Positions 1 through 56,861 of a stretch of 56,861 nt of DNA are shown in pieces (the stretch's first letter is position 1; each line of letters starts with the position of its first letter). A program made the position numbers and the translations under genes. The notes below the pieces were generated by a model. That model ran no database searches and had not been told where the DNA came from. It saw only the letters and a list, made by a program, of their open reading frames with translations. The DNA comes from Bdellovibrionota bacterium. Lineage in GTDB: Bacteria; Bdellovibrionota_C; UBA2361; CAKMMH01. The stretch is from assembly GCA_050952645.1 (NCBI GenBank), contig JBMNLI010000004.1, positions 1 to 56,861 of the forward strand, written 5' to 3'.

Positions 1-474
1 TATGTGTAATTTTAAATTTTCTATTTCATCTTCTAGCCTATTTTTATGCACGTAGCACCATCTGTAAAATAAATTCTCCCCAGATATAGGGAACACAGAG
101 TCGTAAGAAAACTTTAATAAGTTTGATAGAGACTCGGAGGTTAGCCATTCAAGAGGAGAAACGTTAAAGCTTTCATCGATATTAATTTTATGTAAAACGA
201 GACTTAAAATCTCCTTGTCTGAATTACTCATTTTTTCGATATCATCGATTAGGGATTCTTTAGTAGGGGCAATTTTTTTCTTATTTAATAAAAAATTTTC
301 TTTGTTTTTATTATTATTATTTTTATGAGTTTTTTTATCTATGATTTCAGATTTTACTACATTTAAAGCCGTAGTAAAAACGCTCGATATAACATTTCTA
401 GTTTTGTTATCATAGGGAAGTCCGAGTGATAATAAAAGATTTTTAAAATTGTTTTTATTTAAAACCCTTGCCAT
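1..474 (-). CDS. hypothetical protein, 3'-truncated by window edge
   Basis: ATG at 474-472 opens a stop-free frame (MARVLNKNNFKNLLLSLGLPYD...) running off position 1; absent from ORF track. Confidence 0.6.
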   Translation of the reverse strand, partial: MARVLNKNNFKNLLLSLGLPYDNKTRNVISSVFTTALNVVKSEIIDKKTHKNNNNKNKENFLLNKKKIAPTKESLIDDIEKMSNSDKEILSLVLHKINIDESFNVSPLEWLTSESLSNLLKFSYDSVFPISGENLFYRWCYVHKNRLEDEIENLKLHI

Positions 475-910
475 TGTAAGTAGCTTATCAATAAATTTAG
501 GTGGTCTGCTTCAAAATTAAATCGATTGCTTTTGTAAGTAGTTGATTATTATATAAAAAATGTTTTGTTTTTTTAGCTTCGCAACTACTCTTATTCGTTT
601 TATAGCTATTGTGATATTTTATGGCATTACTACTAGACTTTAAAAAATTTAGGCTAAAAAGTTAGCTAGCAAAGTAAACCTTTTGCCGCAAGCGACCTTT
701 AATTTTACGTATTTCACTTAAGTCTATTTCGAGTCTATTTCGTATTAAATTTTGTGAGAAAGCTCTATATAAATTACTTTATTTATGGTAAAATAATCAT
801 GTGCCATTTGGCATACTCCTTTTTATAATAATTAAATAATTTTGTAGAGTATATCACAGTGACACTTTTTAAAAACAAAAAGTGTCTAGTTTAATTTGGC
901 AATCCGCTTT

Positions 911-1845
911 ATGTATGAAAACTTAAGAATTTTTACAGGCAGTGCTAGCGTTTCCTTTTGTGATAAGGTTTGCAAAATTTTAGGAATTAAAAGATCTGAT
1001 ATAGAACATATTAGGTTTGATGATGGAGAGTGTTCAGTTAGGATTTTAGACTCGATTCGTAGTAAAGACGTCTATTTAATACAAAGTTTAGCGGCTCCTG
1101 TAAATGATAATTTAATGGAGATGCTTATAATAATCGATGCGCTAAAAGGGCGTCTGCAAATCGTATTTCAGTTATTATCCCTTATCTTGCTTATGCTAGA
1201 CAAGATAAGAGCGAAGTAGGGAGGGAGCCTATAAGTGCAAAGCTAGTAGCAAATCTTATCTCGACTGCTGGAGCTAATAGGGTGCTTACCATAGAACCTC
1301 ATACGCCTCAATTAACGGCTTTTTTCGATATTCACGTAGACGGACTTTCTGGGGCTAAAGTTTTTGTAGATTATGCTAATAAAAGCGTTGATCTTAGTAA
1401 TGCTATAATAGTTTCTCCAGATATTGGAGGAGTGGAAAGAGCAAGATTTTATTCGATGCGTTTAGGAAAATTACCAATAGCGGTGATAAACAAAAAGCGA
1501 GATAAGCCGAATTTCGTTTCTGAGATGTTTTTAGTAGGTGATGTAAGAGGGAAACACGCTATAATAATAGATGATATAGTAGACACTGGGAGGACTCTTA
1601 TAAAGGCTAGCGATCTGCTTTTATCACAAGGGGCGTTAGATGTTAGTGCATTCGTAGCACACCCAATTTTATCGCTAGATGCTTGTGAGCGTATAGAAAA
1701 ATCGAGTTTAAAAAAGCTATTAGTTACCGATAGCTTATCTCGCAATAATCTTACTAGTAAAATAGATGTCATTTCAATTTCTAAACTAATAGCAGATGCG
1801 ATAGAGAGATTGCATCTAGAAAAATCGTTAAGTAATTTATATTAA
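911..1845 (+). pseudogene. prs: ribose-phosphate pyrophosphokinase with one apparent frameshift (probably intact gene with assembly indel)
   Basis: N-half FDDGE..VRI, NDNLMEMLIIIDALK; adding one A at 1144-1147 restores RASANRISVIIPYLAYARQDK..REPISAKLVA and joins the C-half with VSPDIGGVERA and IIIDDIVDTGRT. Confidence 0.92.
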
Positions 1846-2263
1846 AAGGTTTCTAATATTTAATATAAATGATTTTTTCATAAGTATCTTCTTTTAATTT
1901 TTTAAGATTTATCTATAATTTATCTATGATTTATTTATGATTTATTTATGATTTTAGAAGCATACTAAGGCTATACTAAGATTAGTTTTAGTATTGTAAA
2001 ATATTTTTTTACTAAATTAAAATTAATGTTTACAATCGAAATTTATCGTTTATATTCTTTAAAAATATATTCTTTGAAAGTATGCTCTTTATAAGTATAT
2101 TGCTTGAAGCAAAAACTTAATCGCATTAAGTAAAAGATAACTATTAAAGATATAATTACAAAGATATAATTAAAAAAAGCTTCTAGTCTGTTTATTTAAA
2201 ATGGATTAGTCGTAAATTTAAATTCCCCCATTTACTATGGAAGGGTAGAAAGGGTTTTTTGCT

Positions 2264-3376
2264 ATGGAGAGCATGAATAAGATTTCGCTAATTTTAGCGA
2301 TTATTTTATATGTTGTTCCTAATGCAGGTTGCAATACAGTTCCAAAGTTCTCACATGGACTAAGTGAAGCTGGTGCTAGAGAGGAAACTATAGTTTTAGC
2401 GCAAAGCGAAAAGGTTAGCTTGCAAGATACTTCTAAACAAGGTGCTTCTAAACAAGATGCTTCTAAAGCGGAAGCTAAAGCTAGTGCATCGCCTAGTGTG
2501 CAGAGTGTATCGCCAAGTGCATCGCCAAGTATATCGCAGTCTAGTATATCGCAAAGCGAAAAGGTTAGCTTGCAAGATACTTCTAAACAAGGTGCTTCTA
2601 AAGCGGAAGCTAAGGCTAGTGCATCGCCTAGTGTGCAGAGTGTATCGCCAAGTGCATCGCCAAGTATATCGCAGCCTAGTGCATCGCAGGGCGTATCGCA
2701 GAGCGAAAAGGCTAGCTTGCAAGATACTTCTAAACAAGATGCTTCTAAAGCGAAGGCTAAGGCTAATACTAAGGCGCCCATAGAAAGTAGCAAAAAAGCT
2801 AGTAACGAAAAGGGCGCTCAAAGTGGTGCTACTCAAGGTGGCATCAGTGGTGGTGCTACTAAGGATGATAATTCTCAAAGTAGCGCTCCGCTAAGAACTG
2901 CTCCTAAGGTTTCTAACGAGAATCCTTTTAGCGGGCAATTTTCCACTGAGGAGCCTAAGCACAAGCCTAAGCCTAAGAAGCCAAAGGACGTATATTTTAA
3001 AGATGATATTACGTCCGAAGGAAATGCAAGGTGGTTTATTAGGCCTAAGACACCTAGCGATTCGCTAGGTTCTAAAGAAACGTCTGAATACTATGTTCAG
3101 CCTATACCAACGGATGCTACGCTTGAAGATAACAATTCTGCTTCCGCTAAAAAGACTGTTGCTAGTAATAAAGCTTCCACTACAAAAAATATACAAAATG
3201 TAAGTGGAAATGTAGTGACTCGCACGTTTTATAAGTTAGCATCAAAGCATATGAATGCGGATAACGATGCTGAAAGCTTTGCAAGATTTAGCACCGTTTT
3301 GGTCTACGTTCTTACTTCGCTCGTAGCCGTTTGGTCAGTTGGCGCTCTGTATTACAGGTTCTTTAAAAAGGATTAG
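2264..3376 (+). CDS. exported Ser/Ala/Gln/Lys-rich repeat protein with C-terminal membrane anchor
   Basis: N-terminal hydrophobic signal (possible lipobox NAGC), low-complexity repeats, C-terminal TM helix followed by RFFKKD. Confidence 0.75.
   Translation: MESMNKISLILAIILYVVPNAGCNTVPKFSHGLSEAGAREETIVLAQSEKVSLQDTSKQGASKQDASKAEAKASASPSVQSVSPSASPSISQSSISQSEKVSLQDTSKQGASKAEAKASASPSVQSVSPSASPSISQPSASQGVSQSEKASLQDTSKQDASKAKAKANTKAPIESSKKASNEKGAQSGATQGGISGGATKDDNSQSSAPLRTAPKVSNENPFSGQFSTEEPKHKPKPKKPKDVYFKDDITSEGNARWFIRPKTPSDSLGSKETSEYYVQPIPTDATLEDNNSASAKKTVASNKASTTKNIQNVSGNVVTRTFYKLASKHMNADNDAESFARFSTVLVYVLTSLVAVWSVGALYYRFFKKD
2401..2760 (+). repeat. about 150-bp tandem repeat (3 copies, last partial) inside CDS
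   Basis: gcaaagcgaaaaggttagcttgcaagatacttctaaacaag recurs at about 2401, 2551 and 2698. Confidence 0.9.
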
Positions 3377-3545
3377 TATTTATCGCTTTATAGTAGTTTT
3401 TACCATGTAGCGGTTTTTGCTAGTCTTTTTATTAGATGAGCGTATTTATTAGTTGTGCGTAGTTTGGTAAATTTTTATCGGCTACGCATTTTTTTTTATT
3501 TCACGTTTAAAGTGGATTAGAAAAAATTTTCTTTTGTGCTTCCTA

Positions 3546-3674
3546 ATAACCTACTCAAAATAATTTAAGAAAAGTTAAGAAACACTCACAGGAATTGTTA
3601 AAATAGCTGACGTAAATATGGGAGCACTGTAAAATACGTAGCACTCTCTTTAAGAAACGACAAATAACAAGTCT
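3546..3674. mobile_element. MITE-like family 1, internal fragment
   Basis: aligns with 19316-19420 (ataacctactcaaaataattt...ctttaagaaacgacaaata). Confidence 0.6.
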
Positions 3675-3713
3675 TTAAGCTTAAATATGAGAGGGTTTCG
3701 GGGGGGGGGATTA

Positions 3714-5369
3714 TTAACTATCGCTAAAATCTACAAGCTTATGGTTAGGATTTTTTTCTAGTGCGTATTCCTTTTGCCAACTTTCAGTATATAAGAAAAT
3801 GTAATTTTTATTGATATCGTAAGCTATAATAGAGTTAGTCGGTAAAGAAAAAGTGCTAGGGTCTCCTTTAAGCCAAGCTCCATGTTTATATTGAAGTATA
3901 TCGATATCAGTTTTTACATTATACTCATTTAAAAAACGACTTTGCAAAACCTCAAATTGCAATATCCCCACTGCTGCTATTAGTGGGTCGTTTGAAATGC
4001 TACTATCAAATGTAGTTAAAATTAGCACGGCGCCCTCTGCTGTAAATTGTTTTATGCCTTTTTCAAAAGCTTTTCTTTTCATTGCATCTTTTGCTCTAAT
4101 TCTAGCAACGATTTCAGGAGGAAATTTTGGCATCGGTTTAAATGTAAAATTTCCATTTATAGAAATAGTATCTCCTATTGAAAACACTCCTGGGTTTACT
4201 ACTCCTATAATATCTCCTGGGTATGCGTAATCTAGGGTAGCTCTATCACGCCCAAACATATTGTGAGATCTAGAAAGCTTTAGCTCTCTTTTTAATCTCG
4301 AGTGTTTTACTACCATGTCTCGCTCGAATCTTCCTGAGTTTACTCGCAAGAAAGCCATGCTATCTCTATGTTTAGGATCCATATTGGCTTGTATCTTAAA
4401 TACATTTCCACTAAATGGCTCATTTATGGGGTCTATAAATATTTCTTCGTTTTTTATATTAAGAGCCTCTCTTGCTCTAGGAGATGGGGCGAGTGTTAAA
4501 AAATGATCGAAAAAGAACTCTACTCCAAAGTTTGTTAAGGCAGAGCCAAAAAATACTGGTGTTATTTTGCCTTTTAAAAAATTGTCTTTCGTAAAAGGTT
4601 CTCCTGCAACTTTTACTAGTTCTATTTCCTCTAATGCATTATTTTTTAGTTCGGTATCGTTTAAAATATTTTTAAAGTAAGTTTCTGCATCAAATATAGT
4701 TTCGTTAGCTTTTTTAGCACTCCCCCCTTCTATGGATTTTTCATAAATATACACCTTATCTTTTTCTAAATGGTAAACGCCTTTAAAGTTTTTTCCTTTT
4801 CCAATAGGCCAGTTGATGGGGGTAGTTTTTATCCCTAAAACCTCTTCAATTTCGCTTAGAAGTTCAAGAGAGCATTTTGCAGGTAAGTCCATTTTATTTA
4901 TAAAAGTTAAAATTGGAATATTTCGCATCATACAAACTTTAAATAATTTTCTAGTTTGTGTTTCAACTCCTTTCGATGCATCGATTACCATTACTGCACT
5001 ATCTGCTGCTGTAAGAGTTCTGTAAGTGTCTTCTGAGAAATCTTGGTGTCCAGGGGTATCTAGCACGTTTATTATATGGCTTTTATAATTAAATTGCATC
5101 GCAGAGGCAGTTATCGAGATGCCTCTTTCTTGCTCCATTTCCATCCAATCCGAGGAAGCTTTTTTTTGATTTTTTCTTCCATGCACCATTCCAGCAGTTC
5201 TTATCATTCCTGCGTAGAGTAAAAGTTTTTCTGTAAGAGTAGTTTTACCAGCATCAGGATGGCTTATTATTGCAAACGTGCGTCTTTTTTCTATTTCTTT
5301 TTTTATTTCTGTTTTTATTTCTGTTTTTATTGCGGGTTTTATTTGTGGTTCTAAAATATTTTTTTCCAT
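3714..5369 (-). CDS. prfC: peptide chain release factor 3
   Basis: RRTFAIISHPDAGKTTLTEKLL, SDWMEME.ERGISI, DTPGHQDFSEDTYRTL, FKIQANMDPKHRD; ATG at 5369 preferred. Confidence 0.97.
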   Translation of the reverse strand: MEKNILEPQIKPAIKTEIKTEIKKEIEKRRTFAIISHPDAGKTTLTEKLLLYAGMIRTAGMVHGRKNQKKASSDWMEMEQERGISITASAMQFNYKSHIINVLDTPGHQDFSEDTYRTLTAADSAVMVIDASKGVETQTRKLFKVCMMRNIPILTFINKMDLPAKCSLELLSEIEEVLGIKTTPINWPIGKGKNFKGVYHLEKDKVYIYEKSIEGGSAKKANETIFDAETYFKNILNDTELKNNALEEIELVKVAGEPFTKDNFLKGKITPVFFGSALTNFGVEFFFDHFLTLAPSPRAREALNIKNEEIFIDPINEPFSGNVFKIQANMDPKHRDSMAFLRVNSGRFERDMVVKHSRLKRELKLSRSHNMFGRDRATLDYAYPGDIIGVVNPGVFSIGDTISINGNFTFKPMPKFPPEIVARIRAKDAMKRKAFEKGIKQFTAEGAVLILTTFDSSISNDPLIAAVGILQFEVLQSRFLNEYNVKTDIDILQYKHGAWLKGDPSTFSLPTNSIIAYDINKNYIFLYTESWQKEYALEKNPNHKLVDFSDS

Positions 5370-5504
5370 AAATAAATATTTTAGCTTCAAATGCTAATGT
5401 AAAACAAGAGATAAGACGTTATAATCAAAAAATTTAAGTCTTTATACTTCATTTTAATCATGTAAACTGTTTAAGTTAAAAGTTTTTTTAAGGATTTAAT
5501 TTAT

Positions 5505-6821
5505 ATGAGTGATAAAATATTCGTTATCGACACTTCAGTAATTTTACATGACCACAATGTTATTACACACTTTAAAGATCAATACGTAGCCATTCCCATA
5601 GCGGTGTTAGAAGAGCTAGATAATTTTAAAAAAGGCAATGATACTAAAAGTTATTCGGCAAGAGAATTTATTCGTTTTATAGATAAGATTTCTGAAGCTT
5701 CAATGCTTCAAAATTGGGTGCCTATTGGTAAAGATTGTAAAGGTTTTTTTAAAGTAGTTTACCCTAGAGTTAAAAAAGTTAATGCAGAAATAGTTTTTGA
5801 TGATGATAAAAATGATCATAAGATTTTAAACGCTGCTTTAACTCTCCAAGAATCTGAGAACAAGAAAGTGGTTTTAATAACTAAAGATATCGCATTAAGG
5901 GTAAAGGCTCGTGCTTTAGATATTACGGCAGAGGATTATGAACAAGGAAAAATTAAAGATGTAGAAATGCTTGATACTGGAAAAAACATTGTAGAGCTAG
6001 ATGAACCTACACTTATAGAAAAGATTTTTGAAGATGGATATCTAGAAGAAAAGGATATCACTTTTAGACCATTAGAGGTTAATAATTTTTATATATTAAA
6101 ATACGGTAAACAGTCTGCACTAACTTTTTACAATTGTAATAAAAGGATATTAGAAAAAGTTCTTAAAAAAGCAGTTTATAGAATTGAACCTAGAAATGCA
6201 GAGCAAATATTTGCAATAGATGCTCTTTTAAGACCAGATATTCCACTAGTAGCCCTGCAAGGTGTTGCTGGAACTGGGAAAACGCTTTTAGCTCTAGCTA
6301 GTGCATTAGAACAAAGAAGAGACTTTAAGCAAGTTTTTGTAGCTCGCCCGGTGGTGCCGCTAGGAAATAAGGATATGGGATTTTTGCCAGGAGATATTAA
6401 ATCGAAAATTACGCCATACATGGAACCGCTTTGGGATAATTTAAGATATATTAAATCTCAATTTAGTGATAGTTCTAAAGAAAGTAGTAAGATTGATGAA
6501 CTTATAAGAACTGAAAAAATAGAGATAGCCCCTCTATCTTATATAAGAGGGCGAAGCCTTTCAAACGTAATTTTTATAGTCGATGAGGCACAAAATTTAA
6601 CGCCTCACGAAGTAAAAACTATCATTACTCGTGCTGGGGATAATACTAAAATAATTTTTACTGGTGACATCCATCAAATCGATACACCTTACTTAGATGC
6701 TCTTAGTAATGGTCTATCTTTCTTAATCGATAGACTTAGAGGAAATAGGCTCTTTGCACATATTAAGCTAGAAAAAGGCGAGCGTTCGGAGCTAGCTAAT
6801 TTAGCAAATGAGTTATTATAA
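5505..6821 (+). CDS. PIN-domain PhoH-like ATPase (PhoH2/YlaK type)
   Basis: N-terminal PIN (VIDTSVILHD, EELD, NDHKIL, TKDIALRVKA); Walker A GVAGTGKT; YIRGRS; IVDEAQN; GDIHQID. Confidence 0.93.
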   Translation: MSDKIFVIDTSVILHDHNVITHFKDQYVAIPIAVLEELDNFKKGNDTKSYSAREFIRFIDKISEASMLQNWVPIGKDCKGFFKVVYPRVKKVNAEIVFDDDKNDHKILNAALTLQESENKKVVLITKDIALRVKARALDITAEDYEQGKIKDVEMLDTGKNIVELDEPTLIEKIFEDGYLEEKDITFRPLEVNNFYILKYGKQSALTFYNCNKRILEKVLKKAVYRIEPRNAEQIFAIDALLRPDIPLVALQGVAGTGKTLLALASALEQRRDFKQVFVARPVVPLGNKDMGFLPGDIKSKITPYMEPLWDNLRYIKSQFSDSSKESSKIDELIRTEKIEIAPLSYIRGRSLSNVIFIVDEAQNLTPHEVKTIITRAGDNTKIIFTGDIHQIDTPYLDALSNGLSFLIDRLRGNRLFAHIKLEKGERSELANLANELL

Positions 6822-6840
6822 ATAAAACTAAAAATTTTTA

Positions 6841-6880
6841 GTTCTTTCACGTTTTAGGTGGGTTAGAAAATAGTTTTTTT
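6841..6880 (+). repeat. dispersed repeat family 2 (REP/MITE end-like)
   Basis: GTTCTTTCACGTTTTAGGTGGGTTAGAAAATAGTTTTTTT; similar to 3498-3528, 19021-19048 and reverse complement of 19201-19239. Confidence 0.6.
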
Positions 6881-7267
6881 AGGTCTTTGTGGGGGTAGTA
6901 ATGTTAATTTTAAAGATCTTAAACTATCTTTAAGCGTCAAAAAACTAAATTTTTTTCACTAGAATGACTTTTCTTATTTTACGTAAATACCTTGTTAAGA
7001 TAGCAAAAGAAATGTAGCTTTGATCTTTGTAAAGAAGCTCTTTGCAAATATTTTGTAAAGGTCTAGCATTTACTATTCGTTAAAGTTCTTGTGTAATAAA
7101 AAATAAAATAATTAAAACTTTTTTATAACGTATAAGCTTTATATTAGATATTAAATTTATTTTAATTATATAAAATTTTAATTACGTAAAAAAAATAAAA
7201 ATTTATTTAAACAAGAATTCTATGAGTTCTATTTTTGGTTTTGTTTTTTTAGGAAAGAAAAAAATAT

Positions 7268-9358
7268 ATGGAAAATAAAGAAATAAATCAAGTGGCAAAT
7301 AAAGAGATAACTAATGAAAAAATAGCAAATAAAGAAGTGGCAAATAAGGGAAAAAAGAGTAAGGAAATAAAAAACAGGGAAATAATACTAGAGCGTTTAA
7401 AAAGATTAAATGAAAAGAGAGCAAAAGAGGTTGCGATAGAAGAACAAGAGTTAGATGTTTTTTATAAAAAACACGTTTCATTTACTAATTATTTTAAAGA
7501 AAAAATAAAAGAGTATAGAGAGTTAAATGCCGTTTTAGATGAGTATACGAACGTATCTTTAACTTATGAAGAGTTAGAAAACGAGATTTCAGGTGTAGCG
7601 TCTTGCTTACAATCTTTAGGTGTAAAGAAGGGAGATTTCGTAGCACTATTTTCGGAAAGCAACGGAAGATGGGTAGTAATGGACCAAGCTCTTACGAGAA
7701 ATGGTGCTATAAGCACGCTTAGAGGAACTGCTGCTCCTATCGAAGAGTTAGAATATATTTTAGAGCATAGTGAATGCGTTGGAGTTATCCTACAAAACAA
7801 GGCGTTATACGATAAGTTAAAAGACGTTCTTTCTAAATTTGATCTTAAATTTATTATCTTAATGTTTGATAATGCTAACGATAATGATAATAAAATTTTA
7901 ATGTCTTACAACGATGTTATTACTAAAGGAAAAGATTGCGATTTTGTAGCTCCTATAATAAACACCGACGATGAATATTCCATGTCTTACACATCGGGGA
8001 CTACGGGGAATCCAAAAGGAGTGCTTATAACTCACAAGAATATGCTCTCTCAAGTATATTCTCTTAAAGATTGGATACAGGTAGAGCCAGGGGAAAAGTC
8101 GTTAGAAATTTTACCCGTTTGGCATGCTTATGAAAGAACGATATTTTATGCTTGGCTTTTAGGTGGAGCTCACGTTCATTTTACTAATTTATCAAACTTG
8201 AAAAAAGATTTAGTAAAGTACCAAGTAGACTTAATTTGTTCAGTTCCGAGAATTTGGGAAAATATCAGAATCGGTATTTTCCAAAAATTAAAACAAAGTT
8301 CAAAGTGGAGATATTACTTTTTTGATATAGGTGTAAAGTTAAGTATTAAGTATCAAATACACAGAATGTATAGTGAGCGAAGACTTACTAATAAAAGCAC
8401 TAAATATAAGCTACGTTCTAGAATATATCACAAGATAGCTAGAGCTTTTATAAAGCCTTTTCATATGCTTGCTAGAAAATATTTATATGAAGATGTTAGA
8501 AAGGATTTTGGTTTAAATTTAAGGCTATCTATTTCAGGTGGTGGCTCGCTTGCTATAAAGGATCAGTTTTTCTATGATGCAATAGGTGTAAATTTAAGAG
8601 AGGGATATGGTTTAACTGAAACCTCACCAGTTATAACTATGAGAAAAATCACTGAGCCTAACTATTTAGGAAGTGCCGGGAAGCCTTTAAAAGGAACGAA
8701 GATAAAAATTGTAGACCTTGATACTTTTGAATATATTGGAATGTATAAAAAGGGGCTAGTTCTAATAAAGGGGCCGCAAGTGATGAAAGAGTATTATAAG
8801 AACAAGGAGGCTACGGATGCCGTTATAAAAGATGGCTGGTTTAACACTGGGGATTTAGGCTGGATTACTAAGGATTGTAATTTAGTGATTATAGGTAGAG
8901 AAAAAGAGACCATAGTTCTTTCTAGTGGCGAAAATGTAGAGCCAGTACCTATTGAAGCTGCATGTTTAGAAAGTATGTATATTGATCAAATAGTTTTAGT
9001 AGGGCAAGATATGAGTAGCATTGGAGCGCTCGTAGTGCCATCTGATGAGGCTTTAGAAAAGTGCGGTCTATTAGTGAATGAGATGAAATCGAGCAAAAAT
9101 ATTACGATAGAAGATGTAAAACTTAGAGATTTAATTAAGCAAGAGATAAACACTTATATAAAGAAAAAGGCTAATTTAAAACCTTTTGAAAAAATAAGGC
9201 AGTTTGAGATTTTAAAGCAAGGCTTTAATGTTGAAAATGGAATGCTTAATCAGACTTCTAAATTAAGAAGAAATGTGATTTTTGAAAAATACTCTAAGCT
9301 GATATCTAACATGTTTGCAAAAAATAAGAAAAAGAGTAAAAATAAAGGCAATGATTAA
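7268..9358 (+). CDS. long-chain fatty acyl-CoA/acyl-ACP synthetase (AMP-binding)
   Basis: YTSGTTGNPKGV, EGYGLTETSP, GWFNTGDLG, GREKETIVLSSGENVEP. Confidence 0.92.
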   Translation: MENKEINQVANKEITNEKIANKEVANKGKKSKEIKNREIILERLKRLNEKRAKEVAIEEQELDVFYKKHVSFTNYFKEKIKEYRELNAVLDEYTNVSLTYEELENEISGVASCLQSLGVKKGDFVALFSESNGRWVVMDQALTRNGAISTLRGTAAPIEELEYILEHSECVGVILQNKALYDKLKDVLSKFDLKFIILMFDNANDNDNKILMSYNDVITKGKDCDFVAPIINTDDEYSMSYTSGTTGNPKGVLITHKNMLSQVYSLKDWIQVEPGEKSLEILPVWHAYERTIFYAWLLGGAHVHFTNLSNLKKDLVKYQVDLICSVPRIWENIRIGIFQKLKQSSKWRYYFFDIGVKLSIKYQIHRMYSERRLTNKSTKYKLRSRIYHKIARAFIKPFHMLARKYLYEDVRKDFGLNLRLSISGGGSLAIKDQFFYDAIGVNLREGYGLTETSPVITMRKITEPNYLGSAGKPLKGTKIKIVDLDTFEYIGMYKKGLVLIKGPQVMKEYYKNKEATDAVIKDGWFNTGDLGWITKDCNLVIIGREKETIVLSSGENVEPVPIEAACLESMYIDQIVLVGQDMSSIGALVVPSDEALEKCGLLVNEMKSSKNITIEDVKLRDLIKQEINTYIKKKANLKPFEKIRQFEILKQGFNVENGMLNQTSKLRRNVIFEKYSKLISNMFAKNKKKSKNKGND

Positions 9359-9477
9359 ATTTGTTTTAGAGCCTATAAAAATAAGGTTAAAATAGTAAAT
9401 TAAAATTAAAAAAGTAAAAGCGAAATATAAAAAACAAAAGCAATGAAAAGAAGAAGGTTTTGAAAGGAAAACTTTTT

Positions 9478-10455
9478 ATGACACTTGAAGAAATAATAAA
9501 GGCGATAAAGCCTGCAAGAAATATTGCCGTCATTGGGCATATCTCCCCAGACCCTGATGCGATAGGGGCGGTGTGCGCTCTATCTGAATGTTTAGAAAGC
9601 ATTGGAAAGAATGTCTTTAGAATTTTTGAAGATCCTATTCCTAGCAAACTAGAGTTTATATTAAATGGAAAAGAGGTAATAGATTATTTTCCAAAGGATA
9701 AAGGCATCGATTTAATAGTTTTTTGCGATATATCGAGCACTAATCTAATAGGAAAAAAGCTTTTAGAAAGTTTCGAAAGTTTATTGGGGAGCGTGCCTAG
9801 TATTTGTATAGATCATCACGAGAGCAATGATAATTATGCTACGTTTAATTATGTAGATAAAAAAGCTGCTGCTACTTGTGAGATTATGTATGATGTTTTA
9901 AAGAAGCTAAATTTTAAAATAACTAAGAGCGCTTCTGATGCGTTATATGCAGGGCTTAGCGCCGATACGGGTTCTTTTAGATTTTCAAGTACGACTTATC
10001 ATACGCATTTAGTTGCAGCGAAGCTTTTAAAAGCAGGAGCGGCTAATTATGATATCAGCACTACTCTTTGGAGTTCAGAACCTATAAAGACTATGGAGCT
10101 TAAAAAAGTTATATTAAATAGGCTAGAGTATTTCTTTGATAATAGGCTTGCCTTGTCTTATATAACTAAAGATGACATGGAAAAGATAGGGGCTAATAAA
10201 GATTACATAAGTGGACTAGTAGGAAATATTAGAGATATTGAAGGCGTAGTGCTAGCAGTTCTTTTTTATGAAGAAGATGAAAATTGGAAGATGAGTGTTA
10301 GGTCTAAAGATGAAAAAGTTTCAACGCTTCCTATAACTACATTTTATGGAGGTGGGGGGCACTTTATGGCATCTGGTGCAAGGTTAAGCAAAGAGCTTCG
10401 AGCAGATGAAATAATTAAGGAAGTAAAGCGCATCGCTGCTTTAGAGCTGGGATAA
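9478..10455 (+). CDS. nrnA: DHH/DHHA1 bifunctional oligoribonuclease/PAP phosphatase
   Basis: HISPDPDAIG, IDHH, DTGSFRF, SVRS, GGGGHFMASG; adjacent to truB. Confidence 0.9.
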   Translation: MTLEEIIKAIKPARNIAVIGHISPDPDAIGAVCALSECLESIGKNVFRIFEDPIPSKLEFILNGKEVIDYFPKDKGIDLIVFCDISSTNLIGKKLLESFESLLGSVPSICIDHHESNDNYATFNYVDKKAAATCEIMYDVLKKLNFKITKSASDALYAGLSADTGSFRFSSTTYHTHLVAAKLLKAGAANYDISTTLWSSEPIKTMELKKVILNRLEYFFDNRLALSYITKDDMEKIGANKDYISGLVGNIRDIEGVVLAVLFYEEDENWKMSVRSKDEKVSTLPITTFYGGGGHFMASGARLSKELRADEIIKEVKRIAALELG

Positions 10456-10699
10456 AAAGTTGCTTTAATTTTCTTTATTATTTTTTCTTGTTAATATTTT
10501 GGCTGTTAGAATAAGTTTGCCTTTAGTAGTTTAGCTTTAGTTAGGGTTAGATATTAAAGGCATTTTTTTTATAGTTTTTTTATAAGATTTTTTAACTAAT
10601 GTTTTTAAATAATGTTTTTAACTAATGTTTTTAAATAATGTCTTTTATTAAGTCGGTCTTTATTAAATTAAATGTATTAAATATCAAAATTAAAAAAAT

Positions 10700-11584
10700 A
10701 TGGAAGCAGGATTTTTTTTAGTAGATAAGGAAAAGGGAGTGTCTAGTGCTAGCGTGGTAGCTAGTCTTAAAAAAAAATTTAATCTAAAGAAAGTAGGGCA
10801 CACGGGAACGCTCGACCCTTTTGCTACCGGGCTTTTAGTCTGTCCTTTTAATGGTGCAACACGGCTATCTTCATTCGTGCAAGAAACGAAAAAAATTTAT
10901 TCGGGCATTATTTTGCTTGGAACTAAGACCGATAGCGATGATATTACGGGAAATATTATAGAACGAAAAGAGGTGGAAAGTTTTTCGTTAGAGGAGCTAT
11001 TAAAAGTAAGAGATCTATTTTTAGGTAAAATTACGCAAGTTCCTCCGAAGCTTAGTGCCATAAAAATAGATGGAAAGCGAGCTTATGATAAGTTTAGGCA
11101 TAACGAAGATTTTGAAATGAGAGAAAGAGAGGTATTTATAGAAAGTTTTGATATCGTAGATTTTTTAAGAGAAGAGATTTTTTTTAAAATAGTATGTTCA
11201 AAAGGAACTTATATTAGGGCGTTAGCTAGAGATTTTGGAGAAAAGCTAAATACTCCTAGCACACTTAAGGAGTTAAAAAGAGAGGCTTTAGGGGGTTTTA
11301 ATATTAGCGATGCGAAAAAGGTTAATAATTTAGAGTTTAGCGATATGCTCTCTTGGGAGCGGATTTTTAGTGCCGATTGTAGGCTTTATTTAGATGATGC
11401 TAGCATAGAAAGATTAAATGTTGGGGATAGTGTTTTTTTAAATAATTTACAAGGGAGCAAGGAATACAAAGATAAGTTTTTAAGTAGAACTATTTTATAT
11501 TATAAGGCTAATAAGGCAAATCAAACCTCTGGAGTTTTAATTAAAAAGTCTGGTAGTTGGTCGTTTCTCGTTAATGGTATATAA
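10700..11584 (+). CDS. truB: tRNA pseudouridine(55) synthase
   Basis: KVGHTGTLDPFATGLL, QVPPKLSAIKIDGKRAY, CSKGTYIRALARD. Confidence 0.97.
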   Translation: MEAGFFLVDKEKGVSSASVVASLKKKFNLKKVGHTGTLDPFATGLLVCPFNGATRLSSFVQETKKIYSGIILLGTKTDSDDITGNIIERKEVESFSLEELLKVRDLFLGKITQVPPKLSAIKIDGKRAYDKFRHNEDFEMREREVFIESFDIVDFLREEIFFKIVCSKGTYIRALARDFGEKLNTPSTLKELKREALGGFNISDAKKVNNLEFSDMLSWERIFSADCRLYLDDASIERLNVGDSVFLNNLQGSKEYKDKFLSRTILYYKANKANQTSGVLIKKSGSWSFLVNGI

Positions 11585-11952
11585 AAATTAAGTTTTTTTT
11601 AGTTTTTTACGTTTTTTATGGGGGGAGTTTACCTATATTGATATTTACAGTTTGATTTACTGTTTGATTTATTATTTGATTTACTGTTTTACTTTTACTT
11701 ACTTAAATTTATCTAATTATTCTAATTAGTTATAACTGCTCTAATTTCTAAAGTATTTTTCAAAAAATTCCGTTTAAAAGATAAGTGTGTTTTCTTAAAG
11801 TTTTTCGATATTTTTCTAATTTTTTTTAAGAAAAAATTAAAAATAAACAGAAGCATTACGCATTATATGCAAGATAACTACATAGTTAGAGCCTTGATTT
11901 TTTTCAAAGCTTTGAAGCTTAAGGCTTTATGTGCGGTTTTAAGAAGTATTTA

Positions 11953-13260
11953 ATGAAAAGAGTCTTATTTTATAACATTTATTTTTATAATATTTATAGT
12001 ATATCGATATATAATATAGCTATATTATTATTTAAATTATTATCTGCCATATTATTATTATCCATCATCACATTAAGTTTTGCACTCGATGCGCACTCTG
12101 AGGAGCAAAGCAGGGCATTTTTTACACAAGGGTCTGCTAAGAGTATTTTCCTACCTGAAGCAAAAGTCACTGAAAAACAAGATTTGCAATATTTCAAAGA
12201 AAAAAAAGAGATTAAGAAAGATAGTTCTAAAACTAGTCGAGATGAAGAGTTAATAGCAGAAACTAAGAATGAGAGTTTAGAAAATAATAGTTTAGTTAAA
12301 AATGAAGAAAAAGAGTTAACTCCATCAGGTAAGATTTTAGCAAAGTATGGTAATCCTGAAGAGGATTTAACTTATTACCCTGAAAACAATGCGCCAGCTC
12401 CATTTAAGGGCATTATGGCTGCTCTTCAGATAGGAGATGAGGATTTAGCTTTTAGGTATGCTAAGCAATATATAAATTATACTGCAAAAGAATCTGATTT
12501 AGTAGGAAAGACTATCGCATTTCAAAAGTTAGCCCTAGAGGGAACGGGTAGAGCTGAAGAGGGGCGTTTTTCTAATGATTCTGACGTAGTGCAATATAAG
12601 TATTTATTAGAAAAAGAAAAAGAGCTAAAGGAAAAGAAAGAGAGGGAAGAGAGAGAGCGAAAACTTACTAAGGCTATTAAATTATCTAAATCCGACAAGA
12701 CGTTATTTGATTCATTCGACGATTCTTATAAGGTGCAAATTCAAAGGTCTAATAAGGAAGCAAAAAGCTACTACGATACGCTAGAAGCTAAGAAGCAAGA
12801 AAAGATTGCTAAGGGCGAGCTTGTAGAGGAAAAAGAGAGCGTTGAAGAAAAGAGTGAAAAGTTAATAGAACGAGCAGCGATTAGGAACGAATATCAAGGA
12901 AGAGTCCCTGTAGACCCTGCAGGAGAAGTTAGCATATATTTCTTTTTTAAGCCTAATGAGAAAGCGTCTATAAATTTAGGGATACACGTTGAGGAGTTAT
13001 ATAAAAGTATTATTAAGGATCAAAACGTTCATTTAGTAGGAGTAAATGTTGATGGGTTATCGCTAAATGCGTTTAAGAGGATAACTAAAGCAAATTTTCC
13101 AGTTTTAAATGGGGATAGGTTAGTAAGGCTTATGGGGATAGAGACTTTTCCTAGTATATATTTTAGATGTGAAACCTCAGGTGAAGCTTTTGTATTTAAT
13201 AAGGCTGCTAGAAAGTATGAGTTAAGGGAGATTTTAAGTTTAATGCGAGGCGAAAAATGA
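11953..13260 (+). CDS. exported protein with C-terminal thioredoxin-like fold, TraF/TrbB-like
   Basis: N-terminal hydrophobic helix; C-terminal IYFFFKP...LVGVNVDG...FPVLNGDRLVRLMGIETFPSIYF matches the TraF-type pattern but lacks CxxC; first gene of operon ending in TraG_N. Confidence 0.55.
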   Translation: MKRVLFYNIYFYNIYSISIYNIAILLFKLLSAILLLSIITLSFALDAHSEEQSRAFFTQGSAKSIFLPEAKVTEKQDLQYFKEKKEIKKDSSKTSRDEELIAETKNESLENNSLVKNEEKELTPSGKILAKYGNPEEDLTYYPENNAPAPFKGIMAALQIGDEDLAFRYAKQYINYTAKESDLVGKTIAFQKLALEGTGRAEEGRFSNDSDVVQYKYLLEKEKELKEKKEREERERKLTKAIKLSKSDKTLFDSFDDSYKVQIQRSNKEAKSYYDTLEAKKQEKIAKGELVEEKESVEEKSEKLIERAAIRNEYQGRVPVDPAGEVSIYFFFKPNEKASINLGIHVEELYKSIIKDQNVHLVGVNVDGLSLNAFKRITKANFPVLNGDRLVRLMGIETFPSIYFRCETSGEAFVFNKAARKYELREILSLMRGEK

Positions 13261-15044
13261 TAAAGATGCGGATTAGTAAAAGTAATAGACTACATAATTT
13301 ATTATTTAATAAGCAAAAAGCTTCTAGGCTTAAAATATGCTTACTGTTTTGCATCTGCTTTTTAACGCTCGGCGGTAAGGCTTGGGGGGATTTAATAGTT
13401 AAAGAAAAAGAAGGAGATTCACTAGATCCATTAAAGGAATATAGGGATATAAGTAATAGCTTGTATGTAACTTCTGGTACTGGTGGTGCGGCTGGTGGAA
13501 GAGGTGGGGCACAAGCAGGACCAGTTTCAAATAGTTTAACTGGAGCAAACAGTGGAGTTATACCAGGCGAGGAATTACAAGAATCAAAAATAACCGAAGG
13601 GGAGAGTTTAAAAGTTCAGCAAGGACGGAAACTGTCAAATTTTCATACGTATATTCCTAAAAAGCAATTTGAAAGGATGGTAGACTCCAAAGAGTGGGAA
13701 AAGATTTACGATCAATCGATAAAAGATAATTATGAAGGAATGATTGGCGCTACTACTTGGGGGTTAGCTAACTCCGCCGTTGGGCAGGCAAGATTTAATG
13801 CGATATTACAAGCCCAAAGTGCTCTTTCTAATCACTATATGTCGGAGCTAGCATTTATAAAGCAAGTAGAGCAAAACCCTTATATGAGACAAAGTATAAG
13901 CGATGCATATTTTTCATGTGTAAGAAAGAAAATGAATGATAGTATGAATGATCAAGGTAAAAGATATACTTGGTTTGAAGCGCAAGAGATTTGTATGGGG
14001 GATGAAAGTTCTTTGGGAACTGTTATGACCGTTGGAGGTTTGGATAATATGACACCGAATTTATTTGATTATTCTAGTGTTATCGATAATAAAAATGGTT
14101 TAAAAGATAAGATTTGTTTGTCAGACTATTTGTTTAATCAAGAGGAGAAATCAGAGAGTGGCTCAGATATGGGAAAATTAAAAGAATCATATCAAAAATT
14201 ACTAGGCGATATAGAGTTTAAAATTAAGGAAGGTAATAGTCCATCATCGAATGAACCTATTGGAATGCGAAGTATTGAATATAAATTTTATTACCCAGGT
14301 GAAAGTAGTGAAGAATGTGGTATGAAAAGTACTCAATCTCCATCGGAATTATACTTAGAAACTTTATTGCATCGATATAATGCTTTGGTAATTGAGTTAG
14401 GAACTTTCTGTCAAAAAGTAAAAAGAGAGGCTGAAGGTATAGATGAATTTATAGAAAGGGAAGAATATGCAAGACTACAAGAATATTATAAAGTTGGAGG
14501 ATATATAGTTGACATTCAAACAATAGATAACTTATATAAACTTGCTAATGACACCGCTAAAGTTGCAGATGATGGAAAGGCAGATTGTAGTGTTTTTTCT
14601 GAGTTATTTTTAAGTGATAGTGAAGAATTGCTTTCTTTTGGAAAAGATGAAAGTTCTAGAGGGGGTGGTACTACTAATAAATCATCAAGGTTATATAAAT
14701 CAATTTTGTATAAAATAGCTAAAGGCGTGACGGATATAACGATTTTAAGGCTTTATAATGTTTTTTATACTTACTTGCAAAATACTACGACAGGAACATT
14801 CGGTGTAAATAGTGAAATTTATAGTTTAGTAGAAAAACAATATGAACAAATACTATATATGGTATTAGGAGTTCACAATACATATGCTCCACAGTTTATC
14901 TTCAATAAATTAAAGGAATTTGAAAATATTAATCTTAAAGTCAATGAGCTAATTAATGCTCAAGCTCAGAGTTTTACTGATATGAGAAGGCAAGGAGAGG
15001 ATGCTATAACACAAAATGAGGATTTTGCAGCTCCAAATAAATAA
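13257..15044 (+). CDS. exported Cys-containing protein, putative T4SS assembly protein (TraH position)
   Basis: ATGA overlap with upstream gene; signal peptide ending ..GGKAWG; several Cys; lies between TraF-like and TraG_N-like genes. Function is inferred from position only. Confidence 0.4.
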   Translation: MIKMRISKSNRLHNLLFNKQKASRLKICLLFCICFLTLGGKAWGDLIVKEKEGDSLDPLKEYRDISNSLYVTSGTGGAAGGRGGAQAGPVSNSLTGANSGVIPGEELQESKITEGESLKVQQGRKLSNFHTYIPKKQFERMVDSKEWEKIYDQSIKDNYEGMIGATTWGLANSAVGQARFNAILQAQSALSNHYMSELAFIKQVEQNPYMRQSISDAYFSCVRKKMNDSMNDQGKRYTWFEAQEICMGDESSLGTVMTVGGLDNMTPNLFDYSSVIDNKNGLKDKICLSDYLFNQEEKSESGSDMGKLKESYQKLLGDIEFKIKEGNSPSSNEPIGMRSIEYKFYYPGESSEECGMKSTQSPSELYLETLLHRYNALVIELGTFCQKVKREAEGIDEFIEREEYARLQEYYKVGGYIVDIQTIDNLYKLANDTAKVADDGKADCSVFSELFLSDSEELLSFGKDESSRGGGTTNKSSRLYKSILYKIAKGVTDITILRLYNVFYTYLQNTTTGTFGVNSEIYSLVEKQYEQILYMVLGVHNTYAPQFIFNKLKEFENINLKVNELINAQAQSFTDMRRQGEDAITQNEDFAAPNK

Positions 15045-15176
15045 TGTAATGGTTTATATGGGGGGATATAAAAATATATAAAATTGTTTAAAAGAATTGT
15101 AATAACAAGCAAGCAAATTTTTAGTAAAAGAGAGAAAAATTTTGTGTAAGAGAATGCGTAAAAAGGTATTTATGTA

Positions 15177-15785
15177 ATGGTAGAACAATTATTAGATATA
15201 TTATTAAACATTCAAGATTGCACTGATAAAACTTGTCCTGGTTCTGCATTTACGGCTATAGGAGCTGCTTTTGCTACCCAAGGTTATTATCTTCAATCGC
15301 AAATAGTTAGTGCTTTAGGTGCTGGTAAAATGGAAATGTGGGGTGTTTTTATATACATATTCTCATTTTTTGCATTTACCATAATGATAATTCTAAATGG
15401 GCTTGCCATACCTAAAAACGTAATGTGGTTTATATTAGGTCCTATTTTATTTAACTGGATGGTTTATACTGGCACCGATGTAAAAGGAGTGATGTGGAGA
15501 GTAGGTAATGATAAAAAACTTAATCAACAGAAAGTTTGGGAAATAGCCGAACCTGGATTAAGGAATTTAAGACCTATTAAAGCTGGTGAGCTCGATAAAG
15601 AGAGTGGTGTAGAAGCAACTGTTAATAAATATGACGTTATGGGTTCAATTAGAGTTCCACAGTTATTTGTTTTATGGGATGGATTAATTAGTGATACAGT
15701 AGCACAGCTTTCATCTTGGGTAGGTGTAGATAAAATGTTAGCAGGACATGGTGGAAAAAAGCAACTTAGGGAATACTACTGTTAA
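15177..15785 (+). CDS. TraG_N-like membrane protein, N-terminal part (likely continuous with next ORF)
   Basis: two TM helices, then RVPQLFVLWDGLISDTV; overlaps next ORF at A6 run 15755-15760. Confidence 0.6.
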   Translation: MVEQLLDILLNIQDCTDKTCPGSAFTAIGAAFATQGYYLQSQIVSALGAGKMEMWGVFIYIFSFFAFTIMIILNGLAIPKNVMWFILGPILFNWMVYTGTDVKGVMWRVGNDKKLNQQKVWEIAEPGLRNLRPIKAGELDKESGVEATVNKYDVMGSIRVPQLFVLWDGLISDTVAQLSSWVGVDKMLAGHGGKKQLREYYC

Positions 15786-18700
15786 TTTAAAAAATGACTC
15801 TGCTACTGGTAGCGATAATGAAGATGGTTCTGCGGCAATATTGTCTAATTTAAAATGGTCAAAGCTTCAAGCGATCGTTGGGGCTAGAATTACTACTCCT
15901 GGATTAAAAGATTCTTTTGTAGAGTTTATGGCTGGAAACTGTGGTGGTGTTATTAAACAATCTATAGATGATAGAAAGCTAATTAATGCTAGAAGAAACC
16001 CTGTAAGTTTTCTTAGTGATGCTAACTCAAATGATAAAAAAATTGGTATATTAAAAGACGCTGATAGCTTAGGGACGGATTTAAAAAAAGAGTTTACTAC
16101 AACTCAAGGTTCATTAAAAAGATTGTTAAATACTTGCTCAAAAGAAGAATCTAGTACAAGTGATGGAACCAGTTTATGTCAATTCTTAGGGAACGATATA
16201 AAACCATATACAGAAGCTAAGTTTGATGTGATAGGGTGTGATAAATCGTTTAAAATTATAATGAAAGCTCTAAAATGGGAAACTGGACAAATTTATCATA
16301 AAATGATGGCAGATTGGGATAATGGGGATTCGTCGAAGGAGAAAGAAATTCTAGTTGCTTTTTATTATGGTTGGAATTTAGATAAGAAAAACCCTACCGG
16401 AATCTCAAATAGATTATCAGATGATGAACTTAAATATTTTACTAGAGATTTGATATTGTCTTATATGTTAAGAAATGAGCTTGAGTTTGTTCCTAAAATA
16501 ACTAATGTACAATATAGCACTAAAGTTCAGGCAGAGCAGGCTTCCGATACTCATATTCAATCTTTAGGCTCTCAAAATAAATTTGGTGAGATTTACACTT
16601 GGGCTCGAATGATGCCTTATATTCAAGGTATTTTAATGTTTATTTTAGCTGGGGCTTATCCTATCGTATGTATAATTATGATAATCCCTGGGGCGCATAA
16701 GGCTATACTTACTTGGGCGGCTTTTTGGGCATGGGTAAAATTTTGGGATTTAGGGTTTGCCATAGTTACGGTTATAGAGCGTTCAGTGTGGGGGATGCTT
16801 GGGAACTCAACTCATGCAAGTGCTGTAAATAAAACTTTAGTTGAACTTATAAGTGGCTCTAATGCAACACCAAATGGAATTTCTGGTATTGAGGTTTCTT
16901 GTAATGGTGGGCAATCATTCGGTTCTTGTGCTTATCCTACAATAAGTAGTGAAGGTAGTATGTTTTTGTCTGAAATGTTTGATCAAGGCACAGCGATTGG
17001 TCTTTCGCTTAACTATGGTGTATATAATGGGTATTATATTTATATAATGGCTGCGTTATATATGGCAGTTCCTGTGATTTGTGGGCAAGTTTTTCTTAAG
17101 GGTAAATATGGCGTAGGTAGCCTAGTTTCTACGATGATGGGCGGAGCTGAAAGGGCTGGAGGTGGAGCTGCCGAAACCTCTGCTAAGTCTAGAATAGCTG
17201 CAGATATTTCTAACACTTCCGCTATCGCTGATAGACAAGTTAAAGCAGATGCCGCTAAAAATTACGCTATGCGAGCAATGGAAGCTGGCAATAAAGCCGC
17301 TAAAGAAGGGCTCTTTGCTCAACATATCGGAGCTGCAAATCAGGGGATGGAGTTAAAGAAAGGTATGGCTAATCTCCAGAGTGCCCAGTATAGAGCTTTG
17401 GCATGGCAAATGCAAATGACAGCGCAGGGATTTGCATCGCATAATTTAAGTCCTTTTCCTATGGGAGTGCGAGAGGTAATGAATGCTGCTGCTTTGGCCG
17501 GTCTATGGTCGAATGCTGCTGGTCATCTTCCAAAATCTTTGCTGAATAACAATCAGTTTCCAGAACAGTTAGGGAAATTTCTAGGGGATACAAACATTGC
17601 GGAAGGTTTAACTGAGGAAGTATTATCACCACTAGCAGGTGAATGGAAAGATTTACAAGGTTTTGTGAATGGATTTTTAGAAGGTGATAATGTAGGGGCT
17701 CAACAAGATGAAGAAGGGCAAAATGGTCAACAAAAAGAAGAAGAGAAAAATGCTCAACAATTGGGGGAAGTAATTTTTGGCGCATCGGGTAGTGGTGTTT
17801 CTATTGCAAGTAGTGGTGTAAATACGTCTAGAACAGGTGGTGAAGTTAGAATAGGTCAAGGAAATCAAAAAGTTGGCCCATTTGACTTTGACTTTTTGAA
17901 GTTTCAAAAAGGAATAGCTTGGTCGCTTCCTTTTAGTAATGCATCTTATGTTTATGATTTTAATGTTGCAAATCCATTAAGTGAAGGTGTGTTGCAAGCA
18001 AAAGCAGATAATAATTTATTTTCTTTCGATTCTGGAGCTCAGCAAAATTTACAAAAAGGCTTTGCAGATAGAATGGATACTATGGCTAAGTATGCTGGGG
18101 ATGTAGCAGGCTACGAAATGAAGCAAGATTTAGCTATGTCTAATCAACACTTAGCAGGTGTTTACGGCGTTAACTTAATGCCTCAACAAAAACCTTACGA
18201 TATTAAGGGTATGATGGGTAGTGGGGAGATAGTAAGTAGTGATGGAACTAGTGCAAAAGGTATGTTTGATTTCTTTGGAACTGATAGTACGGTAGGAAGC
18301 GAGTATGGTAATTTAACTAGTGGATATATAGATAAATTACAAGACAATTATGCTAGAAGCCAAATAGGAATAGGAAGTTTCAATAATTTACCGTATAGTA
18401 AAGTCGCTGATCATTCTACTGTCCAATATTATCTCTATCCCAGTGTAGGTGGTGCACTTTCTTATGGCGATGAAAATAACGTGGCAAATGTTAAAGGAAC
18501 CACTGCTGCTTCAACGTATGGAAGAGGATTAGGTCTTCTTGATGAGTTTAGGCGAGGGGTTGTTGAAGGTGTAAATGAGTCACAAAATCAATCTAATTCT
18601 AGTGAACAAAGTCAAAGTACAGCTCCAGCAATTAATAGTTCTCAAGTTTTTAGTGGACAAAATCAAAGCGAGGTTCCAGCAGCTAATAATAATTCTCAAG

Positions 18701-18861
18701 TTTCTAACGGACAAAGTCGAAGCGTGGTTCTAGCAGCTAATGATAGTTCTCAAGTTTCTAGCAAACAAAGTCAAAACGAGGTTCCAGCAACTAATAATTC
18801 CCCAGTAGCTACCAGAACTAATTCTTCAGCTACTACAACAAAGAGCGACAAAGAATATTAA
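15748..18861 (+). CDS. TraG_N (F-type TraG / VirB6-like) mating-pair stabilisation protein, main part
   Basis: WARMMPYIQGILMFILAGAYPIVCIIMIIP...TWAAFWAWVKFWD and YMAVPVI match the TraG_N TM block; followed by Ala/Gly-rich C-terminal region. Confidence 0.72.
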   Translation: MVEKSNLGNTTVNLKNDSATGSDNEDGSAAILSNLKWSKLQAIVGARITTPGLKDSFVEFMAGNCGGVIKQSIDDRKLINARRNPVSFLSDANSNDKKIGILKDADSLGTDLKKEFTTTQGSLKRLLNTCSKEESSTSDGTSLCQFLGNDIKPYTEAKFDVIGCDKSFKIIMKALKWETGQIYHKMMADWDNGDSSKEKEILVAFYYGWNLDKKNPTGISNRLSDDELKYFTRDLILSYMLRNELEFVPKITNVQYSTKVQAEQASDTHIQSLGSQNKFGEIYTWARMMPYIQGILMFILAGAYPIVCIIMIIPGAHKAILTWAAFWAWVKFWDLGFAIVTVIERSVWGMLGNSTHASAVNKTLVELISGSNATPNGISGIEVSCNGGQSFGSCAYPTISSEGSMFLSEMFDQGTAIGLSLNYGVYNGYYIYIMAALYMAVPVICGQVFLKGKYGVGSLVSTMMGGAERAGGGAAETSAKSRIAADISNTSAIADRQVKADAAKNYAMRAMEAGNKAAKEGLFAQHIGAANQGMELKKGMANLQSAQYRALAWQMQMTAQGFASHNLSPFPMGVREVMNAAALAGLWSNAAGHLPKSLLNNNQFPEQLGKFLGDTNIAEGLTEEVLSPLAGEWKDLQGFVNGFLEGDNVGAQQDEEGQNGQQKEEEKNAQQLGEVIFGASGSGVSIASSGVNTSRTGGEVRIGQGNQKVGPFDFDFLKFQKGIAWSLPFSNASYVYDFNVANPLSEGVLQAKADNNLFSFDSGAQQNLQKGFADRMDTMAKYAGDVAGYEMKQDLAMSNQHLAGVYGVNLMPQQKPYDIKGMMGSGEIVSSDGTSAKGMFDFFGTDSTVGSEYGNLTSGYIDKLQDNYARSQIGIGSFNNLPYSKVADHSTVQYYLYPSVGGALSYGDENNVANVKGTTAASTYGRGLGLLDEFRRGVVEGVNESQNQSNSSEQSQSTAPAINSSQVFSGQNQSEVPAANNNSQVSNGQSRSVVLAANDSSQVSSKQSQNEVPATNNSPVATRTNSSATTTKSDKEY
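18590..18800 (+). repeat. 51-54 bp degenerate tandem repeat encoding S/Q/N-rich tail
   Basis: repeated PAANxxSQVSxxQSQxEV units. Confidence 0.8.
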
Positions 18862-19020
18862 TACGAACACGGGGTCTGATTATGGCTTTAGTGCAACTAG
18901 TTTTGTTAGACAGCAGAAATAATTGGATATGGGAGTATCAACAAAACTTTCTAAAATTAAAAATTTTAAATTTGTAAAGTTCGTAAATTTATAGTATTTA
19001 TTAGAATCTAATTTATTTAC

Positions 19021-19239
19021 GTTCTTTGCGTTTTAAGGTGGGTTTTAGACCTTAAGAATTAGTATCACTCACCCACGAAGCCTAAAAGAAAATTGACTTT
19101 AAGGAAATTTGCATAAAATAAATTACTTTAAATATAGTTTTAATTTTTCTTTAAACTATAGCTAGTTTTCTATAAAAGCCGAATTTTCTTTTAAGCTAAC
19201 AAAAAAACTATTTTTCTAATCAATCAAAACGTAAAGAAC
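19021..19239. mobile_element. repeat family 2 element with inverted ends
   Basis: left GTTCTTTGCGTTTT, right AAAACGTAAAGAAC. Confidence 0.5.
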
Positions 19240-19280
19240 CACAAAATTATTTTTAATCCTTTAGGCTTTTTTTCTTTTAT

Positions 19281-19487
19281 CTTAAACTTTACGTATAAAA
19301 TTTAATTTTAACTTTATAACCTACTCAAAATAATTTTAAAAAAACTAAGAAACATTCACGTAAATTATTAAAATAGTGGGCGTAGATACGTATTCTTTAA
19401 GAAACGACAAATACCAGTCTTAGGCTAAGTTTGGAGCTCTTAAAAAACATAGTATACGTAAAACAAGTGAAAGTTTAGGTTTTATTT
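19281..19487. mobile_element. MITE-like family 1, most complete copy (about 200 bp)
   Basis: left end matches 36393-36470, right end matches 29102-29204; right end is the reverse complement of the left end seen at 36393-36424. Confidence 0.65.
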
Positions 19488-19659
19488 TTATTCTTTCACT
19501 TTTTTTCTTATTCTTTCTCTTTTCTCTTTTTTCTTTCTTTATTTTTTCTTTTATTTTCTTTCTCTTTTCCCTTACTCTTTCTTTTGCTTTTTTTTCTTTT
19601 ACTCTTTCTTCTACTTTTAATTTAAGTTTTTTATTTTAAAGTGCTGTTTTTAAAATCCT

Positions 19660-21987
19660 TTAAGCTTCTTTTCTTCTGCTTTCTTCTTCTTTCTTTATTC
19701 TAGAATAATCTAAATAGTAAAGGTTAGCTTGGATATTGTCTGTATTAGAATATATATAAGTTAAGAAAAACTCGGTAATAGTAGCATTTCTTATAGCTAG
19801 CTCCTCACAAAGCCTTAATACTATATGAAGCCTATTAGAGTTTTCCTCTTCAAAACTTTCCCACCATTTTTTAGCACTCCCAGAGGTGTTGCTCCAATCT
19901 AACTTCTTTTTAGTGTCGAGAATTTTATCTTGTATTTGCTCGTCCGTCCAACCAGATATATCTGAAATGCCATCAGGAAGACCGCTAGAACTACCCTCAT
20001 TTGAATCTCCATAAAGTATCTCTGGGTCTTTTTCAATATACTCTATAGGCTTATCCCTTAATTTTACTACTATAGACTCAGAGTCCTCAATCTTCTTTCG
20101 CATCTCAGGAATTTTATAGTAAGGCGTTAAATAGCCTTGAAATACTGGAGTCCCTGGAACGAAAAAAGTATTTATATTGTCCGTTGGACGCCCTACCTCA
20201 TCTGGAGTAAGCACGGCTCTTTGCTGAACTTGCTCCTGCGTATTGTCGTTTTTACTAGCAAACATCTCAGTAAGCTTCTGGTTAGAACCCGAGGAAGAAG
20301 TGTTAAACCTAATGGTCATTTGCCCAGTTTCCTTTGAAGCCCATTCGGAGTCGACCATGTCTAAAGGTGGCATAAAGATTTTAGAGGTAAAACCTGCTAG
20401 CACAGAGTCTGCATCGTCGCCATAATTGGCCTTTACTTGAGCCGTCGATTGAATGGCTCCGACTATACTTATATTCCTAGAACGTAAAGTGTTTAACTTA
20501 ACATGAATATCTGGAAGCCTACCTAAAGCACTCGCAAACTCGTCTATTACTAGCCCTACGGGTCTTGGAAGCGTAACCTGAGGGCACTTTTCAGCATACT
20601 TAGTTAAGAACCTTAAAATCTCTACTATTATAACGTTCCCCATAGGCCTTAACATTTCAAGCTCAGACTCCCTAAGCTCCACTATAAGTAGTGTAGGTTC
20701 CTTAATAACTTGCTCTAAGTCTAACTCATCAAAAGCCGTAGTAGCCCTTATGGCTTTTAAATCCCACTGAGAAATACGCATACTAAGTTCAGATAAGATG
20801 GTGTCTGCATTTTGAGATCCGTTTCTTGCAAGCTCCACAAAGGTTCTAGTGTTTCTAATAGCCTCAGGATGAGCCTCAAGCCAATCGCAAAGCCCTTTCA
20901 TACCAGATTGCACTAACTCGTGAACTCTCGGCATAGAAAGAACCTCATCTGGGTCATGCAAAAGCCCTATCATTATAGCATTTAAAACGGCTAGAGCGTT
21001 AGTTCTAAAAAACGGACTATCGGATTTTGCACTCGGATTATCCGTCGCCATAATAAGAGTGTTAGCTATCAGCTTAGCGTCCGTATCATCTTCAATCTTA
21101 CTTAAAATATTCCAGCTTAAGCCCCTCTCCGTATCTAATGGATTAAATAAAAGAATTTTTCTATCTGGATTATATTTTTTAGAAAGCCCTGCAAGCTTCG
21201 ACCACATCTCAGGCTTAGAGTCTAAAATAATAACGGACCTATTCGGACTCATTACATCGTTGTAAAGTATTGGTAAAATAAGCTTTGTAGTCTTACCACC
21301 ACCAGTTTTTGATACCGCTAATATGTGCCTATTTCTATCTCCATTTGCCCATATGATATGCCCTTGCTTTAACACTACACCATCACTTCCCCTAAGGTTC
21401 GTTACGGGAAGAGCAGTGTCGGTTCTAGGGTCTTTTGGTTTAGTCCACTCTAAAATTTGAGCCCTGTTAGCTAAGTCCCCAGAGCCAAGCTCATTGCTTT
21501 TTGATCGCATCGGTCTTTGAAGTTGCTTTTCGCCTAAAAGCTCACTAATATCTAATTTAAAAGCCGCTTCAACACCACCTTCTCTTAAAGTAGTTCTGAA
21601 AAAATATATAAGCCAAAAAAGATACGTATAAAATCCAAAAGCTATAATCTCTTCAATCACTACACGCTTTTCTTTAGCTCCTACGAGAATATAAAAAATT
21701 GGCTCTAAAATAGATGCACTCGGTGTTTCACTAGTGCCATTAGCTATCCTTTCTAAGATGCTAGTAATATCTTTAGATATCTTATCTCCATTAAATGCTA
21801 TCGCAGCACAGATTGCAAGTAGTATAAGCCCTATAACGCCAGGGATTTTGCTAGCTAGCTTGCTTCTTTTAAATTGAATTACTATGCAAGCTATAGCTAG
21901 AGGAAGAAGAATAAAAACGCCTACAAGCTCTAGATGCACATAAAATTGAACAAATTTTAATATAAAACTTTCTATTATTAAAAACAT
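19660..21987 (-). CDS. virD4: type IV secretion coupling protein (VirD4/TraG family ATPase) with extra C-terminal domain
   Basis: N-terminal TM helices; Walker A SKTGGGKT; ILDSKPE; FNPLD; Walker B LVIDEFA; LRSRNISIVGAIQSTAQVKANYG; QRAVLTPDEV. Confidence 0.88.
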   Translation of the reverse strand: MFLIIESFILKFVQFYVHLELVGVFILLPLAIACIVIQFKRSKLASKIPGVIGLILLAICAAIAFNGDKISKDITSILERIANGTSETPSASILEPIFYILVGAKEKRVVIEEIIAFGFYTYLFWLIYFFRTTLREGGVEAAFKLDISELLGEKQLQRPMRSKSNELGSGDLANRAQILEWTKPKDPRTDTALPVTNLRGSDGVVLKQGHIIWANGDRNRHILAVSKTGGGKTTKLILPILYNDVMSPNRSVIILDSKPEMWSKLAGLSKKYNPDRKILLFNPLDTERGLSWNILSKIEDDTDAKLIANTLIMATDNPSAKSDSPFFRTNALAVLNAIMIGLLHDPDEVLSMPRVHELVQSGMKGLCDWLEAHPEAIRNTRTFVELARNGSQNADTILSELSMRISQWDLKAIRATTAFDELDLEQVIKEPTLLIVELRESELEMLRPMGNVIIVEILRFLTKYAEKCPQVTLPRPVGLVIDEFASALGRLPDIHVKLNTLRSRNISIVGAIQSTAQVKANYGDDADSVLAGFTSKIFMPPLDMVDSEWASKETGQMTIRFNTSSSGSNQKLTEMFASKNDNTQEQVQQRAVLTPDEVGRPTDNINTFFVPGTPVFQGYLTPYYKIPEMRKKIEDSESIVVKLRDKPIEYIEKDPEILYGDSNEGSSSGLPDGISDISGWTDEQIQDKILDTKKKLDWSNTSGSAKKWWESFEEENSNRLHIVLRLCEELAIRNATITEFFLTYIYSNTDNIQANLYYLDYSRIKKEEESRRKEA

Positions 21988-22536
21988 TTTCTAAATATCT
22001 AAATAAAAAATTTTTTTAAGACAATTTTCTTATATTTTTTATACAAAATTAATACCATAATATCAAATAATACTTTATTGTTAAAGTGATATATTGTTAA
22101 AGTATATTGTTAAAGTAATATATTATTTAAGTATAATATTATTAAAGTTAAAATTAAAAATTATAAAATAATTTATTATTTTTTTTACATATTGCTACAA
22201 TTAGTTTCTTTATTTAGTTTCTTTTATGTTTTATATTTTATCTTGTATATAAAGAAACATAATTACATAGTCGGAAGAATTTATAAAAAACTATATACGT
22301 AAATTATAACATTAAATGCTTTTTTGACATAAAAAATGGTAGCGTAATATTTAGCATTTTTCTTTATAAACCATTGTTTTAAACTAAAAATAAATTATAT
22401 AAAAAAAGTAGTTATAAAGGTTTGTAGTTAAAATTTTATGTTATATACTGTATATGCACTTTAAATATTAGTCTTAAATATTAGACTTAAATATTAAATG
22501 GTTTAATATTTTAAATTTTCTATTGGATAAATTTTT

Positions 22537-23259
22537 ATGAAAAAAATATTTTCTTATTTTTATTTAGTTTTTATTAGTATATTTTTTAGCTTATTTTTAA
22601 CTTTTAATTTTCTAAATGTTTCTAAATGTTTCGCAGAAAATTCAGATAGGATAAATTCAGATATCATAAATTCAGATATCATAAATTCAGATAGCATATT
22701 AGATAAAGTTCAGAATAATTATAAAAATATAAAAACTATTATCGCTACATTTAACCAACACTCGCACTCCGAGGCGCTAGGAGAGGATGAAAAAAGTAGT
22801 GGGGTTTTTAAAGCGTTAATCCCTAATAATATAAAAGTAGAATATAAAATGCCTAAAAGCCAAGTTTATTTAATCACAGATAAAGAGCTAACTTTTATAA
22901 ACGATAGCGATATGCAAGTAGTAAAAGATAACGCAGACGTCGTGCTAAAATCAAAAGTGCCATTAACGTTTTTAGCTGGTGTTGGAGATGTTAGAAAAGA
23001 TTTTAAAATTCTAAAAATAAATATAGAAAAAGATGCTTACAAGTTTGATTTAGAACCTAAAGATGAGGGAGAAATTGAAAGTTTAAGCTTATGGATAGAT
23101 AAGAAAGCTATGATAGTAAATAAACTTTTCGTAAAAGAGTTAGGGGCTAATACGATTCTATTTGAACTTTCAGATATAGTAGTAAATAAAAATGTTTCAG
23201 ATAAAGATTTTAAAATTGATATCCCTAAAGGGTACGATTTAATCGATAATAGAAATTAA
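22537..23259 (+). CDS. lolA: outer-membrane lipoprotein carrier protein
   Basis: signal peptide; ATFNQ...SSGVF...P..IKVEY..P..Q; C-terminal FKIDIPKGYDLID; upstream of rimO. Confidence 0.8.
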   Translation: MKKIFSYFYLVFISIFFSLFLTFNFLNVSKCFAENSDRINSDIINSDIINSDSILDKVQNNYKNIKTIIATFNQHSHSEALGEDEKSSGVFKALIPNNIKVEYKMPKSQVYLITDKELTFINDSDMQVVKDNADVVLKSKVPLTFLAGVGDVRKDFKILKINIEKDAYKFDLEPKDEGEIESLSLWIDKKAMIVNKLFVKELGANTILFELSDIVVNKNVSDKDFKIDIPKGYDLIDNRN

Positions 23260-23295
23260 AACGCATAAAGAATCCTTTTTTTAAAAAAGAATAAA

Positions 23296-24651
23296 ATGTA
23301 TAAAGAGTTTTCAGTTATAACATTAGGATGTGCTAAAAATGAGGTAGATACAGAGTTTATTATAGGGATAATGAAAGAGGCAGGCTTTGAATATAAGGAA
23401 GATTTAGAAAGTGCAAACATTATTATAATAAACTCATGTGCCTTTTTAGAAAGTAGTGTTAATGAGAGTATCGATGCAGTTTTAAGTGTAAGCGGCTTAA
23501 AAAAAAGTGCGAAATTAAAAACCCTAGTTCTTACTGGTTGTTTAGTCCATAGATATAAAATGGATTTATTTAAAGAACTTCCTGAGGTAGATATTTTTTT
23601 AAGCACTGAAAAAATATCTAAACTTCCAAGCCTTTTAAAAGAAAATAAAAAAGGTGTAATCTTTAAAAATTTTGAAACTTTCTTAGGAGATGAAAAACTT
23701 CCTAGAGTAATCACTAAGCCTTTGTCGTTTGCGTATATAAAAATAGCTGAAGGGTGTAATCATAAATGCGCCTATTGCACTATACCTGCAATAAAAGGAA
23801 AGCTTAGAAGTAGAAGTATTCTTTCTATAGTTAAAGAAGCTAGAAAACTCGTAAATAAAGGAGTTAGAGAGATAAATTTAATTGCGCAAGACCTTAGCTC
23901 TTATGGGAGTGATTTAAACGATGGCACTAATTTAAATTTGCTTATAGATGCTCTCCATGAAGAAAATTTCCGCTGTAAGTTTAGAGTCTTGTATTTATAC
24001 CCTACGGGAATTAACGATGGGTTATTAAAAAGGCTCTCTACGTACGATGATTTTTGTAGCTATATCGATTTGCCTTTGCAACATTCGAGTGAAAGCGTTC
24101 TAAAAGCTATGCTTAGACCTGTAGGTAAATTTTCTTCAAAAAATATAGTGGAAAAAATAAAAACTAAATATCCGCAAATCGCCATTAGAACTACTTTTAT
24201 AGTAGGCTTTCCAAATGAAAGCAAAGAAGATGTAAAAGACTTAGAAGAGTTCGTTTCAAAAGGATATTTTTCGAGTATGGGAGTTTTCGCATACTCTTTT
24301 GAAGAGGGGAGCGTTGCGTTTGAAAATTTTCCTAATTTTAAATTAGATAAAAAGCGAGTTAAAAAAGATAAGAAAGCAGTAGAGATAGCTTGGCAAAAAA
24401 CTAGATTAAAAGAGCTAAAAGCTTTAAAGGGTAAAACGTTAAAGATATTACTAGAAGGGTATCATAGCGAAACGGATATGATTTTAGTCGGAAGAACCGA
24501 GTTCCAAGCCCCGGAGGTCGATGGTAAAGTGCTTATAACTGAAGCTTTGCTAGATAAAGAAGATATAAAATTCGGGGAGTTTTATACGGTTAAGGTAAAA
24601 AATAACATCGGGTTTGATTTAGAAGCTTGCCTTTTATCGAGATGTGAGTAG
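23296..24651 (+). CDS. rimO: ribosomal protein uS12 methylthiotransferase
   Basis: LGCAKNEVD, NSCAFL, GCL; radical SAM EGCNHKCAYCTIP; YLYP; GRTEFQAPEVDG. Confidence 0.95.
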   Translation: MYKEFSVITLGCAKNEVDTEFIIGIMKEAGFEYKEDLESANIIIINSCAFLESSVNESIDAVLSVSGLKKSAKLKTLVLTGCLVHRYKMDLFKELPEVDIFLSTEKISKLPSLLKENKKGVIFKNFETFLGDEKLPRVITKPLSFAYIKIAEGCNHKCAYCTIPAIKGKLRSRSILSIVKEARKLVNKGVREINLIAQDLSSYGSDLNDGTNLNLLIDALHEENFRCKFRVLYLYPTGINDGLLKRLSTYDDFCSYIDLPLQHSSESVLKAMLRPVGKFSSKNIVEKIKTKYPQIAIRTTFIVGFPNESKEDVKDLEEFVSKGYFSSMGVFAYSFEEGSVAFENFPNFKLDKKRVKKDKKAVEIAWQKTRLKELKALKGKTLKILLEGYHSETDMILVGRTEFQAPEVDGKVLITEALLDKEDIKFGEFYTVKVKNNIGFDLEACLLSRCE

Positions 24652-25023
24652 CTTTTTTTGTAGAGAGTTTAGCGTTTTTATGTAAGTTTAAGTAAGTTTA
24701 TATTAGTTTTTTGGCGTTAAAATAGCTTGAGAAAGTAGTAGTTTTGATATAATATAATAAGGTATCTTTTATAAGATAGTTTTTTTAGTTTATAGCAAAA
24801 GATATTTGCTAAGTGCGTGTTTGCTAAGTGCGTGCGGTATCGTAAATATTTATTGCGTGCTAAGTATTTGTTGTATATACATTTATGCGTTTGTAGTTAT
24901 GCGTGTAGTTTTATGCATACAGTTTATGCATAGTAGTTTAAGCATATATAGTTTAAACGAAAAGTCTTTTTAAAAAGCCTTTAATTTTAGATAAACTATT
25001 TTATATTATAAAAGTAGGGTATT

Positions 25024-25770
25024 ATGAGAAAAGCTATAGTAGAAAAAATTGCGCAAGTAGGTTTTGCAGGTGTTGTAGCTGACGAACTTATTTTGGCTAT
25101 AAATGATTTTATAGAGGAAAAGGGGAGTTGTTCCCTAGTTTTAGCTGGTGGGAAAACTCCAGCTTCGATATATAGAAGTTTATCGGTTCCTCCTAGGCGT
25201 GATGAGATAAATTGGAAAAAAGTAAAGTTGTTTTTAGACGATGAAAGGTTCGTTCCTTTCGAGCACGATCAAAATAACTATAAAATGGTGCATAAAACTC
25301 TAGTTAGCAAGCTTCCGCATAAGCCTGAAATAGTAAAAATAGATACGGACAATCTAACGATAGAAGAATCTTATAAAAAATATAAGGAAGATATAAAAAA
25401 GAGCATGAAATTAAATGAGGGGGAGCTTCCAGTATTCGATTTAGTTTTACTTGGAATTGGAAAAGACGGGTTTACGGCGTCTATCTTCCCTGGAACTGAG
25501 CTTCCAGAGAAAGAAAAGGAGATTTGTTATATAGTCGATGAGTCTGAGCGATGTGCTTATAAACGAGTGACGCTTTCATCGCACGTTCTTTTTGGCGCAA
25601 GAAAGATATTTTTTATCGCTTGCGATGAGGCTAAAGCAGAGATAGTTCAAAAAGTTTTAGAGGGAGATTATACCCCTAAAGAAATTCCTGTAATGTTATA
25701 TAAGAATGTAGAAGATAAAGTGACGTTTTTCTTAGGCGGCGCCGCTTCTATGCTTTTAAAAGATCATTAG
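25024..25770 (+). CDS. pgl: 6-phosphogluconolactonase (DevB/Pgl family)
   Basis: LAGGKTP, DERFVP, FDLVLLGIGKDGFTASIFPG, RVTLS. Confidence 0.88.
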   Translation: MRKAIVEKIAQVGFAGVVADELILAINDFIEEKGSCSLVLAGGKTPASIYRSLSVPPRRDEINWKKVKLFLDDERFVPFEHDQNNYKMVHKTLVSKLPHKPEIVKIDTDNLTIEESYKKYKEDIKKSMKLNEGELPVFDLVLLGIGKDGFTASIFPGTELPEKEKEICYIVDESERCAYKRVTLSSHVLFGARKIFFIACDEAKAEIVQKVLEGDYTPKEIPVMLYKNVEDKVTFFLGGAASMLLKDH

Positions 25771-25858
25771 CATTAAAAAGAATATCGATTAAATTTTAAC
25801 TTAAAAATAATTTATAAGAATAATTTATAAAAGTAATTAAAAGGAGTATTATAAAAAA

Positions 25859-25984
25859 ATGGGAAAAGGCGATAGTAAAACGAGAAGAGGAAAAATTTTT
25901 AAAGGTAGTTATGGTAATGCTAGACCAAAGACTAAAGGAGAAGCTACAAAAGTAGATAATCAAGAAAAAGCTAAGAAGAAGTAA
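25859..25984 (+). CDS. 30S ribosomal protein THX (bS31)
   Basis: MGKGDSKTRRGKIFKGSYGNARPK..., 41 aa, AAGGAG RBS at 25841-25846; too short for the ORF track. Confidence 0.9.
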   Translation: MGKGDSKTRRGKIFKGSYGNARPKTKGEATKVDNQEKAKKK

Positions 25985-26269
25985 TTATTTTATTAAAGTT
26001 TAATTTTAATAAATTTAGAGAGATAGGCTAGGCGAGAGATTAAAAGAAAAAGGGAAAGATTTGAGGGGTTTTTGCCTTTTTGTTTTAGACTTTTGTTAAG
26101 TTTTAATATTTAGGTTTTATTTAAAGATATAATACGTTTTAAGGTGCAATATTTAAGTTGAAATATTTAAACTAGAATATTTTAACTAGAATATTTAAAT
26201 AGTAATGTTTAAGCTAGAATGTTTAAGCTAAAATATTTAAACAAGTAATGTTTAAGCCTGTGATATCCT

Positions 26270-26590
26270 TTAAGCTATTATATCTAATTGCTGAACGTAG
26301 TGCTTGTCATTTTTCTTTTTCTTTTCTTTACCCGTTAGCTCTTGATTTTCATCATCTTCTCCAAAGGCTTTTTCGGTTCTTCTGTTTGAGTATTGAATGC
26401 CATCTTTTCTTTGTGAGCCAAGAGCGGTAGCACTTTGACTAGCCATATTTACAGACGTGGTATCTCTAGTGTAATCTTGTGTTTTAGATAGTTTTTGGTT
26501 AGTTTGGCTAACTTGTGCATCGTTTGAAGCCTGATTTGAAACTATAGGTGAAACGCCTATAGATATGTAATTATTTATAGGAGAAACCAT
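26270..26590 (-). CDS. hypothetical small hydrophilic protein
   Basis: ATG-started 106-aa ORF, polar composition, ends LDIIA. Confidence 0.65.
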   Translation of the reverse strand: MVSPINNYISIGVSPIVSNQASNDAQVSQTNQKLSKTQDYTRDTTSVNMASQSATALGSQRKDGIQYSNRRTEKAFGEDDENQELTGKEKKKKNDKHYVQQLDIIA

Positions 26591-26822
26591 TTTAATTTTT
26601 TTTTAAATTTAATACTTATTAAAAAACGTTGTTTTAGAAACTTATGCGTTTTACATACTATGTCGTCATTTTTTATAAAGGCTTTAGGTTTTGAAGCTTT
26701 TTTAAAAATTGATGTTTTTCTTAATAATTAAATTTAGGGGGAATTAGTAAGTTAGTAAAAAGTTAATAAAATAAGATGGTTTAGAAAAAAAGAGTGTAAA
26801 AAAATAGGGAAAATATCGAAAA

Positions 26823-27548
26823 ATGAAATTTAAATTTTTTAGTAGCGAGAAAAAGAATAACAAAAATAATGAATATGCAAAGCTAGAAGAAAGTCTTGGA
26901 TATAAATTTAAAGATAAATCGAAACTAGAAAGGGCTTTAACGCATCGTTCTCTCCATCAAAAAGGTGTAAATGATGATTATGAAAGGAGTGAGTTTTTAG
27001 GAGATGCGGTTTTAGATTTAGTTATAGGAGATTTGCTATTAAAAAAACATAAAAATGCTTCTGAGGGAGATTTATCAAAATTAAGAGCGGCTCTAGTTAA
27101 TTATAAATCGCTTGCTAAAATTGCTTGCAAGTTAAATATTGGTGATTACGTAAAACTTAGCAAGGCTGAAAAGGCTAATAATGGGCAAGAAAAACCGTCG
27201 ATTTTATCGGACGTAGTCGAGGCGATAATCGGGGCTATATATTACGAGGCAGGCTTTGAAGTAGTCTTTGATGTTATAAAAAAACTTTTTGAAGATGAGT
27301 TTAAGTGCGTGAAGCCTTTCGACCCTAAAACGGAGCTTCAAGAGATACTCCATGCTACTACTACGGATGTAGCTGAATATAAACTAGTCGATGCTAAAGG
27401 TCCAGAACACGCTAGAATATTTATAACCGAGGTATGCATCGGAGGAAAATCTTTAGGGCGTGGAAAAGGCACTACTAAAAAAGAATCCCAGCAAAATGCT
27501 GCAAAAGAAGCCTTAGAATATTTTAAAAAGAAATCTGTTAAAGAGTAG
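26823..27548 (+). CDS. rnc: ribonuclease III
   Basis: ALTHRS, ERSEFLGDAVL, DVVEAIIGAIY, dsRBD DPKTELQE...GPEH..F. Confidence 0.97.
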   Translation: MKFKFFSSEKKNNKNNEYAKLEESLGYKFKDKSKLERALTHRSLHQKGVNDDYERSEFLGDAVLDLVIGDLLLKKHKNASEGDLSKLRAALVNYKSLAKIACKLNIGDYVKLSKAEKANNGQEKPSILSDVVEAIIGAIYYEAGFEVVFDVIKKLFEDEFKCVKPFDPKTELQEILHATTTDVAEYKLVDAKGPEHARIFITEVCIGGKSLGRGKGTTKKESQQNAAKEALEYFKKKSVKE

Positions 27549-27728
27549 TTTTAAGTGTTAGCTTGATAATAAATTTAGTTCTCCTAGGTGTTTTAGGCGT
27601 TTTAAGGCGTTTAAAGGCGTTTCGTTTGCTAGGTGATGCTAATTTTTTTTAGAGCTTTGTTGCCCTCATCTTTAAAAGATTTTTAAACTTAAAGAACTAG
27701 AATCTTATAAAAAATTAGGAAAAATAAA

Positions 27729-29102
27729 ATGGGAAAATTTATACCAAAAATTGCTATTATAGGAAGAACTAATGTAGGAAAATCTACGCTATTTAATGCG
27801 ATAGCGGGAAGAAGAATAGCAATAGTAGAGGATGCCCCTGGGGTTACTAGAGATAGGGCTTATGCCATGGTAAATATGCAAGGGTTTACATTTAATTTAA
27901 TAGACACTGGGGGGCTAGTAGGCGATGAAAAAGACGATTTTCAAACGGATATTTCGGAGCAAGCAAGAATTGCTATCTCTCAAGCAGATGCTATATTAGC
28001 TGTTTTTGATGGGAAAGTAGGGGTGCATCCTCTAGATAGAGAGGTTGTAAAGTCGCTCTATGGAGTGAAAAAGCCTGTAATTTGGGTAATAAATAAGTGT
28101 GAAAAAGAGTCGGATGCACTTTCTGCAACAGATTTTTATTCTTTAGGGATAGATAGTTATATATGTATAAGTGCTGCGCATAATATTGGTGTAAGAGAGG
28201 TTATAGCGGAAGTTAAAACGTATTTCGATAAGAAAATTTTAGAAAATGAAAATATAGAAGATAACTCTATAAGAGTTGCTGTTGTAGGGAAACCTAATGC
28301 TGGAAAATCTACTCTAATAAATTTATTAGTAGGTGAAAAAAGACTTATCACATCTGAAATCTCAGGAACTACTAGAGATAGTATAGAGGTAAATGTAAAA
28401 TCAAAAGGGCAAGATTATATTTTAATCGATACTGCTGGGCTAAGAAAAAAAGCAAAGGTTGAAGATGGCACCGTTGAAGAGTATGGAACTATTCGCTCGA
28501 TAGAGGCTCTAGCTAATGCAGATGTAGCGATTTTGCTTTTAGATGCTAGTCAAAAAAAAGTTGCAACCTCTCAAGATCAAAAAATAGCTGGGCTTATTCA
28601 CGATAGGGGAATTCCTTTTATTATAGCAGTTAACAAGTGGGATTTAGTAGAAAAGGATCATAAGACCGTTAAAGAGTTTGAAAAAGATATTTATGATATT
28701 TTTAAGTTTGCTAGATACGTTCCTATTATATATATTTCTGCGACTCAAGGGAAAAGGTGTGCAAAGCTTCTTCCTAAAGCAAAAGAGGTTTACGAAAATG
28801 CTAGACATAGAATAACTACAGGAACGCTCAATAGGGTTATAAATAATGCTTTTAGCAAGCGTCCACCTACGCCATATAGAGGGCAAATTATTAAGGTATA
28901 TTTTTCAACTCAAATTTCAGTAGCTCCTCCTACGTTTGTTATATTTGTAAACCATCCAAAGAGTTTGCACTTTTCATATTTAAGGTATATTAAAAACGAG
29001 ATAAGAAATGAATTTTCTTTTGAAGGCTCTAATATAAAAGTTATAGTTAGAAAGCGAAATGAAAAGGGAGAAGATGATAACTTAGAGGTTGTAGAAGGGT
29101 AA
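27729..29102 (+). CDS. der: ribosome biogenesis GTPase Der
   Basis: two G domains (GRTNVGKS/DTGG/NKCE; GKPNAGKS/DTAG/NKWD) plus KH-like PPTFVIFVN. Confidence 0.97.
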   Translation: MGKFIPKIAIIGRTNVGKSTLFNAIAGRRIAIVEDAPGVTRDRAYAMVNMQGFTFNLIDTGGLVGDEKDDFQTDISEQARIAISQADAILAVFDGKVGVHPLDREVVKSLYGVKKPVIWVINKCEKESDALSATDFYSLGIDSYICISAAHNIGVREVIAEVKTYFDKKILENENIEDNSIRVAVVGKPNAGKSTLINLLVGEKRLITSEISGTTRDSIEVNVKSKGQDYILIDTAGLRKKAKVEDGTVEEYGTIRSIEALANADVAILLLDASQKKVATSQDQKIAGLIHDRGIPFIIAVNKWDLVEKDHKTVKEFEKDIYDIFKFARYVPIIYISATQGKRCAKLLPKAKEVYENARHRITTGTLNRVINNAFSKRPPTPYRGQIIKVYFSTQISVAPPTFVIFVNHPKSLHFSYLRYIKNEIRNEFSFEGSNIKVIVRKRNEKGEDDNLEVVEG

Positions 29103-29204
29103 GATGCGTATTTACTAAGGAACAACAAATACCAGTCTTAGGCTAAGTTTTAACTCTTAAAAAACATAGTATACGTATAACAAGAAAAAGTTTGGGTTTA
29201 ATTA
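29102..29204. mobile_element. MITE-like family 1, right half
   Basis: acaaataccagtcttaggctaagttt...ctcttaaaaaacatagtatacgta.aacaag shared with 19384-19487. Confidence 0.7.
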
Positions 29205-29336
29205 TTTAGGTAGGTTATGTAATAAAAAAAATTTTATACGTAAGATTTTATACGTAAGGTAGAGAAAATTTAGGAAAATTATTTAGCAAAATTTTATAGA
29301 TTTTCTTTTCTTTTTTTTTCTTTTCTTTTCTTTTCT

Positions 29337-31016
29337 TTATTTAGTAGTAGAGAAATTATCCATGCCTATAGCTGTTGTAATACCCGTGCCGTCTTTATTA
29401 GGGTCGGTAATTGTTCCTTCGCCATCTTGGGATTGTTTGTTAATATAGACACTACCATCACCACCACCAACATTAGGTTGCCCCTCCCCTCCAGTGTCTA
29501 CGCCTTCTCCTTCTGCTGGTTCAGCAAGTTTAGCGTTTGGAGAAGAGTTGTGAGGATAAGGTTTTCCTTCGTCGCTAAGTGTATCTTTAATCTCATCGCC
29601 GTCTAACAATTCACCACCTAATCCTTCTATAATTTTTACGCATTCCTCATTGTTATTTATAAGAGCTAGGTAAAAACGATCGGAGAAATCTTCTAGACTT
29701 AGCGAGTCGACTTTCGCTTTGTTTTCTTTATTTAATAGTTTTTCGTCTTGAGAGTTTACAAAATTTACTACCCATTTGCCATCTTTTTTTTCAATACCCG
29801 TAACTCGTATCATATGGTAAGCATGAGAGCTGTCCTTATTTTCATCCCATTTTAAAACTGCATTGATACCATTATTTGCTTTTATAAGTTTTTGTAGCTC
29901 TTCAGGGTTATCTTGAAGTTTCCTAAATGTTTCATTTTCAATAACGTAAGGAGCATCGCCATGTATTTTTTTATACATTGCTATTACCTCGCTTTCGGAA
30001 GTGCCTTTTTTTACGCTTCCACCTTTAGTAAGAACTCGTCCTAAGTGATCAAATCCGCCGTTATAAGTTTGAAGCATTAAAGCCCCAACGGCTACGCCTC
30101 CTAACATATCTGAGTTTAAGGAGGTATGAAGATATGAGCCTTCTTTAGTATTTAAGAATGCTTTTCTTGGGTCTTTAAGTTCTGCAAGGGCTATTTCTAA
30201 TATTCTTGCTCCTTGACCTTCTCTAATAGCACTGTTTATAAGGGAAGATGCAACGCAAGTATCATATTTTCCTTGGTTTATCTCATCTGGGTTTGCATAC
30301 GTTTTTAATACGTCTGAAAAAATTTCTTTATGTAAACTTTGTAAATTTTTATGCAAACTTTGTGTCTCTGATAGATTTGCAAACGCTTGCATAATTTCTA
30401 ATGATTCTACTGTAGAGCCATTCCATCTTTCTTGAACTTGTTTAAAATCTTTAGTTAAATTATATTCCTTTGCTTTCGCTTCTACTTTAGCAGATAATTT
30501 TTGATATTCTTCTTTTTGTTCTTTATTTAAAGGAGTTTGAAGTCGTTGTCTCTCGTTTGCTATTCTTTCTCTTTCTTCTTTAGCTAGTTCTTCCTTTGCA
30601 TTCTCTATTTGCTTGATAATTTCTTCTACTGATATATTGCCATCGACATCTTTATCGATTTTACCTAAAGTCTCGTTTATTTTTTCTGCGATATTAGCAA
30701 CCTTATTATCAGCTATGCTATTTATACTGTCTGATAATTTTTCCAAAGCTTTCTTATTTGTTTTATTATCTTTAATGGCATTTAATAATTCTTTCGTTGC
30801 TTTTCCACTTAAATTAGCCATAAAAATTTCCGCTTTCGCTTCGTTTACGCCAATGCTTTTTAGTTTGGTAATAGAGTTTCGGTTATCTATATTTCCTTTA
30901 GTTTTTCCCCTTGCTTTGATATCTAATTCTTTCGATTGATCATGAGTCGTTGCTGCCCCTGTTGGTCCTTTTTGGGTTGCTGCCCCTTTTGCCATTGTTG
31001 GTCTTGCCCCTGCCAT
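29337..31016 (-). CDS. hypothetical protein with EF-hand and papain/calpain-like Cys protease motifs
   Basis: DKDVDGNISVEE loop; INQGKYDTC; HAYHMIRVTG; VNFVNSQ; no signal peptide. Confidence 0.6.
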   Translation of the reverse strand: MAGARPTMAKGAATQKGPTGAATTHDQSKELDIKARGKTKGNIDNRNSITKLKSIGVNEAKAEIFMANLSGKATKELLNAIKDNKTNKKALEKLSDSINSIADNKVANIAEKINETLGKIDKDVDGNISVEEIIKQIENAKEELAKEERERIANERQRLQTPLNKEQKEEYQKLSAKVEAKAKEYNLTKDFKQVQERWNGSTVESLEIMQAFANLSETQSLHKNLQSLHKEIFSDVLKTYANPDEINQGKYDTCVASSLINSAIREGQGARILEIALAELKDPRKAFLNTKEGSYLHTSLNSDMLGGVAVGALMLQTYNGGFDHLGRVLTKGGSVKKGTSESEVIAMYKKIHGDAPYVIENETFRKLQDNPEELQKLIKANNGINAVLKWDENKDSSHAYHMIRVTGIEKKDGKWVVNFVNSQDEKLLNKENKAKVDSLSLEDFSDRFYLALINNNEECVKIIEGLGGELLDGDEIKDTLSDEGKPYPHNSSPNAKLAEPAEGEGVDTGGEGQPNVGGGDGSVYINKQSQDGEGTITDPNKDGTGITTAIGMDNFSTTK

Positions 31017-31422
31017 ATTTAAACTCCTAATTATAAAAACAAATCTCTTTTATAAGTTATGATAAGATAAACGAAAATATAACATTTTAAGTATTAAAAA
31101 ATAATATCGTTCTAATATTATATAATTTTTTTTAAATTAAGCAAAATAATAAATGTAAAATTAGCTAATTTTGCTAATTTTTTTTAAGTTTCTATACGTG
31201 CAAGAACTAACAACAAGAACTACTAATAAGAACTACAAAAAAGAACTACTAAAAAGTGTCTAGTTTAATTTGACAATCACCTTTTTATTCCTTTTCTTTT
31301 TATTCCTTTACTTTTTTGTTTCTTTACTTTTTGCTTTTTTACTTTTTATTCCTCTATAAGGGACTATTTAATATCCTTATAAAGAAAACTTACAAAACTA
31401 AAGTTTGAGCCTTAATTTTATC

Positions 31423-32160
31423 TTATCTTCCAATATAAATATCTACTCTTCTATTTAATTGTCTACCCTCTTTTGTAAGGTTAGAGCCTATTGGTCTAGT
31501 AGCAGCGTAGCTATTTATTACCACTTGGTCTTGTGAAATCCCATAAGAAATTAGCGAAGCAGCAACACTTTCTGCCCTGCTAGCTGAAAGCTCCTCATTG
31601 TAGCTTACACTTCCTGTGTCATCCGTATGACCGTCAACGTAAATTTTCGATGCAAACGGACTCTTCTTTAACGTATTTGCCATGGCTTCTAAATTTTTAC
31701 TAGCTCCAAGCCTTAAACTCGTAGCATCAGTATCGAAAAAAACTTGGTAAATACTCGCATTTGCAGATTTTGAAAGCGCTAAGTCTAGTTTTGCTTGAAG
31801 ATTAAAAAGCTCCTGAGCGTTCGAGTTGTTTTTTATCTTTAAACTCTCAAGTTCACGCTCTTGCTTCAACTCGGCAGATTCTATAATGTCGGCATTCGCT
31901 CCAATTAACGCCCCTTCAACTATACCAAAGCCAGCTCCAATAGCCACTCCCTCACCTGCACGAGCAGGAGATAGTTGATGTCCTATAACTGCCCCAGCAC
32001 CAGCTCCCCAAGCTGCTCCTAAAGCTGCCGACCCTAGAGTCTTATCTGGGCCAGATTTAGGGGCGCAAGCTACTAAAACCCCCGATAATAATAAACTAGC
32101 AGTTAATATCCTTGATGATATCCTTGATGATATCTCTAATGATAATAGTGTCTTTTTCAT
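31423..32160 (-). CDS. OmpA-family lipoprotein with glycine zipper (YiaD-like)
   Basis: lipobox LVAC; GAALGAAWGAGAGAVIG; VDGHTDDTGS..YN..LS..RA; NRRVDI. Confidence 0.9.
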   Translation of the reverse strand: MKKTLLSLEISSRISSRILTASLLLSGVLVACAPKSGPDKTLGSAALGAAWGAGAGAVIGHQLSPARAGEGVAIGAGFGIVEGALIGANADIIESAELKQERELESLKIKNNSNAQELFNLQAKLDLALSKSANASIYQVFFDTDATSLRLGASKNLEAMANTLKKSPFASKIYVDGHTDDTGSVSYNEELSASRAESVAASLISYGISQDQVVINSYAATRPIGSNLTKEGRQLNRRVDIYIGR

Positions 32161-32372
32161 ATATGAAACCTACTTAAAAAATATTTAAAAAAATTAAAAA
32201 ATATTTAAAAAAATAAAGAGTTTTTTATTTAAGTTTTACTTTAAGCATCTACTAAAAAAACTCTACTGTATACAATGCTTAAGATGCAAGTTTTTAGATA
32301 CTATATTCAAAATTCTTTAATATATTCGTTGATAATTAGAAAAATAATTAGAAAAATAAACTTTCCCTTGTT

Positions 32373-34022
32373 TTACTGTGAAAAATGTCTAAAAACACTT
32401 AATGCTACACATGAAACTAAATAAAAAATAGTAAAAAAGTTTAATATATTTAATGGGATATCTCCTATTTTAGAATAAAAAGTCTTGCCCTCTATAAGAG
32501 GGACATCAAATGATGCTACAAAGTCGCTATAAATAGGGAATTCTAACACTTTGTATCCGTTATTGTCGATAATAGCTGAAAGACCAGTATGAGTGCTTCT
32601 TATTAGAAATTTATTATTTTCAATTGCTCTAAAACTTGAAATCATATTGTGCTGATGTAAGGCTACGCCTTTACCAAACCAACCATCATTAGATAGACCT
32701 ACTAGTAAATTGGCTCCTTTCTTAGTAGCATCTCTAGAAATTCTAGGAACTAACTCTTCATAACAAACAAAAGGGGAAACTTTTACTAAATTACCGTTAT
32801 TATCCCTGTAAGCATAAACTCTAACGGTTTTTCCTTTATTAAAAAAACCCTCTAGCTTAGTAATCTTTTTTAAAAAAGGAAGATATTTAGCAAATGGAAT
32901 ATATTCCCCGAAAGGAATTAAAATCTGCTTATGATACGGAGCGGAAACTTGACCGTATTTTCCAACGAAGAAAATGCTATTAAAAAATTCTTTTTTATCG
33001 TTATACGATAATGCACCAGTAATAAGAGGATAGTTATCACCAAAAAAAGGGAGTTTGTAATTATTTTTTACATTCCTAATATTTTCATGCACTAAATTTG
33101 TAATAACACTTTCAGGCCAAATAATAAGAGTGTGAGATTTGTTTTTTATATGCTCTTTAGTTAAATTGTAATACTTAAAAACATCAGCCTTTATAATTTG
33201 CATCTGAGCGGCAAACTCAGTTGTTGGAATAGCTTGCACTAGCGTTATATTAGTTTTAGGAAAATCTTTCTTATCTCGTAATATGAAATTTCCATTTATA
33301 AGCAAAGCTATAAAAAAAATAGGAGCAATAAATAAAGGGCGTTTTTTATATCCTATAGTTTTATTTTTTATTATATTATCTTCTAGTATTTTATCTTCTA
33401 GTAGCTTATCTTCTCGTAGCTTATCTTCTAACAGCTTATCTTCTAACAGCTTATCTCTAGATTTTTTTGATATATAAATATAAAGGTCGATTATATACTC
33501 CGATATCCAAAACATAAAAAATGAAAGCATTAAAACGCCCCCTATCGAAGCGTTTAACGAAAGGCTTTTGAAATAAAGGGTAGTATGCCCATAATACCAA
33601 GGAAAAATTTTAGGACAAAAACTCTCAACGAATATAAATGATAAGGTCGAAGGCAAACTTAAAGAATTTAAAAATTTACTACGCTTTAAATACTTATAAA
33701 TAATAGGAGGAAAAATAAATTGTAAAGATGAGAGAACTAAAAAAATTAAAAAACCTAAAATCGATAAAAATATATTAAATTGCCCAAAATCGTGAATAGT
33801 ATTAAAAAGCCAATAAAACCCGAGTGAATTTAAGATAATTCCTAGTAAGAAATAATAAGAAATTAAGGCATCGTTTTTTAAAAGTAAAATATAAAAAAAA
33901 GCACTCGTAAATCCAAGCAATACGCAAATAAATGTATCCGGGAAAAGCCAAGCTATGCCGATACTTAGAGCGCTTATTAAAGTATAAATAAAATTTTTAT
34001 TTAAAAGTAATTTCGATAACAC
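32373..34022 (-). CDS. lnt: apolipoprotein N-acyltransferase
   Basis: multiple TM helices, FPW, IWPES, YHKQILIPFGEYIP, VCYE, SNDGWF, RAIEN. Confidence 0.95.
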   Translation of the reverse strand: MLSKLLLNKNFIYTLISALSIGIAWLFPDTFICVLLGFTSAFFYILLLKNDALISYYFLLGIILNSLGFYWLFNTIHDFGQFNIFLSILGFLIFLVLSSLQFIFPPIIYKYLKRSKFLNSLSLPSTLSFIFVESFCPKIFPWYYGHTTLYFKSLSLNASIGGVLMLSFFMFWISEYIIDLYIYISKKSRDKLLEDKLLEDKLREDKLLEDKILEDNIIKNKTIGYKKRPLFIAPIFFIALLINGNFILRDKKDFPKTNITLVQAIPTTEFAAQMQIIKADVFKYYNLTKEHIKNKSHTLIIWPESVITNLVHENIRNVKNNYKLPFFGDNYPLITGALSYNDKKEFFNSIFFVGKYGQVSAPYHKQILIPFGEYIPFAKYLPFLKKITKLEGFFNKGKTVRVYAYRDNNGNLVKVSPFVCYEELVPRISRDATKKGANLLVGLSNDGWFGKGVALHQHNMISSFRAIENNKFLIRSTHTGLSAIIDNNGYKVLEFPIYSDFVASFDVPLIEGKTFYSKIGDIPLNILNFFTIFYLVSCVALSVFRHFSQ

Positions 34023-34092
34023 TTAAATAATAAAAAATAAAAAACAAAAATTTTAAATAAATATTAAAATAAATAAGAGTAAATACATATAT

Positions 34093-34140
34093 AAAAAAAA
34101 TTAAAGCATCATATATAATAAAATATATAAGATGCTTTAA
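34093..34140 (-). terminator. probable intrinsic terminator downstream of eno
   Basis: TTAAAGCATC...GATGCTTTAA stem followed by T8 on the minus strand. Confidence 0.5.
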
Positions 34141-34233
34141 TTAAAGCTTAGCTCTTTTCACGTTTCTAAAATGGGGGGGGGTTATGCCATCTTGCCCATT
34201 TAAAACGCAAAACGAACCTTAAAGTTTTTATAC

Positions 34234-35547
<1,314 letters not shown>

Positions 35548-35851
35548 TCAAATATTAAACAAAATTATGTATATATAAATATAACTATAACTAATAAAAT
35601 ATAAAAAATTTTTTAATCTTTTACTTATATTAAATATTTATACATTTTAAATTATACATTTTAAACATCTTAAATTTTAATATCGCTTGATAAAAAAGAC
35701 AAGGTAAAGAACTTATATAAAATAGATTATTATAAAAAATAAATTTATACTCTTTTGTAAATAGCGTATTTGTGATAAATAATTTAATTAGATGTTTAGT
35801 GTTTAAAATACTTTAAATTTTTATCAAATTTTTCTAGAAATAAAATTACGA

Positions 35852-36130
35852 ATGAAAAAATTAGCGCCTCATATCATATTTTTAGCAAGTTTTTTTCTCT
35901 TAGGAATGATTTACCTAGATAAGGATAGTATGCCTAAAGTTAACGAGTTAAGAGAAACTCTAAATAATCAAGAGAGGATAAATTATGCACTTATAAGAGA
36001 AATTAGAGATTATAAAAAAGAAATCATCGGTATACAAGATAGCGATAGAGCCTTAGAGAAAGTGCTAAGAGATGAATACGCATTAGGTAAAGATGGTGAG
36101 GTTATCGTAGTGTTTAAAGAAAAAAGATAA
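35852..36130 (+). CDS. ftsB: septum formation initiator (FtsB/DivIC family)
   Basis: N-terminal TM, coiled coil, ALEKVLRDEYALGKDGEVIVVF; adjacent to eno. Confidence 0.75.
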   Translation: MKKLAPHIIFLASFFLLGMIYLDKDSMPKVNELRETLNNQERINYALIREIRDYKKEIIGIQDSDRALEKVLRDEYALGKDGEVIVVFKEKR

Positions 36131-36258
36131 TTTAAAAAGATATTAAATCGTTTATATTCACGCTTGTTTTTTTGTTTTTTTTCTTTCTAGTTTCTTGATT
36201 TTCTAGTTTCTTGTTTTCTTTCTTTCTTTCTTTCTTGCTTGCTTGCTTTTATTACTTG

Positions 36259-36378
36259 CTTTTCTCGTTTCTTTTCTCGTTTCTTTTCTCGTTTCTTTTC
36301 TCGTTTCTTTTCTCGTTTCTTTTCTCGTTTCTTTTCTCGTTTCTTTTCTCGTTTCTTTTCTCGTTTCTTTTCTCGTTT
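36259..36378. repeat. perfect 12-bp tandem repeat x10 (CTTTTCTCGTTT)
   Basis: counted directly. Confidence 0.95.
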
Positions 36379-36392
36379 CTTTTTTTCTTATT

Positions 36393-36470
36393 TAAAACTT
36401 TAACTTTTCCTTGTTTTACGTATAAAATTTAATTTTAACTTTTTAATCTACTAAAAACAATTTTTAAAAA
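36393..36470. mobile_element. MITE-like family 1, left end
   Basis: cttgttttacgtataaaatttaattttaacttt..aa.ctact.aaaa shared with 19288-19345. Confidence 0.6.
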
Positions 36471-36620
36471 TTCATCTTAAAAAGTAAACTAAAAAATAAG
36501 CTTAAGAAAATTATTATAATATTATTTTAAGAAATGAAAATTTTTTCAAAGGAGATGATAGCAAAGATGATAGCAAAGACGATAGAAAAGACGATAGAAA
36601 AAAGAGAATGATAAAAAAAA

Positions 36621-36698
36621 TGGCGGAGCCAGCGGGACTCGAACCCGCGACCTCTTGCGTGACAGGCAAGCGTTCTAACCAAACTGAACTATGACTCC
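36621..36698 (-). tRNA. tRNA-Asp (GTC)
   Basis: cloverleaf: acceptor GGAGTCA/TGGCTCC, anticodon arm CTTGC-CTGTCAC-GCAAG, T-loop TTCGAGT, encoded CCA. Confidence 0.97.
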
Positions 36699-36717
36699 AA
36701 ACTTTATGATACTAGAA

Positions 36718-36777
36718 TTTATAATTCTAGGCTTTATAATTCTAGGCTTTATAATTCTAAGTTTTATAATTTTAAAC
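36718..36777. repeat. 15-bp degenerate tandem repeat x4 upstream of tRNA-Asp
   Basis: TTTATAATTCTAGGC units. Confidence 0.8.
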
Positions 36778-37041
36778 TTACAATGCCTAAACTATTACCA
36801 CATCTATATAGTTTAACATAACTACAAATATATTTCTAGTATATATTTTATAAGACCAAGGCAACTTAATATTTTTAATTTAAAATATTAAATTTGCTAA
36901 TGTTTACTAATAGTTAAAAGTAGTGCATTAAAAATACCTAGCGCAACTAAGTAATTTACACTAAGATTTTTCTATTAAACATTAAAAAAGAAATTAAATC
37001 AATAGTTTTACAAAATATAAATTAAAAAGGCTAAAAAAGAG

Positions 37042-38346
37042 ATGTTTGAAAAATATTTAGAGAGTGTAGGGTTTTATAATTTTAATAATAGTTTTGATAA
37101 GCTAATTGTAAAAGCTAGGGAGATGGCAAAGAATACTTTTAAAAAAGAGTATAGTGGAGATAATGCCTTTTCAAATGAAGAAAGTAAAATAAAAATAGAT
37201 AAATATTCAAAAGCCTCTAATATAAAAGGTTGCATATTAGTTATAGATATAGGTGGCACGCATACGAAGTGTGCAGTTTTTGAAAACGAAGAGCCAACTT
37301 TTTTATTTGATGAAGATAATGATTGGTTTAAAGGCAAAAGCTTAGATTATAAGTTAGGCTTAGAAAACTTTATAAATACCATAGCTAAAAATATAAAAAC
37401 AAAATATAAAAATTACTCTAATATTTCAGGACTAGCTATAGTTTGGTCTAATGCTATAAGGGCAGTAAATGTAGAAAATAAAGATTACACTGGCATTTCA
37501 GGCGTTACTATCGGGGTAAACTCTTGCTTTTACGAAAAAGGCGAATGGTTTAACGATGATTTATACGATGATTACGACTTAGGTGAAGCTTTTTATAATA
37601 TTTTTTCTAAAAAAGGAATAAAAATATCTACAATTATAATAGCTAACGATACTGTGTTTACATTAAAAGCCTTAGAGTTTGCTGATGCTGGCGTCGTTAT
37701 CTCGTCTGGGGCTAATGCTACGGGAATAGGGGACGATAATACTATATATAACTTAGAGTCGGGAGCAATGTTTAAATTAAATAGAGACGAGCTATCCCTA
37801 GTAGACCCTTTTAAAGATGAGTTTATGCTACAATATTTATGCGCAGGTAAGTGGCAACATATTTTTTTAAAAGAATACATAATCGCCGCTAGCAAGTATG
37901 GAATAAAAGAATTCGATAATTTCGCAAAAGATTTAGAGAAAAATAATTTTCTAGTAGTGCAAGATATGTCGAGCAGTTTATATGGGGATTTTCCTTATAA
38001 AGAAAAATATGAGGAAGCTAAAGAATGTTTCTTTAAATTATGTAAGGCTTTAGAGCGTAGAGCCGCTCTTGCTGGCGCTCTTTTAGTTTACACTTCGATA
38101 GCAAATAGAGTAGCAAATAGAGTAGATGGAGAAAAATATTTTAAAATCGCCTTAGATAGTGGCGTAGCGAGGCATTTGCCATCGTTTTTTAAATATTTAA
38201 AGGAAGACTTAGATAAAATTATAAAAAATGTCGATAATAACGTCGATAATGATGTCGATAAAAAAGTCGATATTATTTTATTAGAACCTAAGGGACACGT
38301 AACGGTTCCTATGTTTGGTGCATATAATTCAGTAAGGAAGTATTAA
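37042..38346 (+). CDS. hexokinase (Hexokinase_1/2 family), divergent
   Basis: VIDIGGTH phosphate-1 motif, ANDTV, ISSGANA, YNLESG, ERRAALAG. Confidence 0.75.
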   Translation: MFEKYLESVGFYNFNNSFDKLIVKAREMAKNTFKKEYSGDNAFSNEESKIKIDKYSKASNIKGCILVIDIGGTHTKCAVFENEEPTFLFDEDNDWFKGKSLDYKLGLENFINTIAKNIKTKYKNYSNISGLAIVWSNAIRAVNVENKDYTGISGVTIGVNSCFYEKGEWFNDDLYDDYDLGEAFYNIFSKKGIKISTIIIANDTVFTLKALEFADAGVVISSGANATGIGDDNTIYNLESGAMFKLNRDELSLVDPFKDEFMLQYLCAGKWQHIFLKEYIIAASKYGIKEFDNFAKDLEKNNFLVVQDMSSSLYGDFPYKEKYEEAKECFFKLCKALERRAALAGALLVYTSIANRVANRVDGEKYFKIALDSGVARHLPSFFKYLKEDLDKIIKNVDNNVDNDVDKKVDIILLEPKGHVTVPMFGAYNSVRKY

Positions 38347-38395
38347 ATTTTTTTTAATTTAGTTCTTTAGTATTGTTTATGCCGTGGTATTGCTT

Positions 38396-39553
38396 ATGTC
38401 TAATAGTGATAAAATTTTTAAATTAAAATTAGTAGAACAAAGCTACTATGAAAAAGAGTTCGATATAATTAAGGGTAAAGAAAAGTTTACTCATTCATTA
38501 CAAAGCCTAATCCTAAACTTTTCTAAATTAAATTCAAATATCCCTGCGTATTTTATCGATAAATATACTACTAAAGGACAATGCGTTTTAGATCCTTTTT
38601 GCGCTTTTGGCACTGTGCCTACTGAAACCATATTAAGAGAACGAATCTCGTTTGCTACCGATATTCACGGGCTTGCTGTAAAAGCTACTAGCGCTAAATT
38701 AAATCCAGTTTTTTTCCCTAAGCTTGCACTCTCACTTCAAATGATCGATGTAAAAAGATTAGTAAGTCTAGAAGATTATGAAAAGTATTTTATGCCATTT
38801 TTTAATATTGAAACTTACAAAGAAATTTTATCGCTAAAAGAATATATTCAAAACAATAGAAACCATATTACTAATTTTATAGAGCTTTTAATGCTTTCAA
38901 TTTTACATGGGCCAACATCTAATTTTTGCTCTGCTCCTACGCATGAAGAAATTTCTGTTTTACCTGAAAAACAAATAAAGATAAATATTAAAAACAAGGC
39001 GGAGCCTGAATATAGGCCGATTATTCCAAGACTACTAAAAAAAGCCTCAAGTGTTTTAGAAGATCATATACAAGCTAATATAAGCAATTTTGCGGAATAT
39101 AATAAATGTTTTTTACAAGACCCAAGGAACCTAAATAAAATTTCCTCACTAAGCGTCGACCTAATATTAACGGAGCTTCCGCTATATTATGAAAGCGATC
39201 TATTTAAACAATGCTGGCTTAAAAATTGGTTCTGTAATATCGGCATGAAAACTAATGAATACGATTTTTATGATGAAGCCTCTTGGGTAGATTTTATGGC
39301 CGAGGCACTAATGGAGTTTTATAGAGTATTAAAATTAGGTAAAAGAATAGTTTTCATTATAAAAGATTTTAGCGAAGATAACTTAAGCTACTCAAAAGAT
39401 TACTCAAAAGATTGCTCAAAAGATTGCTCAAAACTTTTGCTAGACTTAATAAATAAACAAATGCATAAATATTTTACCCCTGAAAAATGCCTTATACAGC
39501 CTGCAGACGAAAATAATATTTCTTATAAACACTTAGTAATAAAAAAGATATAA
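38396..39553 (+). CDS. DNA N4/N6 methyltransferase-like protein with degenerate motifs
   Basis: PAYFIDKYT..G..VLDPFCAFGT..E; SVDLILTELP; EFYRVLKLGKRIVF. Confidence 0.65.
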   Translation: MSNSDKIFKLKLVEQSYYEKEFDIIKGKEKFTHSLQSLILNFSKLNSNIPAYFIDKYTTKGQCVLDPFCAFGTVPTETILRERISFATDIHGLAVKATSAKLNPVFFPKLALSLQMIDVKRLVSLEDYEKYFMPFFNIETYKEILSLKEYIQNNRNHITNFIELLMLSILHGPTSNFCSAPTHEEISVLPEKQIKINIKNKAEPEYRPIIPRLLKKASSVLEDHIQANISNFAEYNKCFLQDPRNLNKISSLSVDLILTELPLYYESDLFKQCWLKNWFCNIGMKTNEYDFYDEASWVDFMAEALMEFYRVLKLGKRIVFIIKDFSEDNLSYSKDYSKDCSKDCSKLLLDLINKQMHKYFTPEKCLIQPADENNISYKHLVIKKI

Positions 39554-39765
39554 TAAAATATAACACAAGTTAAAGCGAAGTTATAATAAGGATGCAAATT
39601 AAACACCGTTTGCTAAAAACGCTCTAGTCTAAATTAAATGTTTTATTGTAATATGTCGATAGACTTCATCGTAAAAGAATTCTGCAATGCGATAGGTCTT
39701 ATTTGAATTCTTTTTTAAAAATTTTAAAATTTAAATTATTTTTTGCAAAAGGAAAGTTAAGCTAT

Positions 39766-42700
39766 ATGAATTATTTATTTGAGGTTAGTTGGCAAGTTTG
39801 TAATAAAGTAGGGGGCATCAATACGGTTATCAATTCAAAAGCCTATGAGGCTATAAAAGAATATAAAGATAGATATATTCTTTTTGGTCCATTGTTAGAC
39901 GAAAACCAAGATTTTTTAGAATGTAAAGATGATGAGTTTTTAGAAATAAAAAACGTTTTAAACGATATAGGCATTCATTATAAAGTCGGCAAGCTAAATA
40001 TAAAAGGCGATAAGCCACTAGTAATTTTAATAGATTATAAAAACAGATACGAGGTTAATAAACTTCTTTATAGCTACTGGAAAGACTTTGGAATAGACTC
40101 TTATGGTGCCGAGTTGGATTTTATAGAGCCCGCACTTTTTGGAACTGCAGTAGGAGAGGCAGTAGTTTCTCTATATAAAAAATTGATAACTAATAAAAAT
40201 GATAAAATGATTCTACATTGCCATGAGTGGAAAACTGGAACTACACTTTTGTACGTTAAAAAACACGTATCTGAAATAGGAACCGTTTTTACTCCCCACT
40301 CAACGACCGTTGCTAGAGTGCTTGCAAATAAAACAAAAGACTTAAGTAGTGAGTTAGATAACATTAATGCTACGCAAGTAGCAAAAACTTATGGTGTTGC
40401 CCCAAGACATTTGCTAGAGAGCGCGGCAGTTACGAAAGCAGATTGCGTAACTACTATAAGCGAGCACGTTAGCAAAGAAATATACCAAGTCTACGATAAA
40501 AAGGTAGATTTTACCATAGGCAATGCTTTATCTTACTTAGAAAAGGATGATAATTTAAACGATAAAAATAAGAAAGAAAATAGAGAGTTTTTGCTAGATT
40601 TTTGTAGAAAATTTCTAAAAAAAGATTTGCCTGAAAATACGAGAATATTTTTAATGTCTGGAAGATGTGAGTTTGAAAATAAAGGCTATGATGTATTTTT
40701 AGAAGCATTAGCAAAATTAAATGATACTATAAAATCTGATGCATCGCTTCCTCCAGTTGTAGCGTTGTTCTTAGTATCTGCTGGGGATAAAGGGGTGCAC
40801 GATAGCGTAAGAAAGAGAGTAAAAGAGGGTAAGACTACCGAAGGAACAGTTGGAATTACTACTCATAGACTTAACGATGAGGGACATAATCCCATAGTAG
40901 ATAGTTGTTATAGATTGGGCTTACAAAACGCACCAGAAAATAAAGTAAATATAATTTTTTCCCCAGCTTTTTTAGATGGCTTAGATGGAGCTTTCGATAA
41001 AACTTATTTAGAAATTTTAAGAGGCGTAGACTTAGGAGTATTTCCATCTCTTTACGAGCCTTGGGGATATGCTCCACTAGAAAGTATGGCAGAAGGCGTG
41101 CCTGCGATTACCTCAGATGTTTCAGGAATTGCTGAATGGGCGATGAGTTTAAAAAATCACGACGGGCTTTATCTCTTAGGCAGAAAAGGAAAAAGCAAAG
41201 AGGAGGTTATAGATAGTCTTGAGGATATACTTTTAGATTTTTTAAAGAAGACTCAAAGTGAAATTTCCGCTCTAAATAATTTTGCGTATAGTTTGGCTAG
41301 AAAGGCTAATTGGAAAGATTCATTTCATTTATACATAGATGTTTATAATAAATCTTTAGAGGTAGCAGAAAAAAGATTTGATATTCTTGACTCGTCTGAT
41401 AGACAAATAGCTAAGGATGATAGAAATGCAAAGCCTTACTATCGTTCTTTTTCGGTCGTTTCAGATTTGCCTGAAGAGATAAATAAAATTTACGATTTAG
41501 CTTATAATTTATGGTGGTCTTGGAGTCCTGATGCTAGAGAGCTTTTCAATATGTTAGGTGGGGATCTTTGGGTAGAATGTGGATGCAACCCAGTTAAGAT
41601 GCTAAATAGTTTATCGTCTGATGCGGTTGCTAATAAGTGCAAAGATGAAAATTTTATCAAGCTATATAACTCTGTAATACGAGAGTTTGAAGTGTATATG
41701 AACGATAAAACTTCTTATGCAAAAGCCGAAGATAAATCTAGCGATACGGAGCCGATAGCATATTTTTCTATGGAATACGGGCTTCATGAGTGTATGCCTA
41801 TTTACTCTGGAGGATTAGGAGTTCTATCTGGTGATCATTTAAAATCTGCCTCAGATATCAATATTCCTTTGATAGGTGTTGGGCTTTTTTATAGAGAAAC
41901 TTATTTTAAGCAAGTCATAGATCATAATGGCTACCAACAAGAAGAGTATATTAAGCAAGACCGCTCGATGCTTCCTATGAAAGCACTGCTAGATGAAAAC
42001 GCTAATGAAGCAAAAGTTTGTGTTCAGCTTCCAGGAAGAAATTTGTATTTAAGAGTTTGGGTAGTAAATGTAGGTAGAATAAAATTGTACTTACTAGACT
42101 CAGATTGTGAAGAAAATGAGCTAATGGATAAAGGCTTAACTGCTAGGCTTTATGGTGGAGATAGACGCACAAGGATAAAGCAAGAGATAGCTTTAGGAAT
42201 TGGTGGCGTTAGACTTTTAAGAGATGTCTTAAAGTTATCTCCTAGCGTATACCATTTAAATGAGGGGCATTGTGCTTTTTCAGTTCTAGAAAGAATGCAT
42301 CGCTTAATGAAAGAAAGGGGCTTAAATTACCAAGAAGCTAGAGAGGCGGTAAAGGCATCAACGGTATTTACTACGCATACGCCAGTTCCTGCTGGGAATG
42401 AAGTGTTCGAGTTTGATTTGCTCAAATATTACTTATATAGCTACGTAGATAGACTTCAAATTAGTTGGGAAGAATTTATAGAGCTAGGTTGTGAAAATCA
42501 TATAGGTGATACAGATAAATTTTCTATGACCGTTTTAGCGTTAAAGTTAAGTTCTAAAGCTAATGGCGTTGCGAAGCTTCATGGTGTAGTAAGTAGAAAT
42601 ATGTGGCAAAACGTTTGGAAAGGAGTAAACGAAGAAGATTTGCCAATATTTTCTATTACTAATGGAATTCACACTCAAACTTGGCTAAGCAATAATATGA

Positions 42701-43998
42701 GAAAACTATTTAACAAGTATACTCAGATAAAATGGGGTATAAACGATGACTCATTTGAAGCTTGGGAAAAGGTGCAAGATATTCCGAATGAAGAATTCTG
42801 GGCAGTTAAGTTAGATCAAAAACAAAAGTTTATAGATAGAATAAAAAATAAAATAAGAAAAGACTACGCTAAGAGAGGAGAGAGCAAAGATTATATTGAA
42901 ATGGTTGTAAATAACTTAAGAGCAGATGTTTTAACTATAGGCTTTGCGAGAAGATTTGCAACTTACAAAAGGTCTGACTTGTTTTTAAGAGATTGGGAAA
43001 GGATAGTAAATATTTTATCTAATGATGAGCGCCCTGTGCAAATTATAGTGGCAGGAAAGGCACATCCTCAAGATATTGCTGGAAAGGAAATAATCGAGCG
43101 TATAGTGGTTGCCACTCGAGATCCGCGTTTAAGAGGAAGAGTAGTGTTCCTTGAAAACTACGATATGGGAATAGGTAGACTACTTACTAGGGGCGTTGAC
43201 GTGTGGATGAATAATCCTGTAAGACCTCACGAAGCTTCAGGCACATCTGGTATGAAAGTTTGTCCTAACTTGGGTATAAATTTTTCTATTTTAGATGGCT
43301 GGTGGGACGAGGGATATAGTGAAGATGTAGGTTTTAAAATAGACTCTGGAAAACATTTTGATAATAGAGATTACCAAGATGATATAGATAATAAAACACT
43401 TTTAGATGTTCTAGAAAATCAAATTATCCCTATGTATTACGCTAGGAATGATAAAGGGTATTCCGATGAGTGGTTCAGGATCGCAAAAAATTCAGTTAAA
43501 AAATTAAGTCCATACTTTAGCACTCAAAGAATGCTAAAAGAGTATTACGACTTAAGCTATGAACCGACTGCTCTAAGAGCAAATACGCTTTTTGCAGACG
43601 ACTACAAAGAGTTAAAAGCACTTACTAGCTGGAAGAGACGAGTATCTAATACTTTCTCAACGGTTCAGATAGTTAAATTAAATGTTGAAGGAATTTCTAG
43701 CGATTTAATGCCTGCAGGAGGAACGGTAGTAGCTACTATGCTCGTAAATCCAGGGCGTCTTAATAAAGACGAGCTACTAGCGGAGTTTGTGCTATTAAAA
43801 AGAACAGATAATAATAAGAAAGATGGGTTAAACGCTATGCCATTAGAGATTAAAGAAGTTAAGAAAGATGGAAGTATAGAATATACTACTACATTTGAGA
43901 TTTCTGAAAGTGGCAATTATTCTTATGCTGTAAGGATTATGCCTTATAATAAGCATTTAGCTTCGAGGCAAGAAACTGGGTTAATCTGCTGGGGATAA
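39766..43998 (+). CDS. fused glycogen synthase (GT3) - alpha-glucan phosphorylase (GT35)
   Basis: N-half FEVSWQVCNKVGGI, HEW, NKGYD, PSLYEPWGY; C-half LAYNLWWSW, EYGL..YSGGLG.L.GD.LKSASD, NEGH, ARRFATYKR, EASGTSGMK. Confidence 0.93.
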   Translation: MNYLFEVSWQVCNKVGGINTVINSKAYEAIKEYKDRYILFGPLLDENQDFLECKDDEFLEIKNVLNDIGIHYKVGKLNIKGDKPLVILIDYKNRYEVNKLLYSYWKDFGIDSYGAELDFIEPALFGTAVGEAVVSLYKKLITNKNDKMILHCHEWKTGTTLLYVKKHVSEIGTVFTPHSTTVARVLANKTKDLSSELDNINATQVAKTYGVAPRHLLESAAVTKADCVTTISEHVSKEIYQVYDKKVDFTIGNALSYLEKDDNLNDKNKKENREFLLDFCRKFLKKDLPENTRIFLMSGRCEFENKGYDVFLEALAKLNDTIKSDASLPPVVALFLVSAGDKGVHDSVRKRVKEGKTTEGTVGITTHRLNDEGHNPIVDSCYRLGLQNAPENKVNIIFSPAFLDGLDGAFDKTYLEILRGVDLGVFPSLYEPWGYAPLESMAEGVPAITSDVSGIAEWAMSLKNHDGLYLLGRKGKSKEEVIDSLEDILLDFLKKTQSEISALNNFAYSLARKANWKDSFHLYIDVYNKSLEVAEKRFDILDSSDRQIAKDDRNAKPYYRSFSVVSDLPEEINKIYDLAYNLWWSWSPDARELFNMLGGDLWVECGCNPVKMLNSLSSDAVANKCKDENFIKLYNSVIREFEVYMNDKTSYAKAEDKSSDTEPIAYFSMEYGLHECMPIYSGGLGVLSGDHLKSASDINIPLIGVGLFYRETYFKQVIDHNGYQQEEYIKQDRSMLPMKALLDENANEAKVCVQLPGRNLYLRVWVVNVGRIKLYLLDSDCEENELMDKGLTARLYGGDRRTRIKQEIALGIGGVRLLRDVLKLSPSVYHLNEGHCAFSVLERMHRLMKERGLNYQEAREAVKASTVFTTHTPVPAGNEVFEFDLLKYYLYSYVDRLQISWEEFIELGCENHIGDTDKFSMTVLALKLSSKANGVAKLHGVVSRNMWQNVWKGVNEEDLPIFSITNGIHTQTWLSNNMRKLFNKYTQIKWGINDDSFEAWEKVQDIPNEEFWAVKLDQKQKFIDRIKNKIRKDYAKRGESKDYIEMVVNNLRADVLTIGFARRFATYKRSDLFLRDWERIVNILSNDERPVQIIVAGKAHPQDIAGKEIIERIVVATRDPRLRGRVVFLENYDMGIGRLLTRGVDVWMNNPVRPHEASGTSGMKVCPNLGINFSILDGWWDEGYSEDVGFKIDSGKHFDNRDYQDDIDNKTLLDVLENQIIPMYYARNDKGYSDEWFRIAKNSVKKLSPYFSTQRMLKEYYDLSYEPTALRANTLFADDYKELKALTSWKRRVSNTFSTVQIVKLNVEGISSDLMPAGGTVVATMLVNPGRLNKDELLAEFVLLKRTDNNKKDGLNAMPLEIKEVKKDGSIEYTTTFEISESGNYSYAVRIMPYNKHLASRQETGLICWG

Positions 43999-44116
43999 TT
44001 TAAAAGTTTGTATTTTAAAAAAAAGCCTTAAAGATCTTTTTATATCTTGCTAATAATTTTATAAACATTATAAAATATAGGTGTCGATTTTTTTTATTTT
44101 AAAGGTTTCTAAAATT

Positions 44117-44647
44117 ATGGCAAAAATTACTAAACAAGAAAAAGAAGAGTTTCGCAAGTATCAAGATTTATTTAATAGTGTTGAAGAAAATGTTCTTTCA
44201 TCAATCTGGTTTACAGAGAATTTTTCATCAGATAAGCTAGGGGCTATTGTGCTACTAATAAAATCTTATCAAAATTTTAGTCTTTTAGTTTTAGATTATT
44301 ATGATGATAAGAAAAAACTAGCGCTTGATGAGTTAGACGTTGAAGCTCTTAGAACTTCAATAGATGATGTGCTTAAAAAAGCGTTAAAAGAAGATGAATA
44401 TAAATTTTGGGATGAGCATTACAAAAAGTTTTTCGCTTATAAGGATGCGTTTTTAAATTTTAAGCAAGATGCTGAGGTCGATCCTAAATTTATTGAAAAA
44501 TTTCAGCAAATACTTTCTAGGAGTTTAAATTATGTGATACGTGATATTAGAAAAAAATATCACTACGATAATAAGAGCATTTGTAAAAGAAGCGTTAAAT
44601 GGGTTTTGTTAATTTGTTTGATAATATTTGGTGTGTTTTTACTATAA
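44117..44647 (+). CDS. hypothetical protein with C-terminal TM helix (likely N-part of fusion with next ORF)
   Basis: helical soluble region ending WVLLICLIIFGVF; overlaps next ORF at T5 run. Confidence 0.65.
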   Translation: MAKITKQEKEEFRKYQDLFNSVEENVLSSIWFTENFSSDKLGAIVLLIKSYQNFSLLVLDYYDDKKKLALDELDVEALRTSIDDVLKKALKEDEYKFWDEHYKKFFAYKDAFLNFKQDAEVDPKFIEKFQQILSRSLNYVIRDIRKKYHYDNKSICKRSVKWVLLICLIIFGVFLL

Positions 44648-45095
44648 CAAAGCTAAAAAGTATGAAACTTATAATTTCTTAAATTGGAAAGATTTCGACC
44701 ATAATTGGAAATATTCTCTTTTAAGACAAGACTATGGAGTATTAAAAAAGGAAAAGGCAGTTAGTGGTAACCCTTGTAATATTAAAGGGAATGTTTATAA
44801 AAATTGTTATGGCACTCATGCGGTATCTAAAATCAAGCTTACATTTAAGCCTAATTTTACAGAGTTTTCAGGGGCGTGTGGTGTAGATAAGCAGTGCTGG
44901 GGAACTGTTAAATTTATAATTAAAGATAAAGATAATAATGTTCTGTTTGAAACTGGTGTAATGAATAGAGATATGGAAGCTCAAAAGTTTTCAGTTCCAG
45001 TTAAGGGATTAGATACTTTATTTTTACACGTTGAAGATGGTGGAAATGGCATCTCTTGCGATCACGCAGATTGGGTAGACTTAGAACTTAAATAG
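44628..45095 (+). CDS. NPCBM/NEW2 carbohydrate-binding domain
   Basis: YGTHAVS...FSGACGVD...GTVKF...LFETGVM...VPVKGLDTL.L.VEDGGNGISCDHADW. Confidence 0.85.
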   Translation: MVCFYYNKAKKYETYNFLNWKDFDHNWKYSLLRQDYGVLKKEKAVSGNPCNIKGNVYKNCYGTHAVSKIKLTFKPNFTEFSGACGVDKQCWGTVKFIIKDKDNNVLFETGVMNRDMEAQKFSVPVKGLDTLFLHVEDGGNGISCDHADWVDLELK

Positions 45096-45284
45096 AATGT
45101 TATTAAATAGAATATTCTTAAATAAAGTTTAATTCTTTTAAGTTTTTAGTTTTAAGCTTTAAGTTTTTTCTTTAAGCAGTCTTTAAGCAGATTGCTAGGA
45201 AGACCAGATTGCTAGGTTAAACTTAAAGCTTAGAACTTAAAAGAGACGTTTAATTTTATTTTAGTGCTTTATCTCATTTTAGTT

Positions 45285-46211
45285 TCATTTTAGTTTCATC
45301 TTAGCTCTTATAGTTTCAAAATTGTCTTCAGTAGAGAAGTTTATAAATTCATCGAAGTTTTTACTATTTAAGTTAGACTTACTGCTGATTTTCCAAGAGT
45401 ATAAGATATTTGAAATTTTGTTATCAAAGTTTTCTATGCTTTCACTAAAAGCACACTTAAAACTTTCATTAAAAGCATATCCCTTATTAAGAAGAGAAAA
45501 TAATTTTTTAAAATTCTTGATATCACTATTTTTAATCAAGTATTTTACGCTAAATAGCGACTCTGCATAAGCTACTGGGACTAAATACGTTGGCATAGTC
45601 GTATAGCTTCTTTCTAAATTGCTTAAACTTAATGCATTATGCTCGTTTAAAAAGTTTTCTAGCTCTTCCCATAATCTTGGGTTTGTGTTTCCTTCAGCCC
45701 ATTGGGCTAAGCCCTCGTCGAACCAACTAGCGCAATTTCCATGCGATAAATTGTAGATGAACGCATGCATATATTCGTGCCTTAGAGATTTTAAAAACTC
45801 GATATCGATTTTTTTATTATTGTTAATATTATCATCGATAGGAAAAATAATATGCTTTTTAAAATATATAGCATTTATCCAATTTGGAACTTTAGTGATG
45901 TTAAAAAATTTATCTTGCTCTATAAGTTTGATAGTTAGGTTAAAATCTTTAGGAGAGCCTAATAACTTTTCATAAATATAATGTATTTCCCTTACTCTAT
46001 CTTTTAAATCTCGTGCAAGAGTTTTATATTGCGGTTCGTAATAGATGGAGATATTGGCATTTTCATTTATGTAAACTTGAAAGCTTTTCTCATTTTTAAA
46101 GTATAAATCTTTAATATTAAATGAGTTAGCAAATCCGCTCTTTGCTAAAATTAAGCTAGGAAGTAAGCTAGATAATATAAAGAATCTAAGTGTAAAAACA
46201 AATTTTCTCAT
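45285..46211 (-). CDS. exported zinc metallopeptidase (peptidase MA-like, gluzincin)
   Basis: signal peptide; LRHEYMH...WFDEGLA; AYAES. Confidence 0.8.
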   Translation of the reverse strand: MRKFVFTLRFFILSSLLPSLILAKSGFANSFNIKDLYFKNEKSFQVYINENANISIYYEPQYKTLARDLKDRVREIHYIYEKLLGSPKDFNLTIKLIEQDKFFNITKVPNWINAIYFKKHIIFPIDDNINNNKKIDIEFLKSLRHEYMHAFIYNLSHGNCASWFDEGLAQWAEGNTNPRLWEELENFLNEHNALSLSNLERSYTTMPTYLVPVAYAESLFSVKYLIKNSDIKNFKKLFSLLNKGYAFNESFKCAFSESIENFDNKISNILYSWKISSKSNLNSKNFDEFINFSTEDNFETIRAKMKLK

Positions 46212-46464
46212 TTTCCCACACACACAAAAGAATATATAAAAAACCTATTTATGCGTATAAAATCGGCAAAATAAGCAATTTTCTTTAAATAAAAAATCAT
46301 TAGATATCAAATAGTTATAGAAAAAATAGTAAATAAAAATGTTTTTAGCTTCAGATTCTAAGCTGATTTTTTATTCAGTCGACACTTAAGACTAATAAAA
46401 GGTATGTGTATGCTAAACATTTTGTTTGCAAAACGGTTTTTTATTACATTTTTATGAGGATTGT

Positions 46465-48864
46465 ATGAAAAAAAGGTTGTCCCTTTTATGTGTGTGCTTA
46501 ATAGTCTATCTTACTAGCAATGTTGCTTCAGTTTTTGGCAAAGATTTTGCTAAAGATGATTATTTTACTAGACAAAGTTTTACTAGAGAAAGTTTTACTA
46601 GAGAAAGTTTTGAAGAAAGCAACTACCAAGAAAGCAATAAGCTAAAGGTTTACCCAGGATACGTGGTAAAATTTTCAAATGATAAAATAGAAGCTAAAAA
46701 TACTAAGCAGCTTTTTAAATCTTACAATTATAGAGTTCAAAAAAGTTTTAAAAATTATTCACTAATATTACCAAATAAAGAATCTATATATAGCGATGAT
46801 GAAAATAACGATAAAGGTTTTTATTTAAGAACTAAAGAATATAATAAAAATGATAATACTTGTTTAGAATTAAAAAAATTAGGTGCCATAGAGTGTAGCC
46901 CTAATTTTGAATTTAAAGCCTCTATGGTAGCCCCAAACGATCCGCAATACTCGAAGCAATGGGCTTTTTCAAATAAAGGAATAAATGCTGAGAATGATTT
47001 AGAAAAATTAAAAGGTGATAAGAAAACTGTCGTTGCAGTAGTAGATACTGGAATAGATTACTATCACCCTGATTTAAGAGATAATTTATGGGTAAACCCA
47101 AGAGAAATTCCGAATAATGGTATAGACGATGATGGAAATGGCGTTATAGATGATGTATATGGTGCAAATTTCGTAGACGATACGGGGAGCCCTTTAGATG
47201 ACCACGGACATGGAACGCATGTTGCTGGAATTATAGGAGCTAAAGGAAATAATGGAATAGGCGTTGCAGGTACGAACTGGAATGTAAAAATAATCTCAGT
47301 AAAATTTTTAAATAGCTACGGTTCAGGTTCTTTATATAATGGCATCAGGGCTTTTGAGTATTTAGAAGATTTAAAAAATAGTGGAGTGGATATAAAGGTA
47401 GTAAATAATAGTTGGGGTGGAAGTAGCTACGTGCAATCTCTTTTTGATGCTATGGACAGTTTAGCAAGAAAAGGCGTTATATTAACCGCGGCTGCTGGAA
47501 ATGAAGCTAGTGATAACGATGTTCTTGGAACGTATCCTGCAAATTTTGATATCGATAATTTAGTGTCTGTAGCTTCTACAGATGAGCAAGGAGGTATATC
47601 GTATTTTTCTAATATCGGAGGAAGCACGGTCGATATCGCTGCTCCTGGCTCTCATATATTAAGCACCTATTTAAATGGGCAGTATGCTAGTATGAGTGGA
47701 ACTTCCATGGCTACGCCTTACGTAACTGGCGCGCTTTCGCTACTTTTTAGCTATAACTCATCTCTAAGCGCTAAAAATGCGATAGAGCGTCTTTATAACA
47801 CTGGGCGTGATGAGAGTACTCTATCTGGCTCAGTTAGAACTGGAAGAATGGTTGATATTTCAAGATTATTATATAACAACACTACTCCGCTTCCAGAAGA
47901 TCCAAGTTGTGCTTATAGCGTTGAAAAAATAAATTACACTTCTTATAATTCTGCTGAAAACAGCGAGATAGTTATGCAATCTGATGAGTATCCATACTAT
48001 AATTTAACGCTTCCTTTTAGTTTTCCATTTTACGGTAAAAATTATTCTAGTGCAGTAATTTCTCCTAATGGTGTAGTCTATTTTGGATATACTCCTACAT
48101 CTTTCGATTTTAGAAATGATAGCGTAGCTCCTAAAAACTCGATAGCGGCTCTCCATACGGATTTAATAGCTAGTAGCAACCCTTATGGTGTAAGAGTATC
48201 GGTTGAAGGCGATAGAGCTACGATATACTGGCGTGCAAAATATTATTTAAGACAGTTTGCAGGTAATGTTGGCGATGTTTATATAAAGCTCGTGCTACAT
48301 TCTTCAGGAGTTATAGAAAATTACGTATCGTTTTATGATGAAGATACCTTAAATGCAGTATCTCTTAAGTCTACTATTGGAATATCTGGAAAAGATTCTT
48401 CTAGGACTACTTATTCGTATAATTCTTTAGGCAATATTACGAATAATTTAGCTATAAGATATGTGCCAACTTGCACAGTGCCAGAAAATTTAAATGTAAG
48501 AAGTGTAAATTTATATAGAGTTGAAAAAAACAAGAAATTTAAAAGATTAAAAAGAGCAAAAATTTATGCTATCGAACTTGCAGGAGAAGGCACTGGGCAG
48601 GTGCAAGCAAGGATTGGTTTTGAGTTTGGATTTTGTCCCGATATAGTAAATATTCAAGTCGATAATGGAAGAGCCGTTAAAAATGGAACGCTAAGAGTAC
48701 CTGTAAATTATGCAAGGAAACTTAGAATAGAGGTGCCTAAGTATAATTTAAAAACGGCAAAAAATATTTTAAGCGTTAAAAATAATAAAAAGCAATACAA
48801 TAGAAAAAGAAGCAAAAGACAATTAAATGCAAGATGTAGAAGATTGATGTTGAATTTACAATAA
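46465..48864 (+). CDS. secreted subtilisin-like serine protease (S8) with beta-rich C-terminal extension
   Basis: signal peptide; VAVVDTG, HGTHVAG, AAAGN, SGTSMATP; IDDDGNGVIDD Ca loop; LPFSFPFYG (NIDO-like). Confidence 0.93.
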   Translation: MKKRLSLLCVCLIVYLTSNVASVFGKDFAKDDYFTRQSFTRESFTRESFEESNYQESNKLKVYPGYVVKFSNDKIEAKNTKQLFKSYNYRVQKSFKNYSLILPNKESIYSDDENNDKGFYLRTKEYNKNDNTCLELKKLGAIECSPNFEFKASMVAPNDPQYSKQWAFSNKGINAENDLEKLKGDKKTVVAVVDTGIDYYHPDLRDNLWVNPREIPNNGIDDDGNGVIDDVYGANFVDDTGSPLDDHGHGTHVAGIIGAKGNNGIGVAGTNWNVKIISVKFLNSYGSGSLYNGIRAFEYLEDLKNSGVDIKVVNNSWGGSSYVQSLFDAMDSLARKGVILTAAAGNEASDNDVLGTYPANFDIDNLVSVASTDEQGGISYFSNIGGSTVDIAAPGSHILSTYLNGQYASMSGTSMATPYVTGALSLLFSYNSSLSAKNAIERLYNTGRDESTLSGSVRTGRMVDISRLLYNNTTPLPEDPSCAYSVEKINYTSYNSAENSEIVMQSDEYPYYNLTLPFSFPFYGKNYSSAVISPNGVVYFGYTPTSFDFRNDSVAPKNSIAALHTDLIASSNPYGVRVSVEGDRATIYWRAKYYLRQFAGNVGDVYIKLVLHSSGVIENYVSFYDEDTLNAVSLKSTIGISGKDSSRTTYSYNSLGNITNNLAIRYVPTCTVPENLNVRSVNLYRVEKNKKFKRLKRAKIYAIELAGEGTGQVQARIGFEFGFCPDIVNIQVDNGRAVKNGTLRVPVNYARKLRIEVPKYNLKTAKNILSVKNNKKQYNRKRSKRQLNARCRRLMLNLQ

Positions 48865-48937
48865 GACTAATACAATCAAGACTAATACAATCAAGACTAA
48901 TACAATCAAGACTAATACAATTAAGACTAATACAATT
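48863..48937. repeat. 15-bp tandem repeat x5 (AAGACTAATACAATY)
   Basis: starts at the S8 stop codon. Confidence 0.92.
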
Positions 48938-49200
48938 AAAACTAAAAGATTAAAAAAAGCTTCCCCCCTTTTTCTTATTTTATATGTTTTAAGTTTATGT
49001 GCTAATTTATATTTTGCATTATAAAAAATAATTATCTATAATGCTAAAGGTAAATAAAATTAGGTTTTGGAGTTTTGCTTTCAAAGATTATTAGAAATTA
49101 TTTTTGCAAAGTAGCTTGGTTTTATAAATGCAAGCTTTCTTTAAAAAAACTAAAAATTTTCTTTGCAGTAAATGTAAGGAAATAGAAAGTGAGAGAAAAA

Positions 49201-49551
49201 ATGAACACAGTAGTGATTTTAAGCCTTGCCAATTTGAAAGATAATGCGGATGCAAGGCAAAAATTTAAGGTTGAAACTTTAACCGCTCTTCGTTCGTTGG
49301 GAATTTTTAACGATGATGATCTCAAACTTATCGAAGGCTATCTTCCTAAGAATGATAAAAAGGATAGTGCCACTATCTCTGTGGTTATTGGCGAATTTAA
49401 TAAGCTCTTACCTATTATTAATGGAGTTACTTGTAAGCGTAGCGGTAACGCCCCTATTTACGTTGCTTGCGTAGAAGTTGGCGAACGCAAATTCATTTTT
49501 CGAGTTGCAGGTTGGTTCCCTAAAAAGACAGTAGTTTTAAAATCTCTTTAA
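49201..49551 (+). CDS. hypothetical protein
   Basis: ATG at 49201; coding-like composition. Confidence 0.6.
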   Translation: MNTVVILSLANLKDNADARQKFKVETLTALRSLGIFNDDDLKLIEGYLPKNDKKDSATISVVIGEFNKLLPIINGVTCKRSGNAPIYVACVEVGERKFIFRVAGWFPKKTVVLKSL

Positions 49552-49612
49552 TAGGATATAAGGAGCCGTTTTTAAACGCTACTTTTAACGGTCGTTTTTT
49601 TGTTTACAAATG

Positions 49613-49685
49613 AAACGTGGAAGCGCCTTAAAGGTTAGCGCATCGTTTTTTATAAACTTAGCGCCTAGCTTTTAAGTCCACGTTT
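49613..49685. terminator. long imperfect hairpin between convergent genes
   Basis: AAACGTGGA/TCCACGTTT outer stem, CTTAAAGGTTAG/CTAGCTTTTAAG inner stem, T-run follows. Confidence 0.5.
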
Positions 49686-49716
49686 TTTTATTTTTCTATC
49701 TTTTAAAATCTTTATC

Positions 49717-50022
49717 TTATTTAGAAAATAAATCATCTAACTTTTTATAAATATCTTGCTTAGAATCTTGTAGTTTTGAAGCGTTAGTTTTATTTTCGTG
49801 TATTAAAGTTTTAGCTTTAAAATAATCACAATAGTTAGCCTTTTCTTTGTCTAAAATTCTATCTGCTTGAGTTTCTTTGCATTCATTGTAGACTGAAAGT
49901 GAATAAAAGACACAATTTTTACAGCAGTGAAGATCACTACCACATTTTTCGCAAACATCCCTAAGCGAAATATTTTGCTTAAGCATATTTATATGGTTAC
50001 AGTGGAAACATTTTAATTCCAT
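49717..50022 (-). CDS. small Cys-rich putative zinc-binding protein
   Basis: CFHC, CEKC, CKNCVFY, EC.E, ANYCDYF, ends LDDLF. Confidence 0.8.
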   Translation of the reverse strand: MELKCFHCNHINMLKQNISLRDVCEKCGSDLHCCKNCVFYSLSVYNECKETQADRILDKEKANYCDYFKAKTLIHENKTNASKLQDSKQDIYKKLDDLFSK

Positions 50023-50066
50023 AAAATATTATACACCTAACTTATAGAATAATTAGCAAAAGTATT

Positions 50067-51203
50067 TTAAATTAAATTAGTCGTATGAGCAGTAGAAACT
50101 TTAGCAAGCCTATCTTTACTATTCTCATCACTATTTTCATCGATTAAGTTTTCGTTTTTTAAAATAATATCTCTTAAGTTTTCGCTAGCTTCTTTCGTAA
50201 AATGAAAATCTTTTAAATTGCTTATGTTTTTAGAGTAAATTATATAATCACCACTATCTATAAGAGGAACTATACCACAAAAAGAATACCCTTTTGTTTC
50301 CATATACTCACAAAAATCTGGGCATTTAGGGTCTAGTAAATTCACGTAATATAGGGCGTCTGAAAATCTATTAGTATCGTATTCGATGCAGTCTTTAGTA
50401 AAGCTAGTAAGTAAAGATGGGGTTATGTAAATTCTACAAAGTCCAGTGTGCTTATAAGATTTCAGTTCAATTGGCTTGATATCTGAATAAATTTCAAATG
50501 TTTTTTTACTTTTATCGCTTCCTAATCTTCTAGGAATTTTAAGCCCTATATAGAAATCTGTAATAATATCTACATAAGCATTAGGGGGATAAAAGTAATC
50601 ATTTTTTATTAACTCTGAATTGAAAGTATGTTGGCTGTATAAAATAGGATACGATGTCTGTGTATGAATCTCTTTAGCTTCTAAGGTGGCTATCTCGTCT
50701 AGTTTGTGCCCTGGATAAATAGCAGAGTCGTAAAAGTTCCCAATCATAGATATGGTGTTTTCCATTTTCTTTGGATAGCTAGTTATAAATTTATAAGCCA
50801 TCTTCCAAGATTTTTTGACCGCTAAATCTTCTACTAATCCCCACATTATATTTAAGATTTCTTGCTCATTAGAGTTAGGAGCGACTACTGGCATTATAAT
50901 TTGAATATTTTGAGGGTCTTCTTTATGTGGGCAACACGCTATGTGTCCTATAATTTTTGAATTTTGTTCTGCTACTATGCTTATAAATCTGTTGCCTATA
51001 CGTTCTTTCCAAAAGTCCTCCATGTATACTTCTTTATTAGGAAAAGTAGAACCATAAGTAAGATTAAAAAGCTCTATGATGCCTTTTATGTCATAAACGT
51101 TATCTGGGTTTGTAGCTCTTAAGTTTATATCTAGTTTTGTTGCTTTGCTATTTAATTCTTTATTATCTAATGCTTTACTATTCGTTAAAACTTTGTTATC
51201 CAT
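50067..51203 (-). CDS. GNAT-fold N-acetyltransferase-like protein
   Basis: LRA..PD...I.ELF..TYG..FP; SIVAEQNSKIIGHIA; C-terminal KGYSFCGIVP. Confidence 0.6.
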   Translation of the reverse strand: MDNKVLTNSKALDNKELNSKATKLDINLRATNPDNVYDIKGIIELFNLTYGSTFPNKEVYMEDFWKERIGNRFISIVAEQNSKIIGHIACCPHKEDPQNIQIIMPVVAPNSNEQEILNIMWGLVEDLAVKKSWKMAYKFITSYPKKMENTISMIGNFYDSAIYPGHKLDEIATLEAKEIHTQTSYPILYSQHTFNSELIKNDYFYPPNAYVDIITDFYIGLKIPRRLGSDKSKKTFEIYSDIKPIELKSYKHTGLCRIYITPSLLTSFTKDCIEYDTNRFSDALYYVNLLDPKCPDFCEYMETKGYSFCGIVPLIDSGDYIIYSKNISNLKDFHFTKEASENLRDIILKNENLIDENSDENSKDRLAKVSTAHTTNLI

Positions 51204-51803
51204 AATTAAAAATAAACCTCTAAACGATATACTATTTTTAAAATGTTTTATTCTAGAAACACAAGAATATTTTATACATTATTTTATTTATAGATTATTT
51301 TATTTATACACTAATTTATTAAGTTAGATGATTTTTTACAAGAATTGCATAAAATTAAATAAAAATAAAATTAAAATAAAAAATAACTAAAATAAACTAA
51401 AATAATAAACTAAAATATTATATAGTATATTAAAAGTTTTTAATAGAATTTAACTTCCTTTAAGCTTTTGTGTTATGCTTTTTACTAAAAATAACTTTTT
51501 TACTTAAAGCGATTTTAAACACTCTGCAAAGTATATAGTAAAGATTGCGTTTTCTCAATTAAGAATTTACTAGTTTGGAATAAGCATTCGGGGAAGGGGG
51601 AGGAAGGGAAAAGAGCGTTTAGTTTAATGGTGTGTAATAAAATATACTAATAATATATTGGTTTAAATAAATATATAAATATGATAAGCAAATACTGAAA
51701 GTAAATATTAAGTAAATATTAAATAAATATATAGATAAGTAAATTTAAGTAAATATAACATATTAAATGAATATTATAATTAAAAACGTAGATAAAAAAT
51801 ATT

Positions 51804-53525
51804 ATGGCAAAAAAAGTAACGGGTAATTTAAAAGGTTTATCACAAACAAATTTAAAGAAAATAGAACAGCTTTATAATAAAAAGGTAGATGCAAATAGTG
51901 TAGTCTCTTACGATTTTGCTAAAGCTCTCTTTAGTTTATCTCAAAATATAGGAAGAATAATAGGTGTCTTAATAACTAGAGAAGGAGCAATAGAAGAGGT
52001 TTTCGTAGGGGATAAAAATATTCTCTATATCCCAAATCTTAGGCGTTTTAGAATGTCTAAAGGACGCCTTAGAAGACTTAGGCTAGTATGCACGGTATTA
52101 AAAAAAGATTTTGAGTTATCTAGCGACTATTATACAGATTTGCAAAAATTAAGGCTAGACATGGTAGTTGGGATAAAAGAACTCTGTGGCGTCTTATCTG
52201 CTAAGTATGCCCATTTAGTGCCTTATGATAAAAATAGCAAGCTTTTTTCAAATACTGAAGAAATTGTAGATTTAGAAAAGACAGACTTTAATTTTTCAGA
52301 GTTTATTTCAAGCTTAGAAGATGAGTTAGAAAGTAGTAGTTATGCTAATAGTAAAAATAAAGAAAACAAGAAAGATAAGAAAGATAAGGAAGATAATAAG
52401 GAAGATAAAGAGTGTGCAGTTTTAGTAGGTGTGTATGATAAGGATTATAAGAGAGATAATGAAGCGATTTCTGAGCTTAAAGAGTTAGTAAAAACTGCTA
52501 ATGTTAGCATTGCAGATGTTATCATTCAAAAAAGGAACATTGACCCTAAAACTATTTTAGGAAAAGGAAAGCTAGAGGAGATTATGCTTAGATGTCTTTC
52601 TCTAGGGGCCGATACTCTGATTTTTGATAGAGAGTTAAAGCCTTCACAATTAAGAGATATCTCTAATATTACTAATTTAAAAATTCTCGATAGAAGCATG
52701 GTGATTTTAGATATTTTTGCTAAGAGAGCTAAAAGCAGTGAGGGACGTCTGCAAGTTGAGTTAGCGCAGCTTAAATATAATCTTCCTAGAATCCTAGAAA
52801 GAAACGTCGGCATGTCTAGACTAGTTGGAGGTATTGGGGGAAGAGGCCCAGGGGAGACTAAGCTAGAGGTAGAAAAGCGTCTTATGAATGATAGGATACG
52901 CATTTTAGAAGGAAAGATTGAGGAAATTTCAAAAAGGCGAAAGCTACACCAAAAGAAAAGGCAAAGCGTTCCCGTGCCATTAGTTTCAATTTTAGGTTAT
53001 ACTAATGCTGGGAAAAGCACGCTTTTTAACGCATTAACTCAAAGTGATGTTCTAGTAGAAGATAAGTTGTTTGCTACTCTCGATACGACTAGAAGAAAGC
53101 TTTGTATAGTAGGACATAAGAATAAGGAAAAGTTTAAGTATTGTGATTTAGTTTTAAGTGATACGGTAGGATTTATTAGAGATCTTCCAAGTGAGTTGAT
53201 GACGGCTTTTAAGGCTACGCTAGATGAGCTTTACGATGCTAGCTTGCTTTTACATGTAGTTGATGCTAGTGATAAGGACTCGCTTCATCAATATCGGTCG
53301 GTAGTAGAGATTATAAAAGAAATGGAGATAGGAGATATTCCAAGAATCGTAGTTTTTAATAAGTGCGATATCGTTGATGAAGAGTTTGATTTAGAAACTC
53401 TTGAAGATGCGGTTGAAAATTTTGTAAAAGTTTCAGCGATAACTAAAAAAGGATTTTTAGAACTTAAAAGTAAGATATTAAGTTATTTTTGTAGCGGATT
53501 TACAGTTTATAGTGGAAACTCATAA
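51804..53525 (+). CDS. hflX: GTPase HflX with N-terminal extension
   Basis: ILDIFAKRA.S.EG.LQVELAQL, GRGPGETKLE, GYTNAGKS, LFATLD, DTVGFI, NKCD, SA. Confidence 0.96.
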   Translation: MAKKVTGNLKGLSQTNLKKIEQLYNKKVDANSVVSYDFAKALFSLSQNIGRIIGVLITREGAIEEVFVGDKNILYIPNLRRFRMSKGRLRRLRLVCTVLKKDFELSSDYYTDLQKLRLDMVVGIKELCGVLSAKYAHLVPYDKNSKLFSNTEEIVDLEKTDFNFSEFISSLEDELESSSYANSKNKENKKDKKDKEDNKEDKECAVLVGVYDKDYKRDNEAISELKELVKTANVSIADVIIQKRNIDPKTILGKGKLEEIMLRCLSLGADTLIFDRELKPSQLRDISNITNLKILDRSMVILDIFAKRAKSSEGRLQVELAQLKYNLPRILERNVGMSRLVGGIGGRGPGETKLEVEKRLMNDRIRILEGKIEEISKRRKLHQKKRQSVPVPLVSILGYTNAGKSTLFNALTQSDVLVEDKLFATLDTTRRKLCIVGHKNKEKFKYCDLVLSDTVGFIRDLPSELMTAFKATLDELYDASLLLHVVDASDKDSLHQYRSVVEIIKEMEIGDIPRIVVFNKCDIVDEEFDLETLEDAVENFVKVSAITKKGFLELKSKILSYFCSGFTVYSGNS

Positions 53526-53633
53526 AAGTCTAAAAGGGGCTAAAGGTGAGGGGGAGGGTATTTTGCAAAAGCTACTAAAGGCTAGCTAATTTATAAGTTA
53601 CCGTAAAGTATACTAAAATTTAAGTGTAATTTT

Positions 53634-53662
53634 TTGACTAAGAATAAAAAAATTAGTAAAAT
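53634..53662 (+). promoter_or_regulatory. candidate sigma70 promoter
   Basis: TTGACT-17 bp-TAAAAT; chance matches are likely in AT-rich DNA. Confidence 0.35.
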
Positions 53663-53792
53663 TTAAATTTGTAGGTTGTAAATTGGATGAAATACAATAA
53701 ATAAATTTGTTTTGTCCTATTGTTTTTTTCAAAGTATTTAGGCGTAGCTTAATATGACGTAAGCGTAGCTTAATATAACGAAAGGATCTTTC

Positions 53793-54434
53793 ATGAATAC
53801 TGATAACCAAGCTGGTGGTTTGGAAAGTGGCAATGAAGTGGCAAAAGTTCCTAAAAATACTAAATCGTGGCAAGGACAAGTAGTCGCCTGGGCTCCTAGC
53901 TGGGGGATTTCAGAAGGATTGGCTCGCACAGTTGTCAAAAAGTGTGGCCGCGAGCTAGCTCGGCATTTAGGGGCAGAAGGCGTCCTTGATATCGCCTCTT
54001 CGCACCTTGTCCTTACTGAAGAGGAGCAGCTAGCCTTACGAAAACATTATAATGTTTGTGTGGGACGCTTTGATCTTTTAAACCAACTCGTTCGTGTCCT
54101 TAAGCGCAAGCTTGATGATGGAGAAAGTTTCGATGGTGACGAACTTAGAGAACTTATAGCGACCATCGGAGTAAGCCCCGATGTTATGGCTTGGTATATC
54201 GGATACAAGGCTTTAATATTGTATATAAGCCACTTGAAAAGGCTTCCCGAGATTGAAGAAATTGAGGCTCTTCTTGAGTCAAGATTGAACACAGGAGAAA
54301 ATACTTTAACTCCAGAAGATATAAGCGCAATCTTTAAGCTGATGGCATCTACAGGAGTGGCAATTGAGGTTGCAATTGAAAGATACGAAAAAGGGAAATT
54401 AAGAAATTTAAAGGAACAAGACGAAGAGGAGTAG
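53793..54434 (+). CDS. hypothetical protein
   Basis: AAAGGA RBS, 213-aa ORF, visibly GC-richer than neighbours. Confidence 0.75.
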   Translation: MNTDNQAGGLESGNEVAKVPKNTKSWQGQVVAWAPSWGISEGLARTVVKKCGRELARHLGAEGVLDIASSHLVLTEEEQLALRKHYNVCVGRFDLLNQLVRVLKRKLDDGESFDGDELRELIATIGVSPDVMAWYIGYKALILYISHLKRLPEIEEIEALLESRLNTGENTLTPEDISAIFKLMASTGVAIEVAIERYEKGKLRNLKEQDEEE

Positions 54435-54552
54435 TGCAAAAAAAGACTCATATGCTTAAAAGGTTTCCTTGTTTTTTACGGGATACCTTCTAGAGCTAAG
54501 ACGCCTTTAGACGCACACCTTGCTCATTGTACGTTTCTTAAGATTACATTGC

Positions 54553-54596
54553 TTGCGAGAGTAGAGGCATTTTGCTTTTGCTCTCGCAATTTTTTT
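54553..54596 (+). terminator. intrinsic terminator
   Basis: TTGCGAGAGTAGAGGCA/TGCTTTTGCTCTCGCAA stem then T7. Confidence 0.7.
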
Positions 54597-54769
54597 ATTC
54601 TAAAAATTTTTTTTGACTAAAAAAACTAGAAGCACTAACCTTTAACTTCGTGTGTTTATTATAAGGCTCTTTATAAGTTTAATCTTTAACAATAATATAA
54701 AAAAAAGGAAAAGAGCTAAAAAAGTTTAAAATATATCTATTATTTTTTAATTATTTATGTGATTTAATT

Positions 54770-56833
54770 ATGTCTAGAACTGCATTTACAGGAAATATGG
54801 AACAACGAACATCAGAAAATATAGATGGCAGAAACGGGAAGCCTAATAATACTATTATTTCAGGTCATGAAAGGGACGTTCAGCCAAAAAATACCATAAC
54901 ATTTGAAATGGTAGGATTTCCTAAGGAAAGCCCTAAAAATGCTCAAAACTTGCGAAACGATAGCGCCACTACTAATAAGCAAGCAAAATATGAAGAAGAA
55001 AAATTAATGCTTTCAGAAAAAGTTGATAAAGATTACTTAAAAAACTTAGGTTTTGACGAATCGTTATTAACTTTTGATTTTAACGTGGTTTTAGAAATTA
55101 TTAAAAAGCAGTATGAGATTTTAAGAGAATACGCACACCCAGATAGAGGAAATTGTAGCAGTAGCGTAGAATTTTCTTTAATAAATGATAGCTATAATTT
55201 TTATTCAAGTTTAGTAGAAAATGGTAAGTTTAAAAGTAATTATGATTTATTAAAATATAAAAGAGATAATGATACTAGTGGAGTAAAGTTATCTTACAAT
55301 GCTATGCATAATGTGCGTGGAGAATTTTTAAATTTACGTAAAAATTATTATAAACTATTGACCGTTTATGACACATCTACTGTTATAAATAATAGACTTT
55401 CAGAGAGTTTTGCTATAGATGTAAACATAGATTTAAATGATTTATATGGTATAATTTATGACACTCCTAAAAATAGTAAAAAAGTATACGTTGGAAGAGC
55501 TAAAAAAAATGATAAAAAGCCTTATTTTATAATAAATAAAAATAGCGTCCGATATAGCGTAGATAGCGATGTAAATAATGGCAAAGTTGTAGTTAGTAAA
55601 CCTTTAAAAGATGGAGTGCTAACATCTAACTTTCATAAAGTAGATACTTTAAATCATGAGATAATCGGTTTTATAGCTGCGGATGTTTTTTTAGCGCTTC
55701 AAGAAAATGAGATAATAAATGGCGAAGGTAGCTTTGCTGGATTATCAAGAAAAGATATCGTTAAATTTTTGCCTTATTTAAGAACGAGTTTAGAAAACGA
55801 TGAATATAGTCCTTTTATACTTTTAAGATATACTTTACAAGATGGAAAAGAGAATTTTAAAATAGAGAGAGTTTATAGAGCTGAAAAAAATGGAGAGGTT
55901 CTCCTAAAATCTGAGACTGAAATACTTAAAGACGATAATACAGTTAGAATCACTAATGGAGAGAAAAAATATATCGAGCCTTATATAGTTGAGTATGAAA
56001 ATCCCTTACGCACATTAGGTTTCGGGCAAAACGTGGGCAAAATGCCACTTTGTCTCTTTAAGCAGTTTATTGAACAAAGGTATAAAATCTTAAAAGATTA
56101 TTACCAAGGACAAATAGAGAAAAATTTAAATCAAAAAAAATCATCTGAAATAGCACGTTGTAAAAGAACATTAAAAGTTATTGAAAATGCTTATAACTAC
56201 ATAGCACCTTTTAATGAAGAAAAACTAGCAGAACTTATCAGATTTAAAAAAGAAATTTCTTTAAACGATACCGATTTAGTAAAAAAATACGAAAGAGAAA
56301 GAGTAAAATTCCATGAAGCCTTAGAAGTTTATAGAAAAAAAGTTTTAAGTTTTTGTCTTCCGTCTAGCAATCTACACGCAGTGCAAAATTTAAAAAATAC
56401 TAAGCTTTCCATTCATCCTTTAATGGCTTTAGGAAGATTCATAACTGATCCCCTAACAGATATTCATAATTTTAATATTGATAGTAGAGGTTATGTTGTA
56501 AATAGAGAAATTGAAAATAATTTAATAACTCTAGAAAATAAAATCGTAGTTGGTGCTATCTCTAAAGAAATCGTAGAAGATGAAGGTGGTATTATAGAGT
56601 ATGTCGCTTCTTTAAAATGCAATCCTGAAGATAAAGGGGTGCTTTTGATAGAGGGAAACGTTGAAGAAAGAATGAATAAAGATGATGTTTATGGGAAAAG
56701 AATTCCTGCAAGATATTCGGAAAATTTAATAGATAATATAAAAAATATTATAGATGATGGAGACTATCTAGTAACGTATAATCACGATATATACGGTGGG
56801 TATTTTGCGATTGAAGGGGTAGTTTCTAAGTAA
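54770..56833 (+). CDS. hypothetical protein with J-domain-like motif and internal duplication
   Basis: YLKNLGF...IKKQYEIL...AHPDRG...EFSLINDSY; second copy NPLRTLGF...EQRYKIL...KVIENAY. Confidence 0.6.
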   Translation: MSRTAFTGNMEQRTSENIDGRNGKPNNTIISGHERDVQPKNTITFEMVGFPKESPKNAQNLRNDSATTNKQAKYEEEKLMLSEKVDKDYLKNLGFDESLLTFDFNVVLEIIKKQYEILREYAHPDRGNCSSSVEFSLINDSYNFYSSLVENGKFKSNYDLLKYKRDNDTSGVKLSYNAMHNVRGEFLNLRKNYYKLLTVYDTSTVINNRLSESFAIDVNIDLNDLYGIIYDTPKNSKKVYVGRAKKNDKKPYFIINKNSVRYSVDSDVNNGKVVVSKPLKDGVLTSNFHKVDTLNHEIIGFIAADVFLALQENEIINGEGSFAGLSRKDIVKFLPYLRTSLENDEYSPFILLRYTLQDGKENFKIERVYRAEKNGEVLLKSETEILKDDNTVRITNGEKKYIEPYIVEYENPLRTLGFGQNVGKMPLCLFKQFIEQRYKILKDYYQGQIEKNLNQKKSSEIARCKRTLKVIENAYNYIAPFNEEKLAELIRFKKEISLNDTDLVKKYERERVKFHEALEVYRKKVLSFCLPSSNLHAVQNLKNTKLSIHPLMALGRFITDPLTDIHNFNIDSRGYVVNREIENNLITLENKIVVGAISKEIVEDEGGIIEYVASLKCNPEDKGVLLIEGNVEERMNKDDVYGKRIPARYSENLIDNIKNIIDDGDYLVTYNHDIYGGYFAIEGVVSK

Positions 56834-56861
56834 TTTTTTAAAATCGTGTAAACTTACCAAG

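What the first reader, a model, noticed from the sequence alone, without database searches (positions are those of the whole stretch)
11953..21987. Apparently domesticated type IV secretion module: TraF-like/TraH-position/TraG_N operon facing a VirD4 coupling ATPase
Seen: a co-oriented cluster (exported thioredoxin-fold protein, translationally coupled exported protein, very large TraG_N-like membrane protein) converges on a VirD4-family ATPase with intact Walker motifs, between truB and lolA-rimO. I see no relaxase, VirB4, pilin, integrase, att repeat or cargo in 57 kb, and no obvious compositional break. Known: traF-traH-traG is the gene order of F-type/SXT systems, which normally use a TraD-type coupling protein. 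Inference: part of a dispersed, chromosomally fixed hybrid T4SS repurposed for protein delivery to host or prey cells, or for chromosomal DNA transfer.
Basis: partly seen in the sequence, partly recalled or inferred. Interest (0 to 1): 0.85.

Follow-up and report, generated by a model that had tools for sequence, protein, structure and literature searches.

The report
Phylum-wide inherited type IV secretion machine
These genes are two scattered pieces of a plasmid-type secretion machine kept in the chromosome across almost every sampled genome of an uncultured Bdellovibrio-related bacterial group, and it likely injects proteins into cells the bacterium touches rather than moving DNA.

Summary
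Largely confirmed, and larger than stated. The window holds a traF-like / traH-position / traG(VirB6)-like operon and an intact VirD4-family ATPase. The missing core (traL-position, E, K, B, V, C) and a TraD/DotL-type coupling ATPase lie on another contig of this genome; a pilin-like gene lies on a third. VirB4/TraC occurs in 78 of 78 genomes of the GTDB phylum (>=90% complete), TraG-like in 74 of 78, VirD4 in 100 of 110. Their trees track RpoB, and relaxases are sporadic (MOBH 0, MOBF 4, MOBP 15 of 78; none found here). Three corrections: (1) traG is split by a frameshift in this assembly but open in relatives and in one other-strain contig; (2) the traG-virD4 convergence is found only in this genome, with MITE-like repeats at the junction; (3) 'VirD4 instead of TraD' is wrong, because both types are kept. 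Other orders carry five fixed traG paralogues in tandem. Best reading: a domesticated F-like T4SS for contact-dependent protein delivery; cargo and target are unshown. The scan noted this system before in other genomes; my paper searches found no description.

The parts
11929..13260 (+). ORF1: TraF-like exported protein with an N-terminal hydrophobic segment and a C-terminal thioredoxin-like domain lacking CXXC (real start probably near 11953-12000)
   Evidence: Thioredoxin_8 in 11 of 17 family members; profile match to 7 plasmid TraF proteins, 94% probability, E 1.3e-7, over 91 columns of the thioredoxin part only; upstream of traG in 16 of 16 relatives' loci
13257..15044 (+). ORF2: exported, Cys-containing, fast-evolving protein in the traH position; TraH identity likely but not established
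   Evidence: ESM features nearest to clusters with TraH (score 0.93, PF06122 in 10-16% of members); hhalign to TraH only 17 columns, E 0.057; no Pfam family shared by members; AF2 model pLDDT 57.5
15177..15785 (+). 5' piece of the traG/VirB6-like gene (202 aa), ending after a frameshift at an A run near 15755
   Evidence: matches the N-terminus of single-frame homologues; one other-strain contig lacks one base at 15755
15748..18861 (+). 3' piece of the traG/VirB6-like gene (1037 aa): membrane core and low-complexity, variable C-terminal tail
   Evidence: TraG_N E 8e-5; 5 of 17 members hit TraG_N; hhalign to 6 plasmid TraG, 93.5%, E 2.3e-7; family found in 74 of 78 genomes
19021..19241 (.). MITE-like dispersed repeat with an imperfect terminal inverted repeat (14 of 17 nt)
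   Evidence: 36 near-full-length copies on 10 contigs
19288..19480 (.). second dispersed repeat (right end not determined)
   Evidence: 14 near-full-length copies on 8 contigs
19660..21987 (-). VirD4-family coupling ATPase, 775 aa: 2-3 N-terminal membrane segments, intact Walker A/B, conserved ~100-aa helical C-terminal domain
   Evidence: Pfam and NCBIfam; 100 of 110 phylum genomes; dN/dS about 0.05 against the congener; domain profile

Best explanation
The window encodes the traF/traH/traG-like operon and a VirD4 ATPase of an F-like type IV secretion system that is fixed in the chromosome across this whole phylum-level lineage, and the machine likely delivers proteins into cells that the bacterium contacts (prey or host). 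Shown: the parts are scattered in this genome (window; core operon and TraD/DotL-type ATPase on C17:55656-71277; pilin-like gene on C12:349998-350396), are mostly single-copy, conserved and inherited vertically, with no relaxase found. Inferred: TraG/VirB6 forms the five-membered central platform, from one gene in this order and from five different paralogues in the other orders; the TraF- and TraH-like proteins assist assembly in the periplasm; TraC/VirB4 powers it; the SH3 and M23 proteins open the cell's own wall; and the two coupling ATPases recruit substrates, probably different sets. The traG-virD4 convergence here is a recent rearrangement. If the traG frameshift is real, this strain's machine may be impaired.
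For: Core in the genome: TraC_F_IV E 3e-14 and TrbI E 2e-13, both over cut-off; TraE over cut-off, TraK and TraV weak. Distribution: TraC in 108 of 110 and 78 of 78 genomes; VirD4 in 100 of 110; TraG-like in 74 of 78; second ATPase in 38 of 41. Vertical descent in 30 genomes: TraC and VirD4 trees share 15 and 13 of 27 splits with RpoB (shuffled maximum 3), all three recover the same 8 of 9 multi-member families, and TraC tree length is 7.09 against 7.06 for RpoB. dN/dS 0.05-0.35 against the congener. Link between modules: in two genomes of one family a second F-H-G module lies directly upstream of the core operon. No DNA-processing partner: MOBH 0 of 78, MOBF 4 of 78, MOBP 15 of 78; none in G000; TraN and TraU 0 of 5. 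Parallels to protein-delivery systems: the only significant PDB hit of the core-linked ATPase is Legionella DotL (E 1.1e-11). Tandem five-copy traG arrays whose copies group by array position (support 0.989-1.0) recall the 4-5 tandem virB6 copies of Rickettsiales (PMC7648143, passages); VirB6 is pentameric (PMC12857230, passages).
Against: No effector was identified. G000 has no Ank_2 match, while four relatives have 1-7. MOBC, MOBV and MOBT relaxases were not tested, and a divergent relaxase could be missed. The core-linked ATPase scores equally with conjugative TrbC and SXT TraD models, and a 61%-identical homologue lies on a cyanobacterial plasmid. A highly conserved 159-aa soluble protein travels with that ATPase, and an earlier scan note predicts an ssDNA-binder fold for a partner of this ATPase; I could not check this. 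virD4 is never firmly linked to the other parts, so its assignment to this machine rests on co-occurrence. Trees conflict at 3-6 pairs of well-supported splits between families. TraH identity is weak. traG is frameshifted in this assembly. No expression or cultured representative is available.
Confidence: 0.55

Rival explanations
1. The same inherited machine moves nucleic acid (chromosomal DNA export or conjugation, or uptake of DNA/RNA from the contacted cell), using an unrecognised processing protein.
For: F-type ancestry and a pilin-like gene; two coupling ATPases of families known from DNA transfer; a very conserved 159-aa protein beside the core-linked ATPase (57-74% identity) whose alignment reads as a duplicated beta-strand/helix unit (my reading, not a tool result); plasmid homologue of that ATPase.
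Against: No relaxase of four families in G000 and sporadic occurrence of three of them across 78 genomes. Gene trees show no mixing between families or orders. TraN and TraU, which mating-pair systems carry, were not found.
Confidence: 0.27
2. The machine builds an attachment pilus or adhesion pad and translocates little; the variable TraG tails and paralogues act as surface recognition modules.
For: Pilin-like gene, up to three copies; TraG tails are variable; Anaplasma VirB6-3 and VirB6-4 C-termini are surface exposed (PMC7648143, passages).
Against: Two coupling ATPases with intact motifs are kept under strong purifying selection; coupling proteins are substrate receptors, not pilus factors (established knowledge).
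Confidence: 0.1
3. The window's VirD4 is not part of this T4SS but serves another function, so the finding is a chance neighbourhood of two unrelated units.
For: No traG/ORF1/ORF2 hit in any relative's virD4 locus examined, and no virD4 in 16 of 16 traG loci. It is absent from 10 of 110 genomes, nearly all of which have TraC. Its C-terminal domain also occurs in a ClpX-like protein and others.
Against: Co-distributed and co-phylogenetic with TraC (15 of 27 shared splits). It lies within about 20 kb of the core in G021, G051 and G052 and directly before the pilin-like gene in G021. It is the only coupling ATPase of the two found in family f21, which lacks the other.
Confidence: 0.25
4. A decaying or strain-specific ICE remnant.
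For: Frameshift in traG; repeats at the junction.
Against: Phylum-wide presence, RpoB-like tree, purifying selection on both traG pieces (dN/dS about 0.14 each), host-like composition, variable housekeeping neighbours.
Confidence: 0.02

Closest known systems
F-type (MPF_F) conjugative T4SS: F, SXT/R391, IncC, IncHI
   Same: traL-position/E/K/B/V/C order, separate traF-H-G operon, TraC best scored by the F-type model (E 1e-56), TraD-type ATPase, no VirB11-like gene in the core operon
   Different: Chromosomal, phylum-wide, no relaxase, TraN or TraU found; only 21-26% identity to plasmid TraC; second VirD4-type ATPase; extra lipoproteins, bPH_2, SH3 and M23 genes; pilin nearer TrbC/VirB2 by a weak hit
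Rickettsiales rvh T4SS
   Same: Chromosomally fixed, lineage-wide and dispersed (recalled); 4-5 tandem virB6 paralogues with long variable extensions (PMC7648143, passages)
   Different: rvh is P/VirB-type (recalled); this is F-like, and the window's order has a single traG; no eukaryotic host shown
Legionella Dot/Icm (type IVB)
   Same: The core-linked ATPase's only significant PDB hit is DotL; it is always paired with an adjacent membrane protein, as DotL is with DotM (recalled)
   Different: No homology of the 636-aa partner to DotM detected; the core is Tra-like, not Dot/Icm; no effector repertoire found
Vampirovibrio chlorellavorus T4SS; Patescibacteria T4SS; Xanthomonas killing T4SS
   Same: T4SS proposed or shown to act in predation or host contact (PMC4451040 passages; PMC12102498 and PMC6536674 search listings only)
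   Different: Vampirovibrio's is T-type and partly on plasmids with relaxases; Patescibacteria's is monoderm-type; Xanthomonas's is VirB-type (recalled)

Membership tests
T4SS (general) | VirB4/TraC ATPase | tested here: met
T4SS (general) | outer-membrane core (VirB10/TraB, VirB9/TraK, VirB7/TraV) | tested here: met
   TrbI over cut-off; TraK_C E 1e-4 and TraV E 7e-3 below cut-off but in canonical order
T4SS (general) | VirB6/TraG_N platform | tested here: met
   weak Pfam and hhalign 93.5%; split in this assembly
T4SS (general) | coupling ATPase | tested here: met
   two conserved ones
T4SS (general) | pilin | tested here: inconclusive
   candidate C12:349998-350396; TrbC/VirB2 hit below cut-off in 2 of 9 homologues
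MPF_F | TraF | tested here: inconclusive
   thioredoxin part aligns; Pfam TraF only E 0.17 in 1 of 17
MPF_F | TraH | tested here: inconclusive
   fold searches could not be run
MPF_F | TraN and TraU | tested here: not met
   0 of 5 genomes each, control rang in E. coli; phmmer negative in G000
MPF_F | TraW/TrbC | tested here: inconclusive
   one weak unlinked phmmer hit, E 0.0016
Conjugative element (ICE/plasmid) | relaxase MOBH/F/P/Q | tested here: not met
Conjugative element (ICE/plasmid) | relaxase MOBC/V/T; oriT | not tested
Conjugative element (ICE/plasmid) | patchy, horizontal distribution | tested here: not met
   78 of 78 genomes; RpoB-like tree
Effector-translocating T4SS | translocated protein substrates | not testable with these tools
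   no effector identified; needs culture and assays
Dot/Icm coupling complex | DotM-like partner of the ATPase | tested here: inconclusive
   no sequence or feature hit; fold and complex prediction not obtained

The most novel reading that the evidence does not exclude
An entire bacterial phylum-level lineage is built around a domesticated F-like injection machine of an undescribed type, with two parallel coupling ATPases and a central platform that is a fixed five-paralogue ring in some orders and a single-gene ring in this one, and it uses the machine to feed on or parasitise other cells.
Probability: 0.4. Interest if true: 0.85.

Novelty: new variant of a known kind. Interest (0 to 1): 0.66.

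Why it matters
Domesticated T4SSs define the lifestyles of Rickettsiales and Legionellales. An F-like one kept in 78 of 78 genomes of an uncultured phylum, and evolving as slowly as RpoB at its ATPase, gives the first concrete handle on how these bacteria live. It also offers a natural experiment on VirB6 ring composition (one gene versus five) and on why a single machine would need two coupling ATPases.

Tried and rejected
Programmed -1 frameshifting at the A run: the motif is in frame, but the downstream ORF is in the +1 frame and the -1 frame stops within two codons (sequence); rejected. traG-virD4 as a conserved module: rejected. ORF2 family by Pfam/NCBIfam: nothing. Atlas structure search for ORF2 and the 636-aa protein: TM under 0.3 by query, low-confidence models. 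PDB sequence search for the 636-aa and 159-aa proteins: nothing significant. ATP/ADP translocase (TLC): 0 of 5 genomes, but no control rang, so uninformative. No RNA holder listed. Runs X2 and X5 do not cover the frameshift site and X1's contigs do not bridge it. A relaxase tblastn hit at C10:207113 covers only residues 372-763 of a TrwC-locus protein, beyond the relaxase domain. Fold searches of the ORF2 model, a fold of the 636-aa protein and a complex prediction were never accepted because queues were full; the fold of the 159-aa protein did not finish. The profile search of 1.84 billion proteins gave 843 TraG-family hits without names. Paper searches found no description of this system; most subscription journals are not in the library, and no supplements were read.
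Full report
SETTING. The window is the whole contig C4 of a 1.95-Mb, about 31% GC, 93.75%-complete genome, G000. Relatives' records are titled Bdellovibrionota, Bdellovibrionales or Deltaproteobacteria MAGs, and some homologous proteins are labelled Oligoflexia or Ca. Dadabacteria. The GTDB phylum search returned only genomes of the same class. I take this class to be UBA2361, from recall and not from a tool; PMC13200544 (passages) says UBA2361 was moved out of Bdellovibrionota in GTDB R226. Four runs laid on the region come from digester, bioreactor and landfill metagenomes.

OBSERVATION. ORF1 (443 aa), ORF2 (595 aa, 4-nt overlap), a traG-like gene and a convergent virD4 (775 aa) lie between truB and lolA-rimO. 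VirD4 passes three Pfam cut-offs and has intact Walker motifs. ORF1 has a CXXC-less thioredoxin domain (11 of 17 members) that aligns to plasmid TraF (94%, 91 columns); any thioredoxin might align there, so gene position carries part of the weight. ORF2 has no Pfam family. Its language-model features are nearest to clusters in which 10-16% of members carry TraH (score 0.93), but hhalign gives only 17 columns at E 0.057. TraH is therefore likely, not shown. The traG-like family matches TraG_N weakly (5 of 17 members; hhalign 93.5%). Composition is host-like.

FRAMESHIFT. In this assembly traG is two ORFs (202 and 1037 aa) offset at a six-A run near 15755. The 15 relatives' copies aligned are single frames of 993-1221 aa, although one other MAG, G020, also appears split. 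One 549-nt contig of another strain (depth 4.6) lacks one base at 15755. A second run's contigs end at the site, and two runs do not cover it; the tool warns that such a low-depth difference may be an error. Both pieces show dN/dS of about 0.14 against the congener (dS is near saturation, so ratios are rough). The break is therefore an assembly slip or a very recent strain event.

THE CONVERGENCE IS LOCAL. ORF1 precedes traG in 16 of 16 relatives' loci. Between them lies one ORF2-sized gene in 12, two in 1, two shorter ORFs in 2 and nothing in 1; flanking genes differ from locus to locus, and none of the 16 holds virD4. None of the 12 virD4 loci, with flanks up to 10 kb (some short), holds a traG-operon gene. 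In the congener G001, traG and virD4 have different neighbours. The spacer here contains two dispersed repeats with 36 and 14 near-full copies in the genome, a plausible cause of the rearrangement (inference).

THE REST OF THE MACHINE. C17:60746-71277 carries p129, a traL-position gene, traE, traK, traB, traV, a lipoprotein, traC, two small genes, bPH_2, SH3 and M23. The order is kept in the relatives' core loci read, except G041, where traC stands alone. Divergent from it are a 636-aa membrane protein of no known family and an 800-aa ATPase that scores with TrbC and SXT TraD (E 1e-14) and whose only significant PDB hit is DotL. It occurs in 38 of 41 genomes, one of these only at 35% identity, and was not found in family f21. 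A pilin-like gene (signal-peptide-like leader, two hydrophobic segments; TrbC/VirB2 below cut-off in 2 of 9 homologues) is at C12:349998-350396 here and closes the core operon in 9 of 17 relatives' loci; an earlier scan note prompted this check. In G004 and G035 a second F-H-G module sits directly upstream of the core operon, which ties the window's operon type to that core.

INHERITANCE. TraC was found in 108 of 110 genomes at least 80% complete and 78 of 78 at least 90% complete, almost always once, at 54-90% identity for full-length matches. VirD4 was found in 100 of 110 and the TraG family in 74 of 78. The two TraC misses (G071, G036; 82% and 89% complete) still have traG. For 30 genomes chosen because both genes were full length, TraC and VirD4 trees share 15 and 13 of 27 splits with RpoB and 15 with each other (1000 shuffles, maximum 3). 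All three recover the same 8 of 9 multi-member families and the other-orders clade, while 3-6 pairs of well-supported deep splits conflict. Relaxases do not follow: MOBH 0, MOBF 4, MOBP 15 of 78, MOBQ 0 of 5, none in G000. TraN and TraU were found in 0 of 5. MOBC, MOBV and MOBT were not tested.

FIVE PARALOGUES. All 20 genomes outside the window's order give 5-10 TraG matches. In 7 of 7 such loci read, ORF1- and ORF2-position genes are followed by five tandem traG-like genes. In a tree of 41 proteins (33 array copies; two copies that span locus ends were left out), the copies group by array position with support 0.989-1.0, at 19-27% identity within a genome. VirB6 forms a central pentamer in R388, and DotA does so in Dot/Icm (PMC12857230, passages), so one subunit per ring position is a natural reading. 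An earlier scan note proposes the same; it is untested. Rickettsiales carry 4-5 tandem virB6 copies, two of them surface exposed in Anaplasma (PMC7648143, passages).

MECHANISM. Shown: a near-complete, dispersed, vertically inherited F-like T4SS gene set with two conserved coupling ATPases and no relaxase found. Inferred: assembly as in known T4SSs and protein delivery on cell contact (0.55). The reasons are that RpoB-like conservation without a relaxase, the loss of mating-pair genes, a DotL-related ATPase with a fixed partner, and VirB6 arrays all parallel host-interaction systems. Nucleic-acid transfer therefore keeps 0.27. That the window's VirD4 serves this machine is itself an inference, from co-distribution, co-phylogeny, proximity in three genomes, and its presence in family f21 where the other ATPase is missing.

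NOVELTY. It works like a domesticated T4SS. It is not a canonical MPF_F member (TraN and TraU not found) and not a conjugative element by the features tested. Searches for the lineage names, and for Bdellovibrionota with T4SS terms, found no paper describing it (listings only, library incomplete). The scan has noted the core locus in eight other genomes and the five-copy array in one. What this window adds is the single-traG form of the operon, the second coupling ATPase, and evidence that their adjacency is incidental.

Noticed in passing
window ~21680-19660 strand -, VirD4 residues ~670-775; L101:4414-6882; L100:4057-5235; L102:1869-2507: The VirD4 C-terminal helical domain also occurs inside a ClpX-like ATPase and in two other proteins of relatives, once as a tandem pair; two matches also in the VirD4 of G048 and G049. 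Possibly a substrate- or adaptor-binding module.
   Followed up: partly
L125:14866-16935 (Leptolyngbya boryana plasmid pLBX): A lone homologue of the core-linked coupling ATPase, 61% identical, beside a protelomerase gene on a cyanobacterial linear plasmid; suggests transfer between this lineage and cyanobacteria.
   Followed up: partly
G000:C17:88625-91669 (L034:2626-5670, -): A third coupling-ATPase-like protein (1014 aa; DUF87/TrwB-like) with weak C-terminal leucine-rich repeats, 20 kb from the core.
   Followed up: no
G000:C3:53679-54155 (-): 159-aa protein of no known family, 57-74% identical across the lineage, usually beside the core-linked ATPase or core operon in relatives; fold not obtained.
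   Followed up: partly
L056:11542-15019 (G001): ORF2 is tandemly duplicated in the congener.
   Followed up: no
window 19021-19480, also 3546-3675 and 29102-29197: Two MITE-like repeat families are spread through this genome's spacers.
   Followed up: partly
window 39703-43998: 1431-aa glycogen synthase / phosphorylase fusion, near a hexokinase-like gene at 37042-38346.
   Followed up: no
L123 (G041:C2): In the small-genome family f22, traC stands alone among housekeeping genes and no traG was found in 2 of 2 genomes (80-85% complete); possible further dispersal or loss.
   Followed up: partly
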